This document shows positions 1 through 64,000 of a DNA stretch of 64,000 nucleotides, piece by piece; the first letter of the stretch is position 1; each line of letters opens with the position of its first letter. The position numbers and the translations under genes were made by a program. This DNA is from Methanobacteriota archaeon. GTDB taxonomy: Archaea > Thermoplasmatota > Thermoplasmata > SG8-5 > DAIRED01. Where the stretch lies: assembly GCA_043799545.1 (NCBI GenBank), contig JAZDNO010000006.1, positions 82,091 to 146,090 of the forward strand, read 5' to 3'. Under the pieces are notes generated by a model. The model was not told the DNA's origin and ran no database searches. It worked only from the letters and a program-made list of their open reading frames with translations.

Positions 1-285
1 ATTAAACCGAAGGCCGGGAGCGGCGTTGGGGCGGTGGAGGTTCCGCGCGGTATACTCTTCCACGACTACACGTACGATGCCAACGGCCTGTGCACCAAGG
101 CGAACTGCGTCATACCGACGAACCAGAACCACAACAACATCCAAAAGGACATGGAGGCGTTCGCGCCCACGCTCCTCGACAGGCCGGAAAAGGAGATCGA
201 GCTAAACCTCGAGATGCTCGTGCGCGCCTACGACCCGTGCATCTCCTGCTCGACGCATTATTTAAAGGTCAAATTCGTGCGTTGA
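1..285 (+). CDS. [NiFe]-hydrogenase large subunit, C-terminal fragment (gene starts upstream of the window); paralog of the large subunit at 3201..4499
   Basis: Frame-1 ORF open to the window edge. It ends with the C-terminal Ni-ligand motif DPCISCSTH. The 83 aa are about 80% identical to the C-terminus of the 3201..4499 product (VDVPRGILFHDYTY...DPCISCSTHYLDVKFVR). Confidence 0.75.
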   Translation: MKPKAGSGVGAVEVPRGILFHDYTYDANGLCTKANCVIPTNQNHNNIQKDMEAFAPTLLDRPEKEIELNLEMLVRAYDPCISCSTHYLKVKFVR

Positions 286-399
286 GCCGGCAAGCAACGG
301 CCACGGAATCCTTGGACCGCCTTGCGTTATGGTGCATATTCAATGGTCGGTGTGGCAGGGGAAGCTATCGGAGGCGCCACAGTCGAAATGTAGCAATTC

Positions 400-408
400 T
401 TTTATAAG
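400..408 (+). promoter_or_regulatory. Candidate archaeal TATA box upstream of the hydrogenase operon
   Basis: ttttataag in an AT-richer intergenic stretch about 100 nt upstream of the TTG start at 503. A GGAGGTG Shine-Dalgarno-like motif lies at 491..497. Confidence 0.25.
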
Positions 409-502
409 ATGAAGCGTTTGGTCTTTTTCAATTTGCTACACCCGCCTGTGACGAATATGCGCGCGGGTCGGGCATCCCGCAGATCGTTTGGAGGTGTAGT
501 GT

Positions 503-2431
503 TTGAAGATAATACAAAAGGATGATTTCAAAGGGTTTGTGAACGCGCTGATAAAGGACAGCGGCATGGACGTTGAAGGCGTGAAGGCGAAGGGCCCGAA
601 GTTCGCCTTCGGGCCGCTGGACAGCGCCGACGAGCTCAGGCTCGATTACGACGTCACGCTCCTGCCCCCGAAAAAGTATTTCCTGCCTCAGTACGAACAG
701 TTGATGACCTTCGATTTGTCGAGCCCGTTCTCTGTCACCAGAGCCGAATACCCGCGCCGCAAGCTCATCATCGGCGTTCATCCCTACGATATTGTCGCGA
801 TTAGGCAGATGGATAGCTATTTCCTCGACACGGATGTATCGGCCAGCTACCTCAGGAGGAAGAAGAACATACTCATCATCGGCTGCGATGTCATGCGCGT
901 GCAGGACAAGGCCTTCTTCGGCTCGATGGGCACGGGGATGGTGCATTCTGGATACGACCTCTTCCTGACCGACCTGGGCGAGAAGGTGGCCATCGAGGTC
1001 GGAACTGAAGCGGGAAGCGACCTGCTCAGGTTCGCGACGAATGTGAGGGAGGCCACCCCGGTCGAGGTCCAGAAGGTCAAGGCGATGAGGGAGGCCACCG
1101 CGCTGAAGGCGACGCGCGGCCTGATGGTGAAGCCGAATGGCTGGCACGACCTGCTGGAGAAGGACTACGAGAGCGAGGTCTGGAAGAAGCAATCCGACAA
1201 ATGCCTGGCTTGCGGCACGTGCACGCTGGTCTGCCCGACGTGCTTCTGCTACGACGTCAAGGACGACATACACCTGACTTTAAAGACAGGCGAACGGTCT
1301 AGGACGTGGGACGGTTGCTTGCTCCGCCGGTTCACCGAGATAGGGTCCGGGGAGATATTCAGGGACGACATCCTCGACAGGTACAGGCACAGGATTCACA
1401 GGAAGGGTCGGTACCTCCCCGACCGATTGGGGTTCGTAGCCTGCGTGGGATGCGGTCGCTGCTCGAGCCAGTGCGTCCCGGACATTGCAGACCCGGTCAA
1501 CCTAATTAACATGCTGTTCGAGGCGTCGCCGCACCTGGTAACCGATTCGCTTTCCGACCCGCACACCGTGAAGACAGACTTCACGAATCTCCCCGAGGGC
1601 GACACGGCCAAGATGCTCCACATGCCTGTGCCGGCAACCATCAATAGGGTTGAGAAGCTCACGGCGAAGGAGACTCTGTTCGAGATATCTCTCGACGACG
1701 GGAAGGCGCTCGGTCACGTGCCCGGCCAGTTCGTCGAGGTCTCAATCGCCGGCATGGGAGAATCCCCGATATCCGTTTCGTCAGCGCCGGGAACCAAGAC
1801 CTTCGAGCTGGTAGTCAGGAAGGTCGGAGACGTCACGAGCAAGCTCCACACCATGAAGGCGGGAGATAAAATAGGAATCCGCGGGCCGTTCGGAAAGGGC
1901 TTCGACACCGAGGGTTTGAAGGGGAAGAACCTGCTCTTCATCGGGGCTGGCCTGGGCATGGTCCCGATGCGCTCCTTCATCAACCACGTGCTCAACAACC
2001 GCAAGGACTACGGCGAGGTGACGATACTCTATGGATGCAAGGAACCGTGCGAGATGCTCTTCGCCAAGGAAATAGGGTCATGGGGGAAGCGCGATGACAT
2101 ACAGCACAAGAGGGCTGTCGACAAGTGCCCCGAAGGAGCGTGCTGGGACGGCGAGATAGGCGTCATAACGACGTTGCTGCCGAAGGTCAAATTCGATCCC
2201 AAGACGACGGTCGCCATCGTCGTCGGACCTCCGATCGTCTACAAATTCGTGAACAGGGACCTGCTCAAGCTCGGTGTGCCTGAGGAGAACATCGTCGTCT
2301 CCCTCGAAAGGCGCATGAAGTGCGGCGTCGGCAAGTGCGGGCACTGCCAGATGAACGGCATCTACGTATGCAAGGAAGGGCCAGTGTTCAATCTAAAGGA
2401 CCTTAAGGGCGTGCAGGAGGCGTTCGAATGA
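503..2431 (+). CDS. Sulfhydrogenase-type hydrogenase beta-gamma fused subunit (4Fe-4S ferredoxin-like domain plus FAD/NAD(P)-binding domain plus PyrK-like 2Fe-2S domain)
   Basis: The N-terminal half carries CLACGTCTLVCPTCFC and CVGCGRCSSQC cysteine clusters. The C-terminal half has a ferredoxin-reductase-type FAD/NAD fold and the C-terminal CGVGKCGHCQ motif. TTG start preceded by GGAGGTG. Confidence 0.7.
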   Translation: MKIIQKDDFKGFVNALIKDSGMDVEGVKAKGPKFAFGPLDSADELRLDYDVTLLPPKKYFLPQYEQLMTFDLSSPFSVTRAEYPRRKLIIGVHPYDIVAIRQMDSYFLDTDVSASYLRRKKNILIIGCDVMRVQDKAFFGSMGTGMVHSGYDLFLTDLGEKVAIEVGTEAGSDLLRFATNVREATPVEVQKVKAMREATALKATRGLMVKPNGWHDLLEKDYESEVWKKQSDKCLACGTCTLVCPTCFCYDVKDDIHLTLKTGERSRTWDGCLLRRFTEIGSGEIFRDDILDRYRHRIHRKGRYLPDRLGFVACVGCGRCSSQCVPDIADPVNLINMLFEASPHLVTDSLSDPHTVKTDFTNLPEGDTAKMLHMPVPATINRVEKLTAKETLFEISLDDGKALGHVPGQFVEVSIAGMGESPISVSSAPGTKTFELVVRKVGDVTSKLHTMKAGDKIGIRGPFGKGFDTEGLKGKNLLFIGAGLGMVPMRSFINHVLNNRKDYGEVTILYGCKEPCEMLFAKEIGSWGKRDDIQHKRAVDKCPEGACWDGEIGVITTLLPKVKFDPKTTVAIVVGPPIVYKFVNRDLLKLGVPEENIVVSLERRMKCGVGKCGHCQMNGIYVCKEGPVFNLKDLKGVQEAFE

Positions 2432-3204
2432 CCAAACCGCGAGTTGCGTTCTTCGACTTCTCGAGCTGCGAGGGCTGCCAGCTCCAGGTCGTCAACCTGG
2501 AGGAGGCCATACTGGATGTCGTCGGGCTCGTCGACATAGTCGAATTCAGGGAGGCCATGAAAGAATCCTCGACAGAATACGACATTGCAATTATCGAGGG
2601 GTCCATCGCACGGCCGATGGACGTCGAGAGGATAAAGAAGATTAGGGAGAGGGCAAAGGTGCTAATCGCACTCGGGGCATGCGCCCACCTCGGCGGAGTA
2701 CAGAGGATGGGCAACAAATGGACCGCTGAGGAGAACAAGGCAGAAGTCTATGCGAGACACCCCGGCTCCGAGGTGACAAAGGGCGATGCCAACCCCTATT
2801 TCGACCAGCCCAGGCACAGGGCCGTGGACGAGATTGTCAAAGTGGACTACACGATTCCGGGATGCCCCATAGACTCGAACGAGTTTGCGAAGGTTCTGAT
2901 TGCTCTCCTGACGGGCAAGAAGCCGCCTATTCCAGACTACCCAGTTTGCGTGGAGTGCAAGAAGAACGAGAACATCTGCCTCTTCACCATCGGGCAGTTC
3001 TGCATGGGGCCGATAGCTAGGGCCGGATGCGGCGCGATATGCCCGACCCACGGCGGCGAGTGCGAGGCGTGCCGAGGGTACGTGGACCACCCGCACACGC
3101 AAGCCCAGACGGAAGTGCTAAAGAAGCACGGGCTGACGGTGGACGAAATCATGAACAGGAAGACAATGTACACTCACCGCTACGTCGAGGAGGGGAAACA
3201 ATGA
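2428..3204 (+). CDS. [NiFe]-hydrogenase small (delta) subunit, group 3
   Basis: N-terminal FDFSSCEGCQLQ motif of NuoB/hydrogenase small subunits, with additional Cys clusters (CVECKKNENICLF..CPTHGGECEAC). It overlaps the upstream stop by 4 nt and the downstream start by 4 nt. Confidence 0.7.
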   Translation: MTKPRVAFFDFSSCEGCQLQVVNLEEAILDVVGLVDIVEFREAMKESSTEYDIAIIEGSIARPMDVERIKKIRERAKVLIALGACAHLGGVQRMGNKWTAEENKAEVYARHPGSEVTKGDANPYFDQPRHRAVDEIVKVDYTIPGCPIDSNEFAKVLIALLTGKKPPIPDYPVCVECKKNENICLFTIGQFCMGPIARAGCGAICPTHGGECEACRGYVDHPHTQAQTEVLKKHGLTVDEIMNRKTMYTHRYVEEGKQ

Positions 3205-4499
3205 GCAACGTCAACATCAACGTCGAGCACCTGACAAGGGTCGAGGGCCACGGCAACATTGTGCTGAACGCGAAGGACGGCAAAATCGAGAAGGTGCAGT
3301 GGCAGGTTTCCGAGGCCCCGCGCTTCTTCGAATCGTTCGTCAGGGGGAGGCCATACAACGAGCTCAGCCACATCACCTCTAGGATTTGCGGCATCTGCTC
3401 CATCGGGCATTCGCTCGCCTCCCTAAAGGCCACAGAAGCCGCAATGGGCATCCATACTTCGGAGCAGACCGAGATTCTCAGGCGGCTCGCGATACACGCG
3501 GAGAACATTCAGAGCCACGTTCTTCATGTGGGCTACCTGGTCGCTCCCGACTTGCTGGGGGCGCCGAGTGTGATTCCTCTTGCGGGCACGCACACTGGCG
3601 CAGTTCTGAAAATCGTCGGGTTGCACCGCTTGGCTAACGAGTACTCCAACATGATTTGCGGAAGGACAGTCCACCCGATCAGCCTCATCCCGGGCGGCTT
3701 CAGTCACATCCCTTCCGAGAAGCAGCTTAAGGGACTGAGGAAGAAGATTGCAGATGCGGTTCCTGATGTCGTCGCAGTCGCGGAGATAGTTCTGGCAAAC
3801 GCGCACAAGCTACCGAACTTCTCTCGCGAAACGGAGTTCATAGCCCTCACGGCAGACGACGAATATGCCATCTACGACGGGGACATGGGCTCGACGGACG
3901 GCGGTCGCTGGCCGGTCGACAAATACCTTGAAATTACCAACGAATTCGTGGTCCCGCATTCGACGGCAAAGTTCACTAGGCACAAGCGCGAATCGTACAT
4001 GGTCGGGGCGCTCGCACGCTTCAACCTCAACTACGACAAGCTGACCCCGGGGGCAAAGGAATGGGCCGGGAAATTCGGCCTGAAGCCAGTCAACCACAAC
4101 CCGTTCATGAACAGCGTCGCGCAGCTCGTGGAAACCGTGCACAGCTTCGAGGACTCGATAGCGCAAATCGACAAACTCATCGGGATGGGAATCGACGTCA
4201 ACGAGAGGCCGAAGTTCGCAGTCAAGGCCGGTCATGGCGTGGGTGCGGTGGACGTGCCGAGGGGAATCCTCTTCCATGATTACACATACAACGACAAGGG
4301 CATTTGCACTAAAGCCAACTGCATCATCCCCACCAACCAGAACCACAACAACATAAACCAGGACTTCAAAGCGTTCGCGCCGACGATAATCGACAAGCCA
4401 GAGAAGGAAATCGAGCTTCTGATGGAAATGCTGGTTCGCGCGTACGACCCGTGCATCTCCTGCTCGACGCACTACCTTGACGTGAAATTCGTGCGTTGA
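3201..4499 (+). CDS. [NiFe]-hydrogenase large (alpha) subunit, group 3
   Basis: N-terminal RICGICSIGH (RxCGxC) and C-terminal DPCISCSTH (DPCxxCxxH) Ni-Fe ligand motifs. The ATG at 3201 (MSNVNINVEH) makes an ATGA overlap with the small-subunit stop. The longer tracked ORF from 3027 is an upstream read-through. Confidence 0.85.
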   Translation: MSNVNINVEHLTRVEGHGNIVLNAKDGKIEKVQWQVSEAPRFFESFVRGRPYNELSHITSRICGICSIGHSLASLKATEAAMGIHTSEQTEILRRLAIHAENIQSHVLHVGYLVAPDLLGAPSVIPLAGTHTGAVLKIVGLHRLANEYSNMICGRTVHPISLIPGGFSHIPSEKQLKGLRKKIADAVPDVVAVAEIVLANAHKLPNFSRETEFIALTADDEYAIYDGDMGSTDGGRWPVDKYLEITNEFVVPHSTAKFTRHKRESYMVGALARFNLNYDKLTPGAKEWAGKFGLKPVNHNPFMNSVAQLVETVHSFEDSIAQIDKLIGMGIDVNERPKFAVKAGHGVGAVDVPRGILFHDYTYNDKGICTKANCIIPTNQNHNNINQDFKAFAPTIIDKPEKEIELLMEMLVRAYDPCISCSTHYLDVKFVR

Positions 4500-4620
4500 T
4501 TGGATGTATCGCATTTCGAGAAAGCCGAAGCAGGAACCCAGGAGCGTCGGCCAGGGCACTAATAAACGTCGACAGGTTAAGGAAAGCCCGGGATTGCGAC
4601 AATCGGTCATCCGTGGCAAG

Positions 4621-5091
4621 ATGCCAAAAGCCGCCGTCATAGGAATAGGCAACCCCCTGATGTGCGACGACGGTGCGGGAATCGAGGTTCTGGACGCCCT
4701 TCGGAAGATGACCTTGCCCGCAGGCGTGGACATACTGGACTGCGGGACCGGAGGGATGGCTCTCTTGCATGCGCTGGCGGATTATCGCGCCGTCGCAATC
4801 GTGGACGCGGTCGATTTCGGGGGCAGGCCTGGAGAAGTGAAATCTTTCTCCCCGGACGATGCCGTCTCCATAAAGGAGCTCAAGCGCCTGTCGCTCCACG
4901 AAGGGGACGCCTTCGAGACAATCGTTCTGGCAAGAAGGCTGGGCCAGTGCCCAGAGAATATAGTCATCTGCGCAATCCAGCCCAAGCGGATCGAGCCCAG
5001 GCACGGGATGACCCGCGACGTGCGCTCGAAGCTGCCAGAACTCGCCTCTCAGGCGCGCCTGGCTCTCGAGCGGCTTTTAGCCAGCCGTTGA
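4621..5091 (+). CDS. Hydrogenase maturation endopeptidase (HycI/HyaD/FrhD family)
   Basis: AVIGIGNPLMCDDGAGIEVLDAL matches the hydrogenase maturation protease signature. I place the start at the ATG at 4621, not at the tracked ORF start of 4504. Confidence 0.75.
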   Translation: MPKAAVIGIGNPLMCDDGAGIEVLDALRKMTLPAGVDILDCGTGGMALLHALADYRAVAIVDAVDFGGRPGEVKSFSPDDAVSIKELKRLSLHEGDAFETIVLARRLGQCPENIVICAIQPKRIEPRHGMTRDVRSKLPELASQARLALERLLASR

Positions 5092-5774
5092 GCCTTCTTC
5101 TCAAGCATCGCCCGCACTTTCTCCCCTTCGAGCTCCCGTAGCGCGTCGCGGGCTATCCACCGGCTCGATTTGGCGTCGATGGCTAGGATCCTTTTCGCCG
5201 CCGCTATCGCCGCCTTGTTCAGGGCCAGGTTTCTTTTCCCTATCCCCCTCAGCGCCCAGTTGACGGCCTTTTTCACGTAATTTCTCTCGTCCGAGGACGC
5301 CCTTTCGATGAGCGGAAGCAAGGAGGCAAACTTCGAGTCCGGCGCATTTTTATCTAGAATCGCAAGGGACGCGATGAGACTGAATGCGGCCCTTCTCTCG
5401 AACTCCATCTCGCTCTCGCTCCACTCTGTCGCCTTCCGGTATGCGAACGGAGTGTACCTCATCAACCACATGCAGAAGGCATCGCACACGTCCCAAGAAT
5501 CGATTCCCCCGACCATAATCTCCGCCTGCTCCTCGGTCATCTTCTCAGGTTCGCCGACCAGCGTTGCCAGCAGCCTCGCGTCGTGGATTCCCGAATCCCA
5601 CAGGAGCATGGCCAGCTCGTGGTCCTTACCGATTTCCGAGGACATTTTCCGCAGCGAGGAGATTGAGTTGCCGTAATTGTTTTTCGGATTGATTCCATAT
5701 CTGGCCATCCCCTCTACGTTGCGGGGGTTGGCGCTCGCGCGCAGCTCGTTCAATATTGCCTTCAATTCAACCAC
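5049..5774 (-). CDS. DNA alkylation repair enzyme (AlkD/AlkC-like HEAT-repeat glycosylase family)
   Basis: 241 aa, all-helical HEAT-like repeats. N-terminal ELKAILNELRASANPRNVEGMARYGI and WDVCDAF match the DNA alkylation repair (AlkD-like) family. Confidence 0.65.
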   Translation of the reverse strand: MVELKAILNELRASANPRNVEGMARYGINPKNNYGNSISSLRKMSSEIGKDHELAMLLWDSGIHDARLLATLVGEPEKMTEEQAEIMVGGIDSWDVCDAFCMWLMRYTPFAYRKATEWSESEMEFERRAAFSLIASLAILDKNAPDSKFASLLPLIERASSDERNYVKKAVNWALRGIGKRNLALNKAAIAAAKRILAIDAKSSRWIARDALRELEGEKVRAMLEKKAQRLAKSRSRARRA

Positions 5775-5778
5775 GTCG

Positions 5779-6666
5779 TCACCCCTTCGCCGGCTTTGCT
5801 TGTCCGAGTCCGGAGGCTAGCAGTATGCCAACAAAGACCAGCGGGGCGCCGAACATCGTCCACTCCGTTGGAGCCTCGCTGAGTATCAGCCAGGCCATAA
5901 TGCTTGAAAGGATGGGCTCGCCCAGCAGGCTCGTCGACACGATGAAAGCCGAAACGCGTCCGAGGGCGTAGTTGTACATCGTGTGCCCCAGCACGCCGGC
6001 GACCGCAGCCATCGCAAGGAGTATGTACCAGTCGTTCCCCGATGTTGGGGCGAACCCCGATTCTAGAAACGCCAGCGGAGCCAGAAACGCCGTGGCGAAA
6101 CCGTAGACGATAAGGCAGTAGGCGCCCGTGTTGAGCCGCTTTCTCTGAAGCCGCCCCCCGACGATGTAGGTTCCTGCGGCCAGAGCCCCGCCGATGGCGA
6201 GCAGGTCTCCGGCGAGCCCATCGCCCGACAGGTCACCCGCGAACATTATCGCCACGCCTACGAAGGCCACGAATGCGCCGATTAGCGCGCTCTTCTTCGG
6301 GCTCTCACCGAGGAATGCGAACGAAATCGCCGCCACGAAAATCGGGTGCGTGGTGACGAGCACGGTGCTGTTGGCCACCGAGGTCATTCCCAGCGATGTG
6401 ACCCACAGCGAGAAATGCACGGCAAGGACAAGGCCTATGCCCGCAAGCTTCGCCCACTCCCCCTTGCTCAGCCCCGCGAAGCAACCCCCGTCCTTCGCCA
6501 GGGCCCAAGGCGCGACCATCAGCGTCGTGAAAAGCAGCCTGTAAAATGCCACGGTCAATGGACCGGACTCGCACATTCTTATCATCACCGCGGCTGTCGA
6601 AACAGATATGATGGCAGCGACGACGGCGACCTTCGACCGCCCGTCCTCGTCCGCTGGAATTATCAT
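5779..6666 (-). CDS. EamA/DMT-superfamily transporter
   Basis: About 10 predicted TM helices with the duplicated EamA-like architecture. Likely start MIIPADEDG at 6666; the tracked ORF extends to 6729. Confidence 0.55.
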   Translation of the reverse strand: MIIPADEDGRSKVAVVAAIISVSTAAVMIRMCESGPLTVAFYRLLFTTLMVAPWALAKDGGCFAGLSKGEWAKLAGIGLVLAVHFSLWVTSLGMTSVANSTVLVTTHPIFVAAISFAFLGESPKKSALIGAFVAFVGVAIMFAGDLSGDGLAGDLLAIGGALAAGTYIVGGRLQRKRLNTGAYCLIVYGFATAFLAPLAFLESGFAPTSGNDWYILLAMAAVAGVLGHTMYNYALGRVSAFIVSTSLLGEPILSSIMAWLILSEAPTEWTMFGAPLVFVGILLASGLGQAKPAKG

Positions 6667-6677
6667 CAAGTGCCACC

Positions 6678-7055
6678 TCAGCCGTATCCGTCCATGCCCC
6701 AGGCGAGCGGAGTTGCCTTGGCCGCGCATTCTCCGCCGTGGCGGGCGAAATCCCTCACCTGGTTTCTGAGAATCGTCTCATGGACGGCGCCCACGATGTC
6801 CCCTACCCTGTTCCCTTTGCATAGGAAGACGAAGCTCGGAACGCCCATGACGCCGAAACGCCGCGCGAGAGCCTGATTCGCCTGCGCGTTGACGCGGACA
6901 AAGTTGGCGTACCCGGAAAGCTCGCGCGAAAGCCCCTCGTAGACGGTAGCGTTGGCGGCGCAGTTGACACACGTGTGGGTGTAGAACTCGACCACGACCA
7001 TCTTCGGGCCGCTCATGGTAGCATCGAAGTTCGATTCGTCGAGCTCTTCAATCAT
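6678..7055 (-). CDS. Thioredoxin-fold protein
   Basis: 125 aa with a CVNC (CxxC) active-site-like motif in the thioredoxin position (VVEFYTHTCVNCAA) and a VPSFVF beta-strand motif. Confidence 0.6.
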   Translation of the reverse strand: MIEELDESNFDATMSGPKMVVVEFYTHTCVNCAANATVYEGLSRELSGYANFVRVNAQANQALARRFGVMGVPSFVFLCKGNRVGDIVGAVHETILRNQVRDFARHGGECAAKATPLAWGMDGYG

Positions 7056-7068
7056 CGCGCACCGTAGC

Positions 7069-8328
7069 CTAGCGCTGCTGTGGAAGGTATGGCAGGAGCT
7101 GCTCGGCGAAAGCGGGCAGGTGCCTGGTCTGCATCAATATCCTGCCTGGCCCCACGAAGTCCGTCACGAGCCCCTCGCCGCTGAGAATAGTCGACTTCCA
7201 GTTGCCTATCCTACGGACGCTGAACTGCATCGTGTCCGGGAAGGCGACTATGTGCCCCGTGTCCACGGCCAGGACCTCGCCCGGCTTCAAGTCCTTCTCT
7301 ATTATGGCCCCGAAGGATGAAACCCAGAGCGTCCCGGGTCCCAAAGCGTGGAGCATTATGAAGTCCCTGTCCGTCAGGAACCCTTTCAGCCCCTGCCATT
7401 TCGTGTCCAGGTTGACCTGGGGGTCGGACGCGAGGTATGCGCCGCTCTGGAGTATCATCCCCTGGTGCAGCTCTATCGGCTTTATGTCGCCCATGACCGG
7501 TCCGACGAACGCGATGTCTCCAAGCCCGCGAGCGGCGGTGAAAGTGTTCACGAAGAATGACTCCCCGCCGAAAGCGGAAGTGGCCAGGCCCTTGAGGATG
7601 CCGCCCTTCCGGCCGTGTGTGTCTATGTCGATTGTGTTGTGCATGTACATCATCGCCCCGGCCTCGGCAGTCACCTGCTGGCCGGGCTTGAGATGGAAGA
7701 CAATCATCGAGAACGACGGGGCCTGGGAAATCTCGTTTTCGAGTCTCTGCTGCGGTTGGAATGCCGGCTGGTACGGTTGATGGCCGCCTTGAGGTGCCGC
7801 ATACTGGCTTTGGGGCTGTTGCGGAGCGTAAGGCGGTTGGACCGCATGCTGGGGCTGGGGGTGGACCGGTGGCAGGGGCTGCGGCGAGGCGGGCTGACGG
7901 TGGACCGGTTGCTGCTGCGGAGCCGACGGCGATGCCTGGTATGCCCCTTGCTGCTGGTATGTCGGTTGCTGGCCGTAGGGCTGCTGAGGTGTGTTTGTAG
8001 GAGGAGGCGCCATTTGCGGATGCTGAGCTGGCTGAGGCGGATATTGATGGGCGGCGTGTGGGTTTTGCAGCGGTTGCTGCGCGACCGGTTGCCGGTACTG
8101 CTGGGCCGCCGGTTGCTGCTGCGCTTGATACACTTGCTGAGGTTGATATGGGGGCTGTGGCGGCGCTGTTAGTGGCTTGTACTGCTGGGCGGGGGGTTGC
8201 TGCTGCGCCTGGGCAGTCGGTTGCTGGTATTGGTTGCATCTGTTGCAGTACCATTGCGAGTACTGCTGGACGAAATTCATCTGGCCACCGCACTTCGGAC
8301 AGGAGCTCAAGGGAACACCTCCCGTCAC
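7069..8328 (-). CDS. Zn-ribbon plus P/Q-rich linker plus AIM24/TIGR00266 (DUF124) domain protein
   Basis: N-terminal CPKCGGQMNF..WYCNRCNQY zinc ribbon, about 170 aa of PQ-rich low complexity, and a C-terminal about 230-aa domain (TIDIDTHGRKGGILKG...AFPDTMQFSVRRIG) matching the AIM24/DUF124 family. Confidence 0.6.
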   Translation of the reverse strand: MTGGVPLSSCPKCGGQMNFVQQYSQWYCNRCNQYQQPTAQAQQQPPAQQYKPLTAPPQPPYQPQQVYQAQQQPAAQQYRQPVAQQPLQNPHAAHQYPPQPAQHPQMAPPPTNTPQQPYGQQPTYQQQGAYQASPSAPQQQPVHRQPASPQPLPPVHPQPQHAVQPPYAPQQPQSQYAAPQGGHQPYQPAFQPQQRLENEISQAPSFSMIVFHLKPGQQVTAEAGAMMYMHNTIDIDTHGRKGGILKGLATSAFGGESFFVNTFTAARGLGDIAFVGPVMGDIKPIELHQGMILQSGAYLASDPQVNLDTKWQGLKGFLTDRDFIMLHALGPGTLWVSSFGAIIEKDLKPGEVLAVDTGHIVAFPDTMQFSVRRIGNWKSTILSGEGLVTDFVGPGRILMQTRHLPAFAEQLLPYLPQQR

Positions 8329-8384
8329 AATCGCCCATTACGGATAAGTATCTTTCTGATGAGCCCGCCCGCGTGAACCGTTGG

Positions 8385-8969
8385 TCAATTTTTGCGAGCG
8401 CGCTGGCGGACCGCCTCGTAAATCATGATCGCGGCGCTGACCGAAGCGTTCAACGACGGCGTTTCGCCGTGCATCGGTATCCTGGCGACGTCGTCGCAAA
8501 GCTCCTTCGTGAGCCTGCCCAGCCCCCTGTCCTCGCCCCCTATGACTATGGCGGTGGGGCCAGTAAAATCGTAGCTATAGTATGGCTTGCGACCGCCCAT
8601 GTCGGCGGCGACTGTCCAGATTCCATCGCGCTTGAGCTGGTCCAGCGCGCCGGGGATGCTGCTCACCCTCGCGACCGGGAGGTAATCGACAGCGCCTGCA
8701 GACGCGCGCAAAGCCCCGATTCCAAGGGGGGCCGCCCTCCTGTCGGGTATCACCACGCCGTGGGCTCCGGCGCATTCGGCCGTCCTGACGACCGCGCCGA
8801 GATTGTGCGGGTCCTCGACGCAATCCAGAAGTATGATTAAGGGAGCTTCGCCGCGCTCTTTGGCGATATCAAGGATGTCGCCGAGCGTGACGTATGCCGA
8901 GGGTGCGCGGCCTTCGGCCCCCCCCCTCTGGCGGCTACGCCGACCCTTCGAGTTTCGCAAGGTAGTCAA
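8385..8969 (-). CDS. SpoU/TrmH-family RNA 2'-O-methyltransferase
   Basis: Knotted SPOUT motifs (DCVEDPHNLGAVVRTAE, IVIGGEDRGL, ETPSLNASVSAAIMIYE). The exact start is uncertain; 35 nt overlap with the upstream ORF. Confidence 0.75.
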   Translation of the reverse strand: MTTLRNSKGRRSRQRGGAEGRAPSAYVTLGDILDIAKERGEAPLIILLDCVEDPHNLGAVVRTAECAGAHGVVIPDRRAAPLGIGALRASAGAVDYLPVARVSSIPGALDQLKRDGIWTVAADMGGRKPYYSYDFTGPTAIVIGGEDRGLGRLTKELCDDVARIPMHGETPSLNASVSAAIMIYEAVRQRARKN

Positions 8970-9843
8970 GCCCCTCCGTTGTTATTTCCAGCAAGAGCCT
9001 GGATCCGTGTCCGCGTATGCCCAAGGAGCGGCATCCCACGTATTTGCGCTTAAGTAGGTCCTTCTCCTCCATGCCGACGATGAGCTTCTTGAAGTAAACG
9101 CCGGAACCGGCCTTCAGCCCGCCCTCTTCGACCTTCTGGCCGTACATCCGCTCGACATCCTGGGCCAGCGCGTGCCTGCTGTTCCCCGCAAGCTCCCTCA
9201 GTGAATCCAGCACGGTCCTTGCATGGATGTCGGAATCGGATTTTCTGGCCCTCTTCGGACCCGGGCGCTGGGGGGCGCCGGCCCCCTGCATGCCATCTAT
9301 CTTCACATGGAGCGAGTCAAGGGCCTTCATAATCGCCGCGACGTCGCTTTCCAGCTTCTTGATAATTATCGCAACTTCTCCATCCGAAGGCATCCGGTCA
9401 TTTTTTCTTTGAGGATGGGCGGGGGCGCGCTCCTCGATTTTTAGACTACCCGATTCCAGCTTCGACAGCGCCTCTGCGCCAGCATCCGTGAGCTTGTAAA
9501 GCGATATTTCGACCGGTCGGTCGTCCTTCCGGCTCGCGTGGCTGCTGCGTTCCAGCAGGCCAAACCTCGTGAGCGCGGCGAGGGTGGCGTTGATGGCATT
9601 GTAACCCTTGCCCGTTTCCTTGCGGACGTAGCCCGGGGTGAAGGTGCCTCCGTGCAACCCGTCCGTGAGCTGGGACTTGGCCAGTTTGAGTATCTCGAAT
9701 TCGAACGGTGCGCAGGAAGTCAGCCTCTCGCTTTCGAAGGATTGGTCTGGTGATTCTTTGCTGGGGGTCATCGCTGTTACCAATAATCTAAAGGAGCCTC
9801 GATATTTATAATTTGCCGCGATATTGGCGAGCCTGATACTCAC
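8935..9843 (-). CDS. Hypothetical protein, possibly DNA-binding (winged-helix-like segments)
   Basis: 302-aa ORF with no catalytic motifs. Helix-rich segments resemble winged HTH. It lies divergent to cdc48. The true start may be internal (MTPSKESP). Confidence 0.35.
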
Positions 9844-9854
9844 ACTGCAAACGT

Positions 9855-9862
9855 TTTATATC
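9855..9862 (+). promoter_or_regulatory. Candidate TATA box for cdc48 (near-leaderless transcript)
   Basis: ttttatat centred about 32 nt upstream of the ATG at 9890, in an AT-rich intergenic region. A second tttataat lies at about 9805. Confidence 0.3.
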
Positions 9863-9889
9863 GCCGGGCGGTTTACGGAACGATTCGAA

Positions 9890-12112
9890 ATGGCCGACCG
9901 AAGCGTTGTCCTGAAGGTGGCAGAAGCGGCGCAGTCAGACGTCAGCCTGGGCCGGGCGCGAATCGATACGACCACCAGGATGGCAATAGGGGTGGAGGTC
10001 GGCGACATAGTCGAAATTCTGGGAAAGAAGAGCACGGTCGCCAAGATTTTCCGGACGCTTTCGGAGGACGAGGGCAAGGGGCTCATCCGCATCGATGGCC
10101 TGGTCCGCAGGAACGCTGGCGTTTCCATCGGGGACAAGGTTGAGGTGCGCAAGGCGGAGGTGGTCAATGCCACGAAGGTTACGATGGCTCCGATGCTGGC
10201 GGCCAACAAGCGCGTTACCTTCGGAGAGGGCATAGAGGCGTTCGTGCGGCGCGGTCTGAGCAAGCGCCCCCTGACGAAGGGCGACACGGTCGTTGTCCCT
10301 GGGATTGCGCTGATGGGCGGCGCGCTGCCGTTCATTGTGGTCAGCACCGCGCCCAAGGGTATTGTTCAGATTACAGACTCGACCGAAGTGCAGGTGAGGG
10401 AGGAGACCGCGGAGGCCGGGGAGACGGTGACCCAGAGCATCACGTACGAGGACATCGGCGGCCTGAAAGACGAGCTTCAGCGCGTGAGGGAGATGATAGA
10501 GCTCCCGTTGAAGCACCCAGAGCTGTTCCAGCGCCTCGGAATCGACCCCCCCAAAGGGGTTCTGCTCTACGGCCCGCCCGGGACTGGCAAGACGCTTATC
10601 GCGAAGGCGGTCGCTGGCGAGGCGGGGGCGAACTTCTACTCCATCCAGGGTCCTGAGATAATCTCCAAATACTACGGCCAGTCGGAGGAGAAGCTGCGCG
10701 AGAAGTTCGAGGAGGCCGAGCACAACGCGCCGTCGGTCATTTTCATCGACGAGCTGGACTCAATCGCGCCCAAGAGGGACGAGGTTCAGGGCGAGGTCGA
10801 GCGCCGCGTCGTGGCCCAGCTGCTGACGCTGATGGACGGCCTTAGCAACCGTGGGAATGTCATAGTCATCGCCGCCACCAACAGGGAGGACGCGATTGAT
10901 CCGGCGCTGAGGCGCCCGGGCCGCTTCGACCGCGAAATCGAAATCGGCGTGCCCGACCGCTTCGGACGCAAGGAAGTCATGCTGATTCACACTCGTGGCA
11001 TGCCCATAGAGGGAACCGAGGACGAGCGCGCCAAGCTTCTCGAAGAGCTTGCGGCGATAACATTCGGGTTCGTAGGCGCCGACCTGGCCGCGCTGGCCCG
11101 CGAGGCCGCGATGCGGGCCTTGCGCAGGTACCTGCCAGGGATAGACCTGGACAAGCCGATTCCCGCGGACGTGTTGGGCAAGATGATTGTGAAGCGCGAA
11201 GACTTCAAGGAGGCGCTGAAGGACGTGGAGCCGAGCGCGATGCGGGAGGTCCTGGTCGAGATACCGAAGGTCACTTGGGACGAGGTCGGAGGGCTGGAGG
11301 ACGCCAAGACGACTCTGAGGGAATCTGTAGAGATGCCCCTGAACAACCCGGCGGCTTTCGAGCGGATGGGAATCAGGCCGCCTCGCGGAATCCTTCTGTA
11401 CGGTCCGCCGGGGACAGGTAAGACTCTACTGGCCAAGGCAGTTGCCAACGAATCGCAGGCCAATTTCATATCCATCAAGGGTCCGGAGGTAATGTCGAAA
11501 TGGGTGGGGGAGAGCGAGAAGGCGGTGCGCCTGATTTTCAAGAAAGCCAAGCAGGTCGCGCCATCGATAGTGTTCCTGGACGAGATAGACGCAATCGCGC
11601 CGATGAGGGGCTCAAGCTCCGGAGATGCTGGAGCGACCGAGCGGGTGGTGAACCAGATATTGACATCAGTGGACGGGCTGGAATCGATGGAGGGCGTGGT
11701 CGTCCTGGCGGCGACGAACCGACCCGACATCCTGGATTCCGCGCTGCTCAGGCCCGGGCGTTTCGACAGGATGGTTCTCATCAGCGTGCCAGATAAGGAG
11801 ACGAGGCTCCAGATATTCAAGGTGCACACCAAGAAGATGCCCCTCAAGGGCGTGGACCTGAACCGCCTTGCTGACGTGACCAAAAACTACGTCGGTGCGG
11901 ACATCGAGGGCCTGTGCCGCGAGGCCGCCATGCAGGCGCTGCGCCAAGACCCGGCGGCCAAGGAAGTCACGACGGCGCACTTCGAGGCCGCGCTGAAGGT
12001 CATCAGGCCATCTGTCACCGAGGAAATAATCAAATACTACGAGGGGATTAAGGAGAAGATTGAAAGCGGGATAACCAAGAGCAAGCGAGACTCTTTTGGT
12101 TATTACGCCTAG
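9890..12112 (+). CDS. cdc48: Cdc48/VAT-type AAA+ ATPase (two AAA domains)
   Basis: N-terminal double-psi-barrel-like domain ([22 protein letters not shown]), two Walker A motifs GPPGTGKT, and two second-region-of-homology segments. Start placed at [13 protein letters not shown]. Confidence 0.9.
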
Positions 12113-12114
12113 AG

Positions 12115-12375
12115 GTGAATGCGATGAAGAAGTTTGCAGCGGAACTCCGCGGAAAGACCGTGATGACCAACGACGGCCAGATTCTAGGCATGATAGACAA
12201 CTTCGTCGTGGACACCATCACCGGCGAACTGCACCACGTTCTGGTGATTCCGGCCGAGGACGTCGAGACCCGGTTATTCAGGACGGACGCGGGCGGGCGC
12301 CTAGTGCTTCCGTTCCTGGAAATGAAGGCTGTACGGGATGTCGTGGTCATGAACGTGAAGCCGGGAAGGGCGTAG
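12115..12375 (+). CDS. PRC-barrel domain protein
   Basis: 86 aa. GKTVMTNDGQILGMIDNFVVDTITGELHHVLV is typical of the PRC-barrel fold. Starts 3 nt after the cdc48 stop. Confidence 0.5.
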   Translation: MNAMKKFAAELRGKTVMTNDGQILGMIDNFVVDTITGELHHVLVIPAEDVETRLFRTDAGGRLVLPFLEMKAVRDVVVMNVKPGRA

Positions 12376-12458
12376 AGCATCAATCAATCGTTTCAGCGTT
12401 CCATATGAATTTCATTTTTTAGAGTCAGCTCCGCAAGCATGTTTTCTATGGGCTGGTG

Positions 12459-15400
12459 TTAAATCCCCTTCTTCAGCTTTCTCGCCAGCCCCGGCGATAT
12501 GCCCTGTATGCGCGTAAGCTCTGCCATCTCCGCGCGGTGGATGTCGTCCTCCGAGCAGAATCCGGCTTCCCATAGGTCGTTGGCCTTCGAGTAGCCGATG
12601 CCCGGCACGGACATGAGTTTCTGGACGAACGATTCCCGGTCTCGCTTAGCGACCTTTTTCGTCCCCTTCTTCTTTGCTGCTCCCCCATCGCCAGATATCG
12701 CGGACTCCATCTCCCTTGCCAGGGCGTCTTCCTTGTCCTTGTATCTCAACCGCTCGCCGCAAGCGTGGCATTTCTTCGCACCGATGTCGTTCGTCTCGCC
12801 GCATTCCTGGCATGCCACGCCGGAACGTTTCCTCTCTTTCCTGGCCGCCGCCGGTGCGGGCGTCTTTCTCTCCGGAGGCTGCTCCTGGGCCTGCTTGCGA
12901 GCGGGTTTCGAAGCATCCTTCTCCGGGACGACCTCTCTCTCAACGCCTTCAATGTTCTTCATTGCGTCTGAGAAATCCGGAGCGAGCGAGAGCGCCTCCT
13001 CGAACGAGGCGATTGCGTCAGCTGTCTTGCCGGCGCGTTTCAATGCGATACCTCTGATGTTCCACAGTTCGGCGCTGCGCTCGTCGAGCTTCAACCCGTC
13101 GTCCGCTGCCCGAACCGCGCCTTTCAGGTCGTCCGATTCGAGCATAACGAACGATTTTATTGCGTAAAGCTCGGGAGATTTCACCGCTGCCAGCCCATCC
13201 CCGATGAGTTCCAGCGATTCTCCAGCCCTTCCCTGCCTCGCCAAAACGGAGGCCTTTCCCGCCAGTGCCGCGAGTGCGTCCGGACGCGCGTCCAGCGCCC
13301 GGTCGTAACTTTTAATCGCCTGGTCAAGCTCCCCGCGCGATGCGAACACGGCGCCGCGGTCGCACCAGGCTTCCCAGTGCCCCGGGTCGCTCTGCAAGGC
13401 CTTGTCCAGGCACATCAGGGCGTCGTCCAATTTTCCCGAAAGGTATAGGGTATTTCCGACCTTGTTCCAGAGGTCCGCGCTGGATTTGGCAAGCTCGGCC
13501 GCTTCTTCCAGCGCCTCCGAAGCCTTGCCCTTGCGCCCCCAAAAATCGAGCAGGTCCGCTTTCAGCAGGAGCAGCGGGACGGAGATGTCCGTCTTGGCGG
13601 TAATGGCGCTGAGCGCCTCCGATGCGGCGGCATAACGGCTTGAACCGAGCAGAGCTTCGGTCCTCCCCAGCGCAGCTGCGGTGTCGTCCGGGTCAAGGTC
13701 CAGGGCATCCTCGAAAAACGACGCGGCTTCCTCGTAATGCCCGAGCGCGTAGGCTGCCTCGCCTTGCATCCGCGGCAGACGGGACTCGCTCCTCAGAAGC
13801 ATGGCCTCGCCGAACCGCCCTATCGCGTCCTCGAACATCCCGAGGCGCATGCAGAGCTCGCCGAGGCCCACCAACTCGTCGAATTCCAGCACCTCGCGCT
13901 CCTCCGCCCTGGCATCCTCGATGCGCTCTATTTCCTCAGGCTCGCCAGCCGGCAAATCCGGCTCAAGCTCGGGCTCTTCCGTCTCCCTGAGGTCGGAGCC
14001 GCATCCCATGCAGAAGTTATCGCGCTCCCCGACATCGCCCCCGCACTCCGAGCATGTGAACAGGACAGTATCTTCACTCTCGGACTCGCCTGAACCCGGG
14101 GCGATGCCCGCGGGCGGCACCTCCGAAACTGACGGGACTGGCTCGGTCATTGAGACCGCTTCGAAAGGTGCAGGCTCGGGAACTGGTAACGGTGCCTGTA
14201 CTGGAACCTCGACGGGTTTAACGGGGACAGAGCGCTCGGCCTGCTGCTGGCGCTCCTTCGCTTCTCGCTGCTGCCGCAGCCTCTCCTCCTGCTCTTGGCG
14301 CAGGGCTCTCTCGGTCTTTTCCCGGAGCTCGATGGCGACATCCCAGCCGGGCTTCATGTCAAGAGCCAGCTCAAGCGAGTCGAGCGCAGCCTTGTACACG
14401 CCTGCGGCAACCAGGGCGCTCGCCTTCTGAGCATGCATCTCAGGCGTTTTGAACTTCTCGAGCACGCGGTCGTACGACTTCACGGCCTCCAGATGTCTGC
14501 CAAGGTCCTGGAGGAGCAGCCCGCGGTTCAGCCACGTGTCCAGGTTGTCGCCGCGCAGCTCGAGGGCCTTGTTGAAACTCGCCAGCGCCTCGTCGCTCCT
14601 GCCGAGGTGCTTGAGGGCGACGCCCCGGTTCGAGAGCGCGCGCTCGTTCTTCGGGTTTGACCGCAAAGCCTGGTCGAAGCAAAGCACGGCCTCCTCGTCC
14701 TTCCCCAGCTCGAGGAGAGTGGCCCCCTTGTTGTTCAACGCTTTTTCGTACGTCTTGTTCAGCTCCAGCGCCTTATCGTAGCAGGCGAGCTCGTCGTCGT
14801 GCTTGCCCTTCGAGTACAAAACGGCCCCGAGGTTGAACCAGCCCTCGTCCGAACCCGGGTTCCTGCGCAGCGCCTCCTCGTACGCTTCGACGGCCTTGTC
14901 GTTCTGCCCGAGCGCCGCCTGGCAGTTGCCGAGCATCGCGTGCGGGACGTCGTAGTCCGGCTTCAGCGCCGCCGCCTTGTCGAAGTACTCGATGGCCTTG
15001 CGGTAGTTGCCAGCCTCGTAGAAATCGTAGCCCCATTTCATTATCGAGTCCAGCTGCCCCATGCTCGGCAGCTGCCTGTTCCCGTCCTTCTCGAGGAACG
15101 ATTCCGTGGAGCGCCTGTCGAGCTCTTCTGTGAGCCCGAACTTGTCCAGCAGCTGGCCGAACCTCTCGGTGTCTGCGACCGCGACGTCGAACTGGGCGGC
15201 GTAGTTTTCCGCGTCCTTTGAAACGTCCCCGGCAGTGATGTAGATGCCCCTCGGCACGCCGGCCTTGCGCATCCTCTCCACGGACTTCTGTATGTCGTGC
15301 GGCCTGGCCGAATCGAGCCCGCGGGTCGCGAAGACGAGGTACTTGTCGCCGTTTGCGATTAGGTGCGCCTCCATCTCCATCGAGTCCCCCGAGGTTCGGA

Positions 15401-15557
15401 AACCTTTTGTCTCCAGCCCCATCCCCTTGAGAACCCTCTCCACGAACGAGCGGAACTCCGGCTCGCTGAGCTCGCGCAGCTCCTTTGCCAGCCTGGCCGG
15501 GTCGTGCGTCATGCTCCGGCCTCCTCGTCCAAACGCTTGCGGGACCTCTCGCGCCAT
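12459..15557 (-). CDS. Giant multidomain protein: N-terminal Mrr-cat-like restriction-endonuclease-fold domain, two TPR arrays separated by a Zn ribbon, C-terminal Zn ribbon and helix-hairpin-helix
   Basis: N-terminus EFRSFVERVLKGMGLET..DKYLVFATRG..GIYITAGDVS fits Mrr_cat. More than 15 TPR-like repeats. Internal Zn ribbon FTCSECGGD..CMGCG. C-terminal CQECGE..CHACGE ribbon and HhH (MSVPGIGYSKANDLWEAGF). Confidence 0.6.
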   Translation of the reverse strand: MAREVPQAFGRGGRSMTHDPARLAKELRELSEPEFRSFVERVLKGMGLETKGFRTSGDSMEMEAHLIANGDKYLVFATRGLDSARPHDIQKSVERMRKAGVPRGIYITAGDVSKDAENYAAQFDVAVADTERFGQLLDKFGLTEELDRRSTESFLEKDGNRQLPSMGQLDSIMKWGYDFYEAGNYRKAIEYFDKAAALKPDYDVPHAMLGNCQAALGQNDKAVEAYEEALRRNPGSDEGWFNLGAVLYSKGKHDDELACYDKALELNKTYEKALNNKGATLLELGKDEEAVLCFDQALRSNPKNERALSNRGVALKHLGRSDEALASFNKALELRGDNLDTWLNRGLLLQDLGRHLEAVKSYDRVLEKFKTPEMHAQKASALVAAGVYKAALDSLELALDMKPGWDVAIELREKTERALRQEQEERLRQQREAKERQQQAERSVPVKPVEVPVQAPLPVPEPAPFEAVSMTEPVPSVSEVPPAGIAPGSGESESEDTVLFTCSECGGDVGERDNFCMGCGSDLRETEEPELEPDLPAGEPEEIERIEDARAEEREVLEFDELVGLGELCMRLGMFEDAIGRFGEAMLLRSESRLPRMQGEAAYALGHYEEAASFFEDALDLDPDDTAAALGRTEALLGSSRYAAASEALSAITAKTDISVPLLLLKADLLDFWGRKGKASEALEEAAELAKSSADLWNKVGNTLYLSGKLDDALMCLDKALQSDPGHWEAWCDRGAVFASRGELDQAIKSYDRALDARPDALAALAGKASVLARQGRAGESLELIGDGLAAVKSPELYAIKSFVMLESDDLKGAVRAADDGLKLDERSAELWNIRGIALKRAGKTADAIASFEEALSLAPDFSDAMKNIEGVEREVVPEKDASKPARKQAQEQPPERKTPAPAAARKERKRSGVACQECGETNDIGAKKCHACGERLRYKDKEDALAREMESAISGDGGAAKKKGTKKVAKRDRESFVQKLMSVPGIGYSKANDLWEAGFCSEDDIHRAEMAELTRIQGISPGLARKLKKGI

Positions 15558-18253
15558 CGCTTTGCCTCTTCGAGGTTGGGGTTTATTCCGAGCGCCTTGT
15601 CATAGGAATCCAGGGCATCCCGATACCTCTCGAACTCGTGCATCGCGATGCCCCGTTTGAGCCAGATGGCACCGTCTCCGGGGGCAATCTCAATGGCCTT
15701 GTCGTACGCAGCCATCGATTTCTCCTGGTCGCCCATCTCCCGGAACGACTCGGCGACGCCCAGCCAGGCGTTGGAATTGCGGGGCTCCACCTGGGTTGCT
15801 ATCTTGAATATCCTGAGCGACTCGTTGAATCCCCCGTTCTCGAACAGAAGCCAAGACTTCTCCACTAAAGCAGAAGGGTTTTCCGGCTCGATGGAGAGGG
15901 CTTTGTCGAAGTCCGCCATTGACTTGTCGGACTGGCGCTGGTCCTTCAAAATCTGGCCCCTGAGTATCCAGCCCGGCGCGAAGTCCCCGTGCTCCTTCGT
16001 CAGGTTGTCCAATAGCTGCAATGCGGCTCCCCAACGCCCCATCGCCCTGTATGTCGAAGCCTTCCCGGCCATGGCTCTAGGGTCCGTTGGCTTTCTGGAC
16101 AGCACCTCGTCGTAGGCCTTCAGCGCGTCGTTGTACTTCTGCCTCTCGGACAAGGCGGCGGCTACACGGAGCCTCGGCTCGAAATAGTCCGGGTCGAGGG
16201 CTATCGCCCTCTCGTAAAGCTGGAGCGCGCCTCCCCAGCGGCCCTTGGCTTCGAGAACGGTTCCCTTCTTGTACCACGCCTCCGAGAGGTCCTCGTCAAG
16301 CTCCAGTGCCTTGTCGAAGCACTTGTACGCCTCGTCGAACTTGCCCAGCCCTTGGAAGGAGTCCCCTATCCCTAGCCAAGCGTCGGCGTAGCGCTCGTCA
16401 AGTTCCACCGCTTCGTTGAACGCGGAAAGCGAATCCTCGTATTTTTTCAATGCCAGCAACACTTCGCCCTTCTTGTTCCACAGTACTTGGTCCTCGTGGT
16501 CCTGGGCCAGCGCGGCCTCGTAGGCCTCGAGGGCGCTGTATGACTTGCCGATGCCGGTTAAGACGTCCCCCTTCGCTTCCAGGAGGATGAGGGATGTCGG
16601 CGTAGCGGCCAGCCACTCGTCCAGCAGCGCGAGCGAATCGTCGCTCCGCCCTGTGCCGGAGAGGGCGTTGGCCTTGCCCGCGATGGCCTCCTCGTTCCCG
16701 GGGCTGATGGCCAGCACTTCCTCGAATGTGGCGAGCGCGGACTCGAACTCGTTTTCTTCCAGAAGCTTGTCTGCCTGGTCCAGAAGGCTCTCGATTCTCG
16801 GGTCCGGCGCTGCCGAGAGAACCTCGTCTATCTCGCTCTCTATTTTATCCGAGTCTGCGCCCGCAGGCGTGGCTACAGGGGATTCGGGCGAGGTTTTGTC
16901 AAGCGTAAGGGGCTCCGGCTCTTTGACTTTTGCAGCGACGGTCTCATGTACGGATGGCTCCGGTTCTTTGGATTTCGGAACAATCTCGGGGGCTGGAGCG
17001 AGCGGCTGAGGTCTTTTTCCTAGATCCAGCTCCGGCAACGGCTCCGAATCATCATCTTCTTTTTCCGGCTCTGAAAGCCCGGAGAGGATGTCTGCAAGGC
17101 TGCGCTGCCTGGCTTGCTCTGCGACCGGGGGCTTCGGTGGTTCTTCATCTTTTGGCTCGGGTTGCGGGGCCAGTTCCGCCGGGATTGGCTGCGGCGGAGA
17201 GGCCATCTTTTCGGGAGGTGCGGGCGCTGTGGATTTGTCTCGTTTGACTTCGGGAGATAACTCCTTCTTTTCCGGTTGAATTACGGTCGCCCTCTCGATG
17301 TCTCCCAGCTTGGCAAGCGTATCCGCTCGTTTCTTAGCAATCGACTGGTCCGCAGGCCTCTTCTCGAGAGCCGCTTCGTAGCAGCGGCCGGCCTCCCTGT
17401 AACGCCCAATGGCGAAGAGCGAATCGCCCTTGAAAACCCATCCGTCCGGAGAATCTGGCTGCACGGCCAGGGCTCTCTCGAAGCACCGCAAGGCGTCCGG
17501 GTGGTTGTTCGCCTTCGCGAGCGCGGCCCCTCGTTCGAGCCACGTTTCAGGCGTGGGCTCCTCCGTCTCGGCAAGCGCCTCCGAATACTTTGCGGCCTCG
17601 CCAGCTCTTCCCGTCTCCTGGAGCAGGTACACCTTGGCCCGCAGCGCGTCAGGCTCCCTCGGGTCTATGGCCAGGGCGGCGTCGACAAGGGCCATGGAGC
17701 CGGATATGTTCATTGCGTTCGAAGATGCGCACCACTCCTTGTCGAGCACGGAAGAGAGTGCTTCGCCCGGCCGCCTCGCCCGCCACCTCAGCCAAGCGAA
17801 CTGAAGGCAAACGCGGGCAGAGGGAGGGGAATAGCTGAGCTCGAATCCGTGCTCGAGGCGGTCAAGGGCGGCGGACATCCATGCAAGATCCGCCTGCGAC
17901 ATGGGTGGCATGGGCTCTTTGGGGTCCAGCGGCACCCCGGCGAGGAGCATCGCGCCCGAAGCCGCGGAAAGGAACTCTGCGAACCTGGCCTGGCCCATCC
18001 CCGGCATGTCGTCCCTGTCCGGAGGGTCGAATCGCCCGGAATCAGATGCGATGGCTTGGCCCGAAGGCGATGGGTGCGCGAGAAAAACCATGGCGTTGCC
18101 CTCGCCCAGCCTACGGGACGCCCCCTTTCCAGAGGTCCCCCAGTCCATCGTCCAGAGTGGCGATTCTCGCGAGAGCTCGTCGCAGCAGCCGCCGCAGATG
18201 CGCACGCCCGAGGGAGCGCCCTCCCCGCATCTGAGGCACGTAGACGGGGCCAT
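15509..18253 (-). CDS. Giant TPR-repeat protein with N-terminal Zn ribbon and A/P/E-rich low-complexity linker
   Basis: N-terminus CLRCGEGAPSGVRICGGCC, an acidic/proline-rich segment, then more than 15 canonical TPR repeats (W-LG-Y..A...P motifs). Its 3' end overlaps the start of the 12459..15557 gene by 49 nt. Confidence 0.6.
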   Translation of the reverse strand: MAPSTCLRCGEGAPSGVRICGGCCDELSRESPLWTMDWGTSGKGASRRLGEGNAMVFLAHPSPSGQAIASDSGRFDPPDRDDMPGMGQARFAEFLSAASGAMLLAGVPLDPKEPMPPMSQADLAWMSAALDRLEHGFELSYSPPSARVCLQFAWLRWRARRPGEALSSVLDKEWCASSNAMNISGSMALVDAALAIDPREPDALRAKVYLLQETGRAGEAAKYSEALAETEEPTPETWLERGAALAKANNHPDALRCFERALAVQPDSPDGWVFKGDSLFAIGRYREAGRCYEAALEKRPADQSIAKKRADTLAKLGDIERATVIQPEKKELSPEVKRDKSTAPAPPEKMASPPQPIPAELAPQPEPKDEEPPKPPVAEQARQRSLADILSGLSEPEKEDDDSEPLPELDLGKRPQPLAPAPEIVPKSKEPEPSVHETVAAKVKEPEPLTLDKTSPESPVATPAGADSDKIESEIDEVLSAAPDPRIESLLDQADKLLEENEFESALATFEEVLAISPGNEEAIAGKANALSGTGRSDDSLALLDEWLAATPTSLILLEAKGDVLTGIGKSYSALEAYEAALAQDHEDQVLWNKKGEVLLALKKYEDSLSAFNEAVELDERYADAWLGIGDSFQGLGKFDEAYKCFDKALELDEDLSEAWYKKGTVLEAKGRWGGALQLYERAIALDPDYFEPRLRVAAALSERQKYNDALKAYDEVLSRKPTDPRAMAGKASTYRAMGRWGAALQLLDNLTKEHGDFAPGWILRGQILKDQRQSDKSMADFDKALSIEPENPSALVEKSWLLFENGGFNESLRIFKIATQVEPRNSNAWLGVAESFREMGDQEKSMAAYDKAIEIAPGDGAIWLKRGIAMHEFERYRDALDSYDKALGINPNLEEAKRWRERSRKRLDEEAGA

Positions 18254-18286
18254 TGTCGCTCACTATAAATTGGTAGAATAAAAACG

Positions 18287-19222
18287 TTAGTGAAGCTCCC
18301 CTTCAACGCCGATTAGCGCGCACGCGCGGCTTTTTCGCTCGCCTGGCCGAACCGGCCCGGAGCGTCCGAACGCCAGCACCTCCAGATTCGGCGCGGAATT
18401 CCTTAGCTCCGCAGCGACGGCCTCCTCCACGTCCCCGTCGCCCGGGCCTCCCACCAGCAGATACCCGCTTTTTATGCTCTCCGGTTCAAGCTCCATCCAT
18501 TCAGAGCCAACCAGCGCCCGTGCGAGCTCGAATCCGCGGTCTCCGCCGATGGCCGTCGCCACGTCGGCCTTGAGGAAGGAGGCGCGCGAGAAGACGCTTT
18601 TCAGCGCTGGCCGGTCCCCGTCGGTTCCCGCCGCAGCCACTTCGTGAGGGACCAGGAGTGCGAGTTCGGACACGATTTCCATGGCCCTGAGGAAAGGGAG
18701 TTTTGGGGCAATCTGGGAAATCCTGTCGTTGCGCAGGACCAGCAGCCCGTCGCACAGCCTCCTGAGCGTTTTGGCCTGCTCCAGCGCCGCCGCCCGCCTG
18801 GCGGGGGCTTCCACAGAGAACGGAAGGATGGCGATACACACAGAGATTGCGCCAGCTTCCTTAGCCACGCGGGACGCCAGGGCTGCGCAGCGCCACCCAG
18901 AATTTCCTCCCAGCCCGCACAAGGAAAAGAATACGTCGGTACCGGAAATTTCGCTAGCCAGCACCGATGCCGACCGCAGGTGAGGCACGACGGGAATCCT
19001 CGGGTCCGTGTCCGAGGCTCCGAGAAGCTCGTGCCCCGGCACCAGCATCGAATGCCCCGCAAGCTTGCCCAGACCTTTTCGGGGATTGCCATTGAGCGCG
19101 AAAGTGCCAATGCTCAAACGCCCAGACACGAATTTTAGGGAGTTGCATCCCGCTCCCCCGCAACCCGCGATCCCGATTTTCAGCGGTTTCGCGCCATCGC
19201 CAACCCTGAATATTTCAGTCAT
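18287..19222 (-). CDS. Divergent FtsZ/tubulin-superfamily protein (FtsZ-like, degenerate GTP-binding loops, no C-terminal domain)
   Basis: KIGIAGCGGAGCNSLKFV aligns with the FtsZ T1 loop (GVGGGGxNA). SLCGLGGNSGWRCAALASRVAKEAGAISVCIAILPFSVEAPARRAAALEQAKTLRRLCDGLLVLRNDRI aligns with the FtsZ T4 loop plus H5 to S7 (GMGGGTGTG...[11 protein letters not shown]...LIVIPNDKL). Confidence 0.6.
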   Translation of the reverse strand: MTEIFRVGDGAKPLKIGIAGCGGAGCNSLKFVSGRLSIGTFALNGNPRKGLGKLAGHSMLVPGHELLGASDTDPRIPVVPHLRSASVLASEISGTDVFFSLCGLGGNSGWRCAALASRVAKEAGAISVCIAILPFSVEAPARRAAALEQAKTLRRLCDGLLVLRNDRISQIAPKLPFLRAMEIVSELALLVPHEVAAAGTDGDRPALKSVFSRASFLKADVATAIGGDRGFELARALVGSEWMELEPESIKSGYLLVGGPGDGDVEEAVAAELRNSAPNLEVLAFGRSGPVRPGERKSRACALIGVEGELH

Positions 19223-20652
19223 GGAAGCCCTCCCGCTGCCCCCTTATTTGCTTTTTCCTCTTCAGGGTTGCGCTTCTCCGTTGGATGATCCTCCGTGGCA
19301 AGTCTCCCTCCTTGCTCGTGCAATGACACGGCATTCGCCGCGTCAAAGTCGGGGACGAGGGTCTCAACGTTGCGAACCGAGGGCATCAGGTAAAATATCG
19401 GGACGGCGAGCGTCGCCGCGAGCCCGCAGAAGAATATCATGAGGGCCATGCCAGCGCCGGGCCCGGAGCCGACAAGCCCTCCGAAAGTGGAAACGAGGGA
19501 GCCGCCCTCGGCCATCGACGGCTCGAAGTAGCCGTCTGCCAGCGGACCCGCCAATATCATCGCAATGGCCATCGACGCCTGCGCTATCAGTCGCCTTGCG
19601 GCGAAGACGCGCCCCTGCTTGTTCGGCGGGACCTTGGATTGCCAAATCGCCTGGCTGGAGCCGTTGCCTATCGGGAGGAACAGCATCGTCAGGAACCCGC
19701 CCGCAGTCCAGACGACGATCCCCCTTCCCAGGCCCAGAGTCAGGGTGATGCCCAGGCCCAGGAAGAAATCGGAAACCAGCAGACCGTAGATCCTCTTTTT
19801 CGGCCCGCCCCAGACCGCCAGCACTATCCCCCCGATGACCCCGCCCGCGCTCATGGCCGCCTGGACCGTCGCGAGGACGACGCCGTCGCTGGCGGTTCGT
19901 GCCAGAACCATCGGCGTCATCAGAATCATCACCGGCGCTGCAATCATGTTGATGACGAAGAACGACATCTGGAGAGACAGCAACGGCTTCCGTTCGCGGA
20001 TGAATTTGAAACCGTAGAGCGAGTCCTTTAAAACGCCCCTAACTCCCTTGCCGAGGTCAGCGGACTTCTCCGGCTGGGGGACCGTGACGGCAAGCAGCGT
20101 GCCGATTGCGAAGCAGAACGTCAGGATGTCGAAGACGAAGACTCCCGAGTAGCTGAACATCAATATGAACAGGACCGCGATTGGCGGGCCGAATATCCCC
20201 GAGGCGGACTCGGCGGCGGCCATCATCCCGCTCGTCCTGGCATAATGCTTCTTGTCCACGAGGGTCGACACGGCTGCCCCCCAAGCAGGCCACTGGAAAG
20301 CGGCAAAGGTCCCGATGAACGCGGCGAGGATGTAGAGATGCCATATCTGCAGGTTGCCGGTCCAATACAGCGCCAGGGTCGCCACGGTCCCCATCCCTGC
20401 AGTCAGGTCGCTCAGTATCATCGAGGTCTTGAGGTTCCAGCGGTCAACGAGCGCCCCCGCGACAGGGGTCATAATCATCATAGGGGCAAAGCTGCAGAAC
20501 ATCACCAGCGCGAGCGCCGTGGCCTGTCCGGTCATCTCCCACGCCCACAGGCTGAGGGCGAAGCCGGTCATGGTGCTTCCGAGCATGGAGACGAGCTGGC
20601 CGGACCAGATGATTGTGAACGCGGCCATGCCCTTCGGGCGCCTGGGAGCCAT
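19219..20652 (-). CDS. MFS-superfamily transporter
   Basis: 477 aa with 12 to 14 predicted TM helices in the MFS arrangement. Its stop overlaps the FtsZ-like start (ATGA). Confidence 0.6.
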   Translation of the reverse strand: MAPRRPKGMAAFTIIWSGQLVSMLGSTMTGFALSLWAWEMTGQATALALVMFCSFAPMMIMTPVAGALVDRWNLKTSMILSDLTAGMGTVATLALYWTGNLQIWHLYILAAFIGTFAAFQWPAWGAAVSTLVDKKHYARTSGMMAAAESASGIFGPPIAVLFILMFSYSGVFVFDILTFCFAIGTLLAVTVPQPEKSADLGKGVRGVLKDSLYGFKFIRERKPLLSLQMSFFVINMIAAPVMILMTPMVLARTASDGVVLATVQAAMSAGGVIGGIVLAVWGGPKKRIYGLLVSDFFLGLGITLTLGLGRGIVVWTAGGFLTMLFLPIGNGSSQAIWQSKVPPNKQGRVFAARRLIAQASMAIAMILAGPLADGYFEPSMAEGGSLVSTFGGLVGSGPGAGMALMIFFCGLAATLAVPIFYLMPSVRNVETLVPDFDAANAVSLHEQGGRLATEDHPTEKRNPEEEKANKGAAGGLP

Positions 20653-20730
20653 GCTCCAGTCATCGGGCTATGCGCATAATAACCTTGCCTTTCCAGTTTC
20701 GGACACCTGCAATGAACTGCTATAAAACCG

Positions 20731-21693
20731 GTGGCGGATGACGGTCCGATGCCCATTGAGTTTATCGAAGCAAAGTCGCTTGTGCGCGTGAACAAGCGCA
20801 GCGGCGACGTCAACCTCAATCCCTACCAGGGCTGCTTTCACGACTGCGCCTACTGTGACGGCAAGGCCGAGAGGTACAACATGCACGAGGATTTCGCAAC
20901 AAGACTCCGGGCGAAGGCGAACGCTCCAGAACTGCTTGAGAAGTTCCTGCGCGGCAAGGGATTCTCGCCGGTGAACAGGGAGAGGACTGGGACGCTGGCC
21001 GATTTCAGCGACGAAGCCAAAAAGGCACTGAGGGGCGCCTCCCCAAGAAAGTTCACAATCAACATCTCGGGCGGCGTGTGCGACATCTACCAGCCAGCCG
21101 AAGCCGAGATAGGCCTGTCGCGGAGGCTCATGCAGCTCGTGTACGATTACGACTTCCCGATATTCCTGCTCACGAAGAACAAGCTGGTCCTGAAGGATTT
21201 GGACCTGCTGCGCAAGATAAACGTGAGCCAGGGCGCGACAGTGGCCATGTCTGTGACGCTCGCCGACGAGAGTTTGCGGGAGAAGTTCGAGCCTGGCGCC
21301 AGCACCACCCAGGAACGGTTCGAGACGCTGCGCACGCTCCATGAATCAGGTATCAAAACCGGTATCTGGGCGCTCCCACTTCTTCCGTGGATTGGGGACA
21401 CGGACGTAAACGTAGATGCAATCATCTCGTGCGCGAAAGAATCGGGCGTCGACTGGATGATATTCAGCGGCCTCACTCTCAAGCCAGGAAGGCAAAAGGA
21501 GGCCTTCATGCGGCTCATCGCGAAGGATTTTCCGGGACTCGAGGAGAAGTACCGTCGACTCTACGCCAACGAGAGCAAGTACGGAACGCCTGACCTCGAA
21601 GCGGCGAGGGCGATGGGCCTGCCCGACCCTTGGCTCAAAGGAAAGCGGATGGCAAAGAAATACGGCATCGCCTACAAAAGCTGGCGCGATTGA
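20731..21693 (+). CDS. Radical SAM protein, spore-photoproduct-lyase-like (COG1533-type)
   Basis: CFHDCAYCDG (CxxxCxxC-like cluster motif in the SPL family arrangement) and a TIM-barrel-like C-terminal region. Confidence 0.6.
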   Translation: MADDGPMPIEFIEAKSLVRVNKRSGDVNLNPYQGCFHDCAYCDGKAERYNMHEDFATRLRAKANAPELLEKFLRGKGFSPVNRERTGTLADFSDEAKKALRGASPRKFTINISGGVCDIYQPAEAEIGLSRRLMQLVYDYDFPIFLLTKNKLVLKDLDLLRKINVSQGATVAMSVTLADESLREKFEPGASTTQERFETLRTLHESGIKTGIWALPLLPWIGDTDVNVDAIISCAKESGVDWMIFSGLTLKPGRQKEAFMRLIAKDFPGLEEKYRRLYANESKYGTPDLEAARAMGLPDPWLKGKRMAKKYGIAYKSWRD

Positions 21694-21781
21694 AATACTT
21701 TCACTGGAGAATCAAGAGATTCTCAAAGCGAAACGAATGGTAACGGTATGTGCCACAGTTTCGCCCGACTCCCCTAAACCC

Positions 21782-21789
21782 TTAAGTAT
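21782..21789 (+). promoter_or_regulatory. Candidate TATA box for the nurA-herA-mre11-rad50 operon (leaderless)
   Basis: ttaagtat 22 to 29 nt upstream of the nurA ATG at 21811, in a 117-nt intergenic region. Confidence 0.3.
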
Positions 21790-21810
21790 CGCGCGTCCGA
21801 TTAGTCCGCA

Positions 21811-22836
21811 ATGCGTTCTGTGAGCGGGGACGAGCTCGAGGCGGTCGCCAGGTACGTGGCCAAGGCATCCACCGAGAATTTCGAAGGGGCCGGAGGCTCG
21901 GACGCCGAGGGGGGCATCCTCCAGGTGAAAGGGCCGATACTCCCGGAGCGATTCATTCCGATAAATGGCCCCCGCCCGTGCGAGCGCTCGGCGGCTATAG
22001 ACGGCGGTTCGGCGACGGTGCTGGATTGCGGCTCGTTCGTCGTCGGGGCAATCTCGGCCGGGCATGCGATTTCCGACGCTCACGGAGCCTGCCGGACCGA
22101 TTCGCATATCCGGCTCATTGGCGCTTCGCATGCGGACAAGAAATCGATATACCGTGAAATTTTCTCGAAAGCCATGGGAGCCGAGCCGACGGACTACCCC
22201 AAGAGCCTGGACTCGCTCGTCGGCCGCTTGCGCAACATCGCAGAGCTGGAGGAGGCCGCCAAGGTCGTTTCAGGGGCGCCGGAGGGCTCGCTCGTGATGA
22301 TTGACGGTGCGCTCTGGGCCGGCCTCGGGGACTTCGCCCCGCTGATAGAGAAGCTGGTAAAATCCGCGAGCCAGCGGAGCGTATGCCTCGCCGGCGTGAG
22401 CAAGCGAAGCATGCTCTACTTCGGATACCGCCCGCTCGTTCCATATCTCGCGCGGCTGGGGAAAAAAACGCTCGGCGACTCGCTCTGGGCGTATCCAGTC
22501 GCCTTGGCCGAGTACGAGGGCAGGACCTTCGGCGCGACGTACGTGGCGCATCTGCACCCGATGGCCCAGTTCGCCTTCAGGGTCGATGTGAACCCGATGC
22601 CTGGGTTTGCTGCGGACGAGACAATAGCAATGCTCGCAGGGCTTTCTGACGACCCGGGATATGTCGGTTACCCGTACCCCCTGGCTCGGGTGCACAACGA
22701 GGTCGCGATAGGCGAAGAGACGAGACGGGAACTGCAGATGGGACTGAAAAGGACATTGACGTCCTCGGGCGGCGACGCAGCGCTGATTGAGGAGTTCTCG
22801 CGCAACTTTCATGATATTCTTGACGGAGGGATTTGA
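21811..22836 (+). CDS. nurA: NurA 5'-3' nuclease
   Basis: The NurA-domain DGS motif (AIDGGSATVLD) is present. The gene sits immediately upstream of herA-mre11-rad50, a syntenic group known to be conserved in archaea. Confidence 0.7.
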   Translation: MRSVSGDELEAVARYVAKASTENFEGAGGSDAEGGILQVKGPILPERFIPINGPRPCERSAAIDGGSATVLDCGSFVVGAISAGHAISDAHGACRTDSHIRLIGASHADKKSIYREIFSKAMGAEPTDYPKSLDSLVGRLRNIAELEEAAKVVSGAPEGSLVMIDGALWAGLGDFAPLIEKLVKSASQRSVCLAGVSKRSMLYFGYRPLVPYLARLGKKTLGDSLWAYPVALAEYEGRTFGATYVAHLHPMAQFAFRVDVNPMPGFAADETIAMLAGLSDDPGYVGYPYPLARVHNEVAIGEETRRELQMGLKRTLTSSGGDAALIEEFSRNFHDILDGGI

Positions 22837-24378
22837 TTGGAGTATATCGGTCGTGTTGTGGGGCGGTGCGTTCGGGAAATAAGGTTCAGGGCCGTATACG
22901 GGGAGGACTTCCAGCTCGGCGAAATTCTCGTTGTCGGGGACGAGGAGAGGAAGCGGAGCCTTCTCGCCCGCGTCATCGACATAGAGTACGGCGCCGACGC
23001 CTCTGGCGACGGCTGGTCCGAGCAGGTCGCGGGGAACATGATGCAGGGCGACTCGAAGGGCGGGTACGAGCTGCGAGAGAAGGAGCGCAGGCTCTTCTCG
23101 ACCGGAGTTTGCACCCCGCTGGGCTTCGTGGCGGACGGCAAGTTCAGAAAGCCCAAGTCGCTCGTCCCGCACTTCTCCAAGGTCAGGCGCGCGTCGCAAA
23201 GCGACTTCCAGTTCCTCAGTCAGGAAATGGGCGACGTCGAGGTCGGCGTCCTGAGGAGCGGGGAGCGCAAGCTAGACATCCGCGTGGGCGTCGACGGCTC
23301 GAAATTCCCCAGCCACGTTGGAGTCTTCGCAACGACTGGCATGGGCAAGAGCAACCTCATGAAGACCCTCGTGGCGAGCGTCATGCGCGGGCGGCGCTAC
23401 GGGATGCTCGTCCTGGACCCTCATGGGGAATACTTCGCGGGCCAGCCGGAGTACAGGGGGCTGAGCCACCTGGCGGACGCGGCCGAGCGGCTCGTGGTTT
23501 TCTCAGGAAGGAAGCTGCCCGGGGCGCACAACACAATCGCCGTTTCCTCCAGAGAAATCAACATCCAGGACCTCCTGAACCTCCAGGAGTACAGCGACGC
23601 CCAGCGGGAAGCCCTGCACGCCCTGCGGGGCGAGCTCGGGGAGAACTGGCTCATGGATGCGCACGAGGCAGACGCATCTGACCTGGAAACGCGCCTGAGG
23701 CGCCGCTTCCACATAGATACGATTAACGTCATCAAGCGCAGGATCGAACGGGTGATGTCGAGCGGCAAAATCACAACCGACAGGGGCATCTCCATGACCC
23801 GCACGGTAATAGGGGCCCTGAAAGATGCGAAGGTCGTCCTGGTCGATACCAGCAGCATGCCGGAAATGGAGGAGCTGCTCGTGAGCACAGTCATTGCGCG
23901 GGCAGTGCTCGAGCATTACCAGCACCTCTACGAAACGCCCGAGGAATTCGCCGCGCTGCCCCCGGTCCTCATAACGTTGGAGGAGGCTCAGCGTGTGCTG
24001 GACAAGTCTCGCGGCACAGTCTTCTCGCGCATAGCCCGCGAGGGGCGAAAATTCAAGGTCGGATTATGCGCCGTTTCGCAGCAGCCCAAGCTGATAGACA
24101 ACCAGGTCATCTCGCAGTTCAACACGCTGTTCGTCATGGGTCTGGCGGACAAGCGCGACCGGGAGATTCTGCGCGACGCGTCGAAGCAGGACATCGCCGA
24201 CCTGGACAACGAGATACAGACGTTGATGGTCGGCGAGGCGCTCGTCACCTCGCCTTTCGTTCCTTTCGCCTTGCCCGCGGCCGTTCACTGTTTTGAAGAA
24301 TACCTGACAGCTCTGAACGGACAGAAGGAGAAAGACGGAAAGAGGGCGCGGGCGAAGCCCGACAAGGGGTTCTACTGA
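22837..24378 (+). CDS. herA: HerA bipolar DNA helicase (FtsK/HerA-superfamily ATPase)
   Basis: Walker A GMGKSN, Walker B VLVDT, and the HerA barrel N-terminus. Start is 1 nt after the nurA stop. Confidence 0.85.
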   Translation: MEYIGRVVGRCVREIRFRAVYGEDFQLGEILVVGDEERKRSLLARVIDIEYGADASGDGWSEQVAGNMMQGDSKGGYELREKERRLFSTGVCTPLGFVADGKFRKPKSLVPHFSKVRRASQSDFQFLSQEMGDVEVGVLRSGERKLDIRVGVDGSKFPSHVGVFATTGMGKSNLMKTLVASVMRGRRYGMLVLDPHGEYFAGQPEYRGLSHLADAAERLVVFSGRKLPGAHNTIAVSSREINIQDLLNLQEYSDAQREALHALRGELGENWLMDAHEADASDLETRLRRRFHIDTINVIKRRIERVMSSGKITTDRGISMTRTVIGALKDAKVVLVDTSSMPEMEELLVSTVIARAVLEHYQHLYETPEEFAALPPVLITLEEAQRVLDKSRGTVFSRIAREGRKFKVGLCAVSQQPKLIDNQVISQFNTLFVMGLADKRDREILRDASKQDIADLDNEIQTLMVGEALVTSPFVPFALPAAVHCFEEYLTALNGQKEKDGKRARAKPDKGFY

Positions 24379-25499
24379 TGCGATTCGTTCACATCTCTGA
24401 TACCCACCTGGGGCACACGGCATACACCAAGCTGGATGAGAACGGTTACAACCAGCGCGAGGCCGACGTTTTCGACGCGTTCAAGCAGGGGGTGGACAAA
24501 GCGCTGGCCCTGAAGGTCGACGCCGTGCTACACACGGGCGACCTGTTCGATTCCATCAGGCCGTCCAACAGGGCGATGCACTTCGCCCTGGAGCAGATTC
24601 TGCGCCTCTCGGAGGCGGAGGTGCCGTTCGTGGCAATCGCCGGCAACCACTCGTCGCCGCGGCTGCGCGAAACGGGGAGCGTCTTCAGGCTCTTCGAGCA
24701 CTTGAAAGGCGTCCGCGTAGTCTATGCCGGGGCGTACGAGCAAGTGGACGTCGGGGACGTCGCCGTCCACTGCGTGCCCCACTGCGCCACCCAGGACGCT
24801 TTCGCAGAGGAAGTCCGCAAGGTGTCGCCCTTGCCTGGAAAAACCAACGTGGCCATGCTGCACTGCGGCGTCAGCGGCGTCGAGCGCTTCGCGATGGGGG
24901 AGTTCAACGAGAACCTGCTGCCGAGCGGGCAGCTGTGGCCAGAGATGGAATACATCGCGCTGGGTCATTTCCACGACAGGACAATAGTCGCCGCGAACGC
25001 GGCTTACGCCGGCTCGACCGAGCGGATGAGCTTCAACGAGGCGGGGAAGGAAAAAGGGGTCGTTGAGGTGAGCGTTCCGAGGATGTCCATGGAGTTCCAC
25101 GGACTGAAAATCAGGGAGATGGTAGACTTTGGCAAACTGGATTGCGCCGGTCTGACGAACGCCGACATCATCCGGACAGTCGAAGGGCGGCTTCTTTCCT
25201 CAAAGGCGGATGGCAAAATCATGCGCATCAGGCTGACGGGCATCCCGCGCAGCCAGGTCGACGGCCTCGACCAAAAACGCCTAAGGAGCGCGGTGAGCGG
25301 GGCGCTCCACTTCGAGCTCAGAATCGAGACGCTGGAGGAGTGCGCCGGTGCGCAGGGCACGCAGGCTGCAATCGGTGATTTGCGCAACGAGTTCGAGGCG
25401 TTCGTATCGGGGACGCCGGTAGAGCGCTTGGACAAGGCCGAGCTCCTGAAGCTCGGGCGGGGATACATCGACGGAGCCATGAACGAAGCGGGGGGCTAG
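24378..25499 (+). CDS. mre11: Mre11 DNA double-strand break repair nuclease
   Basis: Calcineurin-like phosphoesterase motifs (MRFVHISDTHLGH, GDLFD, GNHS, HCGV, LGHFH). Overlaps the herA stop by 1 nt. Confidence 0.85.
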   Translation: MRFVHISDTHLGHTAYTKLDENGYNQREADVFDAFKQGVDKALALKVDAVLHTGDLFDSIRPSNRAMHFALEQILRLSEAEVPFVAIAGNHSSPRLRETGSVFRLFEHLKGVRVVYAGAYEQVDVGDVAVHCVPHCATQDAFAEEVRKVSPLPGKTNVAMLHCGVSGVERFAMGEFNENLLPSGQLWPEMEYIALGHFHDRTIVAANAAYAGSTERMSFNEAGKEKGVVEVSVPRMSMEFHGLKIREMVDFGKLDCAGLTNADIIRTVEGRLLSSKADGKIMRIRLTGIPRSQVDGLDQKRLRSAVSGALHFELRIETLEECAGAQGTQAAIGDLRNEFEAFVSGTPVERLDKAELLKLGRGYIDGAMNEAGG

Positions 25500-25500
25500 A

Positions 25501-27921
25501 TTGATAGTCCGGGCAATCTCGCTGCGCAACTACCGCCGCTTCAGGCGCTTGGATTTGGAGCTGCCGGAAGGGGTCATAGCCATCGTCGGCCCGAACGGTT
25601 CGGGAAAGACGACTCTCGTGGAGGCCGTGGCGTGGGCGCTCTTCGGAAACGAGAGCGAGATAACCCGGGGGGACAAGAAGAGCATCATCCACCAGGGCTC
25701 CGGCAAGGGAGAAAAATGCGAGGCGACGGTCGAGTTCGAGATAGACTCGCGGCTTTATCTTGTGCGGAGGCAGATGAGCGCTTCCGGTGCCGCCACGGCC
25801 TCCCTGGAAACCGCCGGAAAATCGCTCGCCGAGGGGGCGCTGCCAGTCACCGCCCACGTTGCGAAGCTCCTGGGCATGGACTATCAGGCATTCTTCGCAT
25901 CGATTTTTGCCAGGCAGAAGGAGCTGAACGCCCTCTCGAAGCAGACGCAGGGGGAGCGCAGGGCGACCGTGATGCGCCTGCTGGGAGTTGTAGCCTTGGA
26001 CCAGGCCACGGCAAGCGCGAGGAAGGACCTGAGCCTCGCGAAGGAGAACGTCACATTCCAGCAGAGGCAGCTCGCCGATTCGGGCACGGGCAAACCTGCA
26101 ATTGATATTTGGAGAGGCGAGGCAGAGAGATGCTCCTCGGAACTCACATCCTGGAAGGCGGAGATTGAAAAGGGAGCGGAGGGCCTTGTGGCGGCCCGCG
26201 AGTCTGTCCTCAGGGCCGAGGCGCGTTTGACAAAGTCCAAGGAGAGGAAGGCGAAGCACGATAAACTCCGCGAGATACACATCGCAATCCAGAAAGACGC
26301 GGACGAGGCGTCGCGCAACGTGAAGCGCATCGAAGCGGAACTTGCGGATATTGCGCGAGAAGAGGAGATGCTGGCAAGCCTTGGGCCTCGGGAGCTGCGG
26401 TTTTCGGAAGCCAGGGAGGAGTTCGAGGAGCTGGCCAAGCTTGAGATAGCGCACGCCGAGCGCGCTGGTCTGTCGGAGCGCTTGGAGGCGCTCAAAGCGG
26501 ACCTCGAAGGGAAGTCCGCCTCCTTGAAAGGTCTGGCCAAGGAGCTGAAGAAACTGGAGGCGCTGGAAAAGGAAGCCGGCGAGCTCGACAATAAGCTGGC
26601 CAAGCTCTCAGAAGAGCGAGCGGCGCTCATTGGCAAGACCGCGTCCGAGGGGGAAAAACTGCGCGCGCTTGAGAAATCCCTTTCGGAGCTCGAGAAGAGA
26701 AAATGCGACATCTCATCCCTCGGAGCCGAAGGCAAGTGCCCGACCTGCGAGCGCCCGCTGGGGACGCACCACAAGGCCCTCATGGGCAAGACCGGGGCCG
26801 AGCTCGAGGCAAAGGAGAGGGAAGCCAAAGGCGCAATCCAAATGCTCGAATCCCTCGGCGAAGAGTCCGCCTCCCTGGAAGCGCAAATGCTCGCCCTGGA
26901 ACGACGCAAAGCGACTTTGGGGAAATCGTTGGATTCGCTCAAGAGAAAAACCGGGGAAGCGAAAGCCCTGGAATCGGAAGTCGCCGCCTTGGCGCGCTCC
27001 GCCGATGCGGCGGGCAAGAAGCTGGCAAAGCTGGATAAAATACCATTCGACGAGAAGGGATTCGCCACCCTGAAGGCGGAGCTGAGGAAGCTCGAGAAGG
27101 CGCACGAGAAATACGTCTCTCTCTCCAAGGCCGCGGAGGCCAGGCCGAAGAAGGAGAGCGCGCTAGAGGCGGCGAAGGCGTCGATGGAGAAGGCGAGTGC
27201 CGGACTTTCATCCCTGGCGAAAGAGCAGCTCTCGCTGGATTTCGATCCGGCGGTGCATTCCTCGATCGAGGCGGAGGAGCGCAAATCCCGGGATGAGGCG
27301 CACCGCCTGGCCATCGGCCTGGAGAAGGCGCGGGGCGACATGGCCGTGGCGATGGAAAAGCTGGGAAGGGCAAAGGCCGAGATATCCCGCCTGGAGGGGG
27401 TCGAGCGCGAAATAGCGGAGCTGGACAGGCGGAGGGAGTACCTCTCGCGGACTGTCGAACTGCTGGACTCGTTCAAGAGGCATGTCGTGGCGCGCATCCG
27501 GCCCGTGCTAACGGCAACGACGTCGGAGCTGCTGGACAAGCTCAGCTCCGGCAGGTACTCGCAGGTGGAGATAGACGAGGATTACGGAATCAGGGTTCTC
27601 GACGACGGCCAGGCGTTCGGGCTCGAGCGGTTCTCGGGAGGAGAGGAGGACATGGTGAACCTCTGCCTGCGCCTGGCCATCTCGCAGCTCATAGCCGAGC
27701 GCGGCGGCGCCGGGGGCCTCAACATGGTAGTGCTCGACGAGATATTCGGGAGCCAGGACCCTGGGCGCAGAAGGAGCATATTGCTGGCGCTGAACGGGCT
27801 CTCGGGCATTTTCAGGCAAATCCTTCTGATAACTCATATAGAGGACATGCGAGAGAGCGTCAGCGCGGTAGTCCAGGTGGGCGTCGGCGAGGGCGGGGCG
27901 AGCAAGGCCGAATTGGCGTGA
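25501..27921 (+). CDS. rad50: Rad50 SMC-like ATPase
   Basis: N-terminal Walker A GPNGSGKTT, long coiled coil, CPTC zinc hook at mid-length, and a C-terminal signature and Walker B (VVLDEIFGSQD). Confidence 0.85.
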   Translation: MIVRAISLRNYRRFRRLDLELPEGVIAIVGPNGSGKTTLVEAVAWALFGNESEITRGDKKSIIHQGSGKGEKCEATVEFEIDSRLYLVRRQMSASGAATASLETAGKSLAEGALPVTAHVAKLLGMDYQAFFASIFARQKELNALSKQTQGERRATVMRLLGVVALDQATASARKDLSLAKENVTFQQRQLADSGTGKPAIDIWRGEAERCSSELTSWKAEIEKGAEGLVAARESVLRAEARLTKSKERKAKHDKLREIHIAIQKDADEASRNVKRIEAELADIAREEEMLASLGPRELRFSEAREEFEELAKLEIAHAERAGLSERLEALKADLEGKSASLKGLAKELKKLEALEKEAGELDNKLAKLSEERAALIGKTASEGEKLRALEKSLSELEKRKCDISSLGAEGKCPTCERPLGTHHKALMGKTGAELEAKEREAKGAIQMLESLGEESASLEAQMLALERRKATLGKSLDSLKRKTGEAKALESEVAALARSADAAGKKLAKLDKIPFDEKGFATLKAELRKLEKAHEKYVSLSKAAEARPKKESALEAAKASMEKASAGLSSLAKEQLSLDFDPAVHSSIEAEERKSRDEAHRLAIGLEKARGDMAVAMEKLGRAKAEISRLEGVEREIAELDRRREYLSRTVELLDSFKRHVVARIRPVLTATTSELLDKLSSGRYSQVEIDEDYGIRVLDDGQAFGLERFSGGEEDMVNLCLRLAISQLIAERGGAGGLNMVVLDEIFGSQDPGRRRSILLALNGLSGIFRQILLITHIEDMRESVSAVVQVGVGEGGASKAELA

Positions 27922-28118
27922 TGGCCTACAATCGAAATGGATGTCTCAACCTGCTGTGACAACCAAGTTCAAAAGACTGCCGCGCGATGACACACCCTTA
28001 TACCCAAGTGTGCCGATTCAATCCCGAGCCACATGAGCCGCACAACCGCGCTATGCCGGGGCCTCCGCCCTTTCGCAACGAATATAACAGAGAAGGGCAA
28101 TCGCGAGGGCGTGATACG

Positions 28119-29393
28119 ATGACCGAGACGTCCGCCCTTGAGGGGTTTTACAAGAAAAGCGTCGAGGAGCGCCTGAGACTCATTGCGGAATCGGGCGGCC
28201 TTACCGAGGAAGAGGCGAAGCTGCTGGGGCAGTTCGGGGCGCTCGGCCCGGCTCTGGCCAATCGCATGATAGAGAACGTCGTCGGCGTGATGCCGGTGAC
28301 CCTGGGCTACGCGACCAATTTCCTCGTCAACGGCAGGGAGGTGCTCATCCCCATGGCGACGGAGGAGCCTTCCGTCGTCGCCGCGGCGTCGAACGCCGCC
28401 AAGATGGCAAGACCGAGCGGGGGGTTCGAAGCCAGCGCGACCGCTCCCGTCATGATAGGCCAGATACAGCTAACGGGCGTAGTCGACCCCCAATCGGCGC
28501 GGTTCGCCGTGCTGGCCAACAAAGATAAAATCATAGAGATGTCAAACGCGATGGACCCGATGCTGGTCAAGTTCGGGGGCGGAGCGAGGGACGTGGAGGC
28601 GAGGGTCCTGGACAGCCCCGTTGGCAAGCTGCTGGTCGTGCACCTCCTGGTCGATGCGCGCGACGCCATGGGCGCGAACGCGGTGAACACGATGGCCGAA
28701 GCTGTCGCCCCTTACATTGAGGAGATAACCGGCGGGAAGGTCTACCTGCGCATCCTATCAAATCTGGCGATTCACCGCCTGGCGAGGGCTCGCGCGGTCT
28801 GGAAGAAGGATTTGATTGGGGGGCCAGATGTCGTGGACGGCGTGATAAAGGCATGGGCATTCGCCGCGGCAGACCCGTTCAGGGCCGCGACGCATAACAA
28901 AGGGATAATGAACGGCATTGACGCGGTTGTGCTGGCCACAGGAAACGATTACAGGGCCATAGAGGCTGGAGCGCACGCCTACGCCGCCTGGTCCCACAAC
29001 GGGCACTACGGCCCCCTGACGAAATACGAGAAGAACAGCGACGGCGACCTGGTCGGCACGATTGAGCTGCCGATGGCCGTTGGGCTGATAGGCGGCGCGA
29101 CCGCAGTCCACCCCATAGCGAAAATCAACGTCAAAGTGCTCGGCGTGAAAACGGCGTCGGAGCTGGCGCAGATAATCGCATCTGTCGGGCTTGCGCAGAA
29201 TTTCGCCGCGCTCCGGGCGCTGTCCACGGAGGGGATACAGCGGGGCCACATGTCGTTGCACGCGCGAAACGTGGCGGCGATGGCTGGGGCGACCGGTGAC
29301 GAGGTGGAAAAGGTCGTTGACATCCTCGTCAAGGAGAAGAAGGTAAGGATAGACCGAGCGAAGGAAGTCCTCGACCGGATGAGGAAGAAATGA
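28119..29393 (+). CDS. hmgA: Hydroxymethylglutaryl-CoA reductase, class I (archaeal mevalonate pathway)
   Basis: Motifs EEPSVVAAASN, DAMGANAVNTM and GTIELPMAVG of class-I HMGR. Start placed at the ATG at 28119 (MTETSALEGF), not at the tracked start of 27987. Confidence 0.85.
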   Translation: MTETSALEGFYKKSVEERLRLIAESGGLTEEEAKLLGQFGALGPALANRMIENVVGVMPVTLGYATNFLVNGREVLIPMATEEPSVVAAASNAAKMARPSGGFEASATAPVMIGQIQLTGVVDPQSARFAVLANKDKIIEMSNAMDPMLVKFGGGARDVEARVLDSPVGKLLVVHLLVDARDAMGANAVNTMAEAVAPYIEEITGGKVYLRILSNLAIHRLARARAVWKKDLIGGPDVVDGVIKAWAFAAADPFRAATHNKGIMNGIDAVVLATGNDYRAIEAGAHAYAAWSHNGHYGPLTKYEKNSDGDLVGTIELPMAVGLIGGATAVHPIAKINVKVLGVKTASELAQIIASVGLAQNFAALRALSTEGIQRGHMSLHARNVAAMAGATGDEVEKVVDILVKEKKVRIDRAKEVLDRMRKK

Positions 29394-29401
29394 GGTGAAC
29401 G

Positions 29402-31312
29402 GTGCTTCAGGACGCTACCACGGAATCGAGCCTGGAAAAGATGAAGCTGCGCTACGCGGACAAGTTCGCCAGCGACGAGGCCATATTCAAGAACATACAC
29501 CGGGGCGACAGGATATTCATAAGCACCGGGTGCGGCGAGCCGGTCCATCTGGTCTCGCGGCTCATCGAGTACGTCAAAGACCACCCCAAGGCATTCTTCG
29601 ACGCGGAGGTTCTGCACATCTGGACGCTCGGCGTGGCGCCGTACGCGGACGAGAAATTCAAGACCAACTTCAGGCACAACGCATTCTTCATAGGCGACAG
29701 CACCCGCGAGGCAGTGAACTCGGGGATGGCCGACTACACCCCGATATTCCTCTCCCAGGTGCCGGACCTGTTCCGCAGAAAGCTCGTCCACACGGACGTG
29801 GCGCTGATACAGACTTCGATTCCCGACGCGCACGGTTACATGAGCCTCGGCGTGAGCGTCGACATCACCAAGGCAGCTTGCGAGGGGGCGAAGATGGTGG
29901 TCGCGCAGATAAATCCCAATATGCCGCGAGTCCACGGTGACACCTTCGTCCACATAGAGGACATGGACTACCTCGTCTACCACGAGGAGCCGCTCCTTGT
30001 CTACGAGCCCACGATTGTGGACGAGGTCGCCCAGAGGATAGGCAAGTACGTGGCGCGAATCGTCGAGGACGGTGACACCATCCAGGTGGGCTACGGCAGT
30101 CTCCCTAACGCGATAATGAGCAACCTTGGGGGAAAGAAGCACCTCGGGGTGCACACGGAGCTGCTCTCGGACGGGCTGGCCAGCCTCATGAGGGCGGGGG
30201 TCGTGGACAACACCATGAAGACAATAGACAAAGGGAAAACCGTGGCGACTTTCTGCATGGGCTCCAGGCACACGTACGAGTACATCCACGACAACCCCTC
30301 CGTGGAGTTCAAGCCGATAGACTACACCAACAACCCCCTCGTCATCGCGCGGAACGAGAACATGGTGGCAATCAACAGCGCCCTCCAGATAGACCTGACG
30401 GGCCAGTCGACGGCCGAATCTCTCGGCAAGACGCTCTACAGCGGCGTCGGTGGCCAGGCGGACTTCATGAGGGGGGCGGTCCTCTCCAAGGGAGGGAAGA
30501 CTATTCTGGCGTTGCAGTCGACCGCCCAGGAAGGTGCGGCCTCCCGCATCGTTCCCACGATAATGGAGGGCTCCGGAATCACGCTGGTAAGGGGCGACAT
30601 CCATTACGTGGTCACCGAGTACGGCATCGCATATCTCCACGGAAAGAACGTCCGGGAGAGGGCCATGGACCTCATCGCAATCGCGCATCCCAAGTTCCGC
30701 TCTTGGCTCATCGAGGAAGCAAAGAAGAACGGCTTCATTTACAAGGACCAGGCGTTCATACCCGGCAAAAAGGGAGAGTATCCCGAGGAGATGGAAATCT
30801 ACAAAACTACCAGGGCGGGCGAGAACATATTCATGAGGCCGGTCAAGATAAGCGACGAGCCGTTGCTGAAGGAGTTCTTCTACTCGCTCTCAGACCAGAG
30901 CATCTACCGCAGGTTCATCTCCATGCGCAAGGACATGCCGCACGAGCGCCTCCAGGAGTTCTGCATCATCGACTACACGAAGGAGGTTCTCATCCTCGCT
31001 GTGAAGCAGTCGGAGCACCAGGACCATGAGGAAATCGTCGGGGTGGGCCAGTACGGCATAGACGAGGGAGCGCACTCGGCGGAGATAGCGTTCGTCGTGA
31101 GGGACGACTACCAGAACAAGGGAGTCGGCTCCGAGCTTCTCGCGTACCTGACGCTCCTCGCGAGGAAGCAGGGGCTTCTCGGATTCACGGCAGAGGTTCT
31201 GATGGAGAACAAGCCGATGCTGCACCTTTTCGAGAGCGCTGGATTCGACGTGGACAAGCGGTTCAGCGACCAGGTTTACGAGCTGAGGATGACGTTCAGA
31301 GAGGCGAAATGA
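29402..31312 (+). CDS. Acetyl-CoA hydrolase/transferase-family domain fused to a C-terminal GNAT acetyltransferase domain
   Basis: The N-terminal about 430 aa carry CoA-transferase motifs (GDRIFISTGCGEP, SGVGGQADF). The C-terminal about 170 aa are a GNAT fold with the acetyl-CoA-binding motif QNKGVGSELL. Confidence 0.65.
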   Translation: MLQDATTESSLEKMKLRYADKFASDEAIFKNIHRGDRIFISTGCGEPVHLVSRLIEYVKDHPKAFFDAEVLHIWTLGVAPYADEKFKTNFRHNAFFIGDSTREAVNSGMADYTPIFLSQVPDLFRRKLVHTDVALIQTSIPDAHGYMSLGVSVDITKAACEGAKMVVAQINPNMPRVHGDTFVHIEDMDYLVYHEEPLLVYEPTIVDEVAQRIGKYVARIVEDGDTIQVGYGSLPNAIMSNLGGKKHLGVHTELLSDGLASLMRAGVVDNTMKTIDKGKTVATFCMGSRHTYEYIHDNPSVEFKPIDYTNNPLVIARNENMVAINSALQIDLTGQSTAESLGKTLYSGVGGQADFMRGAVLSKGGKTILALQSTAQEGAASRIVPTIMEGSGITLVRGDIHYVVTEYGIAYLHGKNVRERAMDLIAIAHPKFRSWLIEEAKKNGFIYKDQAFIPGKKGEYPEEMEIYKTTRAGENIFMRPVKISDEPLLKEFFYSLSDQSIYRRFISMRKDMPHERLQEFCIIDYTKEVLILAVKQSEHQDHEEIVGVGQYGIDEGAHSAEIAFVVRDDYQNKGVGSELLAYLTLLARKQGLLGFTAEVLMENKPMLHLFESAGFDVDKRFSDQVYELRMTFREAK

Positions 31313-33435
31313 TGGGCCGCGGCGCCGACGTCAGGACGCTTTTCGAGCCGCGCTCCGTTGCCATTTTCGGAGCCACGCCCGACAGGGATAAAATCGGCTT
31401 CAAGATACTGGACAACTTAGTGTCGGGGGGATTCAAAGGCGAGGTGTACCCCATCAACCCCAAGGGGGGCGAGGTGCTCGGGCTGAAGATTTACAAATCT
31501 CTGGACGAGGTCGAGGGCGATGTGGACATGGGCATCATCGCCATTCCCGCCAAGTTCGTCTTCGACGCGTTGAGGGCGTGCGCCATGAAGGGAGTCAGGC
31601 ACGTCCCTATAATATCGTCCGGTTTCAGCGAGATCGGCAACGGGGAGGAGGAGCGGGCGATGGCCCGGTTCGCCAGGGAGAACGGAATGCGCATCCTCGG
31701 ACCGAACATCTTCGGCATTTATTCCCGCTCCTCGTCTTTCAACGCGACGTTCGGTCCTAAGGACGTTACGCCCGGCGGCGTCGCAATAATCACCCAGAGC
31801 GGCGCGCTCGGCATCGCCATGATTGGAAAGTCGGCGGTGGAGAACGTCGGCCTTTCGTGCGTGGTTTCCATGGGTAACAAGGCGGACATCGACGAGGCGG
31901 ACCTGCTGGATTACATCGCCGAGGACGACAACACAAAGATTGTCCTGATGTACATCGAGGGCGTCCAAAACGGAGAGAAGCTCATAGCCTCTCTGCGGAA
32001 GTTCACGATGAGAAAACCCGTCGTCGTCATCAAGTCCGGGCGCTCGAAGCGCGGGGCGATGGCCGCGGCCTCGCACACCGGCTCCCTCGCAGGGAGCGAC
32101 GCGATATTCGACGCTGTGATGAGGCAGTGCGGCGTAATGCGCGCGGAAACTTTGAAGGACGCTTTCAACTGGTGCAAGTTCATCTCGTATTCAGCCACGC
32201 CGAAGGGAGAGAACGCAGTGATTGTCACAAACGGCGGGGGAATCGGGGTGCTCGCTACAGATGCTTGCGAAAAACACGGCGTCAGGCTCTACGACGACCA
32301 GCAAGTCCTGAAAAACGCCTTCGGAAAGGTCACGCCCGAGTTCGGCTCGACCAAAAACCCGATAGACCTCACTGGCCAGGCGACGCCGGAGTTCTACGAC
32401 GACGCCCTGCAGGCCGGCATAGAAGGAAGAACGATAGATTCGGTCGTAGGGCTGTATTGCGAGACGGCGGTTTTCGACCCGGAGGGGCTAAAGCGTATGA
32501 TTGCCGACGCGTATCGCAAATACGCGAAAGCCGGCAAGCCAGTCGTATTCTCGATTGTCGGCGGTCACAAGGTCGAGACATGCATCAGCTCGCTGAGCAA
32601 AGACGGGATTCCAATATTTCCCGAGGTCTACGAGGCAGTGTCGTGCCTCGGTGCGTCCTACGCCCACCGCAAGCGAGTCTCGGAGTCGGAGGAGCCGATG
32701 GCCGAGGTGGACATCGACGTCGACGCGATAGGAGAAGTCGCCTCCAAAGCCCGCGCGGAAGGGCGTTACTTCCTGCTATCCAACGAGGCGCAGGAGGTCA
32801 TGCGCGCCGCAGGAATCCAGCTCCCGAAGAGCCGCATCGCGAAGAGCATGGAAGAGGCAGTCCGATTCGCCAAGGGGATAGGTTATCCGGTCGTGATGAA
32901 GGTCGTTTCGAAGGACATCGTCCACAAGAGCGACGTGGGGGGTGTGGCGCTGGGCATAGACGACGAGCGCGAGGTCGTCGACGCATACCAGGCGATAATG
33001 CAGAGTTGCAAGTCCCACGATCCGACCGCGGTCATAGAGGGCATACAGGTCGACGAGATGGTGCGGGACGGGACGGAGATAATCGTAGGCGCACGCCGGG
33101 ACGGGGGTTTCGGTCCAGTGGTCATGTGCGGCCTCGGGGGCATCTACGTCGAGGTGATGAAAGACGTTGCCTTCAGGGCATTCCCCCTGAGCAGGAAGGA
33201 GGCGATGTCGATGATAAAGGAGATAAAAACCTACCAGCTCCTCCTGGGCGCAAGGGGCGAGGAGCGAAAGGACATCGAAGGGGTAATAGAAACCCTTATC
33301 AAACTCGGAACGATAATCAAGAGATGCCGGGGCATCTCCGACATAGAGGTCAACCCCGTGATGGTATACGAGAGCGGGAAAGGAGTGAAAGCCGTCGACG
33401 TGAGGATTCTCCTTTCGAAGCAGGAGGCGGGTTAG
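31309..33435 (+). CDS. ADP-forming acetyl-CoA synthetase, fused alpha-beta (CoA-binding/succinyl-CoA-synthetase-like domain plus ATP-grasp domain)
   Basis: N-terminal CoA-binding Rossmann domain (SVAIFGATPDRDKIGFKIL), the SCS-like phosphohistidine region (AAASHTGSLAG), and a C-terminal ATP-grasp domain (GYPVVMKVVSKDIVHKSDVGGV). Confidence 0.75.
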   Translation: MMGRGADVRTLFEPRSVAIFGATPDRDKIGFKILDNLVSGGFKGEVYPINPKGGEVLGLKIYKSLDEVEGDVDMGIIAIPAKFVFDALRACAMKGVRHVPIISSGFSEIGNGEEERAMARFARENGMRILGPNIFGIYSRSSSFNATFGPKDVTPGGVAIITQSGALGIAMIGKSAVENVGLSCVVSMGNKADIDEADLLDYIAEDDNTKIVLMYIEGVQNGEKLIASLRKFTMRKPVVVIKSGRSKRGAMAAASHTGSLAGSDAIFDAVMRQCGVMRAETLKDAFNWCKFISYSATPKGENAVIVTNGGGIGVLATDACEKHGVRLYDDQQVLKNAFGKVTPEFGSTKNPIDLTGQATPEFYDDALQAGIEGRTIDSVVGLYCETAVFDPEGLKRMIADAYRKYAKAGKPVVFSIVGGHKVETCISSLSKDGIPIFPEVYEAVSCLGASYAHRKRVSESEEPMAEVDIDVDAIGEVASKARAEGRYFLLSNEAQEVMRAAGIQLPKSRIAKSMEEAVRFAKGIGYPVVMKVVSKDIVHKSDVGGVALGIDDEREVVDAYQAIMQSCKSHDPTAVIEGIQVDEMVRDGTEIIVGARRDGGFGPVVMCGLGGIYVEVMKDVAFRAFPLSRKEAMSMIKEIKTYQLLLGARGEERKDIEGVIETLIKLGTIIKRCRGISDIEVNPVMVYESGKGVKAVDVRILLSKQEAG

Positions 33436-34470
33436 ATGGAAAAGCTGGTCATAGCGTCTGTCAGGAAGAGCGCCGGGAAAACGTCCGTCATCATCGGAAT
33501 GGCAAAGTCGTTGAAGGGGAAGCCGGGATACATGAAGCCCTTCGGGGACCGCCTTCTGTACAAGAAGAAGCGCCTGTGGGATTACGATGCCGCGCTGGCG
33601 ACCAACATGCTGGGGCTGGATCAGGACCCGGAAAACATCACCATCGGCTTCGAGCACTCCAAGCTGAGGTACATGTACGACGAGAAGGCAACGAAGGATA
33701 AGCTGGTCGAGATATCCGCGTGCGCCAGCAAAGGGAAGGAAACGCTCTTTGTCGAGGCCGGAAGGGACCTGTCGTACGGCGTTTCTGTTGGACTGGATGC
33801 GATTTCAATCGCTAAGGCGATAGACGGCAAGGCCGTCGTAATAGTCAGCGGCGACCCAGAGTCGGTCGTGGACGACGTGACCTTCCTGGACAAGTACGTG
33901 AACGCCAAGGGCGCGCGCCTCGCGGGAGTGATAATCAACAAGGTACAGGACGTGCAGGATTTCGGGGACACCTACCTGCCTCGCATCGAGGGAGTGGGCA
34001 TACCGGTCCTCGGGATGCTCCCCCACCACCCGGAGCTGTCCAAATTCTCCGTGAGCTACCTGGCCGACCGCCTTTTTGCGAAGGTCATCACAGGCGAGGG
34101 GAACATGGGCCGGACAGTGGACAACGTATTCATCGGCGCCATGTCGGCGACGGCCGCGATGCAGAACGCGCAGTTCAAGAAGGGCGGGAAGCTCATCATC
34201 ACCAGCGGGGACAGGAGCGACATGATTGTGGCGGCGCTGGAAACGGACACGGCAGCGGTGATAATCACCAACAACGTGCTCCCGTCTTCGAGCATCATAT
34301 CAAAGGCCGCCGAGCGGAACGTGCCGCTGCTGGTCGTGCCCGGGGACACCTACGGCACCGCGAGGCAAATCGAGGGCATGGAACCCCTTCTCACCAAGGA
34401 CGATACGGGAAAGGCGGAGCTGCTGGCAGAGAGCGTGAGGAAGAACATCAACATGAAGGCGCTGCTGTAA
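33436..34470 (+). CDS. Phosphotransacetylase N-terminal-domain-like protein (BioD-like P-loop plus DRTGG domain), no catalytic Pta domain
   Basis: N-terminal P-loop-like VIASVRKSAGKTSV and the DRTGG-type motif ITSGDRSDMIVAALE. Length 344 aa. Starts 1 nt after the acetyl-CoA synthetase stop. Confidence 0.55.
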   Translation: MEKLVIASVRKSAGKTSVIIGMAKSLKGKPGYMKPFGDRLLYKKKRLWDYDAALATNMLGLDQDPENITIGFEHSKLRYMYDEKATKDKLVEISACASKGKETLFVEAGRDLSYGVSVGLDAISIAKAIDGKAVVIVSGDPESVVDDVTFLDKYVNAKGARLAGVIINKVQDVQDFGDTYLPRIEGVGIPVLGMLPHHPELSKFSVSYLADRLFAKVITGEGNMGRTVDNVFIGAMSATAAMQNAQFKKGGKLIITSGDRSDMIVAALETDTAAVIITNNVLPSSSIISKAAERNVPLLVVPGDTYGTARQIEGMEPLLTKDDTGKAELLAESVRKNINMKALL

Positions 34471-34522
34471 ATCTTTATCACATCTCGTTCAATGGCTCGG
34501 GACTCGAAGATAACCAGTGCCC

Positions 34523-35152
34523 CTAGTCCATAAAAATGTATCCGGACACGATGTGGATGTCGAGCTCCACGGTACCCGAAGGAACGGCATCTGAGCTTCT
34601 CAGAGGGTTGTCCGTGTTGTCGAACACTACGATTAGGTTGTACGATCCCGCCGTCTGAAATTCGCAGGCCTGGGAGAGCGTGTCCTCGTCCTCCCACATC
34701 TCGGTTGCCGAGAACACGGCAGGCGTGTAATTGCCGTACGTCCCGTCGTACTGCGGCGCGTTCATCAGATACACGTCGACGTTCGAGCCAGATGTCACGT
34801 TCATGAATATCCATACCTTAGAGGGGGACCAGCCGGCGTCTACTTTGAAGTGCGCCCCCTCCGAGAGTGTGACGCTGCCTTCAAAGACATCGCTGGTCCC
34901 GCCCTGGTCGAAGCTGGACAGAGCGACGAAGAAGACGGCCGCGGGGATGACGATCATGATTAGCAGTAAAACCACTGCGACTATCGTGGTTCCCTTGATG
35001 CGGTCGTCCCTCGGCGGTTGGAGCGGCGGGTACGGGGGGTAGGGCGCGTAATACGGCGGGTAGTAGTAGGAAGGCGCCTGGATTGGCTGCTGCAGCGGTT
35101 CCTGAACCGGCATTTGACTAACGTCCGGACCCACATTGTTTTCACCGGTCAT
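34523..35152 (-). CDS. Single-pass membrane protein with a P/Y-rich N-terminus and an extracytoplasmic beta-rich domain
   Basis: YYYPPYYAPYPPYPP low-complexity N-terminus, one TM helix (TIVAVVLLLIMIVIPAAVFFV), and a C-terminal about 140-aa domain. No recognisable enzymatic motifs. Confidence 0.35.
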   Translation of the reverse strand: MTGENNVGPDVSQMPVQEPLQQPIQAPSYYYPPYYAPYPPYPPLQPPRDDRIKGTTIVAVVLLLIMIVIPAAVFFVALSSFDQGGTSDVFEGSVTLSEGAHFKVDAGWSPSKVWIFMNVTSGSNVDVYLMNAPQYDGTYGNYTPAVFSATEMWEDEDTLSQACEFQTAGSYNLIVVFDNTDNPLRSSDAVPSGTVELDIHIVSGYIFMD

Positions 35153-35197
35153 GCATCATCAATGCTCCGCTGCGTTATTAAATTTTATGGATTCAGC

Positions 35198-35662
35198 TCA
35201 CTCTATCATGTTCTGGTCAGGCCTGTCGACGACCCTGTCGCAGTAGAGGCACCTGAGCTTCACTGGCTCCTTCGACTCGACTGTGAAAGAGGGCTCTATC
35301 GGCTCGTTGAGGTTGGAGATGCAGGACTGGTTGGGGCAGCGCACTATCCCTTTAACGAGCTCAGGGAGATCCGGCGTGTACTTCTTGATGACCTCGAAGT
35401 TGCGGATGATGCTTATCGTGGCGTGCGGCGCCACGAGCGCAATCTGGTTCACCTCGCGTTGCTTCAGCTCCCTGCCCTCGACCTTGACGATGTCCTTCCA
35501 CTTCTGCTTCTTGCTCGGGGCCTTGATGAGGACCGTCACGGTCCATTCCGGCGCACCCGAGACGAGCCCCATTATCTTCAGAACCTTGAGCGCGTTCCCG
35601 CATTCGATGTGGTCGATTACAGTCCCGTTCTCAATCGGCGGGACCTTCATGTCCTTGCCCAT
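35198..35662 (-). CDS. pyrI: Aspartate carbamoyltransferase regulatory subunit
   Basis: C-terminal Zn domain with CPNQSC...CLYC cysteines. Immediately downstream of pyrB. Confidence 0.85.
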   Translation of the reverse strand: MGKDMKVPPIENGTVIDHIECGNALKVLKIMGLVSGAPEWTVTVLIKAPSKKQKWKDIVKVEGRELKQREVNQIALVAPHATISIIRNFEVIKKYTPDLPELVKGIVRCPNQSCISNLNEPIEPSFTVESKEPVKLRCLYCDRVVDRPDQNMIE

Positions 35663-36592
35663 TCAGTCCACCTCCCCCAGGACCAGTGCCAGGAGCGCCA
35701 TTCTCACAGGCACGCCGTAGAACGCCTGCTTGAAGTACATCGCATGCTTCGTCGAATCGACGTCCGGCGATATCTCCGTCACCCTCGGCAGGGGATGCAT
35801 GACAATGAGCTTCTCACCGGCGCACTTGAGCAGTTCCGCGTTGACCTGGTACGTGCCTGCGACGCGCTGGTATTCGTTCGGGTCGGGGAACCGCTCCTTC
35901 TGTATCCTCGTCACGTAAAGGGCGTTCGCCTCCTTCACAGCCTCGTCCAGCCTCGTCGTGGTTTTCAGCTCGGCTCCCTGGGCGTTCAGCCTGTCCATTA
36001 TCTCCTTCGGCATCTGCAGTTCCTTCGGGGCCACGAAGATTAGCTTTGCGCCGAACATCGCCAGCGCGTACGCAAGGGAGTGCACGGTCCTGCCGTACTT
36101 GAGGTCGCCGACCATGGCTATGGTCTTGCCGTCTATGGCGCCGAGCTCCTCCCGGAGGGTGAACAAATCGAGCATCGTCTGCGTCGGATGCTGGCCAGCG
36201 CCGTCGCCGGCGTTGATGACCGGCTTGGAGCAGAACTCCGCGGCAAGCCTGGCCGCGCCCTCGTGCGGGTGCCTAAGCACCATCGCGTCCGAGTAAGCCT
36301 CGGCCATCTTCGCCGTGTCGGCGAGAGTCTCGCCCTTCTTCATCGATGTGACGTTCGGGTCTGCGAAACCTATGTATCGTCCGCCGAGCCTGCAAATCGC
36401 GCTCTGGAAAGAGAGCCTGGTGCGCGTGCTGGGTTCGTAGAAGAACGTCGACAGAACGTGGTTCCCCAGCATGTTGCTGCGCTTCTTTCCCTCGGCGATG
36501 GGCAGCATCTCCCTCGCGACGTCGAGGATGTGCTCTATATCCTGGCGCGAAAATTCCCGAATGGACACGATGTCCCGGCCCTTGAAGCTCAT
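35663..36592 (-). CDS. pyrB: Aspartate carbamoyltransferase catalytic subunit
   Basis: STRTR carbamoyl-phosphate-binding motif, HPxQ and HPLP motifs. 309 aa. Confidence 0.9.
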   Translation of the reverse strand: MSFKGRDIVSIREFSRQDIEHILDVAREMLPIAEGKKRSNMLGNHVLSTFFYEPSTRTRLSFQSAICRLGGRYIGFADPNVTSMKKGETLADTAKMAEAYSDAMVLRHPHEGAARLAAEFCSKPVINAGDGAGQHPTQTMLDLFTLREELGAIDGKTIAMVGDLKYGRTVHSLAYALAMFGAKLIFVAPKELQMPKEIMDRLNAQGAELKTTTRLDEAVKEANALYVTRIQKERFPDPNEYQRVAGTYQVNAELLKCAGEKLIVMHPLPRVTEISPDVDSTKHAMYFKQAFYGVPVRMALLALVLGEVD

Positions 36593-36675
36593 GTCAACCG
36601 GGAAAGGTGTAAGGTCATTTACGATATTACCCTTTGTGAGGAAGCGTTAAATCAGGACTTGCCTTTACGAGCACG

Positions 36676-38049
36676 ATGCCTGAAGCGCAGAAGCCGAGCG
36701 GTTTTGAGAAAGCCTCGACGGTGCTGGCCCCGACGCTCAACACCCTCGTTTTTATAATAATCGCCCGTGAGCTGGGCGCCGAATCCCTGGGCTCCGTGGC
36801 GCTGTATCTGTCTTTGGCGGCTTGCATAACGCTCTCCTTCGACCTCGGTCACGCCTGGGGAGGTGCGGGCGGGAGATCTTTGCGCGCGCTGGTGCACCTC
36901 TCGTTCACGATGGCGGGTTTCGTGCTGGCGGCCGTGGGATGGCTGGTCGTCGGATGCGACTGCATCATCGCGCTTGGGCTTTACGCCGCTTACCACGGCG
37001 CGACTTCCGCTGCAATCGCCATTTCGCAGGATGGCGGAACCTCGGCGAAGGCGGGGCTGGCAGACGGAATCTTGCGCGTCGCAATTCTCGCGCCGCTTAT
37101 TTACGTATTTTGGGAAGGGGGATCAGGACCCTTGACCATTCCCATAGCTTTCATCTTCGCGGTTGGGGGGTTGGCGGCGCTGGCCGTTGCAACAGCTAGA
37201 TACACTCCGCTCAGCATCTCGGCTGCGCGCTCCGAGCTGGGCGAGGCATCTGGCGGCGCGTTTGCTTTCTCGATTCTCGCCGGCCTGATGATGTGGGTCG
37301 ACAAGCCCTTGCTTTACCTCCTGGATGGAGAAGTCTCGCTCGGTTTCTACTTTGCAGTCCAGCGAACAGTTGTCTTCATCGGTGCGGCTGGCGTGGTGAT
37401 TGCTGGCATGGTGTCGGGCAGGTTTTCTTTGATTGACCGAGAAGCGGGCAAGCGTTTGGCGACGCTGATGGAAAGGTACGCCTCGTTGTGCGTCATCCCC
37501 ATGGGAGCGTTCTACATCGCCTTTTCCAGGCAAATCGTGGCGACCTTCTTCGGGATGGGCTATGCCGCGCACCACGCGCTCATGTATCCGATGGCGTTTG
37601 CCGGAGTTTTTACCGCACTGGCATCTCCGTCTTTATCGTGGCTTGCGAGCGATTCCAAGTGGCGCGCACTTGCCGTTGCCGCTGGCTCAGCACTAACGGT
37701 ATTAGTATGCCTCGCAGTGGCGTTGCTGGAGTCGGAGATCATCGAAGACCCGTCGACAGCGGCGGCGGTCGGCTGCGCCATTTCATCGCTCGCTCTCTAC
37801 GTGTCGGTGCGCGCGATTCTCCTGCGCGATGGCGTGCGGATGCATGGAAACATGCCCAAGCACGTCGCATGCGCCGTTGGAATGGCCATCTCTTTGCATT
37901 GGGTCTCAACCAGCTTCGCAGCATTGGGGCTCGCAGAGCTGGTGTTTTTAGCGCTCGCAGGCGTCCTTGTCTACGGTTTGCTGCTCTACCTCTTCGGAGA
38001 ATTCATGCAGGGTGAATACGGCGAGTTCAAGGCATTGCGCGGGGTGTGA
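36676..38049 (+). CDS. Polytopic membrane protein, possibly a MOP/Wzx-type flippase-like transporter
   Basis: 457 aa with about 12 to 14 hydrophobic helices and few charged residues. The assignment is by topology only. Confidence 0.35.
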   Translation: MPEAQKPSGFEKASTVLAPTLNTLVFIIIARELGAESLGSVALYLSLAACITLSFDLGHAWGGAGGRSLRALVHLSFTMAGFVLAAVGWLVVGCDCIIALGLYAAYHGATSAAIAISQDGGTSAKAGLADGILRVAILAPLIYVFWEGGSGPLTIPIAFIFAVGGLAALAVATARYTPLSISAARSELGEASGGAFAFSILAGLMMWVDKPLLYLLDGEVSLGFYFAVQRTVVFIGAAGVVIAGMVSGRFSLIDREAGKRLATLMERYASLCVIPMGAFYIAFSRQIVATFFGMGYAAHHALMYPMAFAGVFTALASPSLSWLASDSKWRALAVAAGSALTVLVCLAVALLESEIIEDPSTAAAVGCAISSLALYVSVRAILLRDGVRMHGNMPKHVACAVGMAISLHWVSTSFAALGLAELVFLALAGVLVYGLLLYLFGEFMQGEYGEFKALRGV

Positions 38050-38055
38050 GGAATC

Positions 38056-38496
38056 TCATTTGCAGCCCTTGCAGCTGTCGTGCCCGTCTTGATGGCAATC
38101 GATGTCGCGCGGGGCTGGCCTGGGCTTCCCATCTTTCCTGGCTCTGTAATCCTCGATTGCAGCGTGTAGGGCATCCGCGGCGAGGTTCGAGCAGTGCATC
38201 TTGATTGGCGGCAGTCCGTCAAGCGCTCCCGCGACGTCTCCGCGCGTTATCCTGATGGCTTCGTCGAGCGTCTTGCCCTTTGCAAGCTCCGTGGTCATGC
38301 TGCTGGTGGCAATTGCGGCGGCGCATCCGAAAGTCTTGAACTTGATATCCTCAATGACTCCGTCCTTCACCTTGATGTACATTGTCATCAGGTCGCCACA
38401 GGTCGGGTTTCCCACCTCTCCGACCCCGTCCGCATCCGGGATCTCGACGACGTTCTTCGGGTTCTTGAAATGCTCCATGACCTTTTCGCTGTACAT
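38056..38496 (-). CDS. IscU/NifU-type Fe-S cluster assembly scaffold with a Cys/His-rich C-terminal tail
   Basis: Three conserved scaffold cysteines in context (NPTCGDLM, FGCAAAIATSS, HCSNLA), plus a C-terminal CHQDGHDSCKGCK extension. Confidence 0.75.
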   Translation of the reverse strand: MYSEKVMEHFKNPKNVVEIPDADGVGEVGNPTCGDLMTMYIKVKDGVIEDIKFKTFGCAAAIATSSMTTELAKGKTLDEAIRITRGDVAGALDGLPPIKMHCSNLAADALHAAIEDYRARKDGKPRPAPRDIDCHQDGHDSCKGCK

Positions 38497-38598
38497 ACTC
38501 CTCCCAAAGGAGCCGTCTCATTAATAATTTCCCCCGCCGCGCAAAGGAATGGATTGGCAACCGTAAAATACTCAGACCTCGATGTGGGCTCAGCCTAG

Positions 38599-39495
38599 GT
38601 GATCGTCATGGATGAGATGAGCATATACATAGACGGAAAGTACTACCCGAAAGCGCAGGCCAAGATATCGGTTTACGACCACGGCCTGCTTTACGGGGAC
38701 GGGATTTTCGAGGGAATTCGAATATACGACGGTAATATATACCGATTGAATTCGCATCTTGAGCGGCTTTACGAGTCTGCCAAGACGATAATGCTGACAA
38801 TCCCTATGAGCATCGATGAGCTGAGGGATGCGTGCGTCGCGACCGTGAAGAAGAACGGCCTCCGCGATGCGTACATACGCCTGATGGTCACAAGGGGAGT
38901 GGGGGATCTGGGCCTTGACCCGAGGAAGTGCCCCAGGGCGACCGTGATAATCATCGTGGACCGCATCAAGATGTTCCCTGCGGAGTATTACACCAAAGGT
39001 TTGGAGGTCGCCACCGTGCCGACGACCAGGAACATGTCCGACGCCCTCAACCCGAAGATCAAGTCGTTAAACTACCTCAACAACGTCATGGCGAAGATAG
39101 AGGCGAACAACATGGGCGTGCCAGAGGGTCTATTGCTCAGCGCCCAGGGCTATGTGACCGAGGGGACGGGGGACAACATCTTCATAATCCGGGACAAGAT
39201 ACTCCAGACTCCGCCGACGTACGACGGCGCTCTGGCCGGCATAACCCGCAGCTCCATCGTCTACATGGCCAAAGACCTGGGCTACACATGCGAAAAGAAA
39301 ACCCTGACCCGCCACGACCTCTATAACGCTGAGGAGTGCTTCTTGACCGGGACAGCCGCAGAGCTAATCCCGGTCGTCAAAATCGATGGCAGGGTCATAG
39401 GAACGGGAAAGCCCGGGCCGATATTCAAGAAGCTTCTCGCAGAGTTCAGGAAGCTGACGAAGGTGGATGGTTACAGGGTGTACAAGAAGAAATAA
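38599..39495 (+). CDS. ilvE: Branched-chain amino acid aminotransferase (fold-type IV PLP enzyme)
   Basis: The class-IV aminotransferase motifs GIFEGIRIYDG, the catalytic-Lys region, and EGTGDNIFII are present. The start may instead be the ATG at 38611. Confidence 0.8.
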   Translation: MIVMDEMSIYIDGKYYPKAQAKISVYDHGLLYGDGIFEGIRIYDGNIYRLNSHLERLYESAKTIMLTIPMSIDELRDACVATVKKNGLRDAYIRLMVTRGVGDLGLDPRKCPRATVIIIVDRIKMFPAEYYTKGLEVATVPTTRNMSDALNPKIKSLNYLNNVMAKIEANNMGVPEGLLLSAQGYVTEGTGDNIFIIRDKILQTPPTYDGALAGITRSSIVYMAKDLGYTCEKKTLTRHDLYNAEECFLTGTAAELIPVVKIDGRVIGTGKPGPIFKKLLAEFRKLTKVDGYRVYKKK

Positions 39496-39500
39496 TTAGG

Positions 39501-39521
39501 GCCACTGGAGGGATTTGAACC
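39501..39521 (-). repeat. 21-nt copy of the 3' end (T arm plus acceptor) of the adjacent tRNA-Thr
   Basis: gccactggagggatttgaacc is identical to 39610..39630. No complete cloverleaf could be folded around it. Confidence 0.5.
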
Positions 39522-39608
39522 GACGACCAGTTGGATAGCAATGCTATATGTCCCCTATGGTGGTCTAAGTTCAAATCCCATCAAGCTAGGAGCGATATAA
39601 ATAAATTA

Positions 39609-39682
39609 AGCCACTGGAGGGATTTGAACCCCCGACCTGCTGATTACAAATCAGCCGCTCCACCGAGCTAAGCTACAGTGGC
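39609..39682 (-). tRNA. tRNA-Thr (anticodon UGU)
   Basis: The reverse complement folds as a canonical cloverleaf: acceptor GCCACTG/CAGTGGC, D arm GCTT..GAGC, anticodon stem GCTGA/TCAGC with loop TTTGTAA, T arm GGGGG-TTCAAAT-CCCTC. CCA is not encoded. Confidence 0.8.
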
Positions 39683-39801
39683 GTTTTATTGCTTATGAAT
39701 GGATTTGTATTTCCGACGGACTCCCGAAGCTGAGCCGGAACAAATGCATTGTGGCTCAGCGAGGCACAGACCTTCACCAACCGGAAGGCTGGTCTAGTGC
39801 A

Positions 39802-39823
39802 CCGAGCTAAGCTACAGTGGCAT
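39802..39823 (-). repeat. 22-nt copy of the 5' end (acceptor plus D arm) of the adjacent tRNA-Thr
   Basis: caccgagctaagctacagtggc is identical to 39661..39682. The following sequence (39700..39801) has hairpins but no canonical tRNA body. Confidence 0.5.
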
Positions 39824-39875
39824 TATACCAGAGCGAAATCATAGGAAACGTTTAAAGTTAATCATTGTTTCGCTG

Positions 39876-40865
39876 TTGCTGATGAAAAAATTCGAAAGAT
39901 GCATTAGGAAAGACGAATTCGCCGCAGCCTGGTCCGAGCAAGAAACGGAGACCGAGCGCGCTTTCGTAATCATCCTGAGGACGTCCGGCTGCGCTTGGGC
40001 CGCCAGGGGCGGGTGCCTTATGTGCGGCTACTCGTCCGAATCGCTCCAAGGCGTGTGCCAGGAAGACATCGAGGCGCAGGTGGCGAAGGCGCTGGCGAAG
40101 TACTCCGGCGAGGCCGTTGTCAAGCTCTACACATCCGGGAGCTTCCTCGACGAGAAGGAAATCCCCGACCCAGCGAGGATATGGCAGACGTTGCTCGATG
40201 CTGGCGCGCGCAGGCTTCTGGTGGAATCCCGCCCGGAATTCGTCGAGCCGTCCTTATCCGACATCGAGCCGTTCAAGGGGAAACTCGAAGTTGCCATGGG
40301 ACTGGAAACGGCCAACGACAGTGTGCGCGAACGCTGCGTGAGGAAGGGATTTACCTTTGCGGATTTTTCCGCGGCATCCGAATCGCTGAGGGGCGCTGGC
40401 TCGACCGTGCGCACCTACCTCCTTCTCAAGCCACTTTTCCTGGGGGAGGCCGACGCGATGGCGGACGCTCTCTCCTCGGTCGGCACGGCGTCCGCGCATT
40501 CTGACGTCATTTCACTCAACCCTGTCAACGTCCAGAGGCGGACTCTCGTGGAGCGAATGTGGCGCCGGGCTGAATATAGGCCTCCGTGGCTGTGGTCTAT
40601 TGCGGAGGTGCTCTCGAAGGCGGAAAAGGGGAAGGCGCGTTTGGTCTCATCTCCGTCGGGAGGCGGCACGCAGCGCGGCGCTCACAATTGCGGGAAATGC
40701 GACGCCGTCTTCCTGGATGCCGTTTCAAAATATTCCCTGACCCAGGATGCGGATGTTTTCCGCGGGCTCGGATGCGAGTGCTCGGAGCTATGGCGGGACA
40801 TTCTCGAACTGGAAAGCCGGGCGATGACGACCACAGATTTGGAGCGCACTTCCTGGCGCGGCTAG
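39876..40865 (+). CDS. Radical-SAM-like Fe-S protein with an atypical cysteine motif, possibly the archaeosine-pathway RaSEA family (TIGR01210/COG1244-like)
   Basis: ILRTSGCAWAARGGCLMCGY is a Cx8CxxC-type motif, not CxxxCxxC. Length 329 aa. A TIM-barrel-like region follows. The family assignment is from memory of the COG1244 motif and is not verified. Confidence 0.45.
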   Translation: MLMKKFERCIRKDEFAAAWSEQETETERAFVIILRTSGCAWAARGGCLMCGYSSESLQGVCQEDIEAQVAKALAKYSGEAVVKLYTSGSFLDEKEIPDPARIWQTLLDAGARRLLVESRPEFVEPSLSDIEPFKGKLEVAMGLETANDSVRERCVRKGFTFADFSAASESLRGAGSTVRTYLLLKPLFLGEADAMADALSSVGTASAHSDVISLNPVNVQRRTLVERMWRRAEYRPPWLWSIAEVLSKAEKGKARLVSSPSGGGTQRGAHNCGKCDAVFLDAVSKYSLTQDADVFRGLGCECSELWRDILELESRAMTTTDLERTSWRG

Positions 40866-40902
40866 CGAACCGGTTATATCCGGGCAGGGCATCACCGGCG
40901 GC

Positions 40903-41391
40903 ATGACGCTCCTTTCAGACGCGGAAATCAAGCGGTGGATGACCGATGGCTCGCTCCGCATCGCGCCGTTCGCCGAGAAGAACCTCACTCCCAACGGCTA
41001 CGACCTCACCATCGAGGAAGTGCTGATACCAGGCCAGGCCAAAGCGTTCGACGTGACTGTCCCACCGATGTCACGCTTCGTTGTGAGCACCAGGGAGCGG
41101 GTGGAGCTGAACGGGCCATTCACTGCGCAGCTGTGGATAAGGACGACATGGGCTCGGCGCGGCGTGCTGGCATCTTTTGGCAGAATAGACGCCGGTTTTA
41201 AAGGGACACTCACCCTGGCGGCATTCAACGCGTCGGCCGAGCCGCTGCCGGTCAGGGCTGGGGAGACTTTCGCGCAATTAGTCTTTGAGCCTCTGGCCGG
41301 CGGCGTTGAAAAGACTTACGCCGAGCGCTCGGGGAATTACCAGGACCAGAAAGGAGTGACCCTGGCAAAAGACAAATCTCGGGTGGTTTGA
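40903..41391 (+). CDS. dcd: dCTP deaminase / dUTPase-superfamily protein
   Basis: 162 aa. The N-terminus MTLLSDAEIKRWMTDGSLRIAPF and the NGYDLT motif are typical of the Dcd/Dut beta-barrel family. Confidence 0.7.
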   Translation: MTLLSDAEIKRWMTDGSLRIAPFAEKNLTPNGYDLTIEEVLIPGQAKAFDVTVPPMSRFVVSTRERVELNGPFTAQLWIRTTWARRGVLASFGRIDAGFKGTLTLAAFNASAEPLPVRAGETFAQLVFEPLAGGVEKTYAERSGNYQDQKGVTLAKDKSRVV

Positions 41392-41405
41392 CAAGCCACG
41401 TTATC

Positions 41406-42410
41406 TCAATCTCTTTTTAAATCGTATGCAACCACCGAAGAGCCAGGCGAATATGGGTGGACGATGTTCCACGACCAGCATGTGGCTCCCCGGGCGAGAG
41501 CCTCAAGCTCCCTGGCGCGCCCCCCCTCCGCACCCTTGTCGACAACCTGATAGACGTGAAGCCATGCGCCTGGCGCCGAGGCCTTTAACGCTTCTGGCAG
41601 GAACTCGTGAGCGCTGTGCGGCAGGTTCATGATTATCCGGTCCGCAGGACCGAGCTTCGGGGCCAGTTCCCGGGCGTCCCCGTGGTGCGCGCTAACGGAG
41701 CCCGCCTTGTTCCTGGCGATGTTCGCGCGCAGGAATTCAATGGCGTGGGCGTTCGCGTCCACGCAGGTGACCGACGAGGGCTTGGCTTTCTTCGCGATGA
41801 GTATTGAGAACGGGCCGACCCCGCAGAACATGTCCAGCACGCGCTCCCCCTTTGCCACGAGCTGGGCGATTCGCCACCGCTCGTTCGCGAGCCTGGGAGA
41901 GAAATAGACCTGGGCCAGGTCGAGCTCCAGCTCGATGCCGTACTCCCTGTGGACGGTGCGCGTGCTCTGCCTTCCGGCGACGACCTTCAGGGATCGGACG
42001 CGAAGCTCTCCCTCTACGCCCTGGTCAAGCGCTGCGGAGGCCAGGTTCCTGTTCGCCGCAAGCATGGCCTTTCCGATCTCAGTCGCGTGCGGTGCAAGCT
42101 CGTCAGGGAGTTTGAAGATGGCAACGTCCCCGACGATGTCGAACGAAGACGGCAAGAGCGCCTTCAACCCATCGGGAACTTCAGCCACATCCTTGTAGCT
42201 TTTGATACGGCTGGGAGCTGGTTCGAAATCGTCCTCGCCAACAGGGTAACCCATTGCGGGCCCATCGAGGACGGGCATGTAGACATGGGTCCCATCGGAC
42301 TTTATGCTGAGGTCTCCTCTCAGTAGCCTTGCCTCTGAAAGCTTTTTACGGGCGGACTCGCCTTCCCCTCTGGGCACGATAACGCATCGGGCTCTCACGG
42401 TGCAACGCAT
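41406..42410 (-). CDS. trm5: tRNA (guanine37-N1)-methyltransferase Trm5 (Trm5/Taw2 Met-10+ family)
   Basis: Matches archaeal Trm5 closely: YFSPRLANERWRIAQLV, SAM motif VLDMFCGVGPFSILIAKKA, and NLPHSAHEFL. The N-terminal D1 domain begins MRCTVRARCVIV at 42410; the tracked ORF extends to 42494. Confidence 0.75.
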   Translation of the reverse strand: MRCTVRARCVIVPRGEGESARKKLSEARLLRGDLSIKSDGTHVYMPVLDGPAMGYPVGEDDFEPAPSRIKSYKDVAEVPDGLKALLPSSFDIVGDVAIFKLPDELAPHATEIGKAMLAANRNLASAALDQGVEGELRVRSLKVVAGRQSTRTVHREYGIELELDLAQVYFSPRLANERWRIAQLVAKGERVLDMFCGVGPFSILIAKKAKPSSVTCVDANAHAIEFLRANIARNKAGSVSAHHGDARELAPKLGPADRIIMNLPHSAHEFLPEALKASAPGAWLHVYQVVDKGAEGGRARELEALARGATCWSWNIVHPYSPGSSVVAYDLKRD

Positions 42411-43197
42411 GGGCGAATTGGTATTTGTCGGTTTAGGTCTCGGTCCGGGAGGCGTCAGCCAAGCAGGGCTGGAGGAATTGAAGGGCTGCGGCAAGGTCTT
42501 CGCAGAGACCTACACCGCGCCAGTCGAAAAAGGCATGCTTCCGGAGCTGGCAAAGCTCATAGGGAAGGACATCGCGCTTCTGGGGAGGAAGGATGTCGAG
42601 GACGGGAAGCTCATTCTGATGGAGGCGAGCCGGGGCAGGTGCAGCATCCTGGTCCCGGGCGACCCGATGGTGGCGACGACCCACGTAGACCTGAGGCTCA
42701 GGGCTGTGGAAAGGGGCATCGTGACCAAAATAATCCACGCGGCGAGCATAGGCACGGCCGCCGCTGGCCTTCTGGGGCTCCAGAGCTACAAGTTCGGCCG
42801 GACCACCACGCTGCCTTTCTGGAAACCAGGCTACGAACCGACCAGCCCTTACGACGTCGTCGAGGCCAATCGCAATGAAGGACTGCACACTCTGGTGCTT
42901 CTCGACATCGACGCAGAAGGCGGCGCGGCCATGACTGCGACCCAAGGCATGGCGCAACTGATTGCATTGGAGGCAAAGCTCGGCCGTGGAGTATTCAAAG
43001 CCGACACTCTCGCATGCGTGGTGGCCCGTGCCGGCCACGACGACGTTCTCGTGAAAGCGGGTGAAATAACCGTTCTCGCAAGAGAGGATTTCGGGCGGCC
43101 ACCGCACTGCATCGTCATCCCGGGCAAGCTGCATTTCATGGAATCGGGGGCGCTGGTCGCGCTCGCGGGAGCGCCGAAAACGATATTGAAGGATTAA
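42409..43197 (+). CDS. dph5: Diphthine synthase (tetrapyrrole-methylase fold)
   Basis: MGELVFVGLGLGPGGVSQAGLEELKGC N-terminus and the class-III methyltransferase fold; characteristic Dph5 length of 262 aa. ATG at 42409. Confidence 0.8.
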   Translation: MGELVFVGLGLGPGGVSQAGLEELKGCGKVFAETYTAPVEKGMLPELAKLIGKDIALLGRKDVEDGKLILMEASRGRCSILVPGDPMVATTHVDLRLRAVERGIVTKIIHAASIGTAAAGLLGLQSYKFGRTTTLPFWKPGYEPTSPYDVVEANRNEGLHTLVLLDIDAEGGAAMTATQGMAQLIALEAKLGRGVFKADTLACVVARAGHDDVLVKAGEITVLAREDFGRPPHCIVIPGKLHFMESGALVALAGAPKTILKD

Positions 43198-43907
43198 ATC
43201 CCCAGCGCCTGTTTCAACTCATCCATTCCGACGCCGTGCTTCGCATCCGTGAGAATAACCGGAGCCCTCGAATTGAGGTTTTTAGCATCTGACACAAGGA
43301 CCTGCGGGTCCACTTCGACCGCGCCAGCCAGGTCAATCTTGTTTATCACGATGAGGTCGGCGATTGTGAAAATCAACGGGTGCTTCCTCACCATGTCGTC
43401 TCCTTCAGTCACGGAGATTACAACGACGCGCTTGTCGGTGCCGAGGGGGAAATCCCCCGGGCATACGAGGTTGCCCACGTTCTCGATGAAGAGGATGTCC
43501 AGCTCTTCCAACTTTAGGTGCTCCAGGGCGTGGTCGACCATGTGCGCGTCTAGGTGGCATTCTTTCCCGGTATTGACGTTCTCGGCTGTCGCACCCCTAT
43601 TGACAAAACGCCTGTAATCGTCATCCCCCGCCACATCGCCAGCGATGCACCCCACCCTTTTCCCGTTTGCTTTCAACGCCTCTATCATCTTCTCGATGAT
43701 GAGCGTCTTGCCAGAGCCTATTGAGCCGACGAAATCAAACGACTTGATTCCTTTGGATTTCAGGCGGACGTGGTTGTCGTCTGCGATGCGCAAATTCGCA
43801 CCTAGTACGTTGGCCCCGAGATCCACGTCCACGACCTTGTGCAGGCGCTCACCCCTTTCGCTTGGGGATGCTGCAGATGGCATACTCGTCCCCGTCCAAA
43901 AACACAT
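43194..43907 (-). CDS. hypB: Hydrogenase nickel-incorporation GTPase HypB
   Basis: Matches archaeal HypB closely: FDFVGSIGSGKTLIIEKMIEAL, CIAGDVAGDDDYRRF, TGKECHLDAHMV, ENVGNLVCP, NKIDL. The N-terminal extent is uncertain. Confidence 0.85.
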   Translation of the reverse strand: MCFWTGTSMPSAASPSERGERLHKVVDVDLGANVLGANLRIADDNHVRLKSKGIKSFDFVGSIGSGKTLIIEKMIEALKANGKRVGCIAGDVAGDDDYRRFVNRGATAENVNTGKECHLDAHMVDHALEHLKLEELDILFIENVGNLVCPGDFPLGTDKRVVVISVTEGDDMVRKHPLIFTIADLIVINKIDLAGAVEVDPQVLVSDAKNLNSRAPVILTDAKHGVGMDELKQALGI

Positions 43908-44022
43908 CCAGATCGGGATGCTTCTCCTGGATCTGCCTGATGTTCTCCATGACCTCCGAGATGGTCTTCGTGCCGTCCCGGCTGAGCTTCACATGCACCC
44001 TCTTTTCGGTCAGGCTTAACAC
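43849..44022 (-). CDS. Small hypothetical ORF (about 57 aa) upstream of and overlapping hypB in another frame
   Basis: GTG-started ORF VLSLTEKRVHVKLSRDGTKTISEVMENIRQIQEKHPDLDVFLDGDEYAICSIPKRKG. It lacks the CxxC pairs expected for HypA. Too small to place in a family. Confidence 0.2.
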   Translation of the reverse strand: MLSLTEKRVHVKLSRDGTKTISEVMENIRQIQEKHPDLDVFLDGDEYAICSIPKRKG

Positions 44023-44209
44023 CCCGCCAGACGCTTCGCGCGCCTAGATACCACCAATCCTTGCCGGGGTATATAAACCTAACCTCGGGCGGACATCGGT
44101 CACTCTAGCATGAATTCGTCATTGCTTCAGGTCAATTTATTTATACCATCTCGCTCATCAGCATCGCGGCCAATCTTTTTATCCATTGGCCGGCGCGAGG
44201 TGCACCTAG

Positions 44210-46624
44210 GTGGTTCCCAAAGCTGGCAAAGACGAAGAAGCGACCTGTCCGGTCTGCGGTGGGCCCATAGACGAGGCTGGCGCGAAATGCGCCCGGTGCG
44301 GCGCGGCCTATGTCGCCCCTGGAGACAGAAAGGCGAAAAAGAAGGTCCAGATTGCCCACGGCAGCAAGCCCGAGAAAAAGGAGGCTGCACCCGAGAAACC
44401 TCCCCAGGCAGCGAACGATTCTAAGAATGCGGCCGCCAAGGAAAGCAACGCCGACCTGGCCAAATGGCTGAGCGGCGAGGAGGAGGAAAAGGGCCTGACG
44501 GACTGGCTTGGTGGCGGCAAGACTGAGGCGAAACAGCCGTCCAGGCCCAGCGCAAAGCCAGCTCCGGCACAAGATGCCAAGGACTCCAACGTCGACGCTC
44601 TCAAAGCCTGGCTCAGCGGTGAGGAGGACACGCTTACTTCGTGGCTTGGTGAAGACCCCACGGCGAAACCCAAGGCCGCCTCGGTCCCGTCAGTGGTCTC
44701 GGACGAGGTCAGCAAGGAGCTGGGGGAGCGGGAGAGCGCCCTCGCTGAGAAGGAGACCGCCTTGAAAAAGCGCGAGGAAGACCTCGATGCCATGAGGGGG
44801 GCGCTTCAGGAGCAGCTTTCAAAGGTCCAGACGGGCGAGTTCGATCCGATGGTCCTAATAGAAGAGACGGCCAGGCTCAACAGGGATCTCCAGGCGGAGG
44901 TGAGGAAGCGCAAGGAGCTGGACGACGAAATTGTCCAGGTCAAGAAGGGAAGCATCGCGGTCATCAAGTACGTCAAAGCGCAGCAGATGCAGCGCGGCGG
45001 GGACGCGGCCCGCTCCATCCACAAGCGTCTGGACGAGGTCACCGCGGAGAAGGAGAGGCTCACAGTCGAACTCAAGAAGACCATGGAAATAAACGAAAAG
45101 ATGAAGGCGGACATGGCCGAGGGGCTGAAAGCCCTGCCCGACGGCGACCGGGCCATCAAGGAGAAGGAGATGGCCCTGATGGAGCAGGAAAAGCAGCTGG
45201 AAGCATCGAAAGCGGAGCTGCATGAGAAGGAAAAGCAGATGCGCGAAGCGGTGATTTCCTCCGGCGGGGGGGTAGGGGCGGCTTCGGCTGAGTTGCAGCA
45301 GCGCTTGATGGCCGAGCTCGGGGAGAAAGAGAAGGAATGGCTCAAGAACGAGGGCGAGCTGAAGAAGCGCATACTCGACCTTGAAGCCAACATACAGGAG
45401 CTTAAGATTAACCAGAAGCAGGTCCAGGAGGCGGCGGAGCTCAAGGGCAAGGGTGCGGAGGTCAACGCAGAGCTCGAGCGCAAGATACGCGAGCTTCAGA
45501 TAAAAGAGAAGGCGATGCTCCTCAGGGAGGAGGAGATAAGGAGGCTGTCCCAGCAGCTGAAGGACAAGGACGAGGAGCTCAAGAAGGTCAAGGAGCCCTT
45601 GAAGTACAAGGAGGAGGAGCTGCTGAGGCGCGAAGAGGACCTGCTCCACCGCGAGAAGATATTGATGGAGGAGCGCAGGAAGTACGAGGAGGCGGTGAAA
45701 GACACCGGCAGCCTCCAGACGCACGACATGAAGATGAAGATTGAGGAGCTGAACCAGGAGATAAACCGCAAGGAGGAGCAGATACGCACCAAGGAGCAGT
45801 ACCTCAACGCCAAGATGGAGGACCTTAAGCTGAGGGAGCAGGGGCTCATAGGCCAGGAAATCGAGGCGCGCGAGGAAGACCGCAAGCTGGAGCTGAAAAT
45901 CGAGAAGGTCAAAACGGGCACTTCGAGACTGGACGACCTTCTGCTCGGAGGCATACCTTTCGGGACGAACGTCCTGGTCTACGGTCCGCCTTTCGCCGGA
46001 AAGGAGATTGCCATCAACGCCTTCATCGCAGACGGCCTGAAGAAGGGCGTTCCGGCAATCTGGGTCATCACCGACAAGCTCCCCTCCGAGATACGCGAGG
46101 AGATGATGTTCATAGTGTCAGGGTACGAGGAATACGAAAAGCTCGGCCTGGTCAAATACGTAGATGCGTATTCCAAGAGCATCGGCGAGGTCACGCCTGA
46201 CCCCAATGTCACTTACATCGAAGAGGCCACGGACCACGTGGGCATCTTGAAGGCAGTGGACGCGGTGGCGAAGGAGCTGCTGCAGAAGCACAAGTACTAC
46301 CGGGTGGGGTTCAGGTCGATTTCCACCCTGATAGCGTACCTGGATTCGAACGCCGCATTCAAATTCCTACAGCCGTTCGTCGGCAGGCGCAAGCGCGAGC
46401 GCGCCGTATCCCTCTTCTCCATCGAGAAGGGAATGCACAGCGACCAGGACATCCAGATGATCGGAAGCCAGATGGACGGGGCCATAGAATTCAAGATCGA
46501 GCAGCTGAAGACCTTCCTTTGCATCAAGGGAATCGGCGACGTGCAGTCGAAGGCGTGGATAGAATACACATACAGCAAGCAGGGCATGGCAGTTGGCTCA
46601 TTCAGCTTGGACCATATACGTTAA
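44210..46624 (+). CDS. Zn-ribbon plus WLSGEE-repeat region plus about 450-aa coiled coil plus C-terminal KaiC/RecA-like (FlaH-like) domain with degenerate Walker A
   Basis: N-terminal CPVCGG..CARCG ribbon. Two repeats of LxxWLSGEE..T.WLG. An extremely E/K/L-rich heptad region. The C-terminus LDDLLLGGIPFGTNVLVYGPPFAGKE..ITDKLP has a KaiC-like fold, but the Walker A ends GKE instead of GKT/S. Confidence 0.55.
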   Translation: MVPKAGKDEEATCPVCGGPIDEAGAKCARCGAAYVAPGDRKAKKKVQIAHGSKPEKKEAAPEKPPQAANDSKNAAAKESNADLAKWLSGEEEEKGLTDWLGGGKTEAKQPSRPSAKPAPAQDAKDSNVDALKAWLSGEEDTLTSWLGEDPTAKPKAASVPSVVSDEVSKELGERESALAEKETALKKREEDLDAMRGALQEQLSKVQTGEFDPMVLIEETARLNRDLQAEVRKRKELDDEIVQVKKGSIAVIKYVKAQQMQRGGDAARSIHKRLDEVTAEKERLTVELKKTMEINEKMKADMAEGLKALPDGDRAIKEKEMALMEQEKQLEASKAELHEKEKQMREAVISSGGGVGAASAELQQRLMAELGEKEKEWLKNEGELKKRILDLEANIQELKINQKQVQEAAELKGKGAEVNAELERKIRELQIKEKAMLLREEEIRRLSQQLKDKDEELKKVKEPLKYKEEELLRREEDLLHREKILMEERRKYEEAVKDTGSLQTHDMKMKIEELNQEINRKEEQIRTKEQYLNAKMEDLKLREQGLIGQEIEAREEDRKLELKIEKVKTGTSRLDDLLLGGIPFGTNVLVYGPPFAGKEIAINAFIADGLKKGVPAIWVITDKLPSEIREEMMFIVSGYEEYEKLGLVKYVDAYSKSIGEVTPDPNVTYIEEATDHVGILKAVDAVAKELLQKHKYYRVGFRSISTLIAYLDSNAAFKFLQPFVGRRKRERAVSLFSIEKGMHSDQDIQMIGSQMDGAIEFKIEQLKTFLCIKGIGDVQSKAWIEYTYSKQGMAVGSFSLDHIR

Positions 46625-46777
46625 GCCATCATTTTTTCCGCTTCCAAAGGAATAACGGCAACGGAACGAATAGGAAGAAAAACAGCCAGCCAGTTAATAT
46701 GAATACAGTTATCGAGGCTGCCATGGTTAGGATTAGAATCCCCATAAGAAACCAAGGCGAGAAAACCCAGTCCGCCT

Positions 46778-47200
46778 TCATGCGACTTCGATTCCGGATG
46801 AGGGCTTGGGTCCCGGGCTCTTCCCGATGTTGACCTGCGGCATCGGAATCGGCGGGGGCATCTTCAGGTCCCTGGAGACCATGACCGCCTCTGGCACGCA
46901 GTTCATCATTATCGCCTGGTGAACCTGCGTCGCCACGTCGTCCGGCATCTTGTGCTCGGTCTGCCACTGCTTGGCGACCGCGCTGGCATTGCCTTCGAAG
47001 ACCATCTTGCCCTCGATTTTAATGAAGCCGATGCTCGAGTAGTTGGCTGTGAATCTGAACTCCACGTTGGCCTCCTTGTTATTGATTTCGGAGATGAGCG
47101 TTATACTGCTGTTGTGGTCTATCCTGATGTTGCCCATGGCCTCACCCAGCTTCGTGAAGCGCCGCGCGTCAATCGAGGTGAACTCGAAATTCGTTATCAT
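46778..47200 (-). CDS. Hypothetical protein
   Basis: 140-aa ORF with coding-like composition and no recognisable motifs. A possible about 50-aa hydrophobic mini-ORF (MKADWVFSPWFLMGILILT...) follows in another frame at 46629..46780. Confidence 0.3.
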   Translation of the reverse strand: MITNFEFTSIDARRFTKLGEAMGNIRIDHNSSITLISEINNKEANVEFRFTANYSSIGFIKIEGKMVFEGNASAVAKQWQTEHKMPDDVATQVHQAIMMNCVPEAVMVSRDLKMPPPIPMPQVNIGKSPGPKPSSGIEVA

Positions 47201-47332
47201 GCACTATGCCAATGACCCGAGGTGGATTAATAACTTTCGCTTCTAATCGCTGCCGCCACAGCGCCATTATGTATGGTGCATCTCAAGGCCGTACTTGAAC
47301 TGCCGACCTTCGACGGAAGGTGTGATTGGCGG

Positions 47333-49543
47333 TCAGCTGTGTTCAAGCCCTATGTTCGAGCATCGAATACGCTCCGATGGTGGCAAATAAATCCGGACTT
47401 GAACCGCAGAATCGCTTCGTTTAGCAATCAAGTTCGATGATTCTGCAAGTTCAAGTCCCCTGCGGCATGAATAGCTGAAAAAATAAAACCTAATGCCGCA
47501 GGCCGGACTTGAACCAGCGACAACTTGATCTTCAGTCAAGCACTCTCCCAGCTGAGTTACTGCGGCACCGTCTCCGGGAAGCCCGCCAGCGTTGCGCTCC
47601 TCTGTGGCGGAGGGGGTTGATTGGACTGCCCCTACATTAAGCTTGCCTTCCCCACCTCTGGTGACCTCGGTGATATTCTCAACAAAGCTCCAGTTCACGG
47701 CGTAGATTTCCGCCCACGTCCCGCGGGTTTCGTTCTCGAACGAGGCGGCCAATACGAACGGCTCCTCCCTCAGCATCGCGAGCGTCTCGTCCGAGACCGG
47801 GGGAAGGCTCATGCCGGCCAGGGAGACCCCGCTGACGCGCATCACGTCGTCCACGAGCACGCAGCCCACGCGGGTCCCGTTCGTTCCGTTTAGTACGTCC
47901 ATGCAGTCGCGCCATTGTGTGGCGTTCCAGATGGCGGCGCCTCCCTCGAACGTCGCCCGGAGTCCCATGGCCTCCAGCTGCGTTCCGAGCCTGTGGTCGG
48001 TTGCGACAGAATATCCAGGGGTGGCGTTCTGGCCAAGCCAATCTAGCGCCGCCAGGTCTTCGTCGCTTATCCGTTCGTCGAAGCCAATCTCAGGCGCCAA
48101 ACGGTAGCTTGCCAGAGCGCTCCCGACAAGCAATGCGACGACCAGGACGGGGACGACGGCGCGCGAACCGACCCTCCAACCCTTTTCATCGATCCAGACG
48201 CCCCTGCCCTCCCACTGTTGCCGTGTGTCCAAGGATGCTGGCCGCAGGTCCGAAATGAATGCCGCATCGCTTCCCCCGACCGTTCCTCCACTCTTGGGCA
48301 GGAAGGGGATGAACCTTCTGGTGGTCTCCATGGAAAAGGCCCTCTCAATGCTTGGCGCAAGCAGGAAAGCCATCCCCATGGCCGCGAAGAGCGACAGTGG
48401 CTCCATCAGGTACTCGAGGTGCCTCTCCGGCAAAAGAATGTCGCTGCCGACTGCGAGCGCAACCGCCATAGAGAGTCCAACCGCCGCGAACCATCCTACG
48501 ATTTCAGAACCCCTTTCAAGCATGGCGGTCCTGCTCAACCCAACAGCGCCGAAGGCCAGGATGGCGAAGACAGGCACAGAATAGACCGCGAGCATGGGAG
48601 TGGCCCTCGATGCTATGGCCGGGCTGTCGGCGATTACCAGCAATGCAATCGTGAAGGTAAGGGCTGAGAACGCGAGTATGAATTTCATTTTTTCATAGCC
48701 TCGCGACACGGGGTCGGAAAGCCAATCCAAGACCGACCTGAACCGTCTCCTGAGAACCAGCAAAGCCGCGGCGAACACCGCATATGCCAGAACGATTGCC
48801 GGCCAGGGGAGCCTGGTTCCTGTTTTCACGAAGGAGAGCACCTCGGTCGCGACGAGCCCCCAGTAAGCGAACGCGAGACATGCGGCGAACGCGATGTATG
48901 CTAGCTGGGCCTTCGAGGGGGCTCGGCGCTGAAGCGCAACCATAGCCGGAAGGGACGCCAGATACAGGTAGGTTGTGAAGTGGTGGGAGCCCACCAGCAG
49001 AGCCGTCGAAGCGATGAGGAGCGCCCAGTCCGCCCTGCCCATCGAGGGCTTGGTCAGCAGGAACATGCATGCCAGGAAGAAGAAATGGCCCATCGTCAAA
49101 GGAGCCGCGTGGCTCGTCTGGTAGACGTGGACGGAATTGACAGCCAAGAGAGCCATGGCGAGAAGCGCGGTTCGGCGCCCCATTCCCGCATTCCTGGCTA
49201 TGAAGTACACGAAGGCCACGGATAGCCCGCCGAACACAGGCGCGACCTTCGTCATCAGCCAGAACGCGTCCGAACCCGTGAGCAGGTGCGGTAATGCCGT
49301 AACCAAATAGAGCACCGGAAAATGCTCGTACGATTGCCCCCATCCGATATATGGCGGGAACAGCGCCCCGTTGTTTATGACCGAAGATGTGAGACCGTAA
49401 TAAATTCCCATATCGCTTCCCCATCCAGAATATATCCAGGCTGGAACTGAGCGAAGGGCGATTGCGAGGGCGCAGAGCCCGATGAAAGCGAGGGCGTGCG
49501 GATTTCGCAGATGCCGCCCGAGAAGCGCCCCCGTTCGAGACAT
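47333..49543 (-). CDS. Polytopic membrane protein with a large sequon-rich extracytoplasmic C-terminal domain, possibly a GT-C-fold glycosyltransferase (ArnT/PMT-like)
   Basis: About 13 TM helices, then a soluble domain with many N-x-S/T sequons. No WWDYG motif, so not a canonical AglB. Start taken at MSRTGALLG; the tracked ORF runs to 49957. The open reading frame continues through tRNA-Phe to 47333. Confidence 0.4.
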   Translation of the reverse strand: MSRTGALLGRHLRNPHALAFIGLCALAIALRSVPAWIYSGWGSDMGIYYGLTSSVINNGALFPPYIGWGQSYEHFPVLYLVTALPHLLTGSDAFWLMTKVAPVFGGLSVAFVYFIARNAGMGRRTALLAMALLAVNSVHVYQTSHAAPLTMGHFFFLACMFLLTKPSMGRADWALLIASTALLVGSHHFTTYLYLASLPAMVALQRRAPSKAQLAYIAFAACLAFAYWGLVATEVLSFVKTGTRLPWPAIVLAYAVFAAALLVLRRRFRSVLDWLSDPVSRGYEKMKFILAFSALTFTIALLVIADSPAIASRATPMLAVYSVPVFAILAFGAVGLSRTAMLERGSEIVGWFAAVGLSMAVALAVGSDILLPERHLEYLMEPLSLFAAMGMAFLLAPSIERAFSMETTRRFIPFLPKSGGTVGGSDAAFISDLRPASLDTRQQWEGRGVWIDEKGWRVGSRAVVPVLVVALLVGSALASYRLAPEIGFDERISDEDLAALDWLGQNATPGYSVATDHRLGTQLEAMGLRATFEGGAAIWNATQWRDCMDVLNGTNGTRVGCVLVDDVMRVSGVSLAGMSLPPVSDETLAMLREEPFVLAASFENETRGTWAEIYAVNWSFVENITEVTRGGEGKLNVGAVQSTPSATEERNAGGLPGDGAAVTQLGECLTEDQVVAGSSPACGIRFYFFSYSCRRGLELAESSNLIAKRSDSAVQVRIYLPPSERIRCSNIGLEHS
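47380..47467 (-). other. tRNA-like remnant with Phe-type acceptor start, T-arm-like copies and an 8-bp hairpin
   Basis: Begins GCCGCAGG like tRNA-Phe and contains GGTTCAAGTCCGG (a T-arm copy), but no foldable cloverleaf. The long hairpin is GCAGAATC...GATTCTGC. More CTTGAAC/GTTCAAG motifs lie at 47320..47360. Confidence 0.35.
47494..47566 (-). tRNA. tRNA-Phe (anticodon GAA)
   Basis: Reverse complement GCCGCAG-TA-ACTC-AGCTGGGA-GAGT-G-CTTGA-CTGAAGA-TCAAG-TTGTC-GCTGG-TTCAAGT-CCGGC-CTGCGGC-A is a perfect cloverleaf with a 7-bp acceptor and a GAA anticodon. Confidence 0.85.
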
Positions 49544-49665
49544 CACGTTCCCCAAGTGCGAAGCCTCCTTCAAATTCGCAACAGGATTTAGTGGTTTTGT
49601 GAGGATATAAGCATATTTGTAAAGCGGTGCCGGGAAGCGCTGAAATGCATATCGTAACCAGCGAC

Positions 49666-49697
49666 ATCTATATATATATAATAGGCTATAATTGGTA
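49666..49697. promoter_or_regulatory. AT-rich divergent promoter region with a (TA)n tract and TATA-like boxes
   Basis: ctatatatatataataggctataattgg lies between the divergent genes starting at about 49543 (minus) and 49727 (plus). It is the most AT-rich intergenic stretch in the window. Confidence 0.35.
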
Positions 49698-49726
49698 AAG
49701 CGCGAGCCTAGCCAAGGAAATAAGTT

Positions 49727-50674
49727 TTGGGGCTTGAGAAGATGTATAGAGGAAGGCGAGGAGAGGGTGGGCGCATAAACCCCTCCCCGAGATGGGGGAG
49801 CGAGGGTGTAGCTTCCACCGTGGGAACGATAATGGCCCTGATGGTTTTCATGGCGATGCTCTCCGTCTTCACTAACCAGTACGTCCCGGTCTGGATGGAG
49901 GACAACGAAGCGAAGCATATGAACGTCGTCGAATCCCAGATGGGAATGCTCAAGCACGGGATTGACACGCAGATACTGGTGGGCCAGCTCGGTGGCGCCA
50001 CGGACATCTCGGTGTACAGTCCCATTACACTGGGTTCGGAGGGCGTTCCGATGTTCGCAGCCCCGACTCAGGGTTATCTGGACGTGCTCCCGGACAGGGG
50101 GCGAAGCACGGTTAATTTCCAGTTCGACCCCAACCCCACGGACCCGACCAGCACACCGGTATCGATTACCTCCTCAAGCACCGGCAGCATAGCCATGGAA
50201 GCCCCGAACCGGTACTACGTTCCGCAGATACTCACATACGAGAACGATGCAATCATCCTCAAGCAGGGCGATGGGGTCATCATGAAGAGCGTTCCCCAGT
50301 TCAGTGTGAGGCAGGAGGGCAACAACTTCCGCGTCTCCTTCACGCAAGTCACTCTCTACGGTGTCAATAAATCGTACGTTGGAAGCGGGACGACCGGGGT
50401 GCACACATCCCTGAGGTACACGAATTCCAGCACGTACAACAACCTCACGACAGATGTCACGATAACGATAACGAGCACGTACGCAAACGCATGGAATGCC
50501 TATTTTAGCGACTACTTGCCCAGAGCGGGTCTCCTTCCGGCGGAATACACGATAGTGCTCAATCCCCCGTTGGCGCCCACACAGCTTGTTCTCACGCTGC
50601 GTATGAACTCTTTCTCCAGCGTCACGGTGAACCAGGCGTATTTCGAAATCCTCATGGGGGAGGTGGGCGAGTAA
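49727..50674 (+). CDS. Type IV pilin-like / FlaF-FlaG-like protein with an N-terminal class-III-signal-like hydrophobic segment
   Basis: A basic N-terminus (RGRRGEGGR) followed by ASTVGTIMALMVFMAMLSVFTNQYVPVW resembles archaeal prepilin/FlaF N-termini. The rest is beta-rich with sequons. First gene of the pilus-like cluster. Confidence 0.45.
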   Translation: MGLEKMYRGRRGEGGRINPSPRWGSEGVASTVGTIMALMVFMAMLSVFTNQYVPVWMEDNEAKHMNVVESQMGMLKHGIDTQILVGQLGGATDISVYSPITLGSEGVPMFAAPTQGYLDVLPDRGRSTVNFQFDPNPTDPTSTPVSITSSSTGSIAMEAPNRYYVPQILTYENDAIILKQGDGVIMKSVPQFSVRQEGNNFRVSFTQVTLYGVNKSYVGSGTTGVHTSLRYTNSSTYNNLTTDVTITITSTYANAWNAYFSDYLPRAGLLPAEYTIVLNPPLAPTQLVLTLRMNSFSSVTVNQAYFEILMGEVGE

Positions 50675-52356
50675 TGGGCCTGAAAGAATCGTACATTGGG
50701 GCGGTGATGAAGGCCGGTTCAAAGAAGATAAAGAAGATGGTCCCCAAAGGCGAGCTGGTCCTGGAGCAGGATTGGAAGGAAGGCCGCGGTTCGCCGCTCT
50801 CCCCAATACCAGAGCTGACGAAAACGACGATGGAGGAGCTGGAGCTGGCTCCGATCAACCCTCCGTTCAGCTATTCGAGGATATTTTACGATTCCGAGAC
50901 CGCAGAATATATATATCAGACCATAGAGCCCCCGATGAGCGACAAGGAGCTGGACCTGCTCCGCCTGATAAAGGACTCGTTGGGCCGGACTCTGGAGTAC
51001 GAGCTGGACAAAATGGGCAACAAGGACAAGGAGGAGTACCTGAAGCGCAGCATAGAGAGCTTCCTGAAAACGCGCAGCCTCAGGATAGACCCCCAGTCAA
51101 AGGAGAAGATTGTGTATTACATAGTCAGAGACTACGTTGGCTACGGCCCGATAGACGTCCTGATGTCGGACCCAAAGATTGAAGATATTTCGTGCGACGG
51201 CGTCAACGTCCCGCTTTTCATATTCCACCAGAAGTACGAATCGATCAAGACGAGCGTCAAGTTCCCGAACGAGGCGGAGCTGAACAGCTTTGTAGTCCAG
51301 CTGGGACAGAGGTGCGGCAAGCAGATTTCCGTCGCCACGCCTATCTTAGACGGTACGACTGGCGAGGGCCACCGCGTCCAGGCGACGTACTCCCGCGAGG
51401 TAACGACCCGCGGCTCGTCGTACACCATCCGCCGTTTCAAGGAGAAGCCTTTCACTCCGGTGGAAATGATAAAGTTCAACACCGCGAACGCGGAGATGAT
51501 AGCATACATGTGGCTGGCGGTCGAGCACGGGAAGTCGATGATAATATGCGGCGGCACGGCGAGCGGAAAAACGGCCACTCTCAATGCGTCCGCCATATTC
51601 ATCGCCCCTGGCAAGAAGATAGTCACGATGGAGGATACGAGAGAGATTAACCTTCCTCACGAAAACTGGATTCCGGGCACGACGCGCACGGGGGTGGGGG
51701 AGCGCGGGCCGGACGGGAAGGCGCCAGGCGAGATAGACATGTTCGAGCTCGTCAGGGCGGCGCTGAGGCAGAGGCCGAACTACATCATCGTCGGAGAGGT
51801 TCGTGGAAAGGAGACCTCGACGATGTTCCAGGCGATGGCTACGGGTCATACGACATTCTCGACGATGCACGCCGACTCGGTGAAGAGCATGGTGACAAGG
51901 CTGGAGAACCCGCCAATCAGCACGCCCAGGATTCTCTTGACGGCGCTGAACTTCGTCATCATCCAGCTCCACGTCCGAGTCAAGGACAGCGAGGTCAGGC
52001 GTATCACCCAAATAGTCGAATTGGTGGGATTCGAGCCCGAAACCAACGAGCTGATAACCAACACGGTCTACGAGTGGGACCAGCGCACGGACTCTTTCAT
52101 CTACAAGGGGCACAGCTTCATCCTGGACGGTCTCATGGAGATGAAGAACATGACCCACGAGGAGATGCAGCGGGAGTTCACCCAGCGCGTGGACGTCATC
52201 AAGTATCTGGTCGAGAAGGACATCACGGATTACAGGGAGATAAACAACCTTATCGTGCTTTACTACAAGGATGCCACGGCGACTGTCACCAAAATAAGGG
52301 AGGAAATGGGCTGGACAGTCCAGGTCCAGATGGAGGGCGGCGAAGTTGGCGCATGA
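50674..52356 (+). CDS. FlaI/TadA-type type IV filament assembly ATPase, copy 1
   Basis: Walker A GGTASGKTATLNA, Asp box MEDTREINLPHENW, Walker B IIVGEVRGKE, His box TFSTMHADSV. An extended N-terminal domain as in archaeal FlaI. Confidence 0.85.
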   Translation: MGLKESYIGAVMKAGSKKIKKMVPKGELVLEQDWKEGRGSPLSPIPELTKTTMEELELAPINPPFSYSRIFYDSETAEYIYQTIEPPMSDKELDLLRLIKDSLGRTLEYELDKMGNKDKEEYLKRSIESFLKTRSLRIDPQSKEKIVYYIVRDYVGYGPIDVLMSDPKIEDISCDGVNVPLFIFHQKYESIKTSVKFPNEAELNSFVVQLGQRCGKQISVATPILDGTTGEGHRVQATYSREVTTRGSSYTIRRFKEKPFTPVEMIKFNTANAEMIAYMWLAVEHGKSMIICGGTASGKTATLNASAIFIAPGKKIVTMEDTREINLPHENWIPGTTRTGVGERGPDGKAPGEIDMFELVRAALRQRPNYIIVGEVRGKETSTMFQAMATGHTTFSTMHADSVKSMVTRLENPPISTPRILLTALNFVIIQLHVRVKDSEVRRITQIVELVGFEPETNELITNTVYEWDQRTDSFIYKGHSFILDGLMEMKNMTHEEMQREFTQRVDVIKYLVEKDITDYREINNLIVLYYKDATATVTKIREEMGWTVQVQMEGGEVGA

Positions 52357-53371
52357 GACCGTCGATGCCTTCAGAAGCCTGGAGGCGAAGGACCAGCACC
52401 TCAAGACGAAGCGCCTTCGCTCGGACGAGGAAAGGGAGGCCGGGCCGCACGTGGTCCTGCTTCCGAAGGGCGCGGTGCCGGAGTACATCAAGCTCACTCC
52501 GTACCAGGAGTTCTGCTGGCGCACCATGGGCAACTACGTCAAGCGTCGTGGCATGAGGGACGAGTTGATGGAGGAGAACCTCGTGAAGGCGCATATGAAG
52601 ATACGCCCCGAGGAGTACTTCGCGCTCATCTACATGACGACCATTATAGCGGCCATAGGAGGCGTCGTGGCTGGCACTGTCATGGCAATATTATTCTTCG
52701 TGGTTTTCACCACCACCGCCATGGTGCTGGGTATTATGTTGACCGTGCTGCCCCCAATCTTGATTCCCATTCTGGTATTCAACGTCCTCAAGGGCTCGCC
52801 GAAGAGCAAGGCGAAGGGCCGCGCGCGGAATATTGATAAAAGGATGGCCAGCGCGATGAGCTTCATTTCCGCGATGGCATCGGCGAACGTTCCCATCGAC
52901 GTGATATTCAAGGAGCTTGGAAGGCAGCCAGTCTACGGCGAAATCAAGTCCGAGGCCGAGTGGATTACCCGTGACACGGAGCTGCTGGGTGTTGACATCA
53001 TCACCGCCGTCAAGAGCGGCTCCCTGCGGTCGCCCTCGACGAAGTTCCAGGACTTCCTCCAGGGCGTCGTCACAACCACGACATCCGGGGGCCAGCTGAA
53101 ACCGTACTTCATGACGAAGGTGGACCAGTTCGAGAAGGAAGACAAGCTTTTGATGAAGCAGACTATGGAAACGCTCTCGATGCTCGCAGAAAGCTACGTG
53201 ACGGTCGTGGTCGCGTTCCCGCTTTTCCTTGTCGTCATCCTCGCGATTATGGCAATCATAGGCGGCACGGCGGCGTCGACTGTAATGATACTATGGCTGG
53301 TAGTGGGACTGATGATTCCGATGGCTATGTTCGGCTTCATATTCGTGATTTGGAACATCAGCCAGGACTGA
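52346..53371 (+). CDS. TadB/FlaJ-like platform membrane protein (T2SS-F domain), first half
   Basis: Cytoplasmic T2SSF-like domain followed by 3 TM helices, 341 aa. Overlaps the ATPase stop by 11 nt. Confidence 0.7.
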   Translation: MAHETVDAFRSLEAKDQHLKTKRLRSDEEREAGPHVVLLPKGAVPEYIKLTPYQEFCWRTMGNYVKRRGMRDELMEENLVKAHMKIRPEEYFALIYMTTIIAAIGGVVAGTVMAILFFVVFTTTAMVLGIMLTVLPPILIPILVFNVLKGSPKSKAKGRARNIDKRMASAMSFISAMASANVPIDVIFKELGRQPVYGEIKSEAEWITRDTELLGVDIITAVKSGSLRSPSTKFQDFLQGVVTTTTSGGQLKPYFMTKVDQFEKEDKLLMKQTMETLSMLAESYVTVVVAFPLFLVVILAIMAIIGGTAASTVMILWLVVGLMIPMAMFGFIFVIWNISQD

Positions 53372-53375
53372 TAGC

Positions 53376-54416
53376 ATGGCCAAACAACAGCAGCAGATGA
53401 CCAATGAGGAGATGAAGAGGGTCGTGATGTCGACCAAGCGCGACCTCACCAGGGTAATCCTTGGCGTCAGCATAGCCGTGGCTATGATATTCGTCATCCT
53501 CGGCGTCCTTAACCTGACCAACCCCCAAGAGTTCGATCACTCGATGAAGGCTTTGAAGCTCAAGGACACCAACCTGGACGGCAGGATAGACTATCTGGAC
53601 ATCAACGCGGGTTACGACAGCAACGGGGACGACGTTCCAGACCAGGGTGAGTACCCCATCAAGCGCTTGGCCAACTTCGTGGTTTTCGCGATGATGGTCA
53701 TGATAGGGCCTTATGCATTCTACAAGTCGAAACAGGATGCCAACATAGTCGCCATCGAGCGCAGGCTTCCAGAGTTCCTCAGGGACGTGGCGGAGGCCGG
53801 GCGCTTCGGCATGACCCTCGCCGACGCCATCGTGGTCGCCGCCAACGGCCGCTACGGCAAGCTTACCATCGAAATCAAGAAGATGGCCGCGCAGATAGAG
53901 TGGGGCGTGCCCGCCTCCGAAGCTCTGAGGCTCTTCGCGGTGCGCATCAACACGCCGGGCGTAAACAGGCTCGTGGCTGTCATCATCAAGGCGAGCGATG
54001 CGGGCGGAAACGTCGCCGACGTTCTGACGATGGTGTCGCACGACGCTCGCGAGACGCAGCTGTCGAAGGACGAGCGGGCGATATCGATGAGCACGTACCT
54101 GGCGGTTGTTTACATCTCTTTCTTCGTTTTCCTCGTGACCATCATCATCTTGAACGCGACGTTCCTACCGAAGATACGCGAGGCGGGAACGATGGTCACC
54201 AGGGCATCGGCCGAGGCGGGGGTTTCCGGCGGAATGGCAACGCTGGACGTCACGGTCATACCCCAGATTGAGCTGGCGTTCTTCGTCTCATCGATGATTC
54301 ACGCGGTCGGCGACGGCATTATGGCCGGCGTGCTGACGAACGGAAAGGTGGCTGCCGGACTGAAGCACTCGTTCATCCTTCTGCTCCTGGGATTCGTCGT
54401 CCTGCAGGTGACCTGA
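53376..54416 (+). CDS. TadC/FlaJ-like platform membrane protein (T2SS-F domain), second half
   Basis: 346 aa with an N-terminal TM segment, a T2SSF-like cytoplasmic domain (RLPEFLRDVAEAGRFGMTLADAI) and C-terminal TM helices. A separate start codon lies 4 nt after the previous stop. Confidence 0.7.
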   Translation: MAKQQQQMTNEEMKRVVMSTKRDLTRVILGVSIAVAMIFVILGVLNLTNPQEFDHSMKALKLKDTNLDGRIDYLDINAGYDSNGDDVPDQGEYPIKRLANFVVFAMMVMIGPYAFYKSKQDANIVAIERRLPEFLRDVAEAGRFGMTLADAIVVAANGRYGKLTIEIKKMAAQIEWGVPASEALRLFAVRINTPGVNRLVAVIIKASDAGGNVADVLTMVSHDARETQLSKDERAISMSTYLAVVYISFFVFLVTIIILNATFLPKIREAGTMVTRASAEAGVSGGMATLDVTVIPQIELAFFVSSMIHAVGDGIMAGVLTNGKVAAGLKHSFILLLLGFVVLQVT

Positions 54417-54426
54417 GGTGAGATGA

Positions 54427-56178
54427 ATGGCGTCCGAGTCCGCGTTGGAGGAAAAGGGGAAGCCCGAAGCCCAGGCCGTGGTGGAAGACGACCAGGCCGT
54501 CGACGAGAGCGGTTTCATGCAGGCGGTGCATTCCGCTCGCGCCAAGCTCGCCAAAAGGATGATGGGCGAGGGCAAGGGCTACAAGATAATGAATGCGAAG
54601 GTGGACGACTCCTTCAAAGGCGAGGTCACAACCATACCCAAGCTAACTGACAAGCACATGAGCGAGATAGAGATTGTGCCGGCTATCAAGGGATTTTCGT
54701 ACATCCGGATTAAGTACGACAACGTTTCCAACGAGTACATCTACGAGGCAATCGAACCGCAGCTCAGCAGCGAGGAGGAGAACCTGCTCTCCATTTTCAA
54801 GGAGATACTCGTGGAGGCGCTGGAGTTTCTGGCGGACACCAGGGTGGAGGCTAAGGAGAAGTACCTCAAGGGGGCCGTCTCCAGCATCCTGGCCGACCTC
54901 GGCATCACGCTCAACCCAGCCTCGAAGGAGCGCATCACCTACTACATCATGAGGGATTTCATCCGCTACGCGGCGCTCGACGTGGCAATGATAGACCCCG
55001 AGGTGGAGGACGTATCCTGCGACGGAGTGAACGTTCCGATATATATCTATCACAGGAAATACGGCTCTATCCAGTCGAACATCCGGTTCAAGACGGCCCC
55101 GGAGCTGGACAGCTTCGTCGTCTGGCTGGCCCAAAAGTGTGGCAAGCACATCTCCGTCGCCGAGCCTATGCTCGACGCGACTATTCCAGACGGCTCGAGG
55201 CTGCAGGCCACGCTGGGGATGCACGTCACCAAGCGCGGCTCCTCATTCACAATCCGCAGGTTCAAGGAGAACCCTTTCACCCCGCTGGACCTCATCCGGT
55301 TCAAGACCATGTCGCTAGACATGATGGCTTACCTCTGGCTCTGCATCGAGAACGGGAAATCGATGCTCGTATGCGGAGGCACTGCGAGCGGTAAAACGAC
55401 CACGCTCAACGCGATTCTTCTGTTCATCCCGCCTCAGATGAAGATTGTCAGCATCGAGGACACGCGCGAGCTGAACCTCCCGCACGAGAACTGGGTCCCG
55501 ACCCTGACCAGGGCAGGTTTCGGCGGGAAGAACCCGGTGACGGGAAAGGCTGCTGGCGAGATAGACATGTTCGACCTGCTCACGGCCGCGCTGAGGCAGC
55601 GCCCCCAGTACCTGATGGTCGGCGAGGTCCGTGGTTCGGAGGCGTACGTCGTGTTCCAGGCCATGGCTACGGGCAAGACCGCATACACCACGTTCCACGC
55701 CGAAGACGTCCAGTCGATGGTCCACAGGATGGAGAACCCGCCGATATCGCTGCCGAGGGCGCTAATCGGGGCTCTGAACCTGGTGATGATGCAGGCACAG
55801 GTGAAGGTTGGCACGAAGATGACGAGGCGCGTCAAGTCCCTCACGGAGGTCGTGGGCATGGACCCCGAGACGAACGAGCTCATTACGAACTCGGTCTACA
55901 CGTGGAACCCGGCGGACGACACGTTCAACTACTCCGGTCACAGCTACATTTACGAGGACATCACGATGAGGAAGAACTGGTCCCCGAGGGAGATGCAGCG
56001 CGAGGTCAAGCGCCGGATAGACGTTCTATCGTGGATGAGCAAAGCCAATATGAACAACTACCGCCAGGTCGCGAGGATTGTCTCCGGGTACTACAAGGAC
56101 AAGGACCGGGTCATCGAGGAGCTCAACAAGTACGCCGCAGACGAAGAGGCTAAGAAGGCTGCGGCCCCGAAAGCGTAG
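54427..56178 (+). CDS. FlaI/TadA-type type IV filament ATPase, copy 2 (paralog of 50674..52356)
   Basis: Walker A GGTASGKTTTLNA, IEDTRELNLPHENW, LMVGEVRGSE, TTFHAEDV. About 55 to 60% identical to copy 1 over the conserved regions I compared by eye. Confidence 0.85.
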   Translation: MASESALEEKGKPEAQAVVEDDQAVDESGFMQAVHSARAKLAKRMMGEGKGYKIMNAKVDDSFKGEVTTIPKLTDKHMSEIEIVPAIKGFSYIRIKYDNVSNEYIYEAIEPQLSSEEENLLSIFKEILVEALEFLADTRVEAKEKYLKGAVSSILADLGITLNPASKERITYYIMRDFIRYAALDVAMIDPEVEDVSCDGVNVPIYIYHRKYGSIQSNIRFKTAPELDSFVVWLAQKCGKHISVAEPMLDATIPDGSRLQATLGMHVTKRGSSFTIRRFKENPFTPLDLIRFKTMSLDMMAYLWLCIENGKSMLVCGGTASGKTTTLNAILLFIPPQMKIVSIEDTRELNLPHENWVPTLTRAGFGGKNPVTGKAAGEIDMFDLLTAALRQRPQYLMVGEVRGSEAYVVFQAMATGKTAYTTFHAEDVQSMVHRMENPPISLPRALIGALNLVMMQAQVKVGTKMTRRVKSLTEVVGMDPETNELITNSVYTWNPADDTFNYSGHSYIYEDITMRKNWSPREMQREVKRRIDVLSWMSKANMNNYRQVARIVSGYYKDKDRVIEELNKYAADEEAKKAAAPKA

Positions 56179-56228
56179 CGCTAGCCATTGTAACAAATTG
56201 AAAATAAAAAGGTTTTGCAGGTTATTAT

Positions 56229-64000: not shown

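Follow-up and report, generated by a model that had tools for sequence, protein, structure and literature searches.

Does the minus-strand gene cluster at positions 12,459 to 20,652 of the window (the whole 64,000-nucleotide stretch analysed here) encode a single undescribed system? A sequence-only reading had proposed that an MFS transporter, an FtsZ-like protein (FtsZl) and two giant TPR proteins (TPR1 and TPR2) form one tightly coupled operon. We found all four ORFs on the minus strand, as had been described (Table 1), and since they are long and have many homologs, they are not chance ORFs. All of the domain calls (MFS, tubulin/FtsZ, TPR, Mrr, HhH and Zn ribbon) were confirmed by Pfam. A literature search found no account of the FtsZ-like/TPR1/TPR2 arrangement.

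Table 1. Features of the locus and its surroundings (window coordinates)
Feature	Position	Strand	Evidence
Cdc48/VCP-type AAA+ ATPase, 5′ of PRC gene	9824..12112	+	Pfam CDC48_N, CDC48_2, AAA x2
PRC-barrel protein (86 aa), convergent on TPR2	12115..12375	+	Pfam PRC 37.9 bits
TPR2 (1017 aa from ATGA-overlapping start)	12459..15512	-	Pfam Mrr_cat, HHH_5, Zn_ribbon_3
TPR1 (914 aa)	15509..18253	-	ORF, Pfam TPR
FtsZl-TPR1 spacer, 33 nt, 33% GC, CGTTTTTATTCTACCAATTTATAGTGAGCGACA	18254..18286	-	AT-rich, conserved
FtsZl, short tail-less FtsZ paralog (311 aa)	18287..19222	-	Pfam Tubulin, AF2, Foldseek
MFS transporter, DHA3/Mef-like (477 aa)	19219..20652	-	Pfam MFS_1 104.6 bits
TATA-like TTATTAT box, -30..-24 of MFS ATG	20676..20682	-	inside conserved element GGCAAGGTTATTATGCGC
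Radical SAM gene, divergent from MFS	20731..21693	+	Pfam Radical_SAM 41.5 bits
NurA-HerA-Mre11-Rad50 double-strand-break end-resection operon	21811..27921	+	Pfam NurA, DUF87/HerA, Metallophos, SMC_N/Rad50_zn_hook

The gene junctions were largely as claimed. The MFS stop overlaps the FtsZl start as ATGA, preceded by GGGAGGG, and exactly 33 nt separate the FtsZl stop from the TPR1 ATG. The reported 49-nt overlap of TPR1 and TPR2, however, holds only for the longest TPR2 ORF (12459-15557); a second ATG at 15512 (Met16), preceded by GGAGG, reduces it to an ATGA overlap, is the start of the NCBI protein P0166 (1017 aa, 100% match) and gives the same 4-nt overlap found in the gene calls of every relative. 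Unlike FtsZl and TPR2, both of which follow a Shine-Dalgarno sequence and an ATGA, TPR1 has no Shine-Dalgarno sequence in the 33-nt spacer before it, which instead contains a T5 run and a TATA-like box spanning -31..-24 relative to the TPR1 ATG. This spacer motif is conserved in L001, L102, L004, L007 and L103, and is recognisable 5′ of TPR1 in L087 without a preceding FtsZl gene. A single tightly coupled operon is thus doubtful, and the cluster looks like two ATGA-coupled pairs split by a conserved TATA-like spacer, in which TPR1-TPR2 would have its own putative promoter. Read-through transcription could still take place.

The MFS gene, which scores 181.8 bits against TIGR00900, under the cut-off, is not a conserved member of the cluster. 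Among seven genomic contexts from the window's own Thermoplasmatota lineage it is intact in only two (the window and L005/L006), internally deleted in three (the first 45-50 codons remain in L004 and L007, and a 149-aa internally deleted ORF in L103) and absent from two (L001 and L102). In both contexts that lack it, the conserved element containing the TTATTAT box, a putative promoter judging from archaeal promoter geometry, lies directly 5′ of the FtsZl ATG. The MFS gene is a dispensable passenger that separates FtsZl from its putative promoter; it would have been inserted at this point, becoming translationally coupled to FtsZl here and being lost repeatedly elsewhere.

Structure prediction bore out the proposal that the 311-aa protein has an FtsZ fold: the AF2 model is confident (pLDDT 89.2, pTM 0.90), and its best Foldseek match is M. 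jannaschii FtsZ (1w59; E 1.3e-21, TM 0.75, 313 columns). The protein is also, as had been suggested, neither canonical FtsZ nor CetZ. It matches Pfam Tubulin (PF00091) at 40 bits against a cut-off of 33, with no other tubulin-family match, yet reaches only 75.5 bits against the TIGR00065 ftsZ cut-off of 295, and a profile of its family finds FtsZ1 in the PDB at E 1e-44 and the CetZ-like entry 4b45 at E 6e-6 only; we take the latter to be CetZ, although its PDB label is "cell division protein FtsZ". The GTP-binding loops had been called eroded, which is correct in part: T3 (GAGxxP) is gone, T7 keeps one of three N/D residues (the equivalents of E. coli N207 and D212 are lost) and T4 is half retained (GLGGxSGWR versus GGGTGTG), but the T1 loop GCGGAGCN is intact, as are T5 and the T6 Asn. 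Only five residues extend beyond the globular core. With its fold, T1, T5, the T6 Asn and part of T4 kept, FtsZl may remain able to bind nucleotide and to make contact with FtsZ-type subunits, while the loss of T3, the T7 residues and the C-terminal linker and tail suggests poor hydrolysis and no tethering by SepF. A protein with these two deficits could modulate or cap FtsZ polymers, or form a stable non-membrane filament.

FtsZl belongs to a phylum-wide and previously undescribed family of FtsZ-derived paralogs of ~305 aa, in which the C-terminal linker and tail, T3 and half of T7 are all missing. A profile search of 1.84 billion representatives returned a graded set of ~300-aa proteins at 150-256 bits, with bulk FtsZ at ~120 bits. 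We also surveyed GTDB for loci matching one peptide pattern and analyzed the best 80 of 505 confirmed matches, with gene calls that are crude in GC-rich loci. Among these 80, the short forms score 273-375 bits and end 0-9 residues past the core (the outlier L016 scores 243 bits and ends 4 residues past it), whereas canonical FtsZ proteins score 160-250 bits and extend 23-83 residues past it. In a simple neighbour-joining tree, canonical FtsZ forms one clade and the short forms lie outside it, the exception being L034, a truncated ORF at a contig end.

The evolutionarily stable partner of FtsZl is the divergent Mre11-Rad50-HerA-NurA operon. The best 80 of 505 loci include 37 short-FtsZl loci from outside the window lineage; in 23 of these, or 23 of the 31 whose upstream sequence reaches at least 4 kb, the operon is encoded on the other strand at 0.1-4 kb upstream, whereas it was found beside canonical FtsZ in none of ~45. 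It also adjoins FtsZl in the window lineage; in the window, it is divergent from the FtsZl side. The order of the operon varies by clade (HerA-NurA-Rad50-Mre11|FtsZl, Rad50-Mre11-HerA-NurA|FtsZl and Rad50-Mre11-transporter-HerA|FtsZl), as do the 3′ neighbours of FtsZl (Dph5/Trm5-like/dCTP deaminase, AroE or TPRs). The junction with FtsZl nevertheless persists at 24-33% protein identity, where the operon-internal order and every other neighbour change. From this gene context, FtsZl would most likely couple chromosome breaks or segregation to FtsZ-based division. The association, the strongest at this locus, was absent from the sequence-only reading.

The TPR1-TPR2 pair, in turn, is conserved independently of FtsZl. 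TPR1 consists of an N-terminal Zn ribbon (CxxC...CxxCC) with an uncharacterised ~170-aa domain, 3-4 TPRs, a disordered Pro/Glu-rich linker of ~160 aa and ~11 further TPRs. TPR2 combines an inactive Mrr-like PD-(D/E)xK fold, TPRs, a coiled coil with disorder, a Zn ribbon, TPRs, a second Zn ribbon, a Lys-rich linker and (HhH)2. Its predicted domains were confirmed by Pfam (Mrr_cat 37.3 bits, HHH_5 38.3 bits, Zn_ribbon_3 twice, and TPR arrays in both giants), and in Foldseek the model of the N-terminal domain (pLDDT 88.6) matched MspJI (E 9e-6), EcoT38I and AF1548 (8e-4). In L087-L089, TPR1 orthologs of equal layout lie directly 5′ of TPR2 orthologs, and neither FtsZl nor a repair operon lies less than 10 kb from such orthologous pairs (33-44% identity); a metagenome scan for the pair found FtsZl only at a locus duplicating L002. 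The pair abuts the PRC-barrel and Cdc48 genes in two lineages, and in two separate lineages the Cdc48 gene and genes of the TPR2 family converge. The PRC-barrel gene occupies the equivalent position in L001, L004, L005 and L102, and short forms of the pair also adjoin PRC-Cdc48: in L095 it lies next to a short Mrr-TPR form, where a 283-aa short form of TPR1 starts with CxxCG..GVxxCxxC as TPR1 does. The Radical SAM gene is present in L005 and L102 and absent from L001 and L004. The domain content of TPR2 suggests that it may hold DNA non-specifically via the C-terminal (HhH)2, and perhaps also via the catalytically dead Mrr-like domain, while the long TPR arrays, disordered linkers and Zn ribbons of both giants may provide protein-docking surfaces.

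We therefore tentatively favour, at somewhat less than even probability, a composite locus in which separately conserved modules have become neighbours within a single Thermoplasmatota lineage, rather than a fixed four-gene system. This would be a chromosome and, presumably, cell-cycle neighbourhood. The adjacency of FtsZl and the TPR giants, as originally described, holds within this lineage, where the trio is kept in all seven contexts (49-77% identity), but beyond it the trio splits up and each side occurs without the other. Within the lineage, FtsZl and TPR1 lie on the same strand in 7/7 contexts, down to 49% FtsZl identity, at a distance of 32-35 nt in six and 68 nt in L005. This adjacency exceeds the expectation for unrelated neighbours and speaks against the composite reading; since both modules are DNA-themed, a functional link in the window lineage is still plausible.

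It is possible, if unlikely, that the own-lineage trio is a functional unit in which TPR1 and TPR2 dock FtsZl through their Zn ribbons or TPRs and use the HhH and Mrr-like domains to tether its filaments to DNA. This is the earlier idea of a DNA-associated filament scaffold for chromosome handling, minus the MFS transporter. Besides the constant arrangement and the DNA-binding domains of TPR2, it is consistent with lineage-specific changes of FtsZl at sites that the other short forms conserve (GGxSGWR in T4, EA not EG in T5, and NDRI in place of NDxLL) and with the precedent of a Zn-ribbon, disordered-linker protein that binds FtsZ1. Other lineages, however, have each partner without the other, and the promoter-like element between FtsZl and the TPR pair travels with the TPR pair.

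A further explanation, which we consider less probable still, is that there is no functional link: FtsZl would be a division paralog that is redundant or decaying, the TPR giants would be generic protein-interaction scaffolds, and inherited gene order would explain why the repair operon, the TPR pair and Cdc48 are found as neighbours. All the organisms come from a single phylum and TPR proteins abound; in addition, eight of the 31 informative short-FtsZl loci among the best 80 of 505 lack the repair operon, and the 3′ neighbours of FtsZl in other clades are housekeeping genes. Inherited order fits poorly with an FtsZl-repair operon junction that outlasts rearrangement at such low identity. Neither is degeneration expected of a short family that is under selection, as its strongly conserved motifs and confident full-fold model indicate, nor generic scaffolding of TPR2, whose end domains are conserved across 19 orthologs at 32 to 100% identity.

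An anti-virus defence role, with the Mrr-like domain as effector nuclease and the TPRs as sensors, is very improbable. The Mrr_cat match and the likeness to the MspJI and EcoT38I endonuclease domains, together with the use of TPR sensors by some defence proteins, would favour it. The 19 orthologs, however, do not keep the (D/E)xK residues: where h-h-(D/E)-x-K would be expected, the beta-3 motif reads h-h-x-(A/V/F)-x-R, and E48 is the only conserved acidic residue, which makes nuclease activity very unlikely; the domain is also similar to the non-catalytic RPB5 N-domain. PADLOC gave no defence match except generic TPR, no relatives were found on viral contigs, and the locus sits among housekeeping genes whose synteny is vertically conserved. 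An envelope- or membrane-remodelling system with the MFS transporter, drawn by analogy with FtsZl1 neighbourhoods, is hardly credible despite the ATGA coupling in the window, given that 5/7 contexts retain FtsZl, TPR1 and TPR2 but have a deleted or decayed MFS gene, that there is no Tubulin_2 domain and no vWA or OmpA neighbour, and that FtsZl has no membrane-tether tail.

The composite reading can be set beside several known systems. SulA/YneA-type proteins are damage-induced FtsZ inhibitors, and the proposed logic, a DNA-repair-tied factor acting on FtsZ polymers, would be the same, although they are unrelated to FtsZl and the candidate here is itself an FtsZ paralog. Mrr/MspJI-type PD-(D/E)xK endonuclease domains share the fold of TPR2 residues 1-125 but carry the catalytic motif that TPR2 has replaced. 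CetZ is likewise an archaeal non-division tubulin-superfamily paralog, though far more distant from the FtsZl profile than FtsZ1. FtsZl1 (a protein of ~1000 aa that has a coiled coil and Tubulin_2, lacks a recognisable T6-H7 and lies beside vWA/OmpA/GTPase genes) and the proteobacterial FtsZl2 (with a ~300-aa C-terminal extension) are, like the window protein, divergent FtsZ-superfamily members defined by genome context (Makarova & Koonin 2010, PMC2875224). We rejected assignment of the window protein to either, as it has 311 aa, PF00091 only and a full FtsZ C-terminal domain.

The truncated FtsZ paralogs of Hyphomicrobiales are an ancient FtsZ duplicate which, like FtsZl, lacks C-terminal parts, and were proposed to tune rather than drive division (bioRxiv 10.1101/2025.09.29.679267); they are bacterial and of independent origin, and the title and abstract of that preprint report no link to a repair operon or TPR scaffold. 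CdpC, the haloarchaeal FtsZ1 anchor whose Zn ribbon binds FtsZ1 (bioRxiv 10.64898/2026.07.16.738847), resembles TPR1 and TPR2 in having Zn ribbons joined by long disordered linkers, a likeness in layout, and has no TPR, Mrr-like or HhH domains. The PRC-barrel gene at the end of the locus recalls, in its type of domain, the CdpB proteins that function in division, whose genes in H. volcanii are not clustered with division genes (bioRxiv 10.1101/2023.03.28.534543). Canonical archaeal FtsZ1 (M. jannaschii FtsZ, 1fsz/1w59), which the family profile matches best in sequence, has the same two-domain fold and identical T1 (GCGGAGxN), T5 (PFxxE) and T6 Asn. FtsZl differs from it in its ~22% identity, its extra N-terminal strand and its lost T3 and C-terminal linker and tail, and also in its genomic partner, which is Mre11-Rad50-HerA-NurA, whereas canonical FtsZ lies in a secE-nusG/ribosomal context.

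All four minus-strand open reading frames that the sequence-only reading had proposed are present, with the boundaries listed in the table and with the domains it had named (Pfam, TIGR); the first protein matches MFS_1 (Pfam). The MFS stop codon and the start codon of FtsZl, a tail-less FtsZ paralog, overlap as ATGA (in the context ccATGAc, with GGGAGGG before it), and direct reading of the sequence likewise gave 33 nt from the FtsZl stop to the ATG of TPR1, the first of two giant Zn-ribbon/TPR proteins. The 49-nt overlap described between TPR1 and TPR2 holds for the longest open reading frame only, since from the ATG at 15512, which is preceded by GGAGG, the two genes meet as ATGA with the TPR1 stop. 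The NCBI protein of the window MAG (P0166) is the 1017-aa form of TPR2 starting at this ATG, and the overlap is 4 nt in the gene calls of all relatives. This MAG is labelled 'Methanobacteriota archaeon' at NCBI, and every relative belongs to a Thermoplasmatota, Thermoplasmata or Methanomassiliicoccales MAG; the sequences are all from uncultivated genomes, and gene calls in these GC-rich loci are crude. As a single four-gene system the locus is not supported, because the MFS gene is unstable within the lineage and FtsZl and the TPR pair occur apart beyond it. The tight spacing in a single genome had thus exaggerated the unity of the supposed system.

Positions of features in the window and in homologous loci from other genomes (L numbers)
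Locus	Feature	Position (nt)	Strand	Size
Window	MFS transporter	19219-20652	-	477 aa
Window	FtsZl	18287-19222	-	311 aa
Window	TPR1	15509-18253	-	914 aa
Window	TPR2	12459-15512	-	1017 aa
Window	Repair operon NurA-HerA-Mre11-Rad50	21811-27921	+	
Window	PRC-barrel gene	12115-12375	+	
Window	Cdc48	9824-12112	+	
Window	ORF rejected as a gene	12096-12422	+	
Window	Radical SAM gene	20731-21693		
Window	Inverted-repeat element	~21700-21790		
Window	KaiC/DUF7504 ATPase protein	44210-46624	+	804 aa
Window	CARDB-repeat ORF	56229-62990	-	2253 aa
L001	Duplicated inverted-repeat element	~5870-5990		
L004	MFS remnant	9813-9989		
L007	MFS remnant	2600-2749		
L103	MFS ORF with internal deletion	517-966		149 aa
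L087	Double zinc ribbon/HHH_5/TPR protein	15293-16990	-	565 aa
L088	Zn ribbon before the called TPR1 start	~7040-7126		
L089	Zn ribbon before the called TPR1 start	~6740-6834		
L095	Elp3-like radical SAM/GNAT gene	7340-8884	+	
L095	PRC-barrel gene	11971-12327		
L095	Cdc48	12346-14544		

A profile of the FtsZl family, searched against 1.84 billion representatives, recovered about 30 proteins of ~300 aa at 150-256 bits, with bulk FtsZ at ~120 bits; the ~300-aa members have in common GCGGAGCN, GLGGxxGxW, PF(S/T)xEG, NDxLL and SPW. We also surveyed GTDB for loci with one peptide pattern and scored the best 80 of 505 confirmed matches with the family HMM. Short forms reached 273-375 bits, matched from profile position 1-14 and had 0-9 residues after the core (one outlier, L016, scored 243 bits), while canonical FtsZ of the same phylum scored 160-250 bits, with 23-83 residues after the core. 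In a neighbour-joining tree, built without support values, canonical FtsZ formed one clade and the short forms lay outside it, save for L034, a truncated ORF at a contig end.

Outside the window lineage there are 37 short-FtsZl loci, and profile searches for HerA, NurA, Mre11 and Rad50 placed repair genes 0.1-4 kb upstream of FtsZl, on the opposite strand, in 23 of these (in the range L009-L055). Six of the 37 were too short to tell, so that the proportion is 23/31 where 4 kb or more lies upstream, the repair genes being missing at the other eight. The same searches found no repair genes beside canonical FtsZ in ~45 loci. Between clades the junction is kept at only 24-33% FtsZl identity and with different operon orders (HerA-NurA-Rad50-Mre11|FtsZl, Rad50-Mre11-HerA-NurA|FtsZl and Rad50-Mre11-transporter-HerA|FtsZl), and on its far side FtsZl adjoins diphthine synthase/Trm5-like/dCTP deaminase, shikimate-pathway genes or the TPR pair, depending on the clade. 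L039 and L043 show the junction of FtsZl with HerA. That the junction outlasts low identity, changed operon order and changed other neighbours speaks for selection maintaining the adjacency and against frozen synteny. By-eye comparison of the intergenic regions revealed no palindrome common across clades; only TATA-like boxes ~30 nt before the starts were shared. In the window, a conserved element GCGAAACTGTG...CGTTTCGCTTTGAGAATCT with the inverted repeat GCGAAAC/GTTTCGC lies between the 3' end of the radical SAM gene and NurA. In L001 this element is duplicated as a tandem direct repeat of ~56 nt, and it may represent a terminator, regulatory site or small RNA.

The FtsZl family, its repair link and the TPR pair were undescribed in the literature searched, which did not cover Iyer et al. 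2004 (FtsK-HerA superfamily). The linkage of an FtsZ paralog to a repair operon across the phylum is unexpected and directly testable. We know of no account of the way in which division and chromosome integrity are coordinated in archaea that divide by FtsZ, and a phylum-wide, tail-less, T7-defective FtsZ paralog that stays beside a double-strand-break resection operon while genomes are extensively rearranged is a concrete candidate for such coupling.

The tubulin/FtsZ assignment of FtsZl was borne out by structure prediction. Tubulin (PF00091; 40 bits, cut-off 33) was the sole Pfam family matched, and residues 11-184 matched TIGR00065 (ftsZ) at 75.5 bits, far under the equivalog cut-off of 295.2. 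An AlphaFold2 model built with twelve homologs was confident (pLDDT 89.2, pTM 0.90), and its best Foldseek matches in the PDB were all FtsZ (E ~1e-21, TM 0.71-0.79, 304-324 columns). Since the match to the top structure, M. jannaschii FtsZ 1w59 (E 1.3e-21, TM 0.75), spans ~313 columns, both FtsZ domains are present. Against the PDB, the family profile scored 1e-44 to M. jannaschii FtsZ1 and ~1e-29 to bacterial FtsZ, compared with 6e-6 to one chain, 4b45, which we take to be CetZ-like, and FtsZl was therefore rejected as a CetZ. A plasmid or phage segregation tubulin of the TubZ/PhuZ type, which would be expected on a mobile element with an adaptor/centromere partner, was rejected on the chromosomal housekeeping context of FtsZl and its lack of relatives among 2.9 million viral contigs.

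Aligned residue by residue with M. jannaschii FtsZ, and compared through group consensus sequences, the GTP-binding loops, which had been called eroded, prove so only in part. T1 is intact (GCGGAGCN) and the T6 Asn is retained, but T3 is lost, with ASDTDP where canonical FtsZ has the Gly-rich GAGGNP, and T4 reads GLGGxSGWR (GLGGNSGWR in the window) in place of GGGTGTG, departing from the tubulin signature GGGTG(S/T)G. T5 is PFSVEA, and H7 has Ser at the position of the guanine-contacting Asp. T7, canonically NxDxxD, is reduced by a five-residue deletion and an Ala for the last Asp, so that the middle Asp (D203) alone is conserved. The protein ends five residues past the globular core, without linker or tail. 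In FtsZ, the T7 Asp residues of one subunit trigger hydrolysis in the adjoining one, and membrane anchors, SepF among them, are bound by the C-terminal tail. From the missing T7 residues and tail, read against this established biochemistry, we infer that FtsZl would be a nucleotide-binding but hydrolysis-poor, untethered FtsZ-type subunit. It is a new variant inside the FtsZ superfamily and lacks four defining features of canonical FtsZ.

FtsZl, TPR1 and TPR2 lie on one strand in all seven contexts of the window lineage (the window, L001/2/3/90, L004, L005/6, L007, L102 and L103; 49-77% FtsZl identity), with an FtsZl-TPR1 spacer of 32-35 nt in six and 68 nt in L005. The wider block is syntenic as well, with Rad50-Mre11-HerA-NurA divergent upstream and the PRC-barrel gene and Cdc48 convergent downstream; an ORF overlapping the PRC-barrel gene in another frame has no Pfam match and was rejected as a gene. 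The MFS gene is intact only in the window and L005/6. L004 and L007 hold remnants of its first 45-50 codons, L103 has an ORF with an in-frame internal deletion, and L001 and L102 lack it; the decayed copies in L004, L007 and L103 retain the putative promoter and 5' end before FtsZl. Because the element GGCAAGGTTATTATGCGC, found before the MFS ATG in the window, stands directly before the FtsZl ATG in L001 and L102, FtsZl is apparently served by the promoter region upstream of MFS, and the MFS gene appears to be a dispensable insert.

The 33-nt spacer has 33% GC in a genome of ~60% GC, and its sequence, CGTTTTTATTCTACCAATTTATAGTGAGCGACA followed by ATG, recurs unchanged in L001 and L102; L004, L007 and L103 have a recognisably similar one. 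The TATA-like TTTTTATT at -31..-24 of the TPR1 ATG and TTATTAT at -30..-24 of the MFS ATG are placed as an archaeal TATA box would be if the transcript were leaderless. An oligo-T terminator may be provided by a run of five T (T5) that directly follows the FtsZl stop. No Shine-Dalgarno sequence precedes TPR1, and one is present before both ATGA-coupled genes, FtsZl and TPR2. A similar element, GATTTTTATGCTATGGCGTTTATGTAGCGG, lies upstream of the TPR1 ortholog in L087, which has no FtsZl gene before it. Taken together, the conserved AT-rich spacer, the TATA-like box, the T5 run, the missing Shine-Dalgarno sequence at TPR1 and the L087 element suggest that the locus comprises two units, MFS-FtsZl and TPR1-TPR2, with read-through between them possible.

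TPR1 consists of an N-terminal CxxC...CxxCC ribbon, a ~170-aa domain without Pfam match, 3-4 TPRs, a Pro/Glu-rich disordered stretch and ~11 TPRs. TPR2 matches Mrr_cat (37.3 bits, residues 27-136), HHH_5 (979-1030), Zn_ribbon_3 twice and TPRs. The nuclease fold attributed to TPR2 is there, but without its catalytic residues. In Foldseek, the model of the N-terminal domain (pLDDT 88.6) matched MspJI (E 9e-6) and EcoT38I in their endonuclease domains, as well as the Mrr-like AF1548 and the non-catalytic RPB5 N-domain, consistent with the PD-(D/E)xK fold indicated by Pfam; by sequence, the domain gave nothing significant against the PDB (AF1548, E 0.31). Across 19 aligned full-length orthologs (32-100% identity), the beta-3 motif is YLVFATR or FLIRAARG, the (D/E)xK site is changed from (D/E) to A/V/F and from K to R, and E48 is the only conserved acidic residue, alongside R64. 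Since the catalytic D...(D/E)xK residues are unconserved, it is very improbable that the domain acts as a nuclease. All 19 orthologs keep the C-terminal Zn ribbon, Lys-rich linker and two HhH motifs (vPGiGyaKA ... isGI..LArKiKk). The window genome has another giant Zn-ribbon protein, encoded by an ORF in which CARDB repeats are combined with double zinc ribbons (DZR, Zn_ribbon) at the C-terminus. Elsewhere in the window, a protein with a C-terminal KaiC/DUF7504 ATPase has an N-terminal 560 aa without Pfam match.

A 161-aa Mrr-like fragment returned a single match from a 5.8-billion-protein index, and the full-length query worked; the alignment of the Mrr-like domain alone held no stretch conserved enough for a scan, for which a shifted alignment with MKWG[NY]DF served. 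TPR2 orthologs of full architecture (970-1080 aa, 32-44% identity) occur in other Thermoplasmatota MAGs. At three such loci, L087, L088 and L089, TPR2 is directly preceded, abutting or with a 1-base overlap, by a giant that has the TPR1 layout and, like TPR1, ends in 'KWRExSAKRL'. The public gene calls of the TPR1 orthologs in L088 and L089 begin too late, a Zn ribbon (CxxC...CxxC) being encoded just upstream of the called ATG. Neither FtsZl nor the repair operon was found within 10 kb of these three pairs. A metagenome scan with the conserved TPR2 stretch gave 12 loci, only one of which, identical to L002, has FtsZl. At five others, a shorter pair, in which a 283-aa protein (start CVACG...GVLMCSRC) overlaps a 739-aa Mrr-like/TPR protein by 4 nt, is followed by a convergent PRC-barrel gene and Cdc48; L095, with this arrangement, is from a lineage separate from that of the window. 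FtsZl was absent from ~13 distinct more distant loci that hold all or part of a TPR2-family gene, some of them on contigs that are short or truncated, and FtsZl, TPR1 and TPR2 were co-located at 0 of the 37 more distant short-FtsZl loci. Because TPR pairs occur at distant loci without FtsZl, the stable unit is the TPR1-TPR2 pair, which is associated with PRC-Cdc48 in two lineages. It adds an uncharacterised family of putative DNA-anchored scaffold proteins, conserved across Thermoplasmatota. The short pair of L095 has an Elp3-like radical SAM/GNAT gene immediately upstream; the radical SAM gene of the window is of another type. A smaller Zn-ribbon/HhH/TPR protein 2 kb from the TPR pair in L087 suggests that paralogous scaffolds exist in these genomes.

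FtsZl would most likely act on FtsZ-type polymers or build stable non-membrane filaments. Its expression may share a control region with the break-resection machinery, and this common region points to a function that links division to chromosome damage or segregation. Through (HhH)2, TPR2 probably binds DNA without sequence specificity, and both giants may offer their Zn ribbons and TPR arrays as docking surfaces. That FtsZl and the TPR pair work together in the window lineage is possible but rather doubtful. We consider it less probable still that Mre11-Rad50-HerA-NurA, FtsZl, TPR1-TPR2 and PRC-barrel-Cdc48 form one centre of Thermoplasmatota that couples chromosome integrity to division. There, a hydrolysis-impaired, untethered FtsZ paralog would be made together with the break-repair machinery and docked on DNA by the Zn-ribbon/TPR/HhH giants, and the docked protein would halt or reposition the FtsZ ring; if true, an FtsZ paralog would form the basis of an archaeal checkpoint for DNA damage or nucleoid occlusion. 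Two other roles put forward from the sequence fared worse: a membrane or envelope function is disfavoured, and defence was rejected, as was a viral origin, since PADLOC returned only generic TPR/PrimPol-TPR matches and no specific defence model for the locus proteins, and neither FtsZl nor TPR2 has relatives among 2.9 million viral contigs.

A division-related role of the neighbourhood is plausible by analogy with two precedents: the Zn ribbon of CdpC, a disordered-linker protein of Haloferax, binds FtsZ1 (2026 preprint, bioRxiv 10.64898/2026.07.16.738847), and CdpB PRC-barrel proteins act in archaeal FtsZ-based division (bioRxiv 10.1101/2023.03.28.534543). Among described FtsZ-like families, FtsZl1 (Makarova & Koonin 2010, PMC2875224) has Tubulin_2, a coiled-coil, ~1000 aa and vWA/OmpA/GTPase neighbours, none of which apply to the window protein; with PF00091 only, 311 aa and MFS, TPR and repair genes as neighbours, it was rejected as an FtsZl1. 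It is also unlike FtsZl2 of the same authors (PMC2875224), which is proteobacterial and carries a 300-aa extension.

What the first reader, a model, noticed from the sequence alone, without database searches (positions are those of the whole stretch)
12459..15557. Mrr-cat nuclease fold fused to TPR arrays, internal and C-terminal zinc ribbons and an HhH
A restriction-endonuclease-like (Mrr_cat) N-terminal domain is normally found in type IV restriction enzymes or Mrr-family proteins. Here it heads a 1032-aa TPR scaffold that ends in a Zn ribbon plus a helix-hairpin-helix DNA-binding motif (LMSVPGIGYSKANDLWEAGF). It is unclear from sequence alone whether the catalytic (D/E)xK residues are intact. 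This could be an inactivated nuclease fold reused for DNA binding, or an active nuclease tethered to a protein-interaction scaffold.
Basis: partly seen in the sequence, partly recalled or inferred. Interest (0 to 1): 0.55.

Follow-up and report, generated by a model that had tools for sequence, protein, structure and literature searches.

The report
Dead-nuclease TPR scaffold with DNA-binding tail
This archaeal gene encodes a large repeat-rich scaffold protein whose restriction-enzyme-like head has lost its catalytic residues and whose tail carries a DNA-binding motif; it is always paired with a second scaffold gene in Thermoplasmata archaea and sits among housekeeping rather than defence genes, so it is not a restriction enzyme but an uncharacterised, lineage-specific two-protein module.

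The parts
12459..15512 (-). TPR-B gene, the finding with a corrected start (M16); 1017 aa
   Evidence: ORF. ATGA start/stop overlap. Identical NCBI protein P0001 of 1017 aa. Ortholog N-termini.
15138..15512 (-). N-terminal Mrr-type PD-(D/E)xK fold (aa 16-140 of the 1032-aa numbering) with a degenerate catalytic motif: R36, E61/E63, F76, T78, R79
15018..15137 (-). Linker helix and near-invariant junction motif (G159-x-R161-x-L163-P164-S165 … M173-x-W175-G176-x-D178-F179) joining the dead nuclease fold to TPR 1
   Evidence: Invariant columns. The junction HMM also detects the distant subfamilies.
14328..15062 (-). TPR array 1 (about 7 repeats, aa ~166-410)
   Evidence: Pfam TPR_1/2/8/11/16 hits. 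Collinear conservation across orthologs.
14067..14327 (-). Acidic, variable-length charged or low-complexity linker (aa ~411-497)
   Evidence: Length-variable, poorly conserved columns. The measured interval aa 411-560, which also spans the internal Zn ribbon, has pI 4.2.
13995..14060 (-). Internal Zn ribbon (C502, C505, C516, C519), duplicated in some orthologs
   Evidence: Invariant cysteines. ZnM HMM hits and extra copies in P0008 and P0020-22.
12879..13880 (-). TPR array 2 (about 10 repeats, aa ~560-893)
   Evidence: Pfam TPR hits at aa 677-888 and elsewhere. Alignment.
12747..12821 (-). C-terminal Zn ribbon (C916, C919, C930, C933)
   Evidence: Pfam Zn_ribbon_3 28 bits. Invariant cysteines. 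Weak similarity to the L40e and Rpb12 ribbons.
12633..12737 (-). Lys-rich basic linker (aa 941-975)
   Evidence: Sequence KKKGTKKVAKR. pI 9.2 in an otherwise acidic protein. Low pLDDT, so probably disordered.
12462..12632 (-). C-terminal (HhH)2 domain with two hairpins, PGIGYSKA and QGISPGLA
15509..18253 (-). TPR-A, the obligate upstream partner gene (914 aa): N-terminal CxxC…CxxC Zn ribbon, a ~170-aa domain of unknown fold, TPRs, a Pro/Glu-rich linker and more TPRs
   Evidence: Collinear orthologs immediately upstream in 15 of 15 loci. Invariant Cys6/9/20/23. The N-module HMM also detects the upstream genes of distant subfamilies in L021 and L022.
18287..19222 (-). Divergent FtsZ-like gene (311 aa) 33 nt upstream of TPR-A. 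It is associated in only 3 lineages, so membership of the module is uncertain
   Evidence: Pfam Tubulin and TIGR00065 below cutoff. E 3e-21 to M. jannaschii FtsZ1. Same position in L015/L023 and L017. Motifs.
12124..12375 (+). Small PRC-barrel gene (83 aa), convergent with TPR-B and following Cdc48 (9824..12112). This is context only, not shown to belong
   Evidence: Pfam PRC E 1.7e-9. 73% identical gene in the same position in L021. The PRC-Cdc48 neighbourhood and the divisome role of PRC-barrel proteins are from the literature.

Best explanation
TPR-B is a non-catalytic scaffold protein. Its head is an Mrr-type restriction-endonuclease fold that has lost its active site and now most likely serves as a structural or interaction module, rigidly docked through an invariant junction onto the first TPR array. 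Two TPR arrays of about 7 and 10 repeats provide protein-binding surfaces. The only basic part of the protein is the C-terminal Zn ribbon, Lys-rich linker and RadA-like (HhH)2 domain, which tethers the assembly non-specifically to nucleic acid, most likely duplex DNA. The protein is made together with TPR-A, a second Zn-ribbon/TPR scaffold, and most likely works with it as a complex. The two genes are translationally coupled and co-inherited throughout Thermoplasmata. The module is a lineage-specific housekeeping device that recruits partner proteins to the chromosome, not a restriction or defence enzyme. Shown here: the fold, the loss of the catalytic residues, the (HhH)2 identity, the gene pairing, the phyletic range and the non-defence context. 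Inferred: lack of nuclease activity, DNA as the ligand, physical A-B complex formation and the scaffold role. Speculative, about 0.3: a link to cell division or chromosome segregation, suggested by the FtsZ-like, PRC-barrel/Cdc48, small-GTPase and gyrase neighbours.
Confidence: 0.68

Rival explanations
1. Nucleoid-divisome or segregation adaptor. The A-B scaffold binds the chromosome through the (HhH)2 domain and uses its TPR arrays to recruit the divergent FtsZ-like protein, PRC-barrel (CdpB-like) proteins, Cdc48 or small GTPases, coupling chromosome position to division in these archaea. This is a specific version of the best explanation.
For: The FtsZ-like gene heads a co-directional FtsZL, TPR-A, TPR-B array with 33-nt and overlapping junctions in the window, L015/L023 and L017. 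A PRC-barrel gene and Cdc48 lie convergently downstream in the window and in L021. PRC-barrel proteins are FtsZ-divisome components, and the PRC-Cdc48 neighbourhood is recurrent. A Ras/Arf-type GTPase lies 33 nt downstream of the distant homolog in L022. gyrB or gyrA lies within 10 kb in several loci.
Against: Most orthologous loci (7 or more) have IleRS upstream and surface-protein genes downstream, with no FtsZ-like, PRC or Cdc48 gene within 10 kb. Such associations may be residual synteny. The FtsZ-like protein lacks a T7 loop and has an altered T4 loop, so its own function is unknown.
Confidence: 0.2
2. RNA- or ribosome-associated scaffold. The Zn ribbons and the HhH domain bind rRNA or other RNA, and the TPR arrays organise translation or RNA-processing factors.
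For: The best single-sequence PDB matches of the C-terminal module are the HhH extension of archaeal L32e (3.6e-6) and the L40e Zn ribbon (1.9e-4) (profile search). IleRS is the immediate upstream neighbour of the pair in 7 loci, and L40e, EF1-beta and aS21 genes are nearby in L001. GluRS and LysRS are near in L022.
Against: With the family profile, the RadA/Rad51 N-terminal domain scores equally well (6.8e-11), and the great majority of hits are DNA-repair or DNA-binding (HhH)2 domains. Proximity to tRNA synthetase genes is common for any housekeeping gene and is not conserved in the window's own subclade.
Confidence: 0.1
3. Active nuclease tethered to a scaffold: a type IV-like or defence enzyme, or a DNA-repair nuclease with a non-canonical active site.
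For: The fold is unquestionably that of Mrr, MspJI and AspBHI. An acidic pair (E/D61, E/D63) is conserved in most members. Some PD-(D/E)xK enzymes tolerate replacement of the Lys. The nurA-herA-mre11-rad50 cluster lies 6 kb away in the window.
Against: The Lys position is T/S/A/V and the Gln position F/R/K/V/Y/L, both variable, which is not the pattern of a relocated catalytic residue. The alpha1 Glu is Arg in this subclade. No member has a complete motif. There is no modified-DNA reader domain, no PADLOC hit, no defence or R-M context in any locus, and the gene shows vertical-looking conservation down to 32% identity with fixed synteny. The proximity to nurA-rad50 is not seen in other loci.
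Confidence: 0.04

Closest known systems
Mrr / MspJI / AspBHI catalytic domains (Pfam Mrr_cat, PF04471; type IV modification-dependent restriction enzymes)
   Different: In those enzymes the catalytic domain is C-terminal and follows a modified-DNA reader. Here it is N-terminal, lacks the alpha1 Glu, the Gln and the Lys of the E…D…QxK signature, is fused to TPR arrays, and is not in a restriction or defence context.
AF1548 (PDB 1Y88), a small Archaeoglobus protein of unknown function
   Different: AF1548 is 184-199 aa with the two domains contiguous, and it keeps an intact E…D…ExK motif (alignment). TPR-B has about 800 aa of TPRs and Zn ribbons inserted between the domains and a dead motif. None of 145 nearest canonical Mrr_cat relatives carries the HhH, so direct descent is not shown.
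Rpb5 N-terminal 'jaw' domain of eukaryotic RNA polymerases
   Different: There is no sequence relationship beyond the fold, the partners are different, and Rpb5 has no TPR, Zn-ribbon or HhH modules.
RadA/Rad51 N-terminal (HhH)2 domain and the XPF/Hef/ERCC1, UvrC and ComEA (HhH)2 domains
   Different: Here the domain is a C-terminal appendage on a TPR scaffold, preceded by a Zn ribbon and a Lys-rich linker. No recombinase, helicase or nuclease core is attached.
Archaeal FtsZ-divisome accessory proteins (SepF, PRC-barrel CdpB1-3, CdpA)
   Same: The resemblance is by genomic association only: a PRC-barrel gene with Cdc48 and a divergent FtsZ-like gene are neighbours in some lineages.
   Different: There is no homology to any of them, the association is not universal, and no functional data exist.

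Membership tests
Mrr_cat / PD-(D/E)xK superfamily (fold level) | Significant match to the PF04471 profile | tested here: met
   E 3.3e-9, 37.3 bits against a cutoff of 21, aa 27-136 covering profile positions 1-114 of 115. The family profile retrieves 3239 Mrr_cat-type representatives.
Mrr_cat / PD-(D/E)xK superfamily (fold level) | Alpha-beta-beta-beta-alpha-beta core fold superposable on solved members | tested here: met
   [not shown]
Active Mrr-type nuclease / type IV restriction enzyme | Catalytic signature E(alpha1)…D…(Q/E)xK | tested here: not met
   R36, E61, F76 and T78 in the window. The Q and K columns vary in orthologs, and no family member has all the residues. The 1Y88 alignment agrees that the ExK residues are lost.
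Active Mrr-type nuclease / type IV restriction enzyme | N-terminal modified-DNA recognition domain (winged helix or SRA-like) preceding the catalytic domain | tested here: not met
   The Mrr-like domain starts at the N-terminus. The only other domains found are TPR, Zn ribbon and HhH.
Active Mrr-type nuclease / type IV restriction enzyme | Nuclease activity on (modified) DNA | not testable with these tools
   This needs biochemistry.
Anti-phage defence system component | Match to known defence protein models, or location in a defence island | tested here: not met
   PADLOC returns only generic TPR and PrimPol-TPR hits. Neighbours in about 18 loci are housekeeping.
(HhH)2 nucleic-acid-binding domain (HHH_5) | Two helix-hairpin-helix motifs with G-h-G hairpins and a profile match | tested here: met
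   [not shown]
(HhH)2 nucleic-acid-binding domain (HHH_5) | Binds duplex DNA | not testable with these tools
   Inferred from homologs and from the basic charge of the region.
TPR scaffold proteins | Tandem 34-residue TPR motifs | tested here: met
   TPR_1 E 1.7e-70 with 10 stretches, TPR_2 E 5e-65, and others.
Zn-ribbon | Two CxxC knuckles, conserved | tested here: met
   C502/505/516/519 and C916/919/930/933 are invariant in 19 sequences. Zn_ribbon_3 scores above the cutoff.
AF1548-like Mrr_cat + (HhH)2 proteins | Contiguous nuclease and HhH domains with an intact active site | tested here: not met
   Both domains match structurally, but they are separated by about 800 aa and the motif is degenerate.

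The most novel reading that the evidence does not exclude
TPR-A and TPR-B form a Thermoplasmata-specific chromosome-anchored hub. The (HhH)2 tail binds the nucleoid, and the two TPR scaffolds, one headed by a fossil restriction-nuclease fold, recruit a divergent FtsZ paralog, PRC-barrel/Cdc48 or small-GTPase partners. This would make it a previously unrecognised nucleoid-divisome or segregation coupling system in these archaea.
Probability: 0.15. Interest if true: 0.8.

Novelty: new variant of a known kind. Interest (0 to 1): 0.45.

Why it matters
It shows that a Pfam 'restriction endonuclease' label on an archaeal gene can be misleading. Here the fold is a fossil, built into a conserved two-protein TPR scaffold with a DNA-binding tail. 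The pair is conserved across the sampled Thermoplasmata, Methanomassiliicoccales and Thermoplasmatota MAGs. The ESCRT review read here notes that several Thermoplasmata genomes lack known FtsZ-divisome components. The pair sometimes sits with a divergent FtsZ-like gene, a PRC-barrel gene, Cdc48 or a Ras-like GTPase. If the module does organise proteins on the chromosome, it would be a new entry point into archaeal chromosome and cell-cycle biology. If not, it is still a clean example of nuclease-fold exaptation and a well-defined uncharacterised family worth an arCOG or Pfam annotation.

Tried and rejected
1. Single-sequence PDB search of the N-domain gave only noise. The profile version gave a weak but correct 1Y88 hit.

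2. The word-indexed homology search with the N-domain profile returned only 7 fragments. It was superseded by the exhaustive HMMER search.

3. The genome scan with the N-domain alignment alone failed because no stretch was conserved enough. It was redone with the junction region. The two bacterial loci it returned (L019, L020) were TPR-only false positives.

4. The third homology search, with TPR-A aa 1-322, was swamped by bacterial TPR proteins and found no orthologs. This search was wasted.

A profile search of it against PDB found nothing, so its fold remains unknown.

6. The afdb50 fold library was unavailable.

7. Defence hypothesis: PADLOC was negative and no defence neighbours were found, so it was rejected.

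8. Descent from AF1548-like Mrr_cat-HhH proteins: none of 145 nearest canonical Mrr_cat representatives has the HhH, so this is kept only as an architectural parallel.

9. A link to the nearby nurA-herA-mre11-rad50 cluster: it is not conserved in other loci, so it was rejected as coincidental.

10. Five literature searches were run. The four aimed at this architecture or gene pair found no description of either.
Full report
**Observation**

The window carries a 1032-codon ORF at 12459..15557 on the minus strand. Pfam finds the following:
- Mrr_cat at aa 27-136 (E 3.3e-9, 37.3 bits against a cutoff of 21).
- Dense TPR matches over aa ~166-410 and ~560-893.
- Zn_ribbon_3 at aa 913-937.
- HHH_5 at aa 979-1030 (E 1.9e-9).

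An internal CxxC…CxxC ribbon lies at aa 502-519. All eight ribbon cysteines are invariant in 19 orthologs.

One correction concerns the start codon. The sequence at the 5' end reads gcATGAcg. The ATG of M16 (15512) overlaps the TGA stop of the upstream gene. NCBI's model of the identical protein (P0001, 1017 aa) starts there, and so do all ortholog alignments. The gene is therefore 12459..15512, and it is translationally coupled to its upstream neighbour. Residue numbers below keep the 1032-aa numbering.

**Is the nuclease fold real, and is it active?**

To examine the active site, I searched 1.84 billion representative proteins with the family profile. This gave 3239 hits at E≤1e-3. I then aligned the best 150, the orthologs and E. 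coli Mrr to one HMM.

Canonical members, including E. coli Mrr (VYVQAKRW), show FE … G[IV]D[IV]xA … Y[IL][IV]Q[CA]KR[YW]. The window protein reads FR … SMEMEA … YLVFATRG:

| Canonical residue | Window residue | Status |
|---|---|---|
| alpha1 Glu | R36 | lost |
| Asp | E61 | conservative change |
| Gln | F76 | lost |
| catalytic Lys | T78 | lost |
| structural Arg after the Lys | R79 | kept, invariant in the 19 full-length orthologs |

- Across orthologs the Gln column is F/R/K/V/Y/L and the Lys column is T/S/A/V.
- The few basal members that keep the Lys (FIIKFKRG) have lost the Asp.
- The independent HMMER alignment to 1Y88 (EID…ECK against EfE…ratr) agrees that the ExK residues are lost, although it pairs the AF1548 Asp with E63 rather than E61.

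No member of the family has a complete signature, and the substituted positions vary freely. That is the pattern of a decayed site, not a relocated one. I infer that the domain is catalytically inactive. This is an inference from sequence, not a measurement.

**The C-terminus**

A profile of the last 125 aa matches these (HhH)2 domains:
- P. furiosus Rad51 N-terminal domain, 6.8e-11.
- The HhH extension of haloarchaeal L32e, 6.6e-11.
- Other RadA N-terminal domains, about 1e-8.
- Hel308, Pol X, UvrC, XPF, Hef and ComEA at weaker scores.

The whole protein is acidic (pI 5.0). The Mrr-like domain has pI 5.9 and the TPR arrays 4.7-5.3. Only the Lys-rich linker and the (HhH)2 domain are basic, with median pI 8-9. 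Any nucleic-acid affinity is therefore concentrated at the C-terminal tail. Nothing supports DNA binding by the dead nuclease head.

**Family, distribution and context**

About 22 full-length orthologs (77% down to 32% identity, 97-99% coverage) share the whole architecture. A scan of one genome per GTDB species found 14 archaeal loci. All are MAGs labelled Thermoplasmata, Methanomassiliicoccales, Thermoplasmatota or Methanobacteriota.

In every locus with upstream sequence (15 of 15), a 950-1300-aa gene abuts or overlaps the start of the target on the same strand. It is a collinear ortholog of the window's upstream gene at 15509..18253, which I call TPR-A. TPR-A has these parts:
- An invariant N-terminal CxxC…CxxC ribbon.
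- A ~170-aa domain of unknown fold.
- TPRs, a Pro/Glu-rich linker, and more TPRs.

More distant relatives of the N-domain exist. Some are 1140-1220 aa and have the Zn ribbon and HhH. Others are reduced to about 444 or 737 aa and lack them. All named examples are Thermoplasmata or Methanomassiliicoccales. In the two distant loci examined, the gene immediately upstream (267 aa in L021, 520 aa in L022) again carries the TPR-A Zn ribbon and N-module (HMM E 2e-13 and 3.7e-9).

The conserved core of the system is therefore [Zn-ribbon + N-module protein] followed by [dead Mrr fold + junction + TPR protein]. This points to a functional, probably physical, partnership of the two N-terminal modules.

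The other neighbours vary and are housekeeping:
- IleRS and gyrB upstream, with PKD/beta-helix surface proteins downstream, in seven loci.
- Deoxyhypusine synthase, archaeosine TGT and RpoL in L002.
- Methyltransferase genes and gyrB/gyrA in L023.
- The window itself is housekeeping throughout: hydrogenase, AlkD, SpoU, Cdc48, nurA-herA-mre11-rad50, HMG-CoA reductase, ACS and pilus ATPases.

PADLOC finds nothing but generic TPR similarity.

**Hints to function**

- In the window, L015/L023 and L017, a divergent 311-aa FtsZ paralog sits directly upstream of TPR-A, with a 33-nt gap in the window. It matches M. jannaschii FtsZ1 at E 3e-21. Its T1 loop is conserved, its T4 loop is altered to GLGG(N/S)(S/N)G, and it has no recognisable T7 loop.
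- In the window and in L021, a small PRC-barrel gene (12124..12375, Pfam E 1.7e-9, 73% identical between the two loci) and Cdc48 lie convergently downstream.
- PRC-barrel proteins are components of the FtsZ-based archaeal divisome, and PRC-Cdc48 adjacency is a documented neighbourhood (bioRxiv 10.1101/2023.03.28.534520).
- In L022 a Ras/Arf-type GTPase follows the distant homolog by 33 nt.

These associations are suggestive of cell-cycle or chromosome biology. However, each occurs in only a minority of loci, so I treat that link as a hypothesis with probability of about 0.2-0.3.

A rival reading is RNA or ribosome association. It rests on the L32e-like and L40e-like best single-sequence matches and on the tRNA-synthetase neighbours. 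It is weaker, because the family profile overwhelmingly hits DNA-repair (HhH)2 domains.

**Mechanism proposed**

TPR-A and TPR-B are co-translated and most likely assemble, probably through their conserved N-modules. The dead Mrr fold is locked to TPR 1 by the invariant G-x-R-x-LPS…M-x-WG-x-DF junction. Together the two proteins present four TPR arrays for partner binding. The TPR-B tail (Zn ribbon, Lys-rich linker, (HhH)2) anchors the assembly non-specifically to duplex nucleic acid.

- Shown: the domain identities, the motif loss, the gene coupling, the distribution and the context.
- Inferred: catalytic inactivity, DNA as the ligand, complex formation and the scaffold role.

**Comparison with known systems**

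The protein belongs to the PD-(D/E)xK/Mrr_cat fold superfamily, but it fails the defining features of an active Mrr-type or type IV enzyme: the motif, the domain order, the reader domain and the context. Its closest structural analogue is AF1548, which holds both end domains, contiguous and with an intact motif. None of the nearest canonical Mrr_cat relatives has an HhH, so direct descent is not shown.

Functionally it resembles other exapted dead nuclease folds, such as the Rpb5 jaw. Five literature searches were run. The four aimed at this architecture or gene pair found no description of either.

**Verdict**

- The 'inactivated nuclease' alternative is supported.
- The defence or active-nuclease framing is rejected.
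- The result is a new, lineage-restricted variant of known domain types: an undescribed conserved two-gene scaffold module of unknown cellular role.
- Interest is moderate (0.45). It would rise substantially if the chromosome or division link were borne out.

Noticed in passing
window 15509-15512: The TPR-A stop and the TPR-B start overlap as ATGA.
   Followed up: yes
window 18287..19222 (-); L015/L023 5787-6722; L017 1814-2737: A divergent 311-aa FtsZ paralog (E 3e-21 to MjFtsZ1). Its T1 loop is conserved, its T4 signature is altered to GLGG(N/S)(S/N)G, and it has no recognisable T7 loop. It heads the FtsZL, TPR-A, TPR-B array in three lineages. It may bind GTP but lack polymer-stimulated hydrolysis.
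   Followed up: partly
window 12124..12375 (+), next to Cdc48 at 9824..12112 (+): An 83-aa PRC-barrel protein, convergent with TPR-B and 73% identical to the PRC gene in the same position in L021. PRC-barrel (CdpB) proteins are FtsZ-divisome components, and PRC-Cdc48 adjacency is a known archaeal neighbourhood.
   Followed up: partly
L022 11537-12391: A Ras/Roc/Arf-type small GTPase (284 aa) lies 33 nt downstream of the distant Mrr-TPR-HhH homolog P0143. A Roadblock/LC7 gene lies about 7 kb from the ortholog in L023.
   Followed up: no
L021 7201-10220: A reduced version of the pair: a 267-aa Zn-ribbon/N-module gene overlapping a 739-aa dead-Mrr + TPR gene that lacks the Zn ribbon and HhH. It shares Cdc48, PRC and EamA synteny with the window, so it may be the positional equivalent in a related lineage (this form clusters with proteins named Methanomassiliicoccales).
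   Followed up: partly
L002 15293..16990 (-): A 565-aa paralog with a double zinc ribbon, HHH_5 and weak TPRs. Its C-terminal module resembles that of TPR-B (tblastn E 1.8e-7). These genomes therefore hold a small family of Zn-ribbon/HhH/TPR proteins.
   Followed up: no
[not shown]
   Followed up: partly
window 21811..27921 (+): A complete nurA-herA-mre11-rad50 double-strand-break resection cluster lies 6 kb from the finding. It is not syntenic with the pair in other loci.
   Followed up: partly
window 56229..62990 (-): A giant 2253-aa protein with CARDB domains and several zinc ribbons (DZR, Zn_ribbon_1/3) near its C-terminus.
   Followed up: no
window 47333..49957 (-) and 36676..38049 (+): Long ORFs of 874 aa and 457 aa with no Pfam match at E≤1e-6.
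   Followed up: no
window 8935..9843 (-) and 20668..21342 (-): ORFs of 302 aa and 224 aa flanking the cluster, with no Pfam or NCBIfam match. The 224-aa ORF is co-directional with the MFS, FtsZL, TPR-A, TPR-B array (15-nt gap).
   Followed up: no

What the first reader, a model, noticed from the sequence alone, without database searches (positions are those of the whole stretch)
27987..34470. Acetyl-CoA node: HMG-CoA reductase, then a CoA-transferase-GNAT fusion, then a fused ADP-forming acetyl-CoA synthetase, then a stand-alone Pta-N-terminal-like (DRTGG) protein
Bacterial protein lysine acetyltransferase Pat is an (NDP-forming acyl-CoA synthetase-like domain)-GNAT fusion. Here the GNAT domain is fused to an acetyl-CoA hydrolase/transferase-family domain and sits immediately upstream of a genuine fused alpha-beta ADP-forming acetyl-CoA synthetase (4-nt overlap). 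A free-standing homolog of the regulatory N-terminal domain of phosphotransacetylase (P-loop plus DRTGG) follows 1 nt later. This looks like a split or rearranged Pat-like acetylation module wired to acetate/acetyl-CoA interconversion. The CoA-transferase-GNAT architecture is unfamiliar to me.
Basis: partly seen in the sequence, partly recalled or inferred. Interest (0 to 1): 0.5.

Follow-up and report, generated by a model that had tools for sequence, protein, structure and literature searches.

The report
CoA-transferase–Pat acetyltransferase fusion operon
The unusual gene is real: a CoA-transferase fused to a Pat-type protein acetyltransferase, usually encoded with an ATP-forming acyl-CoA synthetase and a phosphotransacetylase-like regulator; it is common in anaerobic archaea and bacteria, yet I found no study of it.

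Summary
All four ORFs exist at the stated coordinates. The 636-aa fusion is one uninterrupted ORF. Its two domains and the linker are about equally conserved in homologues.

It is not rare. More than 8000 database proteins match it, at least 567 GTDB species genomes encode it, and about 20 phylum-level labels of Bacteria and Archaea carry it at 65-72% identity. The window is from a Thermoplasmatota archaeon.

The catalytic residues are kept:
- the CoA-transferase glutamate E253, equivalent to AbfT E238, and GGQADF;
- the GNAT glutamate E561, equivalent to PatZ E809, and QNKGVG;
- the ACD phosphohistidine H256.

The GNAT's closest solved relatives are all Pat-family protein lysine acetyltransferases.

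The block fusion → ACD → BioD/DRTGG protein is conserved in about 38 of 59 loci with enough flanking sequence, and the three proteins co-diverge. HMG-CoA reductase accompanies the block only in the closest relative, so it is not part of the module. Where ACD is absent, AMP-forming Acs and acetate channels recur just upstream.

Best reading: an undescribed architecture of regulated Pat-like acetyltransferase. Its sensor domain is a probably active CoA-transferase, and it is built into an acyl-CoA/acetate/ATP module. The target (Acs, ACD or the enzyme itself) is inferred, not shown. No paper found describes it.

The parts
29402..31312 (+). CoA-transferase–GNAT fusion protein (636 aa, GTG start preceded by GGTGA); the core of the finding
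   Evidence: Single ORF. Pfam finds AcetylCoA_hydro, AcetylCoA_hyd_C and Acetyltransf_1. The top 120 homologues all have the same architecture at 69-94% identity.
29429..30721 (+). Family-I CoA-transferase domain (residues ~10-440) of the 4-hydroxybutyrate/butyryl-CoA:acetate CoA-transferase subfamily. The catalytic Glu253 codon is at 30158-30160 and GGQADF is at 30449-30466.
   Evidence: PDB matches 3eh7 at 1.5e-124, 9vag (Thermus TtCoAT) at 3.4e-122 and 3gk7 AbfT at 1.7e-109. E253 aligns with AbfT E238. E253, G350, G351, D354 and F355 are invariant in 59 of 59 sequences.
30770..31297 (+). Pat-type GNAT domain (residues ~457-632). The catalytic Glu561 codon is at 31082-31084 and the AcCoA motif QNKGVG is at 31112-31129.
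   Evidence: PDB matches 4nxy at 4.8e-20, PatZ 9it0 at 6.5e-19, and 4orf, 4ava and 3f8k. E561 aligns with PatZ E809. NCBIfam NF058543 'acetyltransferase Pat' scores 1.7e-21.
31309..33435 (+). Fused alpha-beta NDP(ADP)-forming acyl-CoA synthetase (ACD, 708 aa). The phosphohistidine His256 codon is at 32074-32076. It overlaps the fusion gene by 4 nt.
   Evidence: Pfam domains. PDB matches 8wzu at 5.5e-143 and ckcACD alpha/beta 4xyl at 2.7e-124 and 7.7e-60, with 'AASHTGSLAGS' aligned to the catalytic loop. It lies immediately downstream of the fusion in ~38 of 59 loci.
33436..34470 (+). Stand-alone BioD-like (AAA_26, residues 3-203) plus DRTGG (residues 209-314) protein. It is homologous to the regulatory N-terminal region of class II phosphotransacetylase and has no catalytic PTA_PTB domain.
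   Evidence: Pfam and NCBIfam. GKT at 14-16 and SGDR are invariant in 43 orthologues. It follows ACD in 34-36 loci. Three of three homologues sampled on long contigs lie in the same block.
27987..29393 (+). Class II HMG-CoA reductase. It is a neighbour, probably co-transcribed here, but it is not a conserved member of the module.
   Evidence: TIGR00532 scores 510 bits. It is found beside the fusion only in L003, the closest relative at 89% identity, and in none of the other 81 loci.

Best explanation
The region holds a conserved, horizontally spread three-gene operon. Gene 1 fuses a family-I CoA-transferase to a Pat-family GNAT. The transferase is probably active and would move CoA between acetyl-CoA and short-chain acids. 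Gene 2 is a true ADP-forming acyl-CoA synthetase (acyl-CoA + ADP + Pi <-> acid + ATP + CoA). Gene 3 is a free-standing copy of the allosteric N-terminal domain of class II phosphotransacetylase. Shown: the architecture, the retention of catalytic residues in all enzymatic domains, conservation of the operon, co-divergence of the three proteins, and the Pat-family affinity of the GNAT. Inferred: CoAT and ACD together turn short-chain acyl-CoAs into ATP plus free acid, or run in reverse. The fused GNAT is a protein lysine acetyltransferase. Its activity would be tied to the acyl-CoA/CoA state seen by the CoA-transferase domain, as acetyl-CoA binding to the N-terminal domain controls the GNAT in PatZ. 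Its most likely substrate is the AMP-forming acyl-CoA synthetase (Acs), so that acetate made by ACD is not re-activated at ATP cost. The DRTGG protein most likely acts as an allosteric subunit of ACD. On this reading the fusion is a further architecture of regulated bacterial and archaeal KAT, beside the five described types.
For: The fusion is real and under strong selection. It is colinear in all 120 top hits. Mean pairwise identity is 74% for CoAT, 79% for the linker and 70.5% for GNAT. It occurs in at least 567 species genomes across about 20 phylum labels. Catalytic residues: E253 equals AbfT E238 and GGQADF is invariant; E561 equals PatZ E809 and QNKGVG is present; ACD has His256 in SHTGS. 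Every solved relative of the GNAT below E=1e-6 is a Pat-family protein acetyltransferase. Operon evidence: ACD follows the fusion in ~38 of 59 loci with at least 3.3 kb downstream, and the DRTGG protein comes next; the reverse walk from DRTGG homologues gives the same block 3 of 3 times; junctions have a 4-nt overlap and a 0-nt gap. Mantel correlations of the distance matrices are r=0.56, 0.56 and 0.86, each with p=0.001. Link to Acs: a bona fide Acs (ACAS_N + AMP-binding) lies just upstream on the same strand in 6 independent loci. A GPR1/FUN34/YaaH acetate channel lies between Acs and the fusion in 4 of them, and an MFS transporter in one. Precedents: a stand-alone homologue of this CoAT domain (Thermus TT_C1083, E=3e-122) is an acetyl-CoA:SCFA CoA-transferase and the major substrate of a GNAT KAT (bioRxiv 10.1101/2025.10.31.685773). 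In PatZ, acetyl-CoA binding to the regulatory domain allosterically controls the GNAT and helps to shape the Acs pocket (PMC12184503).
Against: There is no biochemical evidence for any member. No acetylation target is identified, and the window contains neither an Acs nor a deacetylase. Acs adjacency is seen in only about 7% of loci. About one third of the loci lack ACD and DRTGG, so the fusion can act without them. The substrate specificity of CoAT and ACD is unassigned, because all NCBIfam equivalog cut-offs are missed. The AlphaFold model was too weak (pLDDT 69, pTM 0.61) to say how the domains communicate. Mantel correlation can arise from shared transfer history alone. Many host labels come from MAG bins.
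Confidence: 0.55

Rival explanations
1. The module regulates itself. The fused GNAT mainly acetylates its own CoA-transferase domain (in cis or within the oligomer), or its operon partners ACD or the DRTGG protein. This would change partner binding rather than catalysis, as in Thermus.
For: In Thermus the homologous CoAT is the dominant KAT substrate. Acetylation of its N-terminal Lys5 modulates binding of a regulatory partner and not activity. TtCoAT Lys6 aligns with fusion Lys21, which is invariant in 59 of 59 fusions but absent from AbfT and 3eh7. Tight translational coupling and co-divergence with ACD and DRTGG fit a complex.
Against: No acetylation data exist. The main Thermus site is Lys5 rather than Lys6, and the authors consider it specific to Thermus. 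The invariant lysines of ACD (K28, K191, K242, K531, K540) sit in motifs general to the ACD/SCS family. One third of the fusions lack the partners.
Confidence: 0.2
2. The CoA-transferase domain is only a ligand sensor (a pseudoenzyme), like the His-less ACD-like domain of Pat. The protein would then be simply a Pat variant with a different acetyl-CoA-binding module.
For: All described regulated KATs use a non-catalytic sensor domain (PMC8556138; PMC12184503).
Against: The catalytic Glu and the GGQxDF oxyanion motif are invariant. The domain is 74% identical across phyla, more conserved than the neighbouring true enzyme ACD at 57%. Pat lost its catalytic His; this domain lost nothing recognisable.
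Confidence: 0.12
3. The protein is a bifunctional metabolic enzyme. The CoAT domain makes an acyl-CoA that the GNAT uses to N-acylate a small molecule such as an amino acid or polyamine. ACD supplies or recycles the acyl-CoA. No protein regulation would be involved.
For: GNATs are chemically versatile. Fusions of consecutive enzymes are common. ACD, CoAT and GNAT could form a short pathway.
Against: All close solved relatives of the GNAT, and its best NCBIfam model, are protein acetyltransferases. It carries the Pat-type N-terminal extension (EYP...RP...D...Y.RF) that aligns with PatZ residues 709-760. No biosynthetic genes are conserved around it.
Confidence: 0.08
4. It is an artefact or a chance neighbourhood: a missed stop or frameshift creates a false fusion, and the gene order has no meaning.
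For: None found.
Against: The ORF is continuous. The same fusion occurs in thousands of independent assemblies. Divergent subfamilies with only 31-38% GNAT identity keep the same architecture. Gene order is conserved.
Confidence: 0.01

Closest known systems
Pat/PatZ (type I) and Streptomyces PatA (type II) protein lysine acetyltransferases
   Same: The GNAT domain is homologous (PatZ 9it0 at 6.5e-19, 4nxy at 4.8e-20). It shares the catalytic Glu (E561/E809), the AcCoA motif and the Pat-type N-terminal extension. Both have a large CoA-thioester-binding domain attached to the GNAT. Both are associated with acetate/acetyl-CoA metabolism and with Acs genes. The gene order ...GNAT][ACD... resembles the GNAT→ACD-like order of type II.
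   Different: Here the attached domain is a family-I CoA-transferase with an intact active site. In Pat it is a His-less NDP-forming acyl-CoA-synthetase-like domain. The ACD homologue is a separate, catalytically competent protein. The nearest GNAT relatives are CoAT-fused or short proteins, not Pat I or II.
Type III regulated GNATs (cAMP-Pat of mycobacteria, ACT-GNAT, NADP-binding MxKat)
   Same: A metabolite-binding domain lies N-terminal to a Pat-family GNAT (4orf and 4ava hit at about 1e-10). The logic is the same: acetylation is coupled to a metabolic signal (PMC8556138).
   Different: The sensor here is about 440 aa and an enzyme fold with retained catalytic residues, not a small ligand-binding domain. 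The distribution is in anaerobes and archaea rather than actinobacteria and myxobacteria.
Thermus thermophilus TtCoAT (TT_C1083) / KAT TT_C1711 / ADLP system
   Same: The CoAT is a close homologue (9vag at 3.4e-122), an acetyl-CoA:short-chain-acid CoA-transferase. A functional link between a GNAT KAT and this CoAT has been shown experimentally.
   Different: In Thermus the KAT and the CoAT are separate, unlinked genes, and the partner is an alanine-dehydrogenase-like NAD+ sensor. No fusion, ACD or DRTGG protein is involved.
[quoted passage not shown] Korarchaeum 4xyl, Nitrosopumilus 4HB-CoA ligase 8wzu)
   Same: It has the same five-subdomain architecture and the same catalytic His loop.
   Different: It misses the NCBIfam equivalog cut-offs (TIGR02717 508 against 567; NF045493 580 against 1300), so its substrate is unassigned. 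It is encoded with a KAT fusion and a Pta-N-like protein, a context I did not find described.
N-terminal regulatory domain of class II phosphotransacetylase; stand-alone DVU3031 of Desulfovibrio vulgaris
   Same: It has the BioD-like AAA_26 plus DRTGG architecture and covers positions 3-367 of the Pta model. DVU3031 is likewise a free AAA+DRTGG protein, encoded beside pta-ack, of unknown function (PMC4481167).
   Different: It has no PTA_PTB catalytic domain. Here it is paired with ACD rather than Pta/Ack.

Membership tests
Pat-family GNAT protein lysine acetyltransferase | GNAT fold with the acetyl-CoA-binding motif Q/R-x-x-G-x-G/A | tested here: met
   Acetyltransf_1 scores 45.7 bits against a cut-off of 20.7. 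QNKGVG lies at 571-576. G574 is invariant, and Q571 and G576 are at least 90% conserved.
Pat-family GNAT protein lysine acetyltransferase | Catalytic glutamate equivalent to PatZ E809 / MsPat E234 | tested here: met
   E561 aligns with PatZ residue 809 and with the AEVAF motif of 4nxy and 4orf. It is at least 90% conserved.
Pat-family GNAT protein lysine acetyltransferase | Acetylates the active-site lysine of AMP-forming acyl-CoA synthetases or other proteins | not testable with these tools
   Only genomic context is available: Acs lies upstream in 6 independent loci.
Type I/II Pat (PatZ, SePat, SlPatA) | GNAT fused to an NDP-forming acyl-CoA-synthetase-like regulatory domain that lacks the catalytic His | tested here: not met
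   The fused domain is AcetylCoA_hydro/AcetylCoA_hyd_C. The ACD homologue is a separate gene and keeps His256.
Family-I CoA-transferase, AcetylCoA_hydro / 4-hydroxybutyrate CoA-transferase subfamily | Both Pfam halves score above the gathering cut-off, and the protein aligns full-length to solved members | tested here: met
   Scores are 167.5 and 215.1 bits. 3eh7, 9vag and 3gk7 align over ~430 residues.
Family-I CoA-transferase, AcetylCoA_hydro / 4-hydroxybutyrate CoA-transferase subfamily | Catalytic glutamate (AbfT E238, recalled from Macieira et al. 2009) and the GxGGQxDF motif | tested here: met
   E253 aligns with residue 238 of 3gk7. E253, G348, G350, G351, D354 and F355 are invariant in 59 of 59 sequences.
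Butyryl-CoA:acetate CoA-transferase (TIGR03948 equivalog) | Score above the curated equivalog cut-off | tested here: not met
   288 bits against a cut-off of 674.8, so substrate specificity cannot be assigned.
NDP-forming acyl-CoA synthetase (ACD) | CoA_binding, Succ_CoA_lig, Ligase_CoA_2 and ATP-grasp_5 domains, with the phosphohistidine in the S-H-T-G loop | tested here: met
   His256 lies in AASHTGSLAGS, aligned to ckcACD and 8wzu.
Acetate-specific ACD (TIGR02717) / 4-hydroxybutyrate-CoA ligase (NF045493) | Score above the curated cut-off | tested here: not met
   508 against 567.15, and 580.5 against 1300.
Phosphotransacetylase (class II Pta) | C-terminal PTA_PTB catalytic domain | tested here: not met
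   Only AAA_26 and DRTGG are found. The match to PRK05632 ends at model position 367 of 708, at 102.6 bits against a cut-off of 418.
Class II HMG-CoA reductase | TIGR00532 score above the cut-off | tested here: met
   510.7 bits against 259.95.

The most novel reading that the evidence does not exclude
The three proteins form one complex that acts as an acyl-CoA/acetate homeostat. Turnover or ligand occupancy of a catalytically active CoA-transferase would directly gate a covalently attached Pat-type acetyltransferase. That enzyme might use whichever acyl-CoA the transferase has just made, so the acyl mark would report which short-chain acid is present. It would acylate Acs, ACD or the Pta-N-like subunit and so set the direction of ATP-coupled acetate flux. 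The conserved ...GNAT][ACD... junction with its 4-nt overlap would then be the unfused ancestral state of the type II and type I Pat enzymes.
Probability: 0.2. Interest if true: 0.75.

Novelty: new variant of a known kind. Interest (0 to 1): 0.55.

Why it matters
Regulated lysine acetyltransferases of bacteria are sorted into five architectures. None of them has a CoA-transferase as partner domain, and very little is known for archaea and for uncultured anaerobic phyla. This fusion is widespread there. It is more conserved than its enzyme neighbours, and it keeps both active sites. It would therefore be the first regulated KAT in which the 'sensor' is itself an enzyme of the pathway being controlled.

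It also gives two orphan problems a concrete handle. The first is how ADP-forming acetyl-CoA synthetases are regulated; I know of no described regulator. The second is what free-standing Pta-N-like (BioD/DRTGG) proteins do. All three proteins are soluble and small enough for direct reconstitution, so the hypotheses can be tested cheaply.

Tried and rejected
- AlphaFold2 of the fusion with a 59-sequence alignment gave pLDDT 69 and pTM 0.61, with disordered stretches at 331-351, 372-398 and 450-464. This is too weak to read domain packing, so I did not use it and did not run a fold search.
- The sigma-70 promoter and intrinsic-terminator scan of 27700-35200 gave counts no higher than shuffled sequence. 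It is also not appropriate for an archaeon.
- An exact look-up of the window's own fusion protein found no record.
- Nine literature searches found no description of a CoA-transferase–GNAT fusion or of an ACD/DRTGG pairing. Subscription-only papers are not covered.
- I looked for a Pat recognition motif (P-x4-G-K) in the fusion, ACD and DRTGG proteins and found none.
- I looked for module-specific invariant lysines in ACD. Only lysines in general family motifs turned up.
- I considered a link to 4-hydroxybutyrate, because the best PDB names for both CoAT and ACD mention it. I rejected this as a naming bias, since all equivalog cut-offs are missed.
- I considered HMGR as part of the module and rejected it.
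- Two divergent fusion subfamily members (L086, L087) were not next to ACD, so the operon link may be specific to this subfamily.
Full report
**Observation.** ORF listing and profile searches confirm four co-directional genes.
- 27987-29393: class II HMG-CoA reductase (TIGR00532, 510 bits).
- 29402-31312: a 636-aa protein with AcetylCoA_hydro (residues 10-197), AcetylCoA_hyd_C (287-440) and a GNAT (about 457-632).
- 31309-33435: a fused alpha-beta NDP-forming acyl-CoA synthetase (ACD).
- 33436-34470: an AAA_26 + DRTGG protein that covers the N-terminal half of the class II Pta model and lacks PTA_PTB.

The junctions are ATGA (a 4-nt overlap) and TAG followed directly by ATG. HMGR and the fusion are 8 nt apart. 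Upstream lies a NurA-HerA-Mre11-Rad50 operon. The closest genome locus is a Thermoplasmatota MAG (L003, 89% identity), so the window is archaeal.

**Is the fusion real?** Yes. The ORF is continuous. All 120 listed hits share the architecture at 69-94% identity over 97-100% of the query. In a 59-sequence alignment the CoAT part, the linker and the GNAT part have mean pairwise identities of 74%, 79% and 70.5%. Of these, 567 were confirmed. They span:
- Archaea: Thermoplasmatota, Theionarchaea, Iainarchaeota and Woesearchaeota.
- Bacteria: WOR-3, Bipolaricaulota, Planctomycetota, Desulfobacterota/Syntrophales, Actinomycetota, Chloroflexota, Gemmatimonadota, Cyanobacteria, Spirochaetota/Leptospira, Thermotogota, Nitrospirota, Zixibacteria, Eisenbacteria, Aerophobetes and Dethiobacteria.

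All sit at 65-72% identity. I then searched the GNAT domain alone against 1.84 billion cluster representatives. Among the best 150, 28 are proteins of 585-663 aa with the GNAT at the C-terminus, and two are about 960 aa. Pfam confirmed CoAT+GNAT in 5 of 5 divergent ~630-aa proteins tested (GNAT identity 31-38%) and Fer4+CoAT+GNAT in both long ones. The architecture is therefore old and diversified. Within the best 150, no hit has a length and GNAT position that fit Pat type I or II.

**Active sites.**
- E253 aligns with residue 238 of Clostridium aminobutyricum AbfT (3gk7). I recall that residue as the catalytic glutamate. GGQADF (350-355) is also present, and these residues are invariant.
- The GNAT aligns with 4nxy/4u5y, which I recall to be the S. 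lividans PatA GNAT domain; the depositors' name is 'Acyl-CoA synthetase'. It also aligns with E. coli PatZ (9it0/9isq), mycobacterial Pat (4orf, 4ava) and Sulfolobus Pat (3f8k).
- E561 falls on PatZ E809, and QNKGVG is the acetyl-CoA loop.
- ACD has His256 in AASHTGSLAGS, aligned to the phosphohistidine loop of ckcACD and 8wzu. Unlike the Pat N-domain, it looks like a working enzyme.
- The DRTGG protein keeps an invariant GKT (14-16) and SGDR.

Substrate specificities cannot be assigned, because all NCBIfam equivalog cut-offs are missed.

**Neighbourhood.**
- I ran tblastn and ORF clustering on 82 loci. ACD (54-62% identity) follows the fusion directly in about 38 of the 59 loci that have at least 3.3 kb downstream, and the DRTGG protein (45-60%) follows ACD in nearly all of these.
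- The ORF-based count was 35 with ACD and 34 with both. L040 and L045 were rescued by tblastn, and in L029 two genes are inserted.
- No other gene family recurs in more than 9 loci.
- HMGR appears only in L003.
- Starting instead from DRTGG homologues (JGI name: 'BioD-like phosphotransacetylase family protein'), three of three long contigs show the same block.
- Distance matrices of the three proteins over 33 loci are correlated: fusion-ACD r=0.56, fusion-DRTGG r=0.56 and ACD-DRTGG r=0.86, with Mantel p=0.001 each.
- The fusion evolves most slowly, at 69.6% mean identity against 56.8% and 51.5%.
- In ACD-less loci the recurrent neighbours are a bona fide AMP-forming Acs directly upstream on the same strand (six independent loci: L001/2, L018, L030, L043, L061, L081), with an acetate channel (GPR1/FUN34/YaaH) or an MFS transporter in between. 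This is the classical Pat substrate and context.

**Literature.**
- The five-type classification of bacterial KATs (PMC8556138) and the 2025 PatZ structure paper with its AFDB-wide survey of GNAT types (PMC12184503) list NDP-forming-synthetase-like, cAMP, ACT, NADP, none and tandem-GNAT partner domains. Neither lists a CoA-transferase.
- A 2025 preprint shows that the Thermus stand-alone homologue of this CoAT domain is an acetyl-CoA:SCFA CoA-transferase. It is also the main substrate of a GNAT KAT. Acetylation of its N-terminal Lys5 relieves inhibition by a bound NAD+-sensing pseudoenzyme. The 9vag sequence begins ..YRKKL, consistent with that protein.
- D. vulgaris DVU3031 is a free AAA+DRTGG protein beside pta-ack, with no assigned role.
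- No paper found describes the fusion or the three-gene block.

**Interpretation.**
- Shown: a conserved operon couples a probably active CoA-transferase fused to a Pat-family GNAT, a true ACD and a Pta-N-like protein.
- Inferred from the known chemistry of these enzyme families: CoAT plus ACD convert short-chain acyl-CoAs to acids with ATP gain, or the reverse.
- Inferred by analogy with PatZ and supported by Acs adjacency: the GNAT is a KAT whose activity depends on the CoA-thioester state of its partner domain, and it switches off Acs so that acetate is not re-activated.
- Inferred from homology to the allosteric N-domain of class II Pta, which responds to NADH, ATP, pyruvate and PEP (Campos-Bermudez 2010 and Brinsmade 2007, both from memory), and from the r=0.86 co-divergence: the DRTGG protein regulates ACD.

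The rivals are self- or partner-acetylation (Thermus precedent; invariant K21 aligns with TtCoAT K6), a purely sensory CoAT, and small-molecule acylation. An artefact is excluded.

**Verdict.** The 'Pat-like module' reading is partly right, but HMGR does not belong to the module. The architecture is abundant in databases but, as far as the searchable literature shows, uncharacterised. I class it as a new variant of a known kind, regulated Pat-family KATs. It is of moderate to good interest and cheap to test.

Noticed in passing
window 21811-27921 (+): A complete archaeal DNA-end-resection operon, NurA (21811-22836), HerA (22837-24378), Mre11 (24378-25499) and Rad50 (25501-27921). It has overlapping or abutting genes and ends 65 nt before the HMGR gene.
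   Followed up: partly
window 12459-19222 (-): Two very large TPR-repeat proteins of 1032 and 914 aa. The first has an N-terminal Mrr_cat restriction-endonuclease domain, a zinc ribbon and a C-terminal HhH. Next to them is a 311-aa protein with only a weak Tubulin/FtsZ GTPase match (6.6e-10), and then an MFS transporter.
   Followed up: no
window 56229-62990 (-): A 2253-aa ORF with CARDB repeats and several C-terminal zinc-ribbon/double-zinc-ribbon domains. It sits beside a cluster with two T2SSE ATPases and two T2SSF membrane proteins (50674-56178), which looks like a type IV pilus or archaellum-like system.
   Followed up: no
window 35018-38049 (+) and 47333-49957 (-): ORFs of 341, 225, 457 and 874 aa have no Pfam match at the thresholds used. 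The first three lie directly downstream of the module.
   Followed up: no
window 503-5091 (+): A Fer4/FAD/NAD oxidoreductase (642 aa), a [NiFe]-hydrogenase large subunit (490 aa) and a HycI maturation protease. Together they suggest a cytoplasmic hydrogenase, which fits an anaerobic fermentative lifestyle.
   Followed up: no
L085 8291-9415 (-): An alanine-dehydrogenase-family gene lies immediately beside the fusion-ACD-DRTGG block in one locus. In Thermus, the regulatory partner of the homologous CoA-transferase is an alanine-dehydrogenase-like pseudoenzyme. This is a single case and could be coincidence.
   Followed up: no
L021 12076-13581, L027 11941-13464, L042 13432-14910: Glycerol kinase follows the DRTGG gene in three Desulfobacterota-type loci, with an XRE/cupin regulator upstream. 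Glycerol kinase is the reported substrate of the GNAT Pat2 in Haloferax (PMC12607858, title and abstract only).
   Followed up: no
L041, L046, L047, L084 (Spirochaetota-type loci); L052 4914-8863: The DRTGG gene is tandemly duplicated after ACD in several spirochaete loci. One Dehalococcoidales locus carries two tandem copies of the fusion gene itself, at 64% and 68% identity to the window protein.
   Followed up: no
P0292 (967 aa), P0347 (960 aa; L087 6001-8883): Longer relatives carry an N-terminal ~330-aa extension with 4Fe-4S cluster motifs in front of CoAT-GNAT. This suggests a redox-sensing version of the same fusion. L087 is not next to an ACD.
   Followed up: partly
L083 1961-4643; L029 3901-6622: In two loci an AMP-binding acyl-CoA ligase and a family-III CoA-transferase are inserted between the fusion and ACD. 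This adds further acyl-CoA-handling enzymes to the block.
   Followed up: no

What the first reader, a model, noticed from the sequence alone, without database searches (positions are those of the whole stretch)
39499..39825. tRNA-Thr flanked on both sides by perfect copies of its own termini
An intact tRNA-Thr(UGU) gene (39609..39682, minus) is flanked by repeats of its own ends. A 22-nt exact copy of its 5' end lies 120 bp upstream (39802..39823). A 21-nt exact copy of its 3' end lies 87 bp downstream (39501..39521). Neither copy is part of a foldable tRNA, although the intervening sequences contain stable hairpins (for example GCTGAGCC-17 nt-GGCTCAGC). Possible explanations are att-site scars left by integration and excision of mobile elements targeting this tRNA, remnants of isoacceptor genes destroyed by recombination, or unusually processed split tRNA genes.
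Basis: seen in the sequence. Interest (0 to 1): 0.5.

Follow-up and report, generated by a model that had tools for sequence, protein, structure and literature searches.

The report
Structured tRNA-derived modules flanking tRNA-Thr
An archaeal threonine tRNA gene sits between two short, conserved, hairpin-rich DNA units that begin or end with exact copies of the tRNA's own ends; they are neither hidden tRNAs nor plain virus-integration scars, and their copy number and orientation differ between related genomes.

Summary
tRNA-Thr(UGU) lies at 39609-39682 (minus). An exact 21-nt copy of its 3' end lies at 39501-39521. Chance expectation is about 0.

The window comes from a Methanomassiliicoccales-like archaeon. 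Each copy is the terminus of a discrete unit. The 139-nt upstream unit is the 5' copy, two adjacent hairpins, then an A/T-rich box. The ~110-nt downstream unit is a long hairpin in which an antisense copy of the T-loop pairs with the 3' copy.

Related genomes at the same locus carry 0, 1 or at least 3 upstream units and 0 to 2 downstream units, and the tRNA faces either way. One relative has an exact empty site. The hairpins keep pairing through compensatory changes and G-U pairs that work only on the tRNA strand. The units diverge more slowly than four-fold degenerate sites of the adjacent gene. tRNA-Phe in the same window has analogous downstream hairpins.

No intron-containing or split tRNA can be assembled. 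No Rfam family, integrase or viral attP matches.

Best reading (about 0.45): tRNA-derived, co-transcribed structured leader and trailer units. Recombination with the tRNA gene keeps their ends identical to it. Their function is unknown.

The parts
39609..39682 (-). Intact tRNA-Thr(UGU) gene
   Evidence: ARAGORN; Rfam RF00005 at 67.5 bits.
39683..39821 (-). Upstream unit, 139 nt: 5' copy, hairpin 1, hairpin 2, then an A/T-rich tail
   Evidence: Conserved in L003/L081/L089, L093 (at least 3 tandem copies) and L094. Variant forms occur in L095, L001 and L087. Covariance model R1 scores it 69.4 bits.
39800..39821 (-). Exact 22-nt copy of tRNA positions 1-21 (the 5' copy)
   Evidence: Alifold predicts that it can fold on itself, CACUG-U-AGC/GCU-CGGUG.
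39764..39800 (-). Hairpin 1: 4 bp, a bulged U, 5 bp, then a variable top. Its first base is the last base of the 5' copy
   Evidence: 6 of 9 pairs change on both sides across 8 sequences, and 93% of cells are paired. One position shows AU, CG, GU and UG.
39721..39763 (-). Hairpin 2 domain: CCUCG, the stem GCUGAGCC/GGCUCAGC with a 16-nt loop containing the invariant GCAUUUGU, then CUUCGGGAG
   Evidence: One compensatory change, GAGCC/GGCUC to GAACC/GGUUC, in L003, L093 and L094.
39703..39712 (-). A/T-rich box AAATACAAAT centred about 25 nt upstream of the tRNA 5' end; candidate TATA box
   Evidence: Read from the sequence. A similar box sits 25-33 nt before each unit start in L093 and L094. Promoter function is inferred, not shown.
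39851..39856 (.). TTTAAA box inside the conserved GATGATTAACTTTAAACGTTT. It lies about 32 nt from the unit start (39821, minus) and about 28 nt from the radical-SAM ATG (39882, plus)
   Evidence: It is the best-conserved non-tRNA stretch between the window and L003. Bidirectional promoter use is inferred.
39496..39608 (-). Downstream unit, about 110 nt: T-rich spacer, long hairpin, 3' copy, then a second T-rich tract
   Evidence: Conserved in L003/L081/L089 and L082. Fold z-score is -3.0.
39569..39579 (-). Anti-T arm GGGAUUUGAAC, complementary to the T-loop and T-stem 3' strand
   Evidence: 11-nt perfect inverted repeats with both the tRNA and the 3' copy (I2 and I3). Similarity to the reverse-complemented tRNA gives p about 0.0015. 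In L082 it changes to GGGAUUUGGAC together with the T-loop.
39501..39521 (-). Exact 21-nt copy of the tRNA 3' end (the 3' copy). Bases 39510-39520 pair with the anti-T arm
47275..47492 (-). Two analogous hairpin units downstream of tRNA-Phe(GAA) (47493-47567). They are built from inverted and direct copies of that tRNA's own T-arm and 3' end
   Evidence: The inverted copy ATGCCGCAGG--GGACTTGAAC was matched by 0 of 2000 shuffles.

Best explanation
The two terminal copies are the ends of two small tRNA-derived units that belong to the tRNA-Thr(UGU) transcription unit of a Methanomassiliicoccales-like archaeon.

Upstream unit. It arose from a partial copy of the tRNA-Thr gene: positions 1-21 followed by an inserted two-hairpin domain. 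I infer that it is transcribed on the tRNA strand from the TTTAAA box at 39851-39856. The transcript starts with the tRNA's own first 21-22 nt. It continues through two adjacent hairpins and ends in an A/T-rich box 25 nt before the tRNA. It therefore acts as a structured leader and promoter cassette. RNase P cleavage at the tRNA 5' end would separate it from the tRNA.

Downstream unit. It arose from an inverted plus a direct partial copy of the tRNA 3' half. In RNA, the antisense T-loop copy is sequestered by the sense 3' copy in a long hairpin that is followed by a second U-rich tract. This gives a structured trailer or back-up 3' end.

Maintenance. Because the units lie in tandem with the gene, recombination between the short repeats keeps their termini identical to the tRNA. 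The likely processes are unequal crossing-over or gene conversion, and possibly a site-specific recombinase. The same recombination adds, deletes and inverts units.

Shown: the anatomy, conservation, covariation, strand asymmetry, slower-than-synonymous divergence, copy-number and orientation polymorphism, and the parallel case at tRNA-Phe.

Inferred: transcription, RNase P release, the recombination mechanism and any cellular role.
For: Exact repeats far beyond chance.

Same architecture in a relative. L003, whose neighbouring aminotransferase is 82% identical in protein, has the same layout.

Copy number and orientation vary at the orthologous locus.
- L083 has no units and the tRNA faces the other way, between the same two genes.
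- L094 equals L082/L083 plus exactly one unit bounded by the 22-nt repeat.
- L093 has at least 3 tandem upstream units.
- L082 has only downstream units.
- L085 has two tandem 140-nt downstream units.

Derivation from the tRNA gene. L093 unit 2 is tRNA positions 1-21, a 58-nt insert, then exact positions 22-42. The 5' copy always matches the lineage's own tRNA: GTAGCTTAGCTCGGTG in one lineage and GTGGCATAGCTCGGTAGCGC in another.

Structure.
- In the hairpin 1/2 domain 93.8% of cells are paired. Seven pairs change on both sides, and 0 of 500 shuffles reach the observed values. Slid controls give 30-45% pairing.
- G-U and U-G pairs in hairpin 1, and a U-G in the CUC(G)/(C)GGG helix of every sequence, pair only on the tRNA strand.
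- In L082 one T-to-C change appears in the tRNA T-loop and in the 3' copy, with the complementary change in the anti-T arm.

Constraint. With the exact copies excluded, the units are 72-86% identical between genomes. Four-fold degenerate sites of the adjacent gene are only 50-56% identical (Fisher p from 3e-3 to 6e-7).

Transcription. In L001, L087 and L095 I saw no TATA-like box between the unit and the tRNA. The tRNA there must be transcribed through the unit (inference).

Generality. tRNA-Phe has units of the same design built from its own T-loop sequence.
Against: There are no expression data. Promoters, transcription start sites and RNase P release are inferred from spacing rules for archaeal promoters.

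Only about 8 distinct upstream and 3 distinct type-I downstream sequences are available, so covariation rests on few independent events.

Slower divergence than synonymous sites could reflect recent lateral spread or paralogy rather than purifying selection. The module similarities do not follow the host-gene similarities. L003's unit is closer to L094's (83%) than the window's unit is (76%).

Compensatory changes in inverted repeats can also arise at the DNA level through template-switch correction of quasi-palindromes.

The window unit's tail shows no significant similarity to the tRNA 3' half (152 of 2000 shuffles score as well). A whole-gene duplication origin is therefore shown only for L093 unit 2.

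No concrete cellular function can be named.
Confidence: 0.45

Rival explanations
1. The units are miniature, non-autonomous recombination cassettes, or remnants of integrative elements. A site-specific recombinase uses the tRNA's 5' 22 nt (crossover near the D-loop) or 3' 21 nt (crossover near the T-loop) as its attachment core. Each insertion duplicates the core, and repeated insertion builds arrays. The hairpins would be recombinase or accessory sites, or cargo that restores a promoter or terminator for the tRNA.
For: - Direct repeats end exactly at the tRNA termini and begin inside the D-arm or T-arm. From general knowledge, this is where tRNA-targeting integrases cross over.
- There is a precise empty site, a one-unit insertion and tandem arrays.
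- The tRNA cassette is inverted in place within both host clades.
- Unit similarities do not follow host similarities.
- The unit supplies a TATA-like box for the displaced tRNA.
- A published precedent exists: a 5' fragment of tRNA-Thr(GGU) beside a recombinase-bearing insertion, with intron gain at position 24/25, in Caldiarchaeum (PMC3293823).
Against: - Only 117 and 87 nt lie between the repeats, with no ORF.
- Neighbouring genes give no integrase or transposase Pfam hit.
- IMG/VR viral contigs contain no exact core and no unit motif.
- GenBank phages and plasmids match only the tRNA part of the locus.
- Covariance model R1 finds no dispersed copies in the 64-kb window and only one extra hit in 14 archaeal loci.
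- G-U pairs point to RNA rather than duplex DNA sites.
- Deletion between 22-nt repeats would give equally precise empty sites without any recombinase.
Confidence: 0.25
2. The units are functionless relics. They would be partial tandem and inverted duplications of the tRNA gene made by replication slippage or template switching. Their repeats would be homogenised by gene conversion, and their hairpins kept perfect by DNA-level quasi-palindrome correction.
For: - At tRNA-Phe the tRNA 3' end and the units run direct, inverted, direct. This is the pattern produced by template-switch rearrangements.
- Presence and absence vary widely among close relatives.
- Neither unit matches a known RNA family.
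Against: - Divergence is significantly lower than at four-fold degenerate sites.
- Strand-specific G-U pairs occur.
- Unpaired motifs are invariant: GCAUUUGU in the hairpin 2 loop and CUUCGGGAG.
- The A/T boxes keep a consistent spacing from each unit start.
- The domain persists in three host clades whose synonymous sites are near saturation.
Confidence: 0.2
3. The flanks are pieces of a split, permuted or multi-intron tRNA, such as another tRNA-Thr isoacceptor that shares the 5' and 3' ends. The archaeal splicing endonuclease would assemble them at bulge-helix-bulge (BHB) motifs.
For: The upstream unit has only the 5' acceptor strand and the downstream unit only the 3' acceptor strand, so the two could pair over 7 bp. 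Tri-split tRNAs that share end fragments are known in Caldivirga (from general knowledge).
Against: - ARAGORN finds no tRNA after any of 8643 (upstream) or 5047 (downstream) single deletions. Among 11625 upstream-to-downstream joins it reports only 15 aberrant models, 85-98 nt long, labelled Ala(agc) or undetermined.
- A hand check finds no 3-nt bulge / 4-bp helix / 3-nt bulge arrangement at positions 21/22 or 25/26.
- The T-stem of the 3' copy is disrupted (GUCGG against CCCUC) in all three species.
- The base after the 3' copy differs between species (C, U, A).
- The two units occur separately. L082 has only the downstream unit, and L001, L087 and L095 have only the upstream unit (L093 and L094 also carry upstream units).
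Confidence: 0.03

Closest known systems
attL/attR duplications left by integrative elements at archaeal tRNA genes (SSV1- and pNOB8-type integrases; Caldiarchaeum tRNA-Thr(GGU) 5' fragment, PMC3293823)
   Same: Direct repeats identical to one end of the tRNA and bounded at the tRNA terminus. Filled and empty sites exist among relatives. A 5' fragment lies upstream of an intact tRNA-Thr gene. Extra sequence is inserted in the D-arm region of a tRNA copy.
   Different: The DNA between the repeats is only 87-117 nt. It has no recombinase or other ORF. It is conserved across species and folds into covarying hairpins. Units form tandem arrays and occur on both sides of the gene. No attP-bearing element was found.
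Non-canonical tRNA gene fragments in prokaryotic genomes (van der Gulik et al. 2023, PMC9897764)
   Same: Partial tRNA sequences lie next to a canonical gene and do not fold into a tRNA.
   Different: [quoted passage not shown] Here the fragments are the termini of conserved structured units and evolve in step with the gene.
Split and tri-split tRNA genes (Nanoarchaeum equitans, Caldivirga maquilingensis) and multi-intron tRNAs with BHB motifs (general knowledge)
   Same: Separate DNA segments carry only the 5' or only the 3' part of a tRNA.
   Different: An intact gene lies between the segments. I found no BHB motif and no complementary leader or trailer, and no cloverleaf can be assembled.
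Tandemly repeated promoter units upstream of haloarchaeal rRNA operons (from memory, not checked here)
   Same: Repeated units of about 130 nt, each with a promoter-like box, stacked upstream of a stable-RNA gene, with copy number varying between strains.
   Different: Here each unit begins with a copy of the gene's own first 22 nt and contains a conserved two-hairpin domain. Promoter activity is untested.
Small RNAs released from a precursor by tRNA-processing enzymes (MALAT1-mascRNA, plant tRNA-snoRNA, Nanoarchaeum tRNA-C/D sRNA dicistrons; general knowledge)
   Same: A structured non-tRNA RNA abuts a tRNA, so RNase P cleavage would define its 3' end.
   Different: The upstream RNA is itself derived from the adjacent tRNA. 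It has no C/D or H/ACA boxes and no Rfam match.

Membership tests
Integrative-element att duplication at a tRNA gene | Direct repeat identical to one end of the tRNA gene | tested here: met
   22 nt and 21 nt, both exact.
Integrative-element att duplication at a tRNA gene | Mobile-element DNA (integrase or other genes) between the repeats | tested here: not met
   117 and 87 nt with no ORF. Neighbouring genes are an aminotransferase, radical SAM, dCTP deaminase-like, Trm5/TYW2 and NifU.
Integrative-element att duplication at a tRNA gene | Empty site in related genomes | tested here: met
   L083 has the same flanking genes and no units. L094 equals L082/L083 plus one unit.
Integrative-element att duplication at a tRNA gene | An element carrying the matching attP | tested here: not met
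   No exact core or unit motif in IMG/VR. Only the tRNA part of the locus matches phage and plasmid records. Absence from these collections is not proof of absence.
Split / intron-containing archaeal tRNA | Pieces join into a canonical cloverleaf | tested here: not met
   ARAGORN on all single deletions and all upstream-to-downstream joins; ARAGORN intron mode.
Split / intron-containing archaeal tRNA | Bulge-helix-bulge (BHB) motif at each junction | tested here: not met
   Hand inspection of positions 21/22 (window, L093 unit 2) and 25/26 (L001). The 4-nt stretches 2 nt upstream of the two candidate splice sites are not complementary. No dedicated BHB software was available.
Split / intron-containing archaeal tRNA | The genome otherwise lacks the tRNA that the pieces would encode | not testable with these tools
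   Only 64 kb of the genome is available.
Neutral tRNA pseudogene | Divergence at about the neutral rate with no structural constraint | tested here: not met
   72-86% identity against 50-56% at four-fold sites. Covariation.
Neutral tRNA pseudogene | Homology to the parent tRNA along the whole unit | tested here: inconclusive
   L093 unit 2 matches positions 1-42 around an insert. The window unit's tail is not significantly similar to the tRNA.
Dispersed MITE / IS200-IS605-derived palindromic element | Multiple copies at unrelated sites | tested here: not met
   Model R1 finds only the tRNA-Thr-linked copies plus one weak extra hit in L001. T-loop-like hairpin arms occur only at the two tRNA loci. 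Only 64 kb plus short loci were searched.
Any curated RNA family (Rfam 15) | Match at or near the gathering score | tested here: not met
   Apart from the tRNA genes themselves, every listed match in these searches is below its family's gathering score.
Bacterial-type intrinsic terminator | Short GC-rich hairpin followed directly by a T-run | tested here: not met
   No site at either locus. The hairpins have large loops, and at tRNA-Thr the T-tract starts 15 nt after the stem.

The most novel reading that the evidence does not exclude
The units could be a previously undescribed class of expressed 'tRNA satellite' RNAs in Methanomassiliicoccales. They would be cassette-like genes that use the ends of a resident tRNA gene as their recombination sites, so they can be gained, stacked, lost and inverted. 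Their transcripts would carry a genuine tRNA 5' or 3' fragment fused to a conserved structured domain. Possible roles are genome-encoded tRNA-fragment mimics or decoys for tRNA-binding enzymes, or regulators of the maturation of the adjacent tRNA.
Probability: 0.15. Interest if true: 0.8.

Novelty: new variant of a known kind. Interest (0 to 1): 0.55.

Why it matters
Partial tRNA copies beside tRNA genes are usually dismissed as integration scars. Here the copies are the termini of short units that are conserved, structurally constrained, probably transcribed, and variable in number and orientation. They occur at two or more tRNA genes of one genome.

If the units are expressed, they would be an archaeal example of new structured RNAs born from a tRNA gene and kept in step with it. 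They would also give a natural system for asking how leaders and trailers shape archaeal tRNA maturation.

If they are recombination cassettes, they would show that tRNA ends can serve as sites for gene-free mini-elements.

Either way, annotators should expect tRNA-end repeats of this kind in Methanomassiliicoccales and should not read them as proviruses or split tRNAs.

Tried and rejected
- Intron-containing, split or permuted tRNA. ARAGORN intron modes and exhaustive deletion and join trials failed. A hand check found no BHB motif. Rejected.
- C/D box guide for 2'-O-methylation of C56. A C-box-like UGAUGG precedes the anti-T arm in the window, but it is absent in L003 and L082. There is no C' or D box. 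Rejected.
- H/ACA guide, K-turn, hammerhead or other ribozymes. I recognised no ACA box, pocket or catalytic-core motif. Rfam is silent. Rejected.
- Integron attC. The hairpin arms resemble RYYYAAC/GTTRRRY only because they are T-loop sequence. No integrase was found. Not supported.
- The window unit's tail or hairpin 2 as a degenerate tRNA 3' half or anticodon arm. Not significant.
- The minimum-free-energy fold of the upstream unit pairs the 5' copy with GCUGAGCC. That pairing is broken in L003, whereas hairpin 2 is compensated. Rejected in favour of the comparative structure.
- Bacterial-type promoter and terminator scans found nothing. They are not designed for archaea.
- Searches of viral contigs, phage records and plasmid records found nothing for the cores or units.
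I could not retrieve the tRNA-Phe locus or other tRNA loci from relatives.
Full report
**1. The observation.**
ARAGORN and Rfam find two tRNA genes in the window, both on the minus strand. They are tRNA-Thr(UGU) at 39609-39682 and tRNA-Phe(GAA) at 47493-47567.

The first 22 nt of tRNA-Thr (GCCACTGTAGCTTAGCTCGGTG) recur exactly at 39800-39821. The last 21 nt before the discriminator base (GGTTCAAATCCCTCCAGTGGC) recur exactly at 39501-39521. Shuffled sequence gives 0.00 and 0.01 matches respectively.

Weaker similarity runs on past both copies, including into the A/T-rich flanks.

Neither flank is recognised as a tRNA. ARAGORN with intron options finds nothing credible, and Rfam finds nothing even at E <= 10.

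**2. Organism and relatives.**
The neighbouring genes encode a class IV aminotransferase, a radical-SAM protein, a dCTP-deaminase-like protein, Trm5/TYW2 and NifU. The closest aminotransferase genes come from Methanomassiliicoccales/Thermoplasmatota MAGs. The window's own protein is on record from an NCBI MAG contig of 222,880 bp.

I used this gene as an anchor to collect the orthologous tRNA-Thr locus from about ten distinct relatives. By aminotransferase identity they fall into three host clades:
- Clade A: window, L082, L093, L094.
- Clade B: L003 (same sequence type as L081 and L089), L083, L085.
- Clade C: L095, L001, L087.

**3. The copies are the ends of discrete units.**
L003 has the same three-part layout as the window: 5' copy, tRNA, 3' copy. 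Its flanks align to the window's throughout.

The upstream unit (39683-39821, 139 nt) has five parts:
- The 5' copy.
- Hairpin 1: 4 bp, a bulged U, 5 bp and a variable top. Its first base is the last base of the copy.
- A second domain directly adjacent: CCUCG, a stem, then CUUCGG.
- A short tail.
- An A/T-rich box (AAATACAAAT) centred about 25 nt before the tRNA.

The downstream unit (39496-39608) has four parts:
- A T-rich spacer.
- A long hairpin. In it GGGAUUUGAAC, the complement of the T-loop and T-stem 3' strand, pairs with GUUCAAAUCCC of the 3' copy. An inner helix GACCA/UGGUC extends the stem.
- A free tail, UCCAGUGGC.
- A second T-rich tract.

**4. Presence, number and orientation vary.**
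- L083 has the same two flanking genes (the radical-SAM proteins are 75% identical). It has no units at all, and the tRNA is on the other strand.
- L094 has the promoter region of L082 and L083, followed by exactly one upstream unit bounded by the 22-nt repeat, then the tRNA.
- L093 is among the closest relatives (91% protein identity). It has at least three tandem upstream units, each starting with the exact 22-mer.
- L082 has no upstream unit. It has one clear downstream unit and what looks like a degenerate second one.
- L085 has two tandem 140-nt downstream units of a different, two-hairpin type. Each starts with UGGGAUUUGAAC. They end in CCCUCCAGUGGC and CCCUCCAGCGGG.
- L001, L087 and L095 carry a variant upstream unit. 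Its 3' end (CACAGUGGCC) pairs with its 5' end to close a 9-bp stem.
- Both tRNA orientations occur within clades A and B.

The locus is therefore structurally very dynamic.

**5. Origin from the tRNA gene.**
L093 unit 2 reads as follows: tRNA positions 1-21, a 58-nt insert (hairpin 1, hairpin 2, UCGG), then GAGCGGCTGATTTGTAATCAG. That last stretch is tRNA positions 22-42 exactly. After it the unit diverges into a TATA-like box. So the upstream units descend from copies of the tRNA-Thr(UGU) gene that carry an insertion at position 21/22. In L001 and L087 the insertion is at 25/26.

The 5' copy always matches the tRNA of its own lineage, which differs between lineages at positions 9, 12 and 21. 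The three bases after the insert also follow the lineage's D-stem: GAG in one lineage and GCG in another. That is concerted evolution with the gene.

For the window's own unit, the tail is not significantly similar to the tRNA 3' half. I do not claim whole-gene homology for it.

The downstream arms are significant inverted and direct copies of the tRNA 3' half. For tRNA-Thr, p is about 0.0015. For tRNA-Phe, 0 to 1 of 2000 shuffles score as well.

**6. Constraint and strand.**
I aligned eight insert domains. With my proposed structure, 93.8% of cells form standard pairs and seven pairs change on both sides. None of 500 column shuffles reaches the observed values. Sliding the partners drops pairing to 30-45%.

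One hairpin 1 position shows AU, CG, GU and UG. The CUC(G)/(C)GGG helix has a U-G in every sequence. These pairs work only in RNA, or single-stranded DNA, of the tRNA strand.

In hairpin 2, GAGCC/GGCUC becomes GAACC/GGUUC in three genomes. In L082 a T-to-C change in the tRNA T-loop is mirrored in the 3' copy and compensated in the anti-T arm.

Excluding the exact copies, the units are 72-77% (upstream) and 80-86% (downstream) identical between genomes. Four-fold degenerate sites of the adjacent gene are only 50-56% identical in those genomes, against a random expectation of 32%. Fisher p ranges from 3e-3 to 6e-7.

Two caveats apply:
- The unit similarities do not follow host similarities. Paralogy within arrays or lateral spread could therefore contribute to the low divergence.
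- DNA-level correction of inverted repeats can mimic compensation.

**7. Transcription (inferred).**
In the window, a TTTAAA box (39851-39856) lies inside the best-conserved non-tRNA stretch. It sits about 32 nt from the unit start and about 28 nt from the divergent radical-SAM ATG. From general knowledge, archaeal TATA boxes lie roughly 26 nt upstream of the transcription start. This spacing fits a shared bidirectional promoter.

A/T-rich boxes lie 25-33 nt before each unit start and before the tRNA in the window, L093 and L094. In L001, L087 and L095 no such box lies between unit and tRNA, so the tRNA must be transcribed through the unit. RNase P would then separate the two. None of this has been measured.

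**8. A second case in the same window.**
Two units of about 105-110 nt follow tRNA-Phe. Each has an anti-T arm (GGACUUGAAC or GGGCUUGAAC) paired to a sense T-arm copy.

In the first unit the antisense arm is a copy of the whole 3' end (AUGCCGCAGG-GGACUUGAAC). It could pair either back onto the tRNA or forward onto the sense copy.

The arms carry tRNA-Phe's T-loop sequence (AAGUCC), not tRNA-Thr's (AAAUCC). The design is therefore generated from, or tracks, each cognate tRNA. T-loop-like arms occur nowhere else in the 64 kb.

**9. What it is not.**
- No cloverleaf arises from any single deletion within either unit. Joins between the two units give only 15 aberrant ARAGORN models out of 11625.
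- The insert borders lack a BHB motif.
- No Rfam family matches.
- No integrase or transposase lies nearby.
- IMG/VR viral contigs carry neither the cores nor unit motifs, and phage and plasmid records match only the tRNA part of the locus.
- Covariance model R1 finds only the tRNA-Thr-linked units, plus one extra hairpin-1-like domain 470 nt downstream of the tRNA in L001.
- Bacterial-type terminator scans are negative.

**10. Interpretation.**
The best-supported reading is that these are tRNA-derived leader and trailer units. They are kept in tandem with the gene, transcribed on its strand and constrained in structure. Recombination with the gene homogenises their ends, and the same recombination changes their number and orientation. 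I give this about 0.45.

A cassette or mini-element model driven by a site-specific recombinase explains the precise repeats, empty sites, arrays and inversions. It also has a published precedent at an archaeal tRNA-Thr gene (PMC3293823). It lacks any recombinase or donor element. I give it about 0.25.

Neutral relics (about 0.2) conflict with the constraint data. Split or intron-containing tRNA (about 0.03) is essentially excluded.

What the units do in the cell remains unknown. My working proposal is a promoter-bearing structured leader and a hairpin trailer that sequesters an antisense T-arm segment and provides a second 3' end. That proposal is an inference from anatomy alone.

**11. Novelty.**
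tRNA-end repeats beside tRNA genes are well known as integration scars or gene fragments (PMC3293823, PMC9897764). I found no description of gene-free, conserved, covarying units on both sides of a tRNA, in arrays, and with a cognate-matched counterpart at a second tRNA. My literature searches were limited.

I rate this a new variant of a known kind, of moderate interest (0.55).

Noticed in passing
window 47275-47567: tRNA-Phe(GAA) is followed by two hairpin units of about 105-110 nt. They are made of inverted plus direct copies of its own T-arm and 3' end. The first antisense arm, ATGCCGCAGG-GGACTTGAAC, can pair with the tRNA 3' end or with the downstream sense copy.
   Followed up: partly
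window 47333-49957 (minus): An 874-aa ORF with no Pfam hit stays open through tRNA-Phe and the first hairpin unit. The 3' part is probably a spurious extension, and the true gene end is unclear.
   Followed up: no
window 39851-39884; L083 2380-2620: The tRNA-Thr cassette lies between the same two genes (aminotransferase and radical SAM) in opposite orientations in different relatives. In the window a single TTTAAA box sits midway between the unit start and the divergent radical-SAM ATG, which suggests a bidirectional promoter.
   Followed up: partly
L082 9455-9640: This relative's tRNA-Thr has the T-loop UCCAAAU, with C where the near-universal U55 is expected. The same change is present in the 3' copy and is compensated in the anti-T arm.
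   Followed up: partly
L001 5200-5800; L095 1700-2117; L084 1400-1560; L087 2680-2900: Several copies of a GC-rich hairpin, CCCCGCC-CTCACAG-GCGGGG(CATG), and relatives of it lie in the long non-coding stretch downstream of tRNA-Thr. This looks like another small repeat family.
   Followed up: no
L001 5630-5790: An extra hairpin-1-like domain (model R1, 29.8 bits) lies 470 nt downstream of the tRNA. A perfect 10-bp hairpin, CACGTCGAAC-ACG-TTCGACGTG, precedes it, and a T-loop-like GGTTCGAACCCCGG follows it. It is not next to any tRNA 5' copy.
   Followed up: partly
L084 1270-1320: A relative without the full upstream unit has an 11-bp leader hairpin (TTGATGTTCGC/GCGAACATCAA) that ends at tRNA position -1. 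Its loop carries GCCACTGT, a copy of the acceptor 5' strand.
   Followed up: no
L085 2384-2663; L093 950-1087: A second type of downstream unit has two hairpins (GGACUARC...GYUAGUCC and GGSSAR...YUYGCC). In L085 it is flanked by the anti-T sequence and a 12-nt 3' acceptor copy, and it is tandemly duplicated. In L093 the tRNA-derived ends are degenerate. It is absent from the window.
   Followed up: partly
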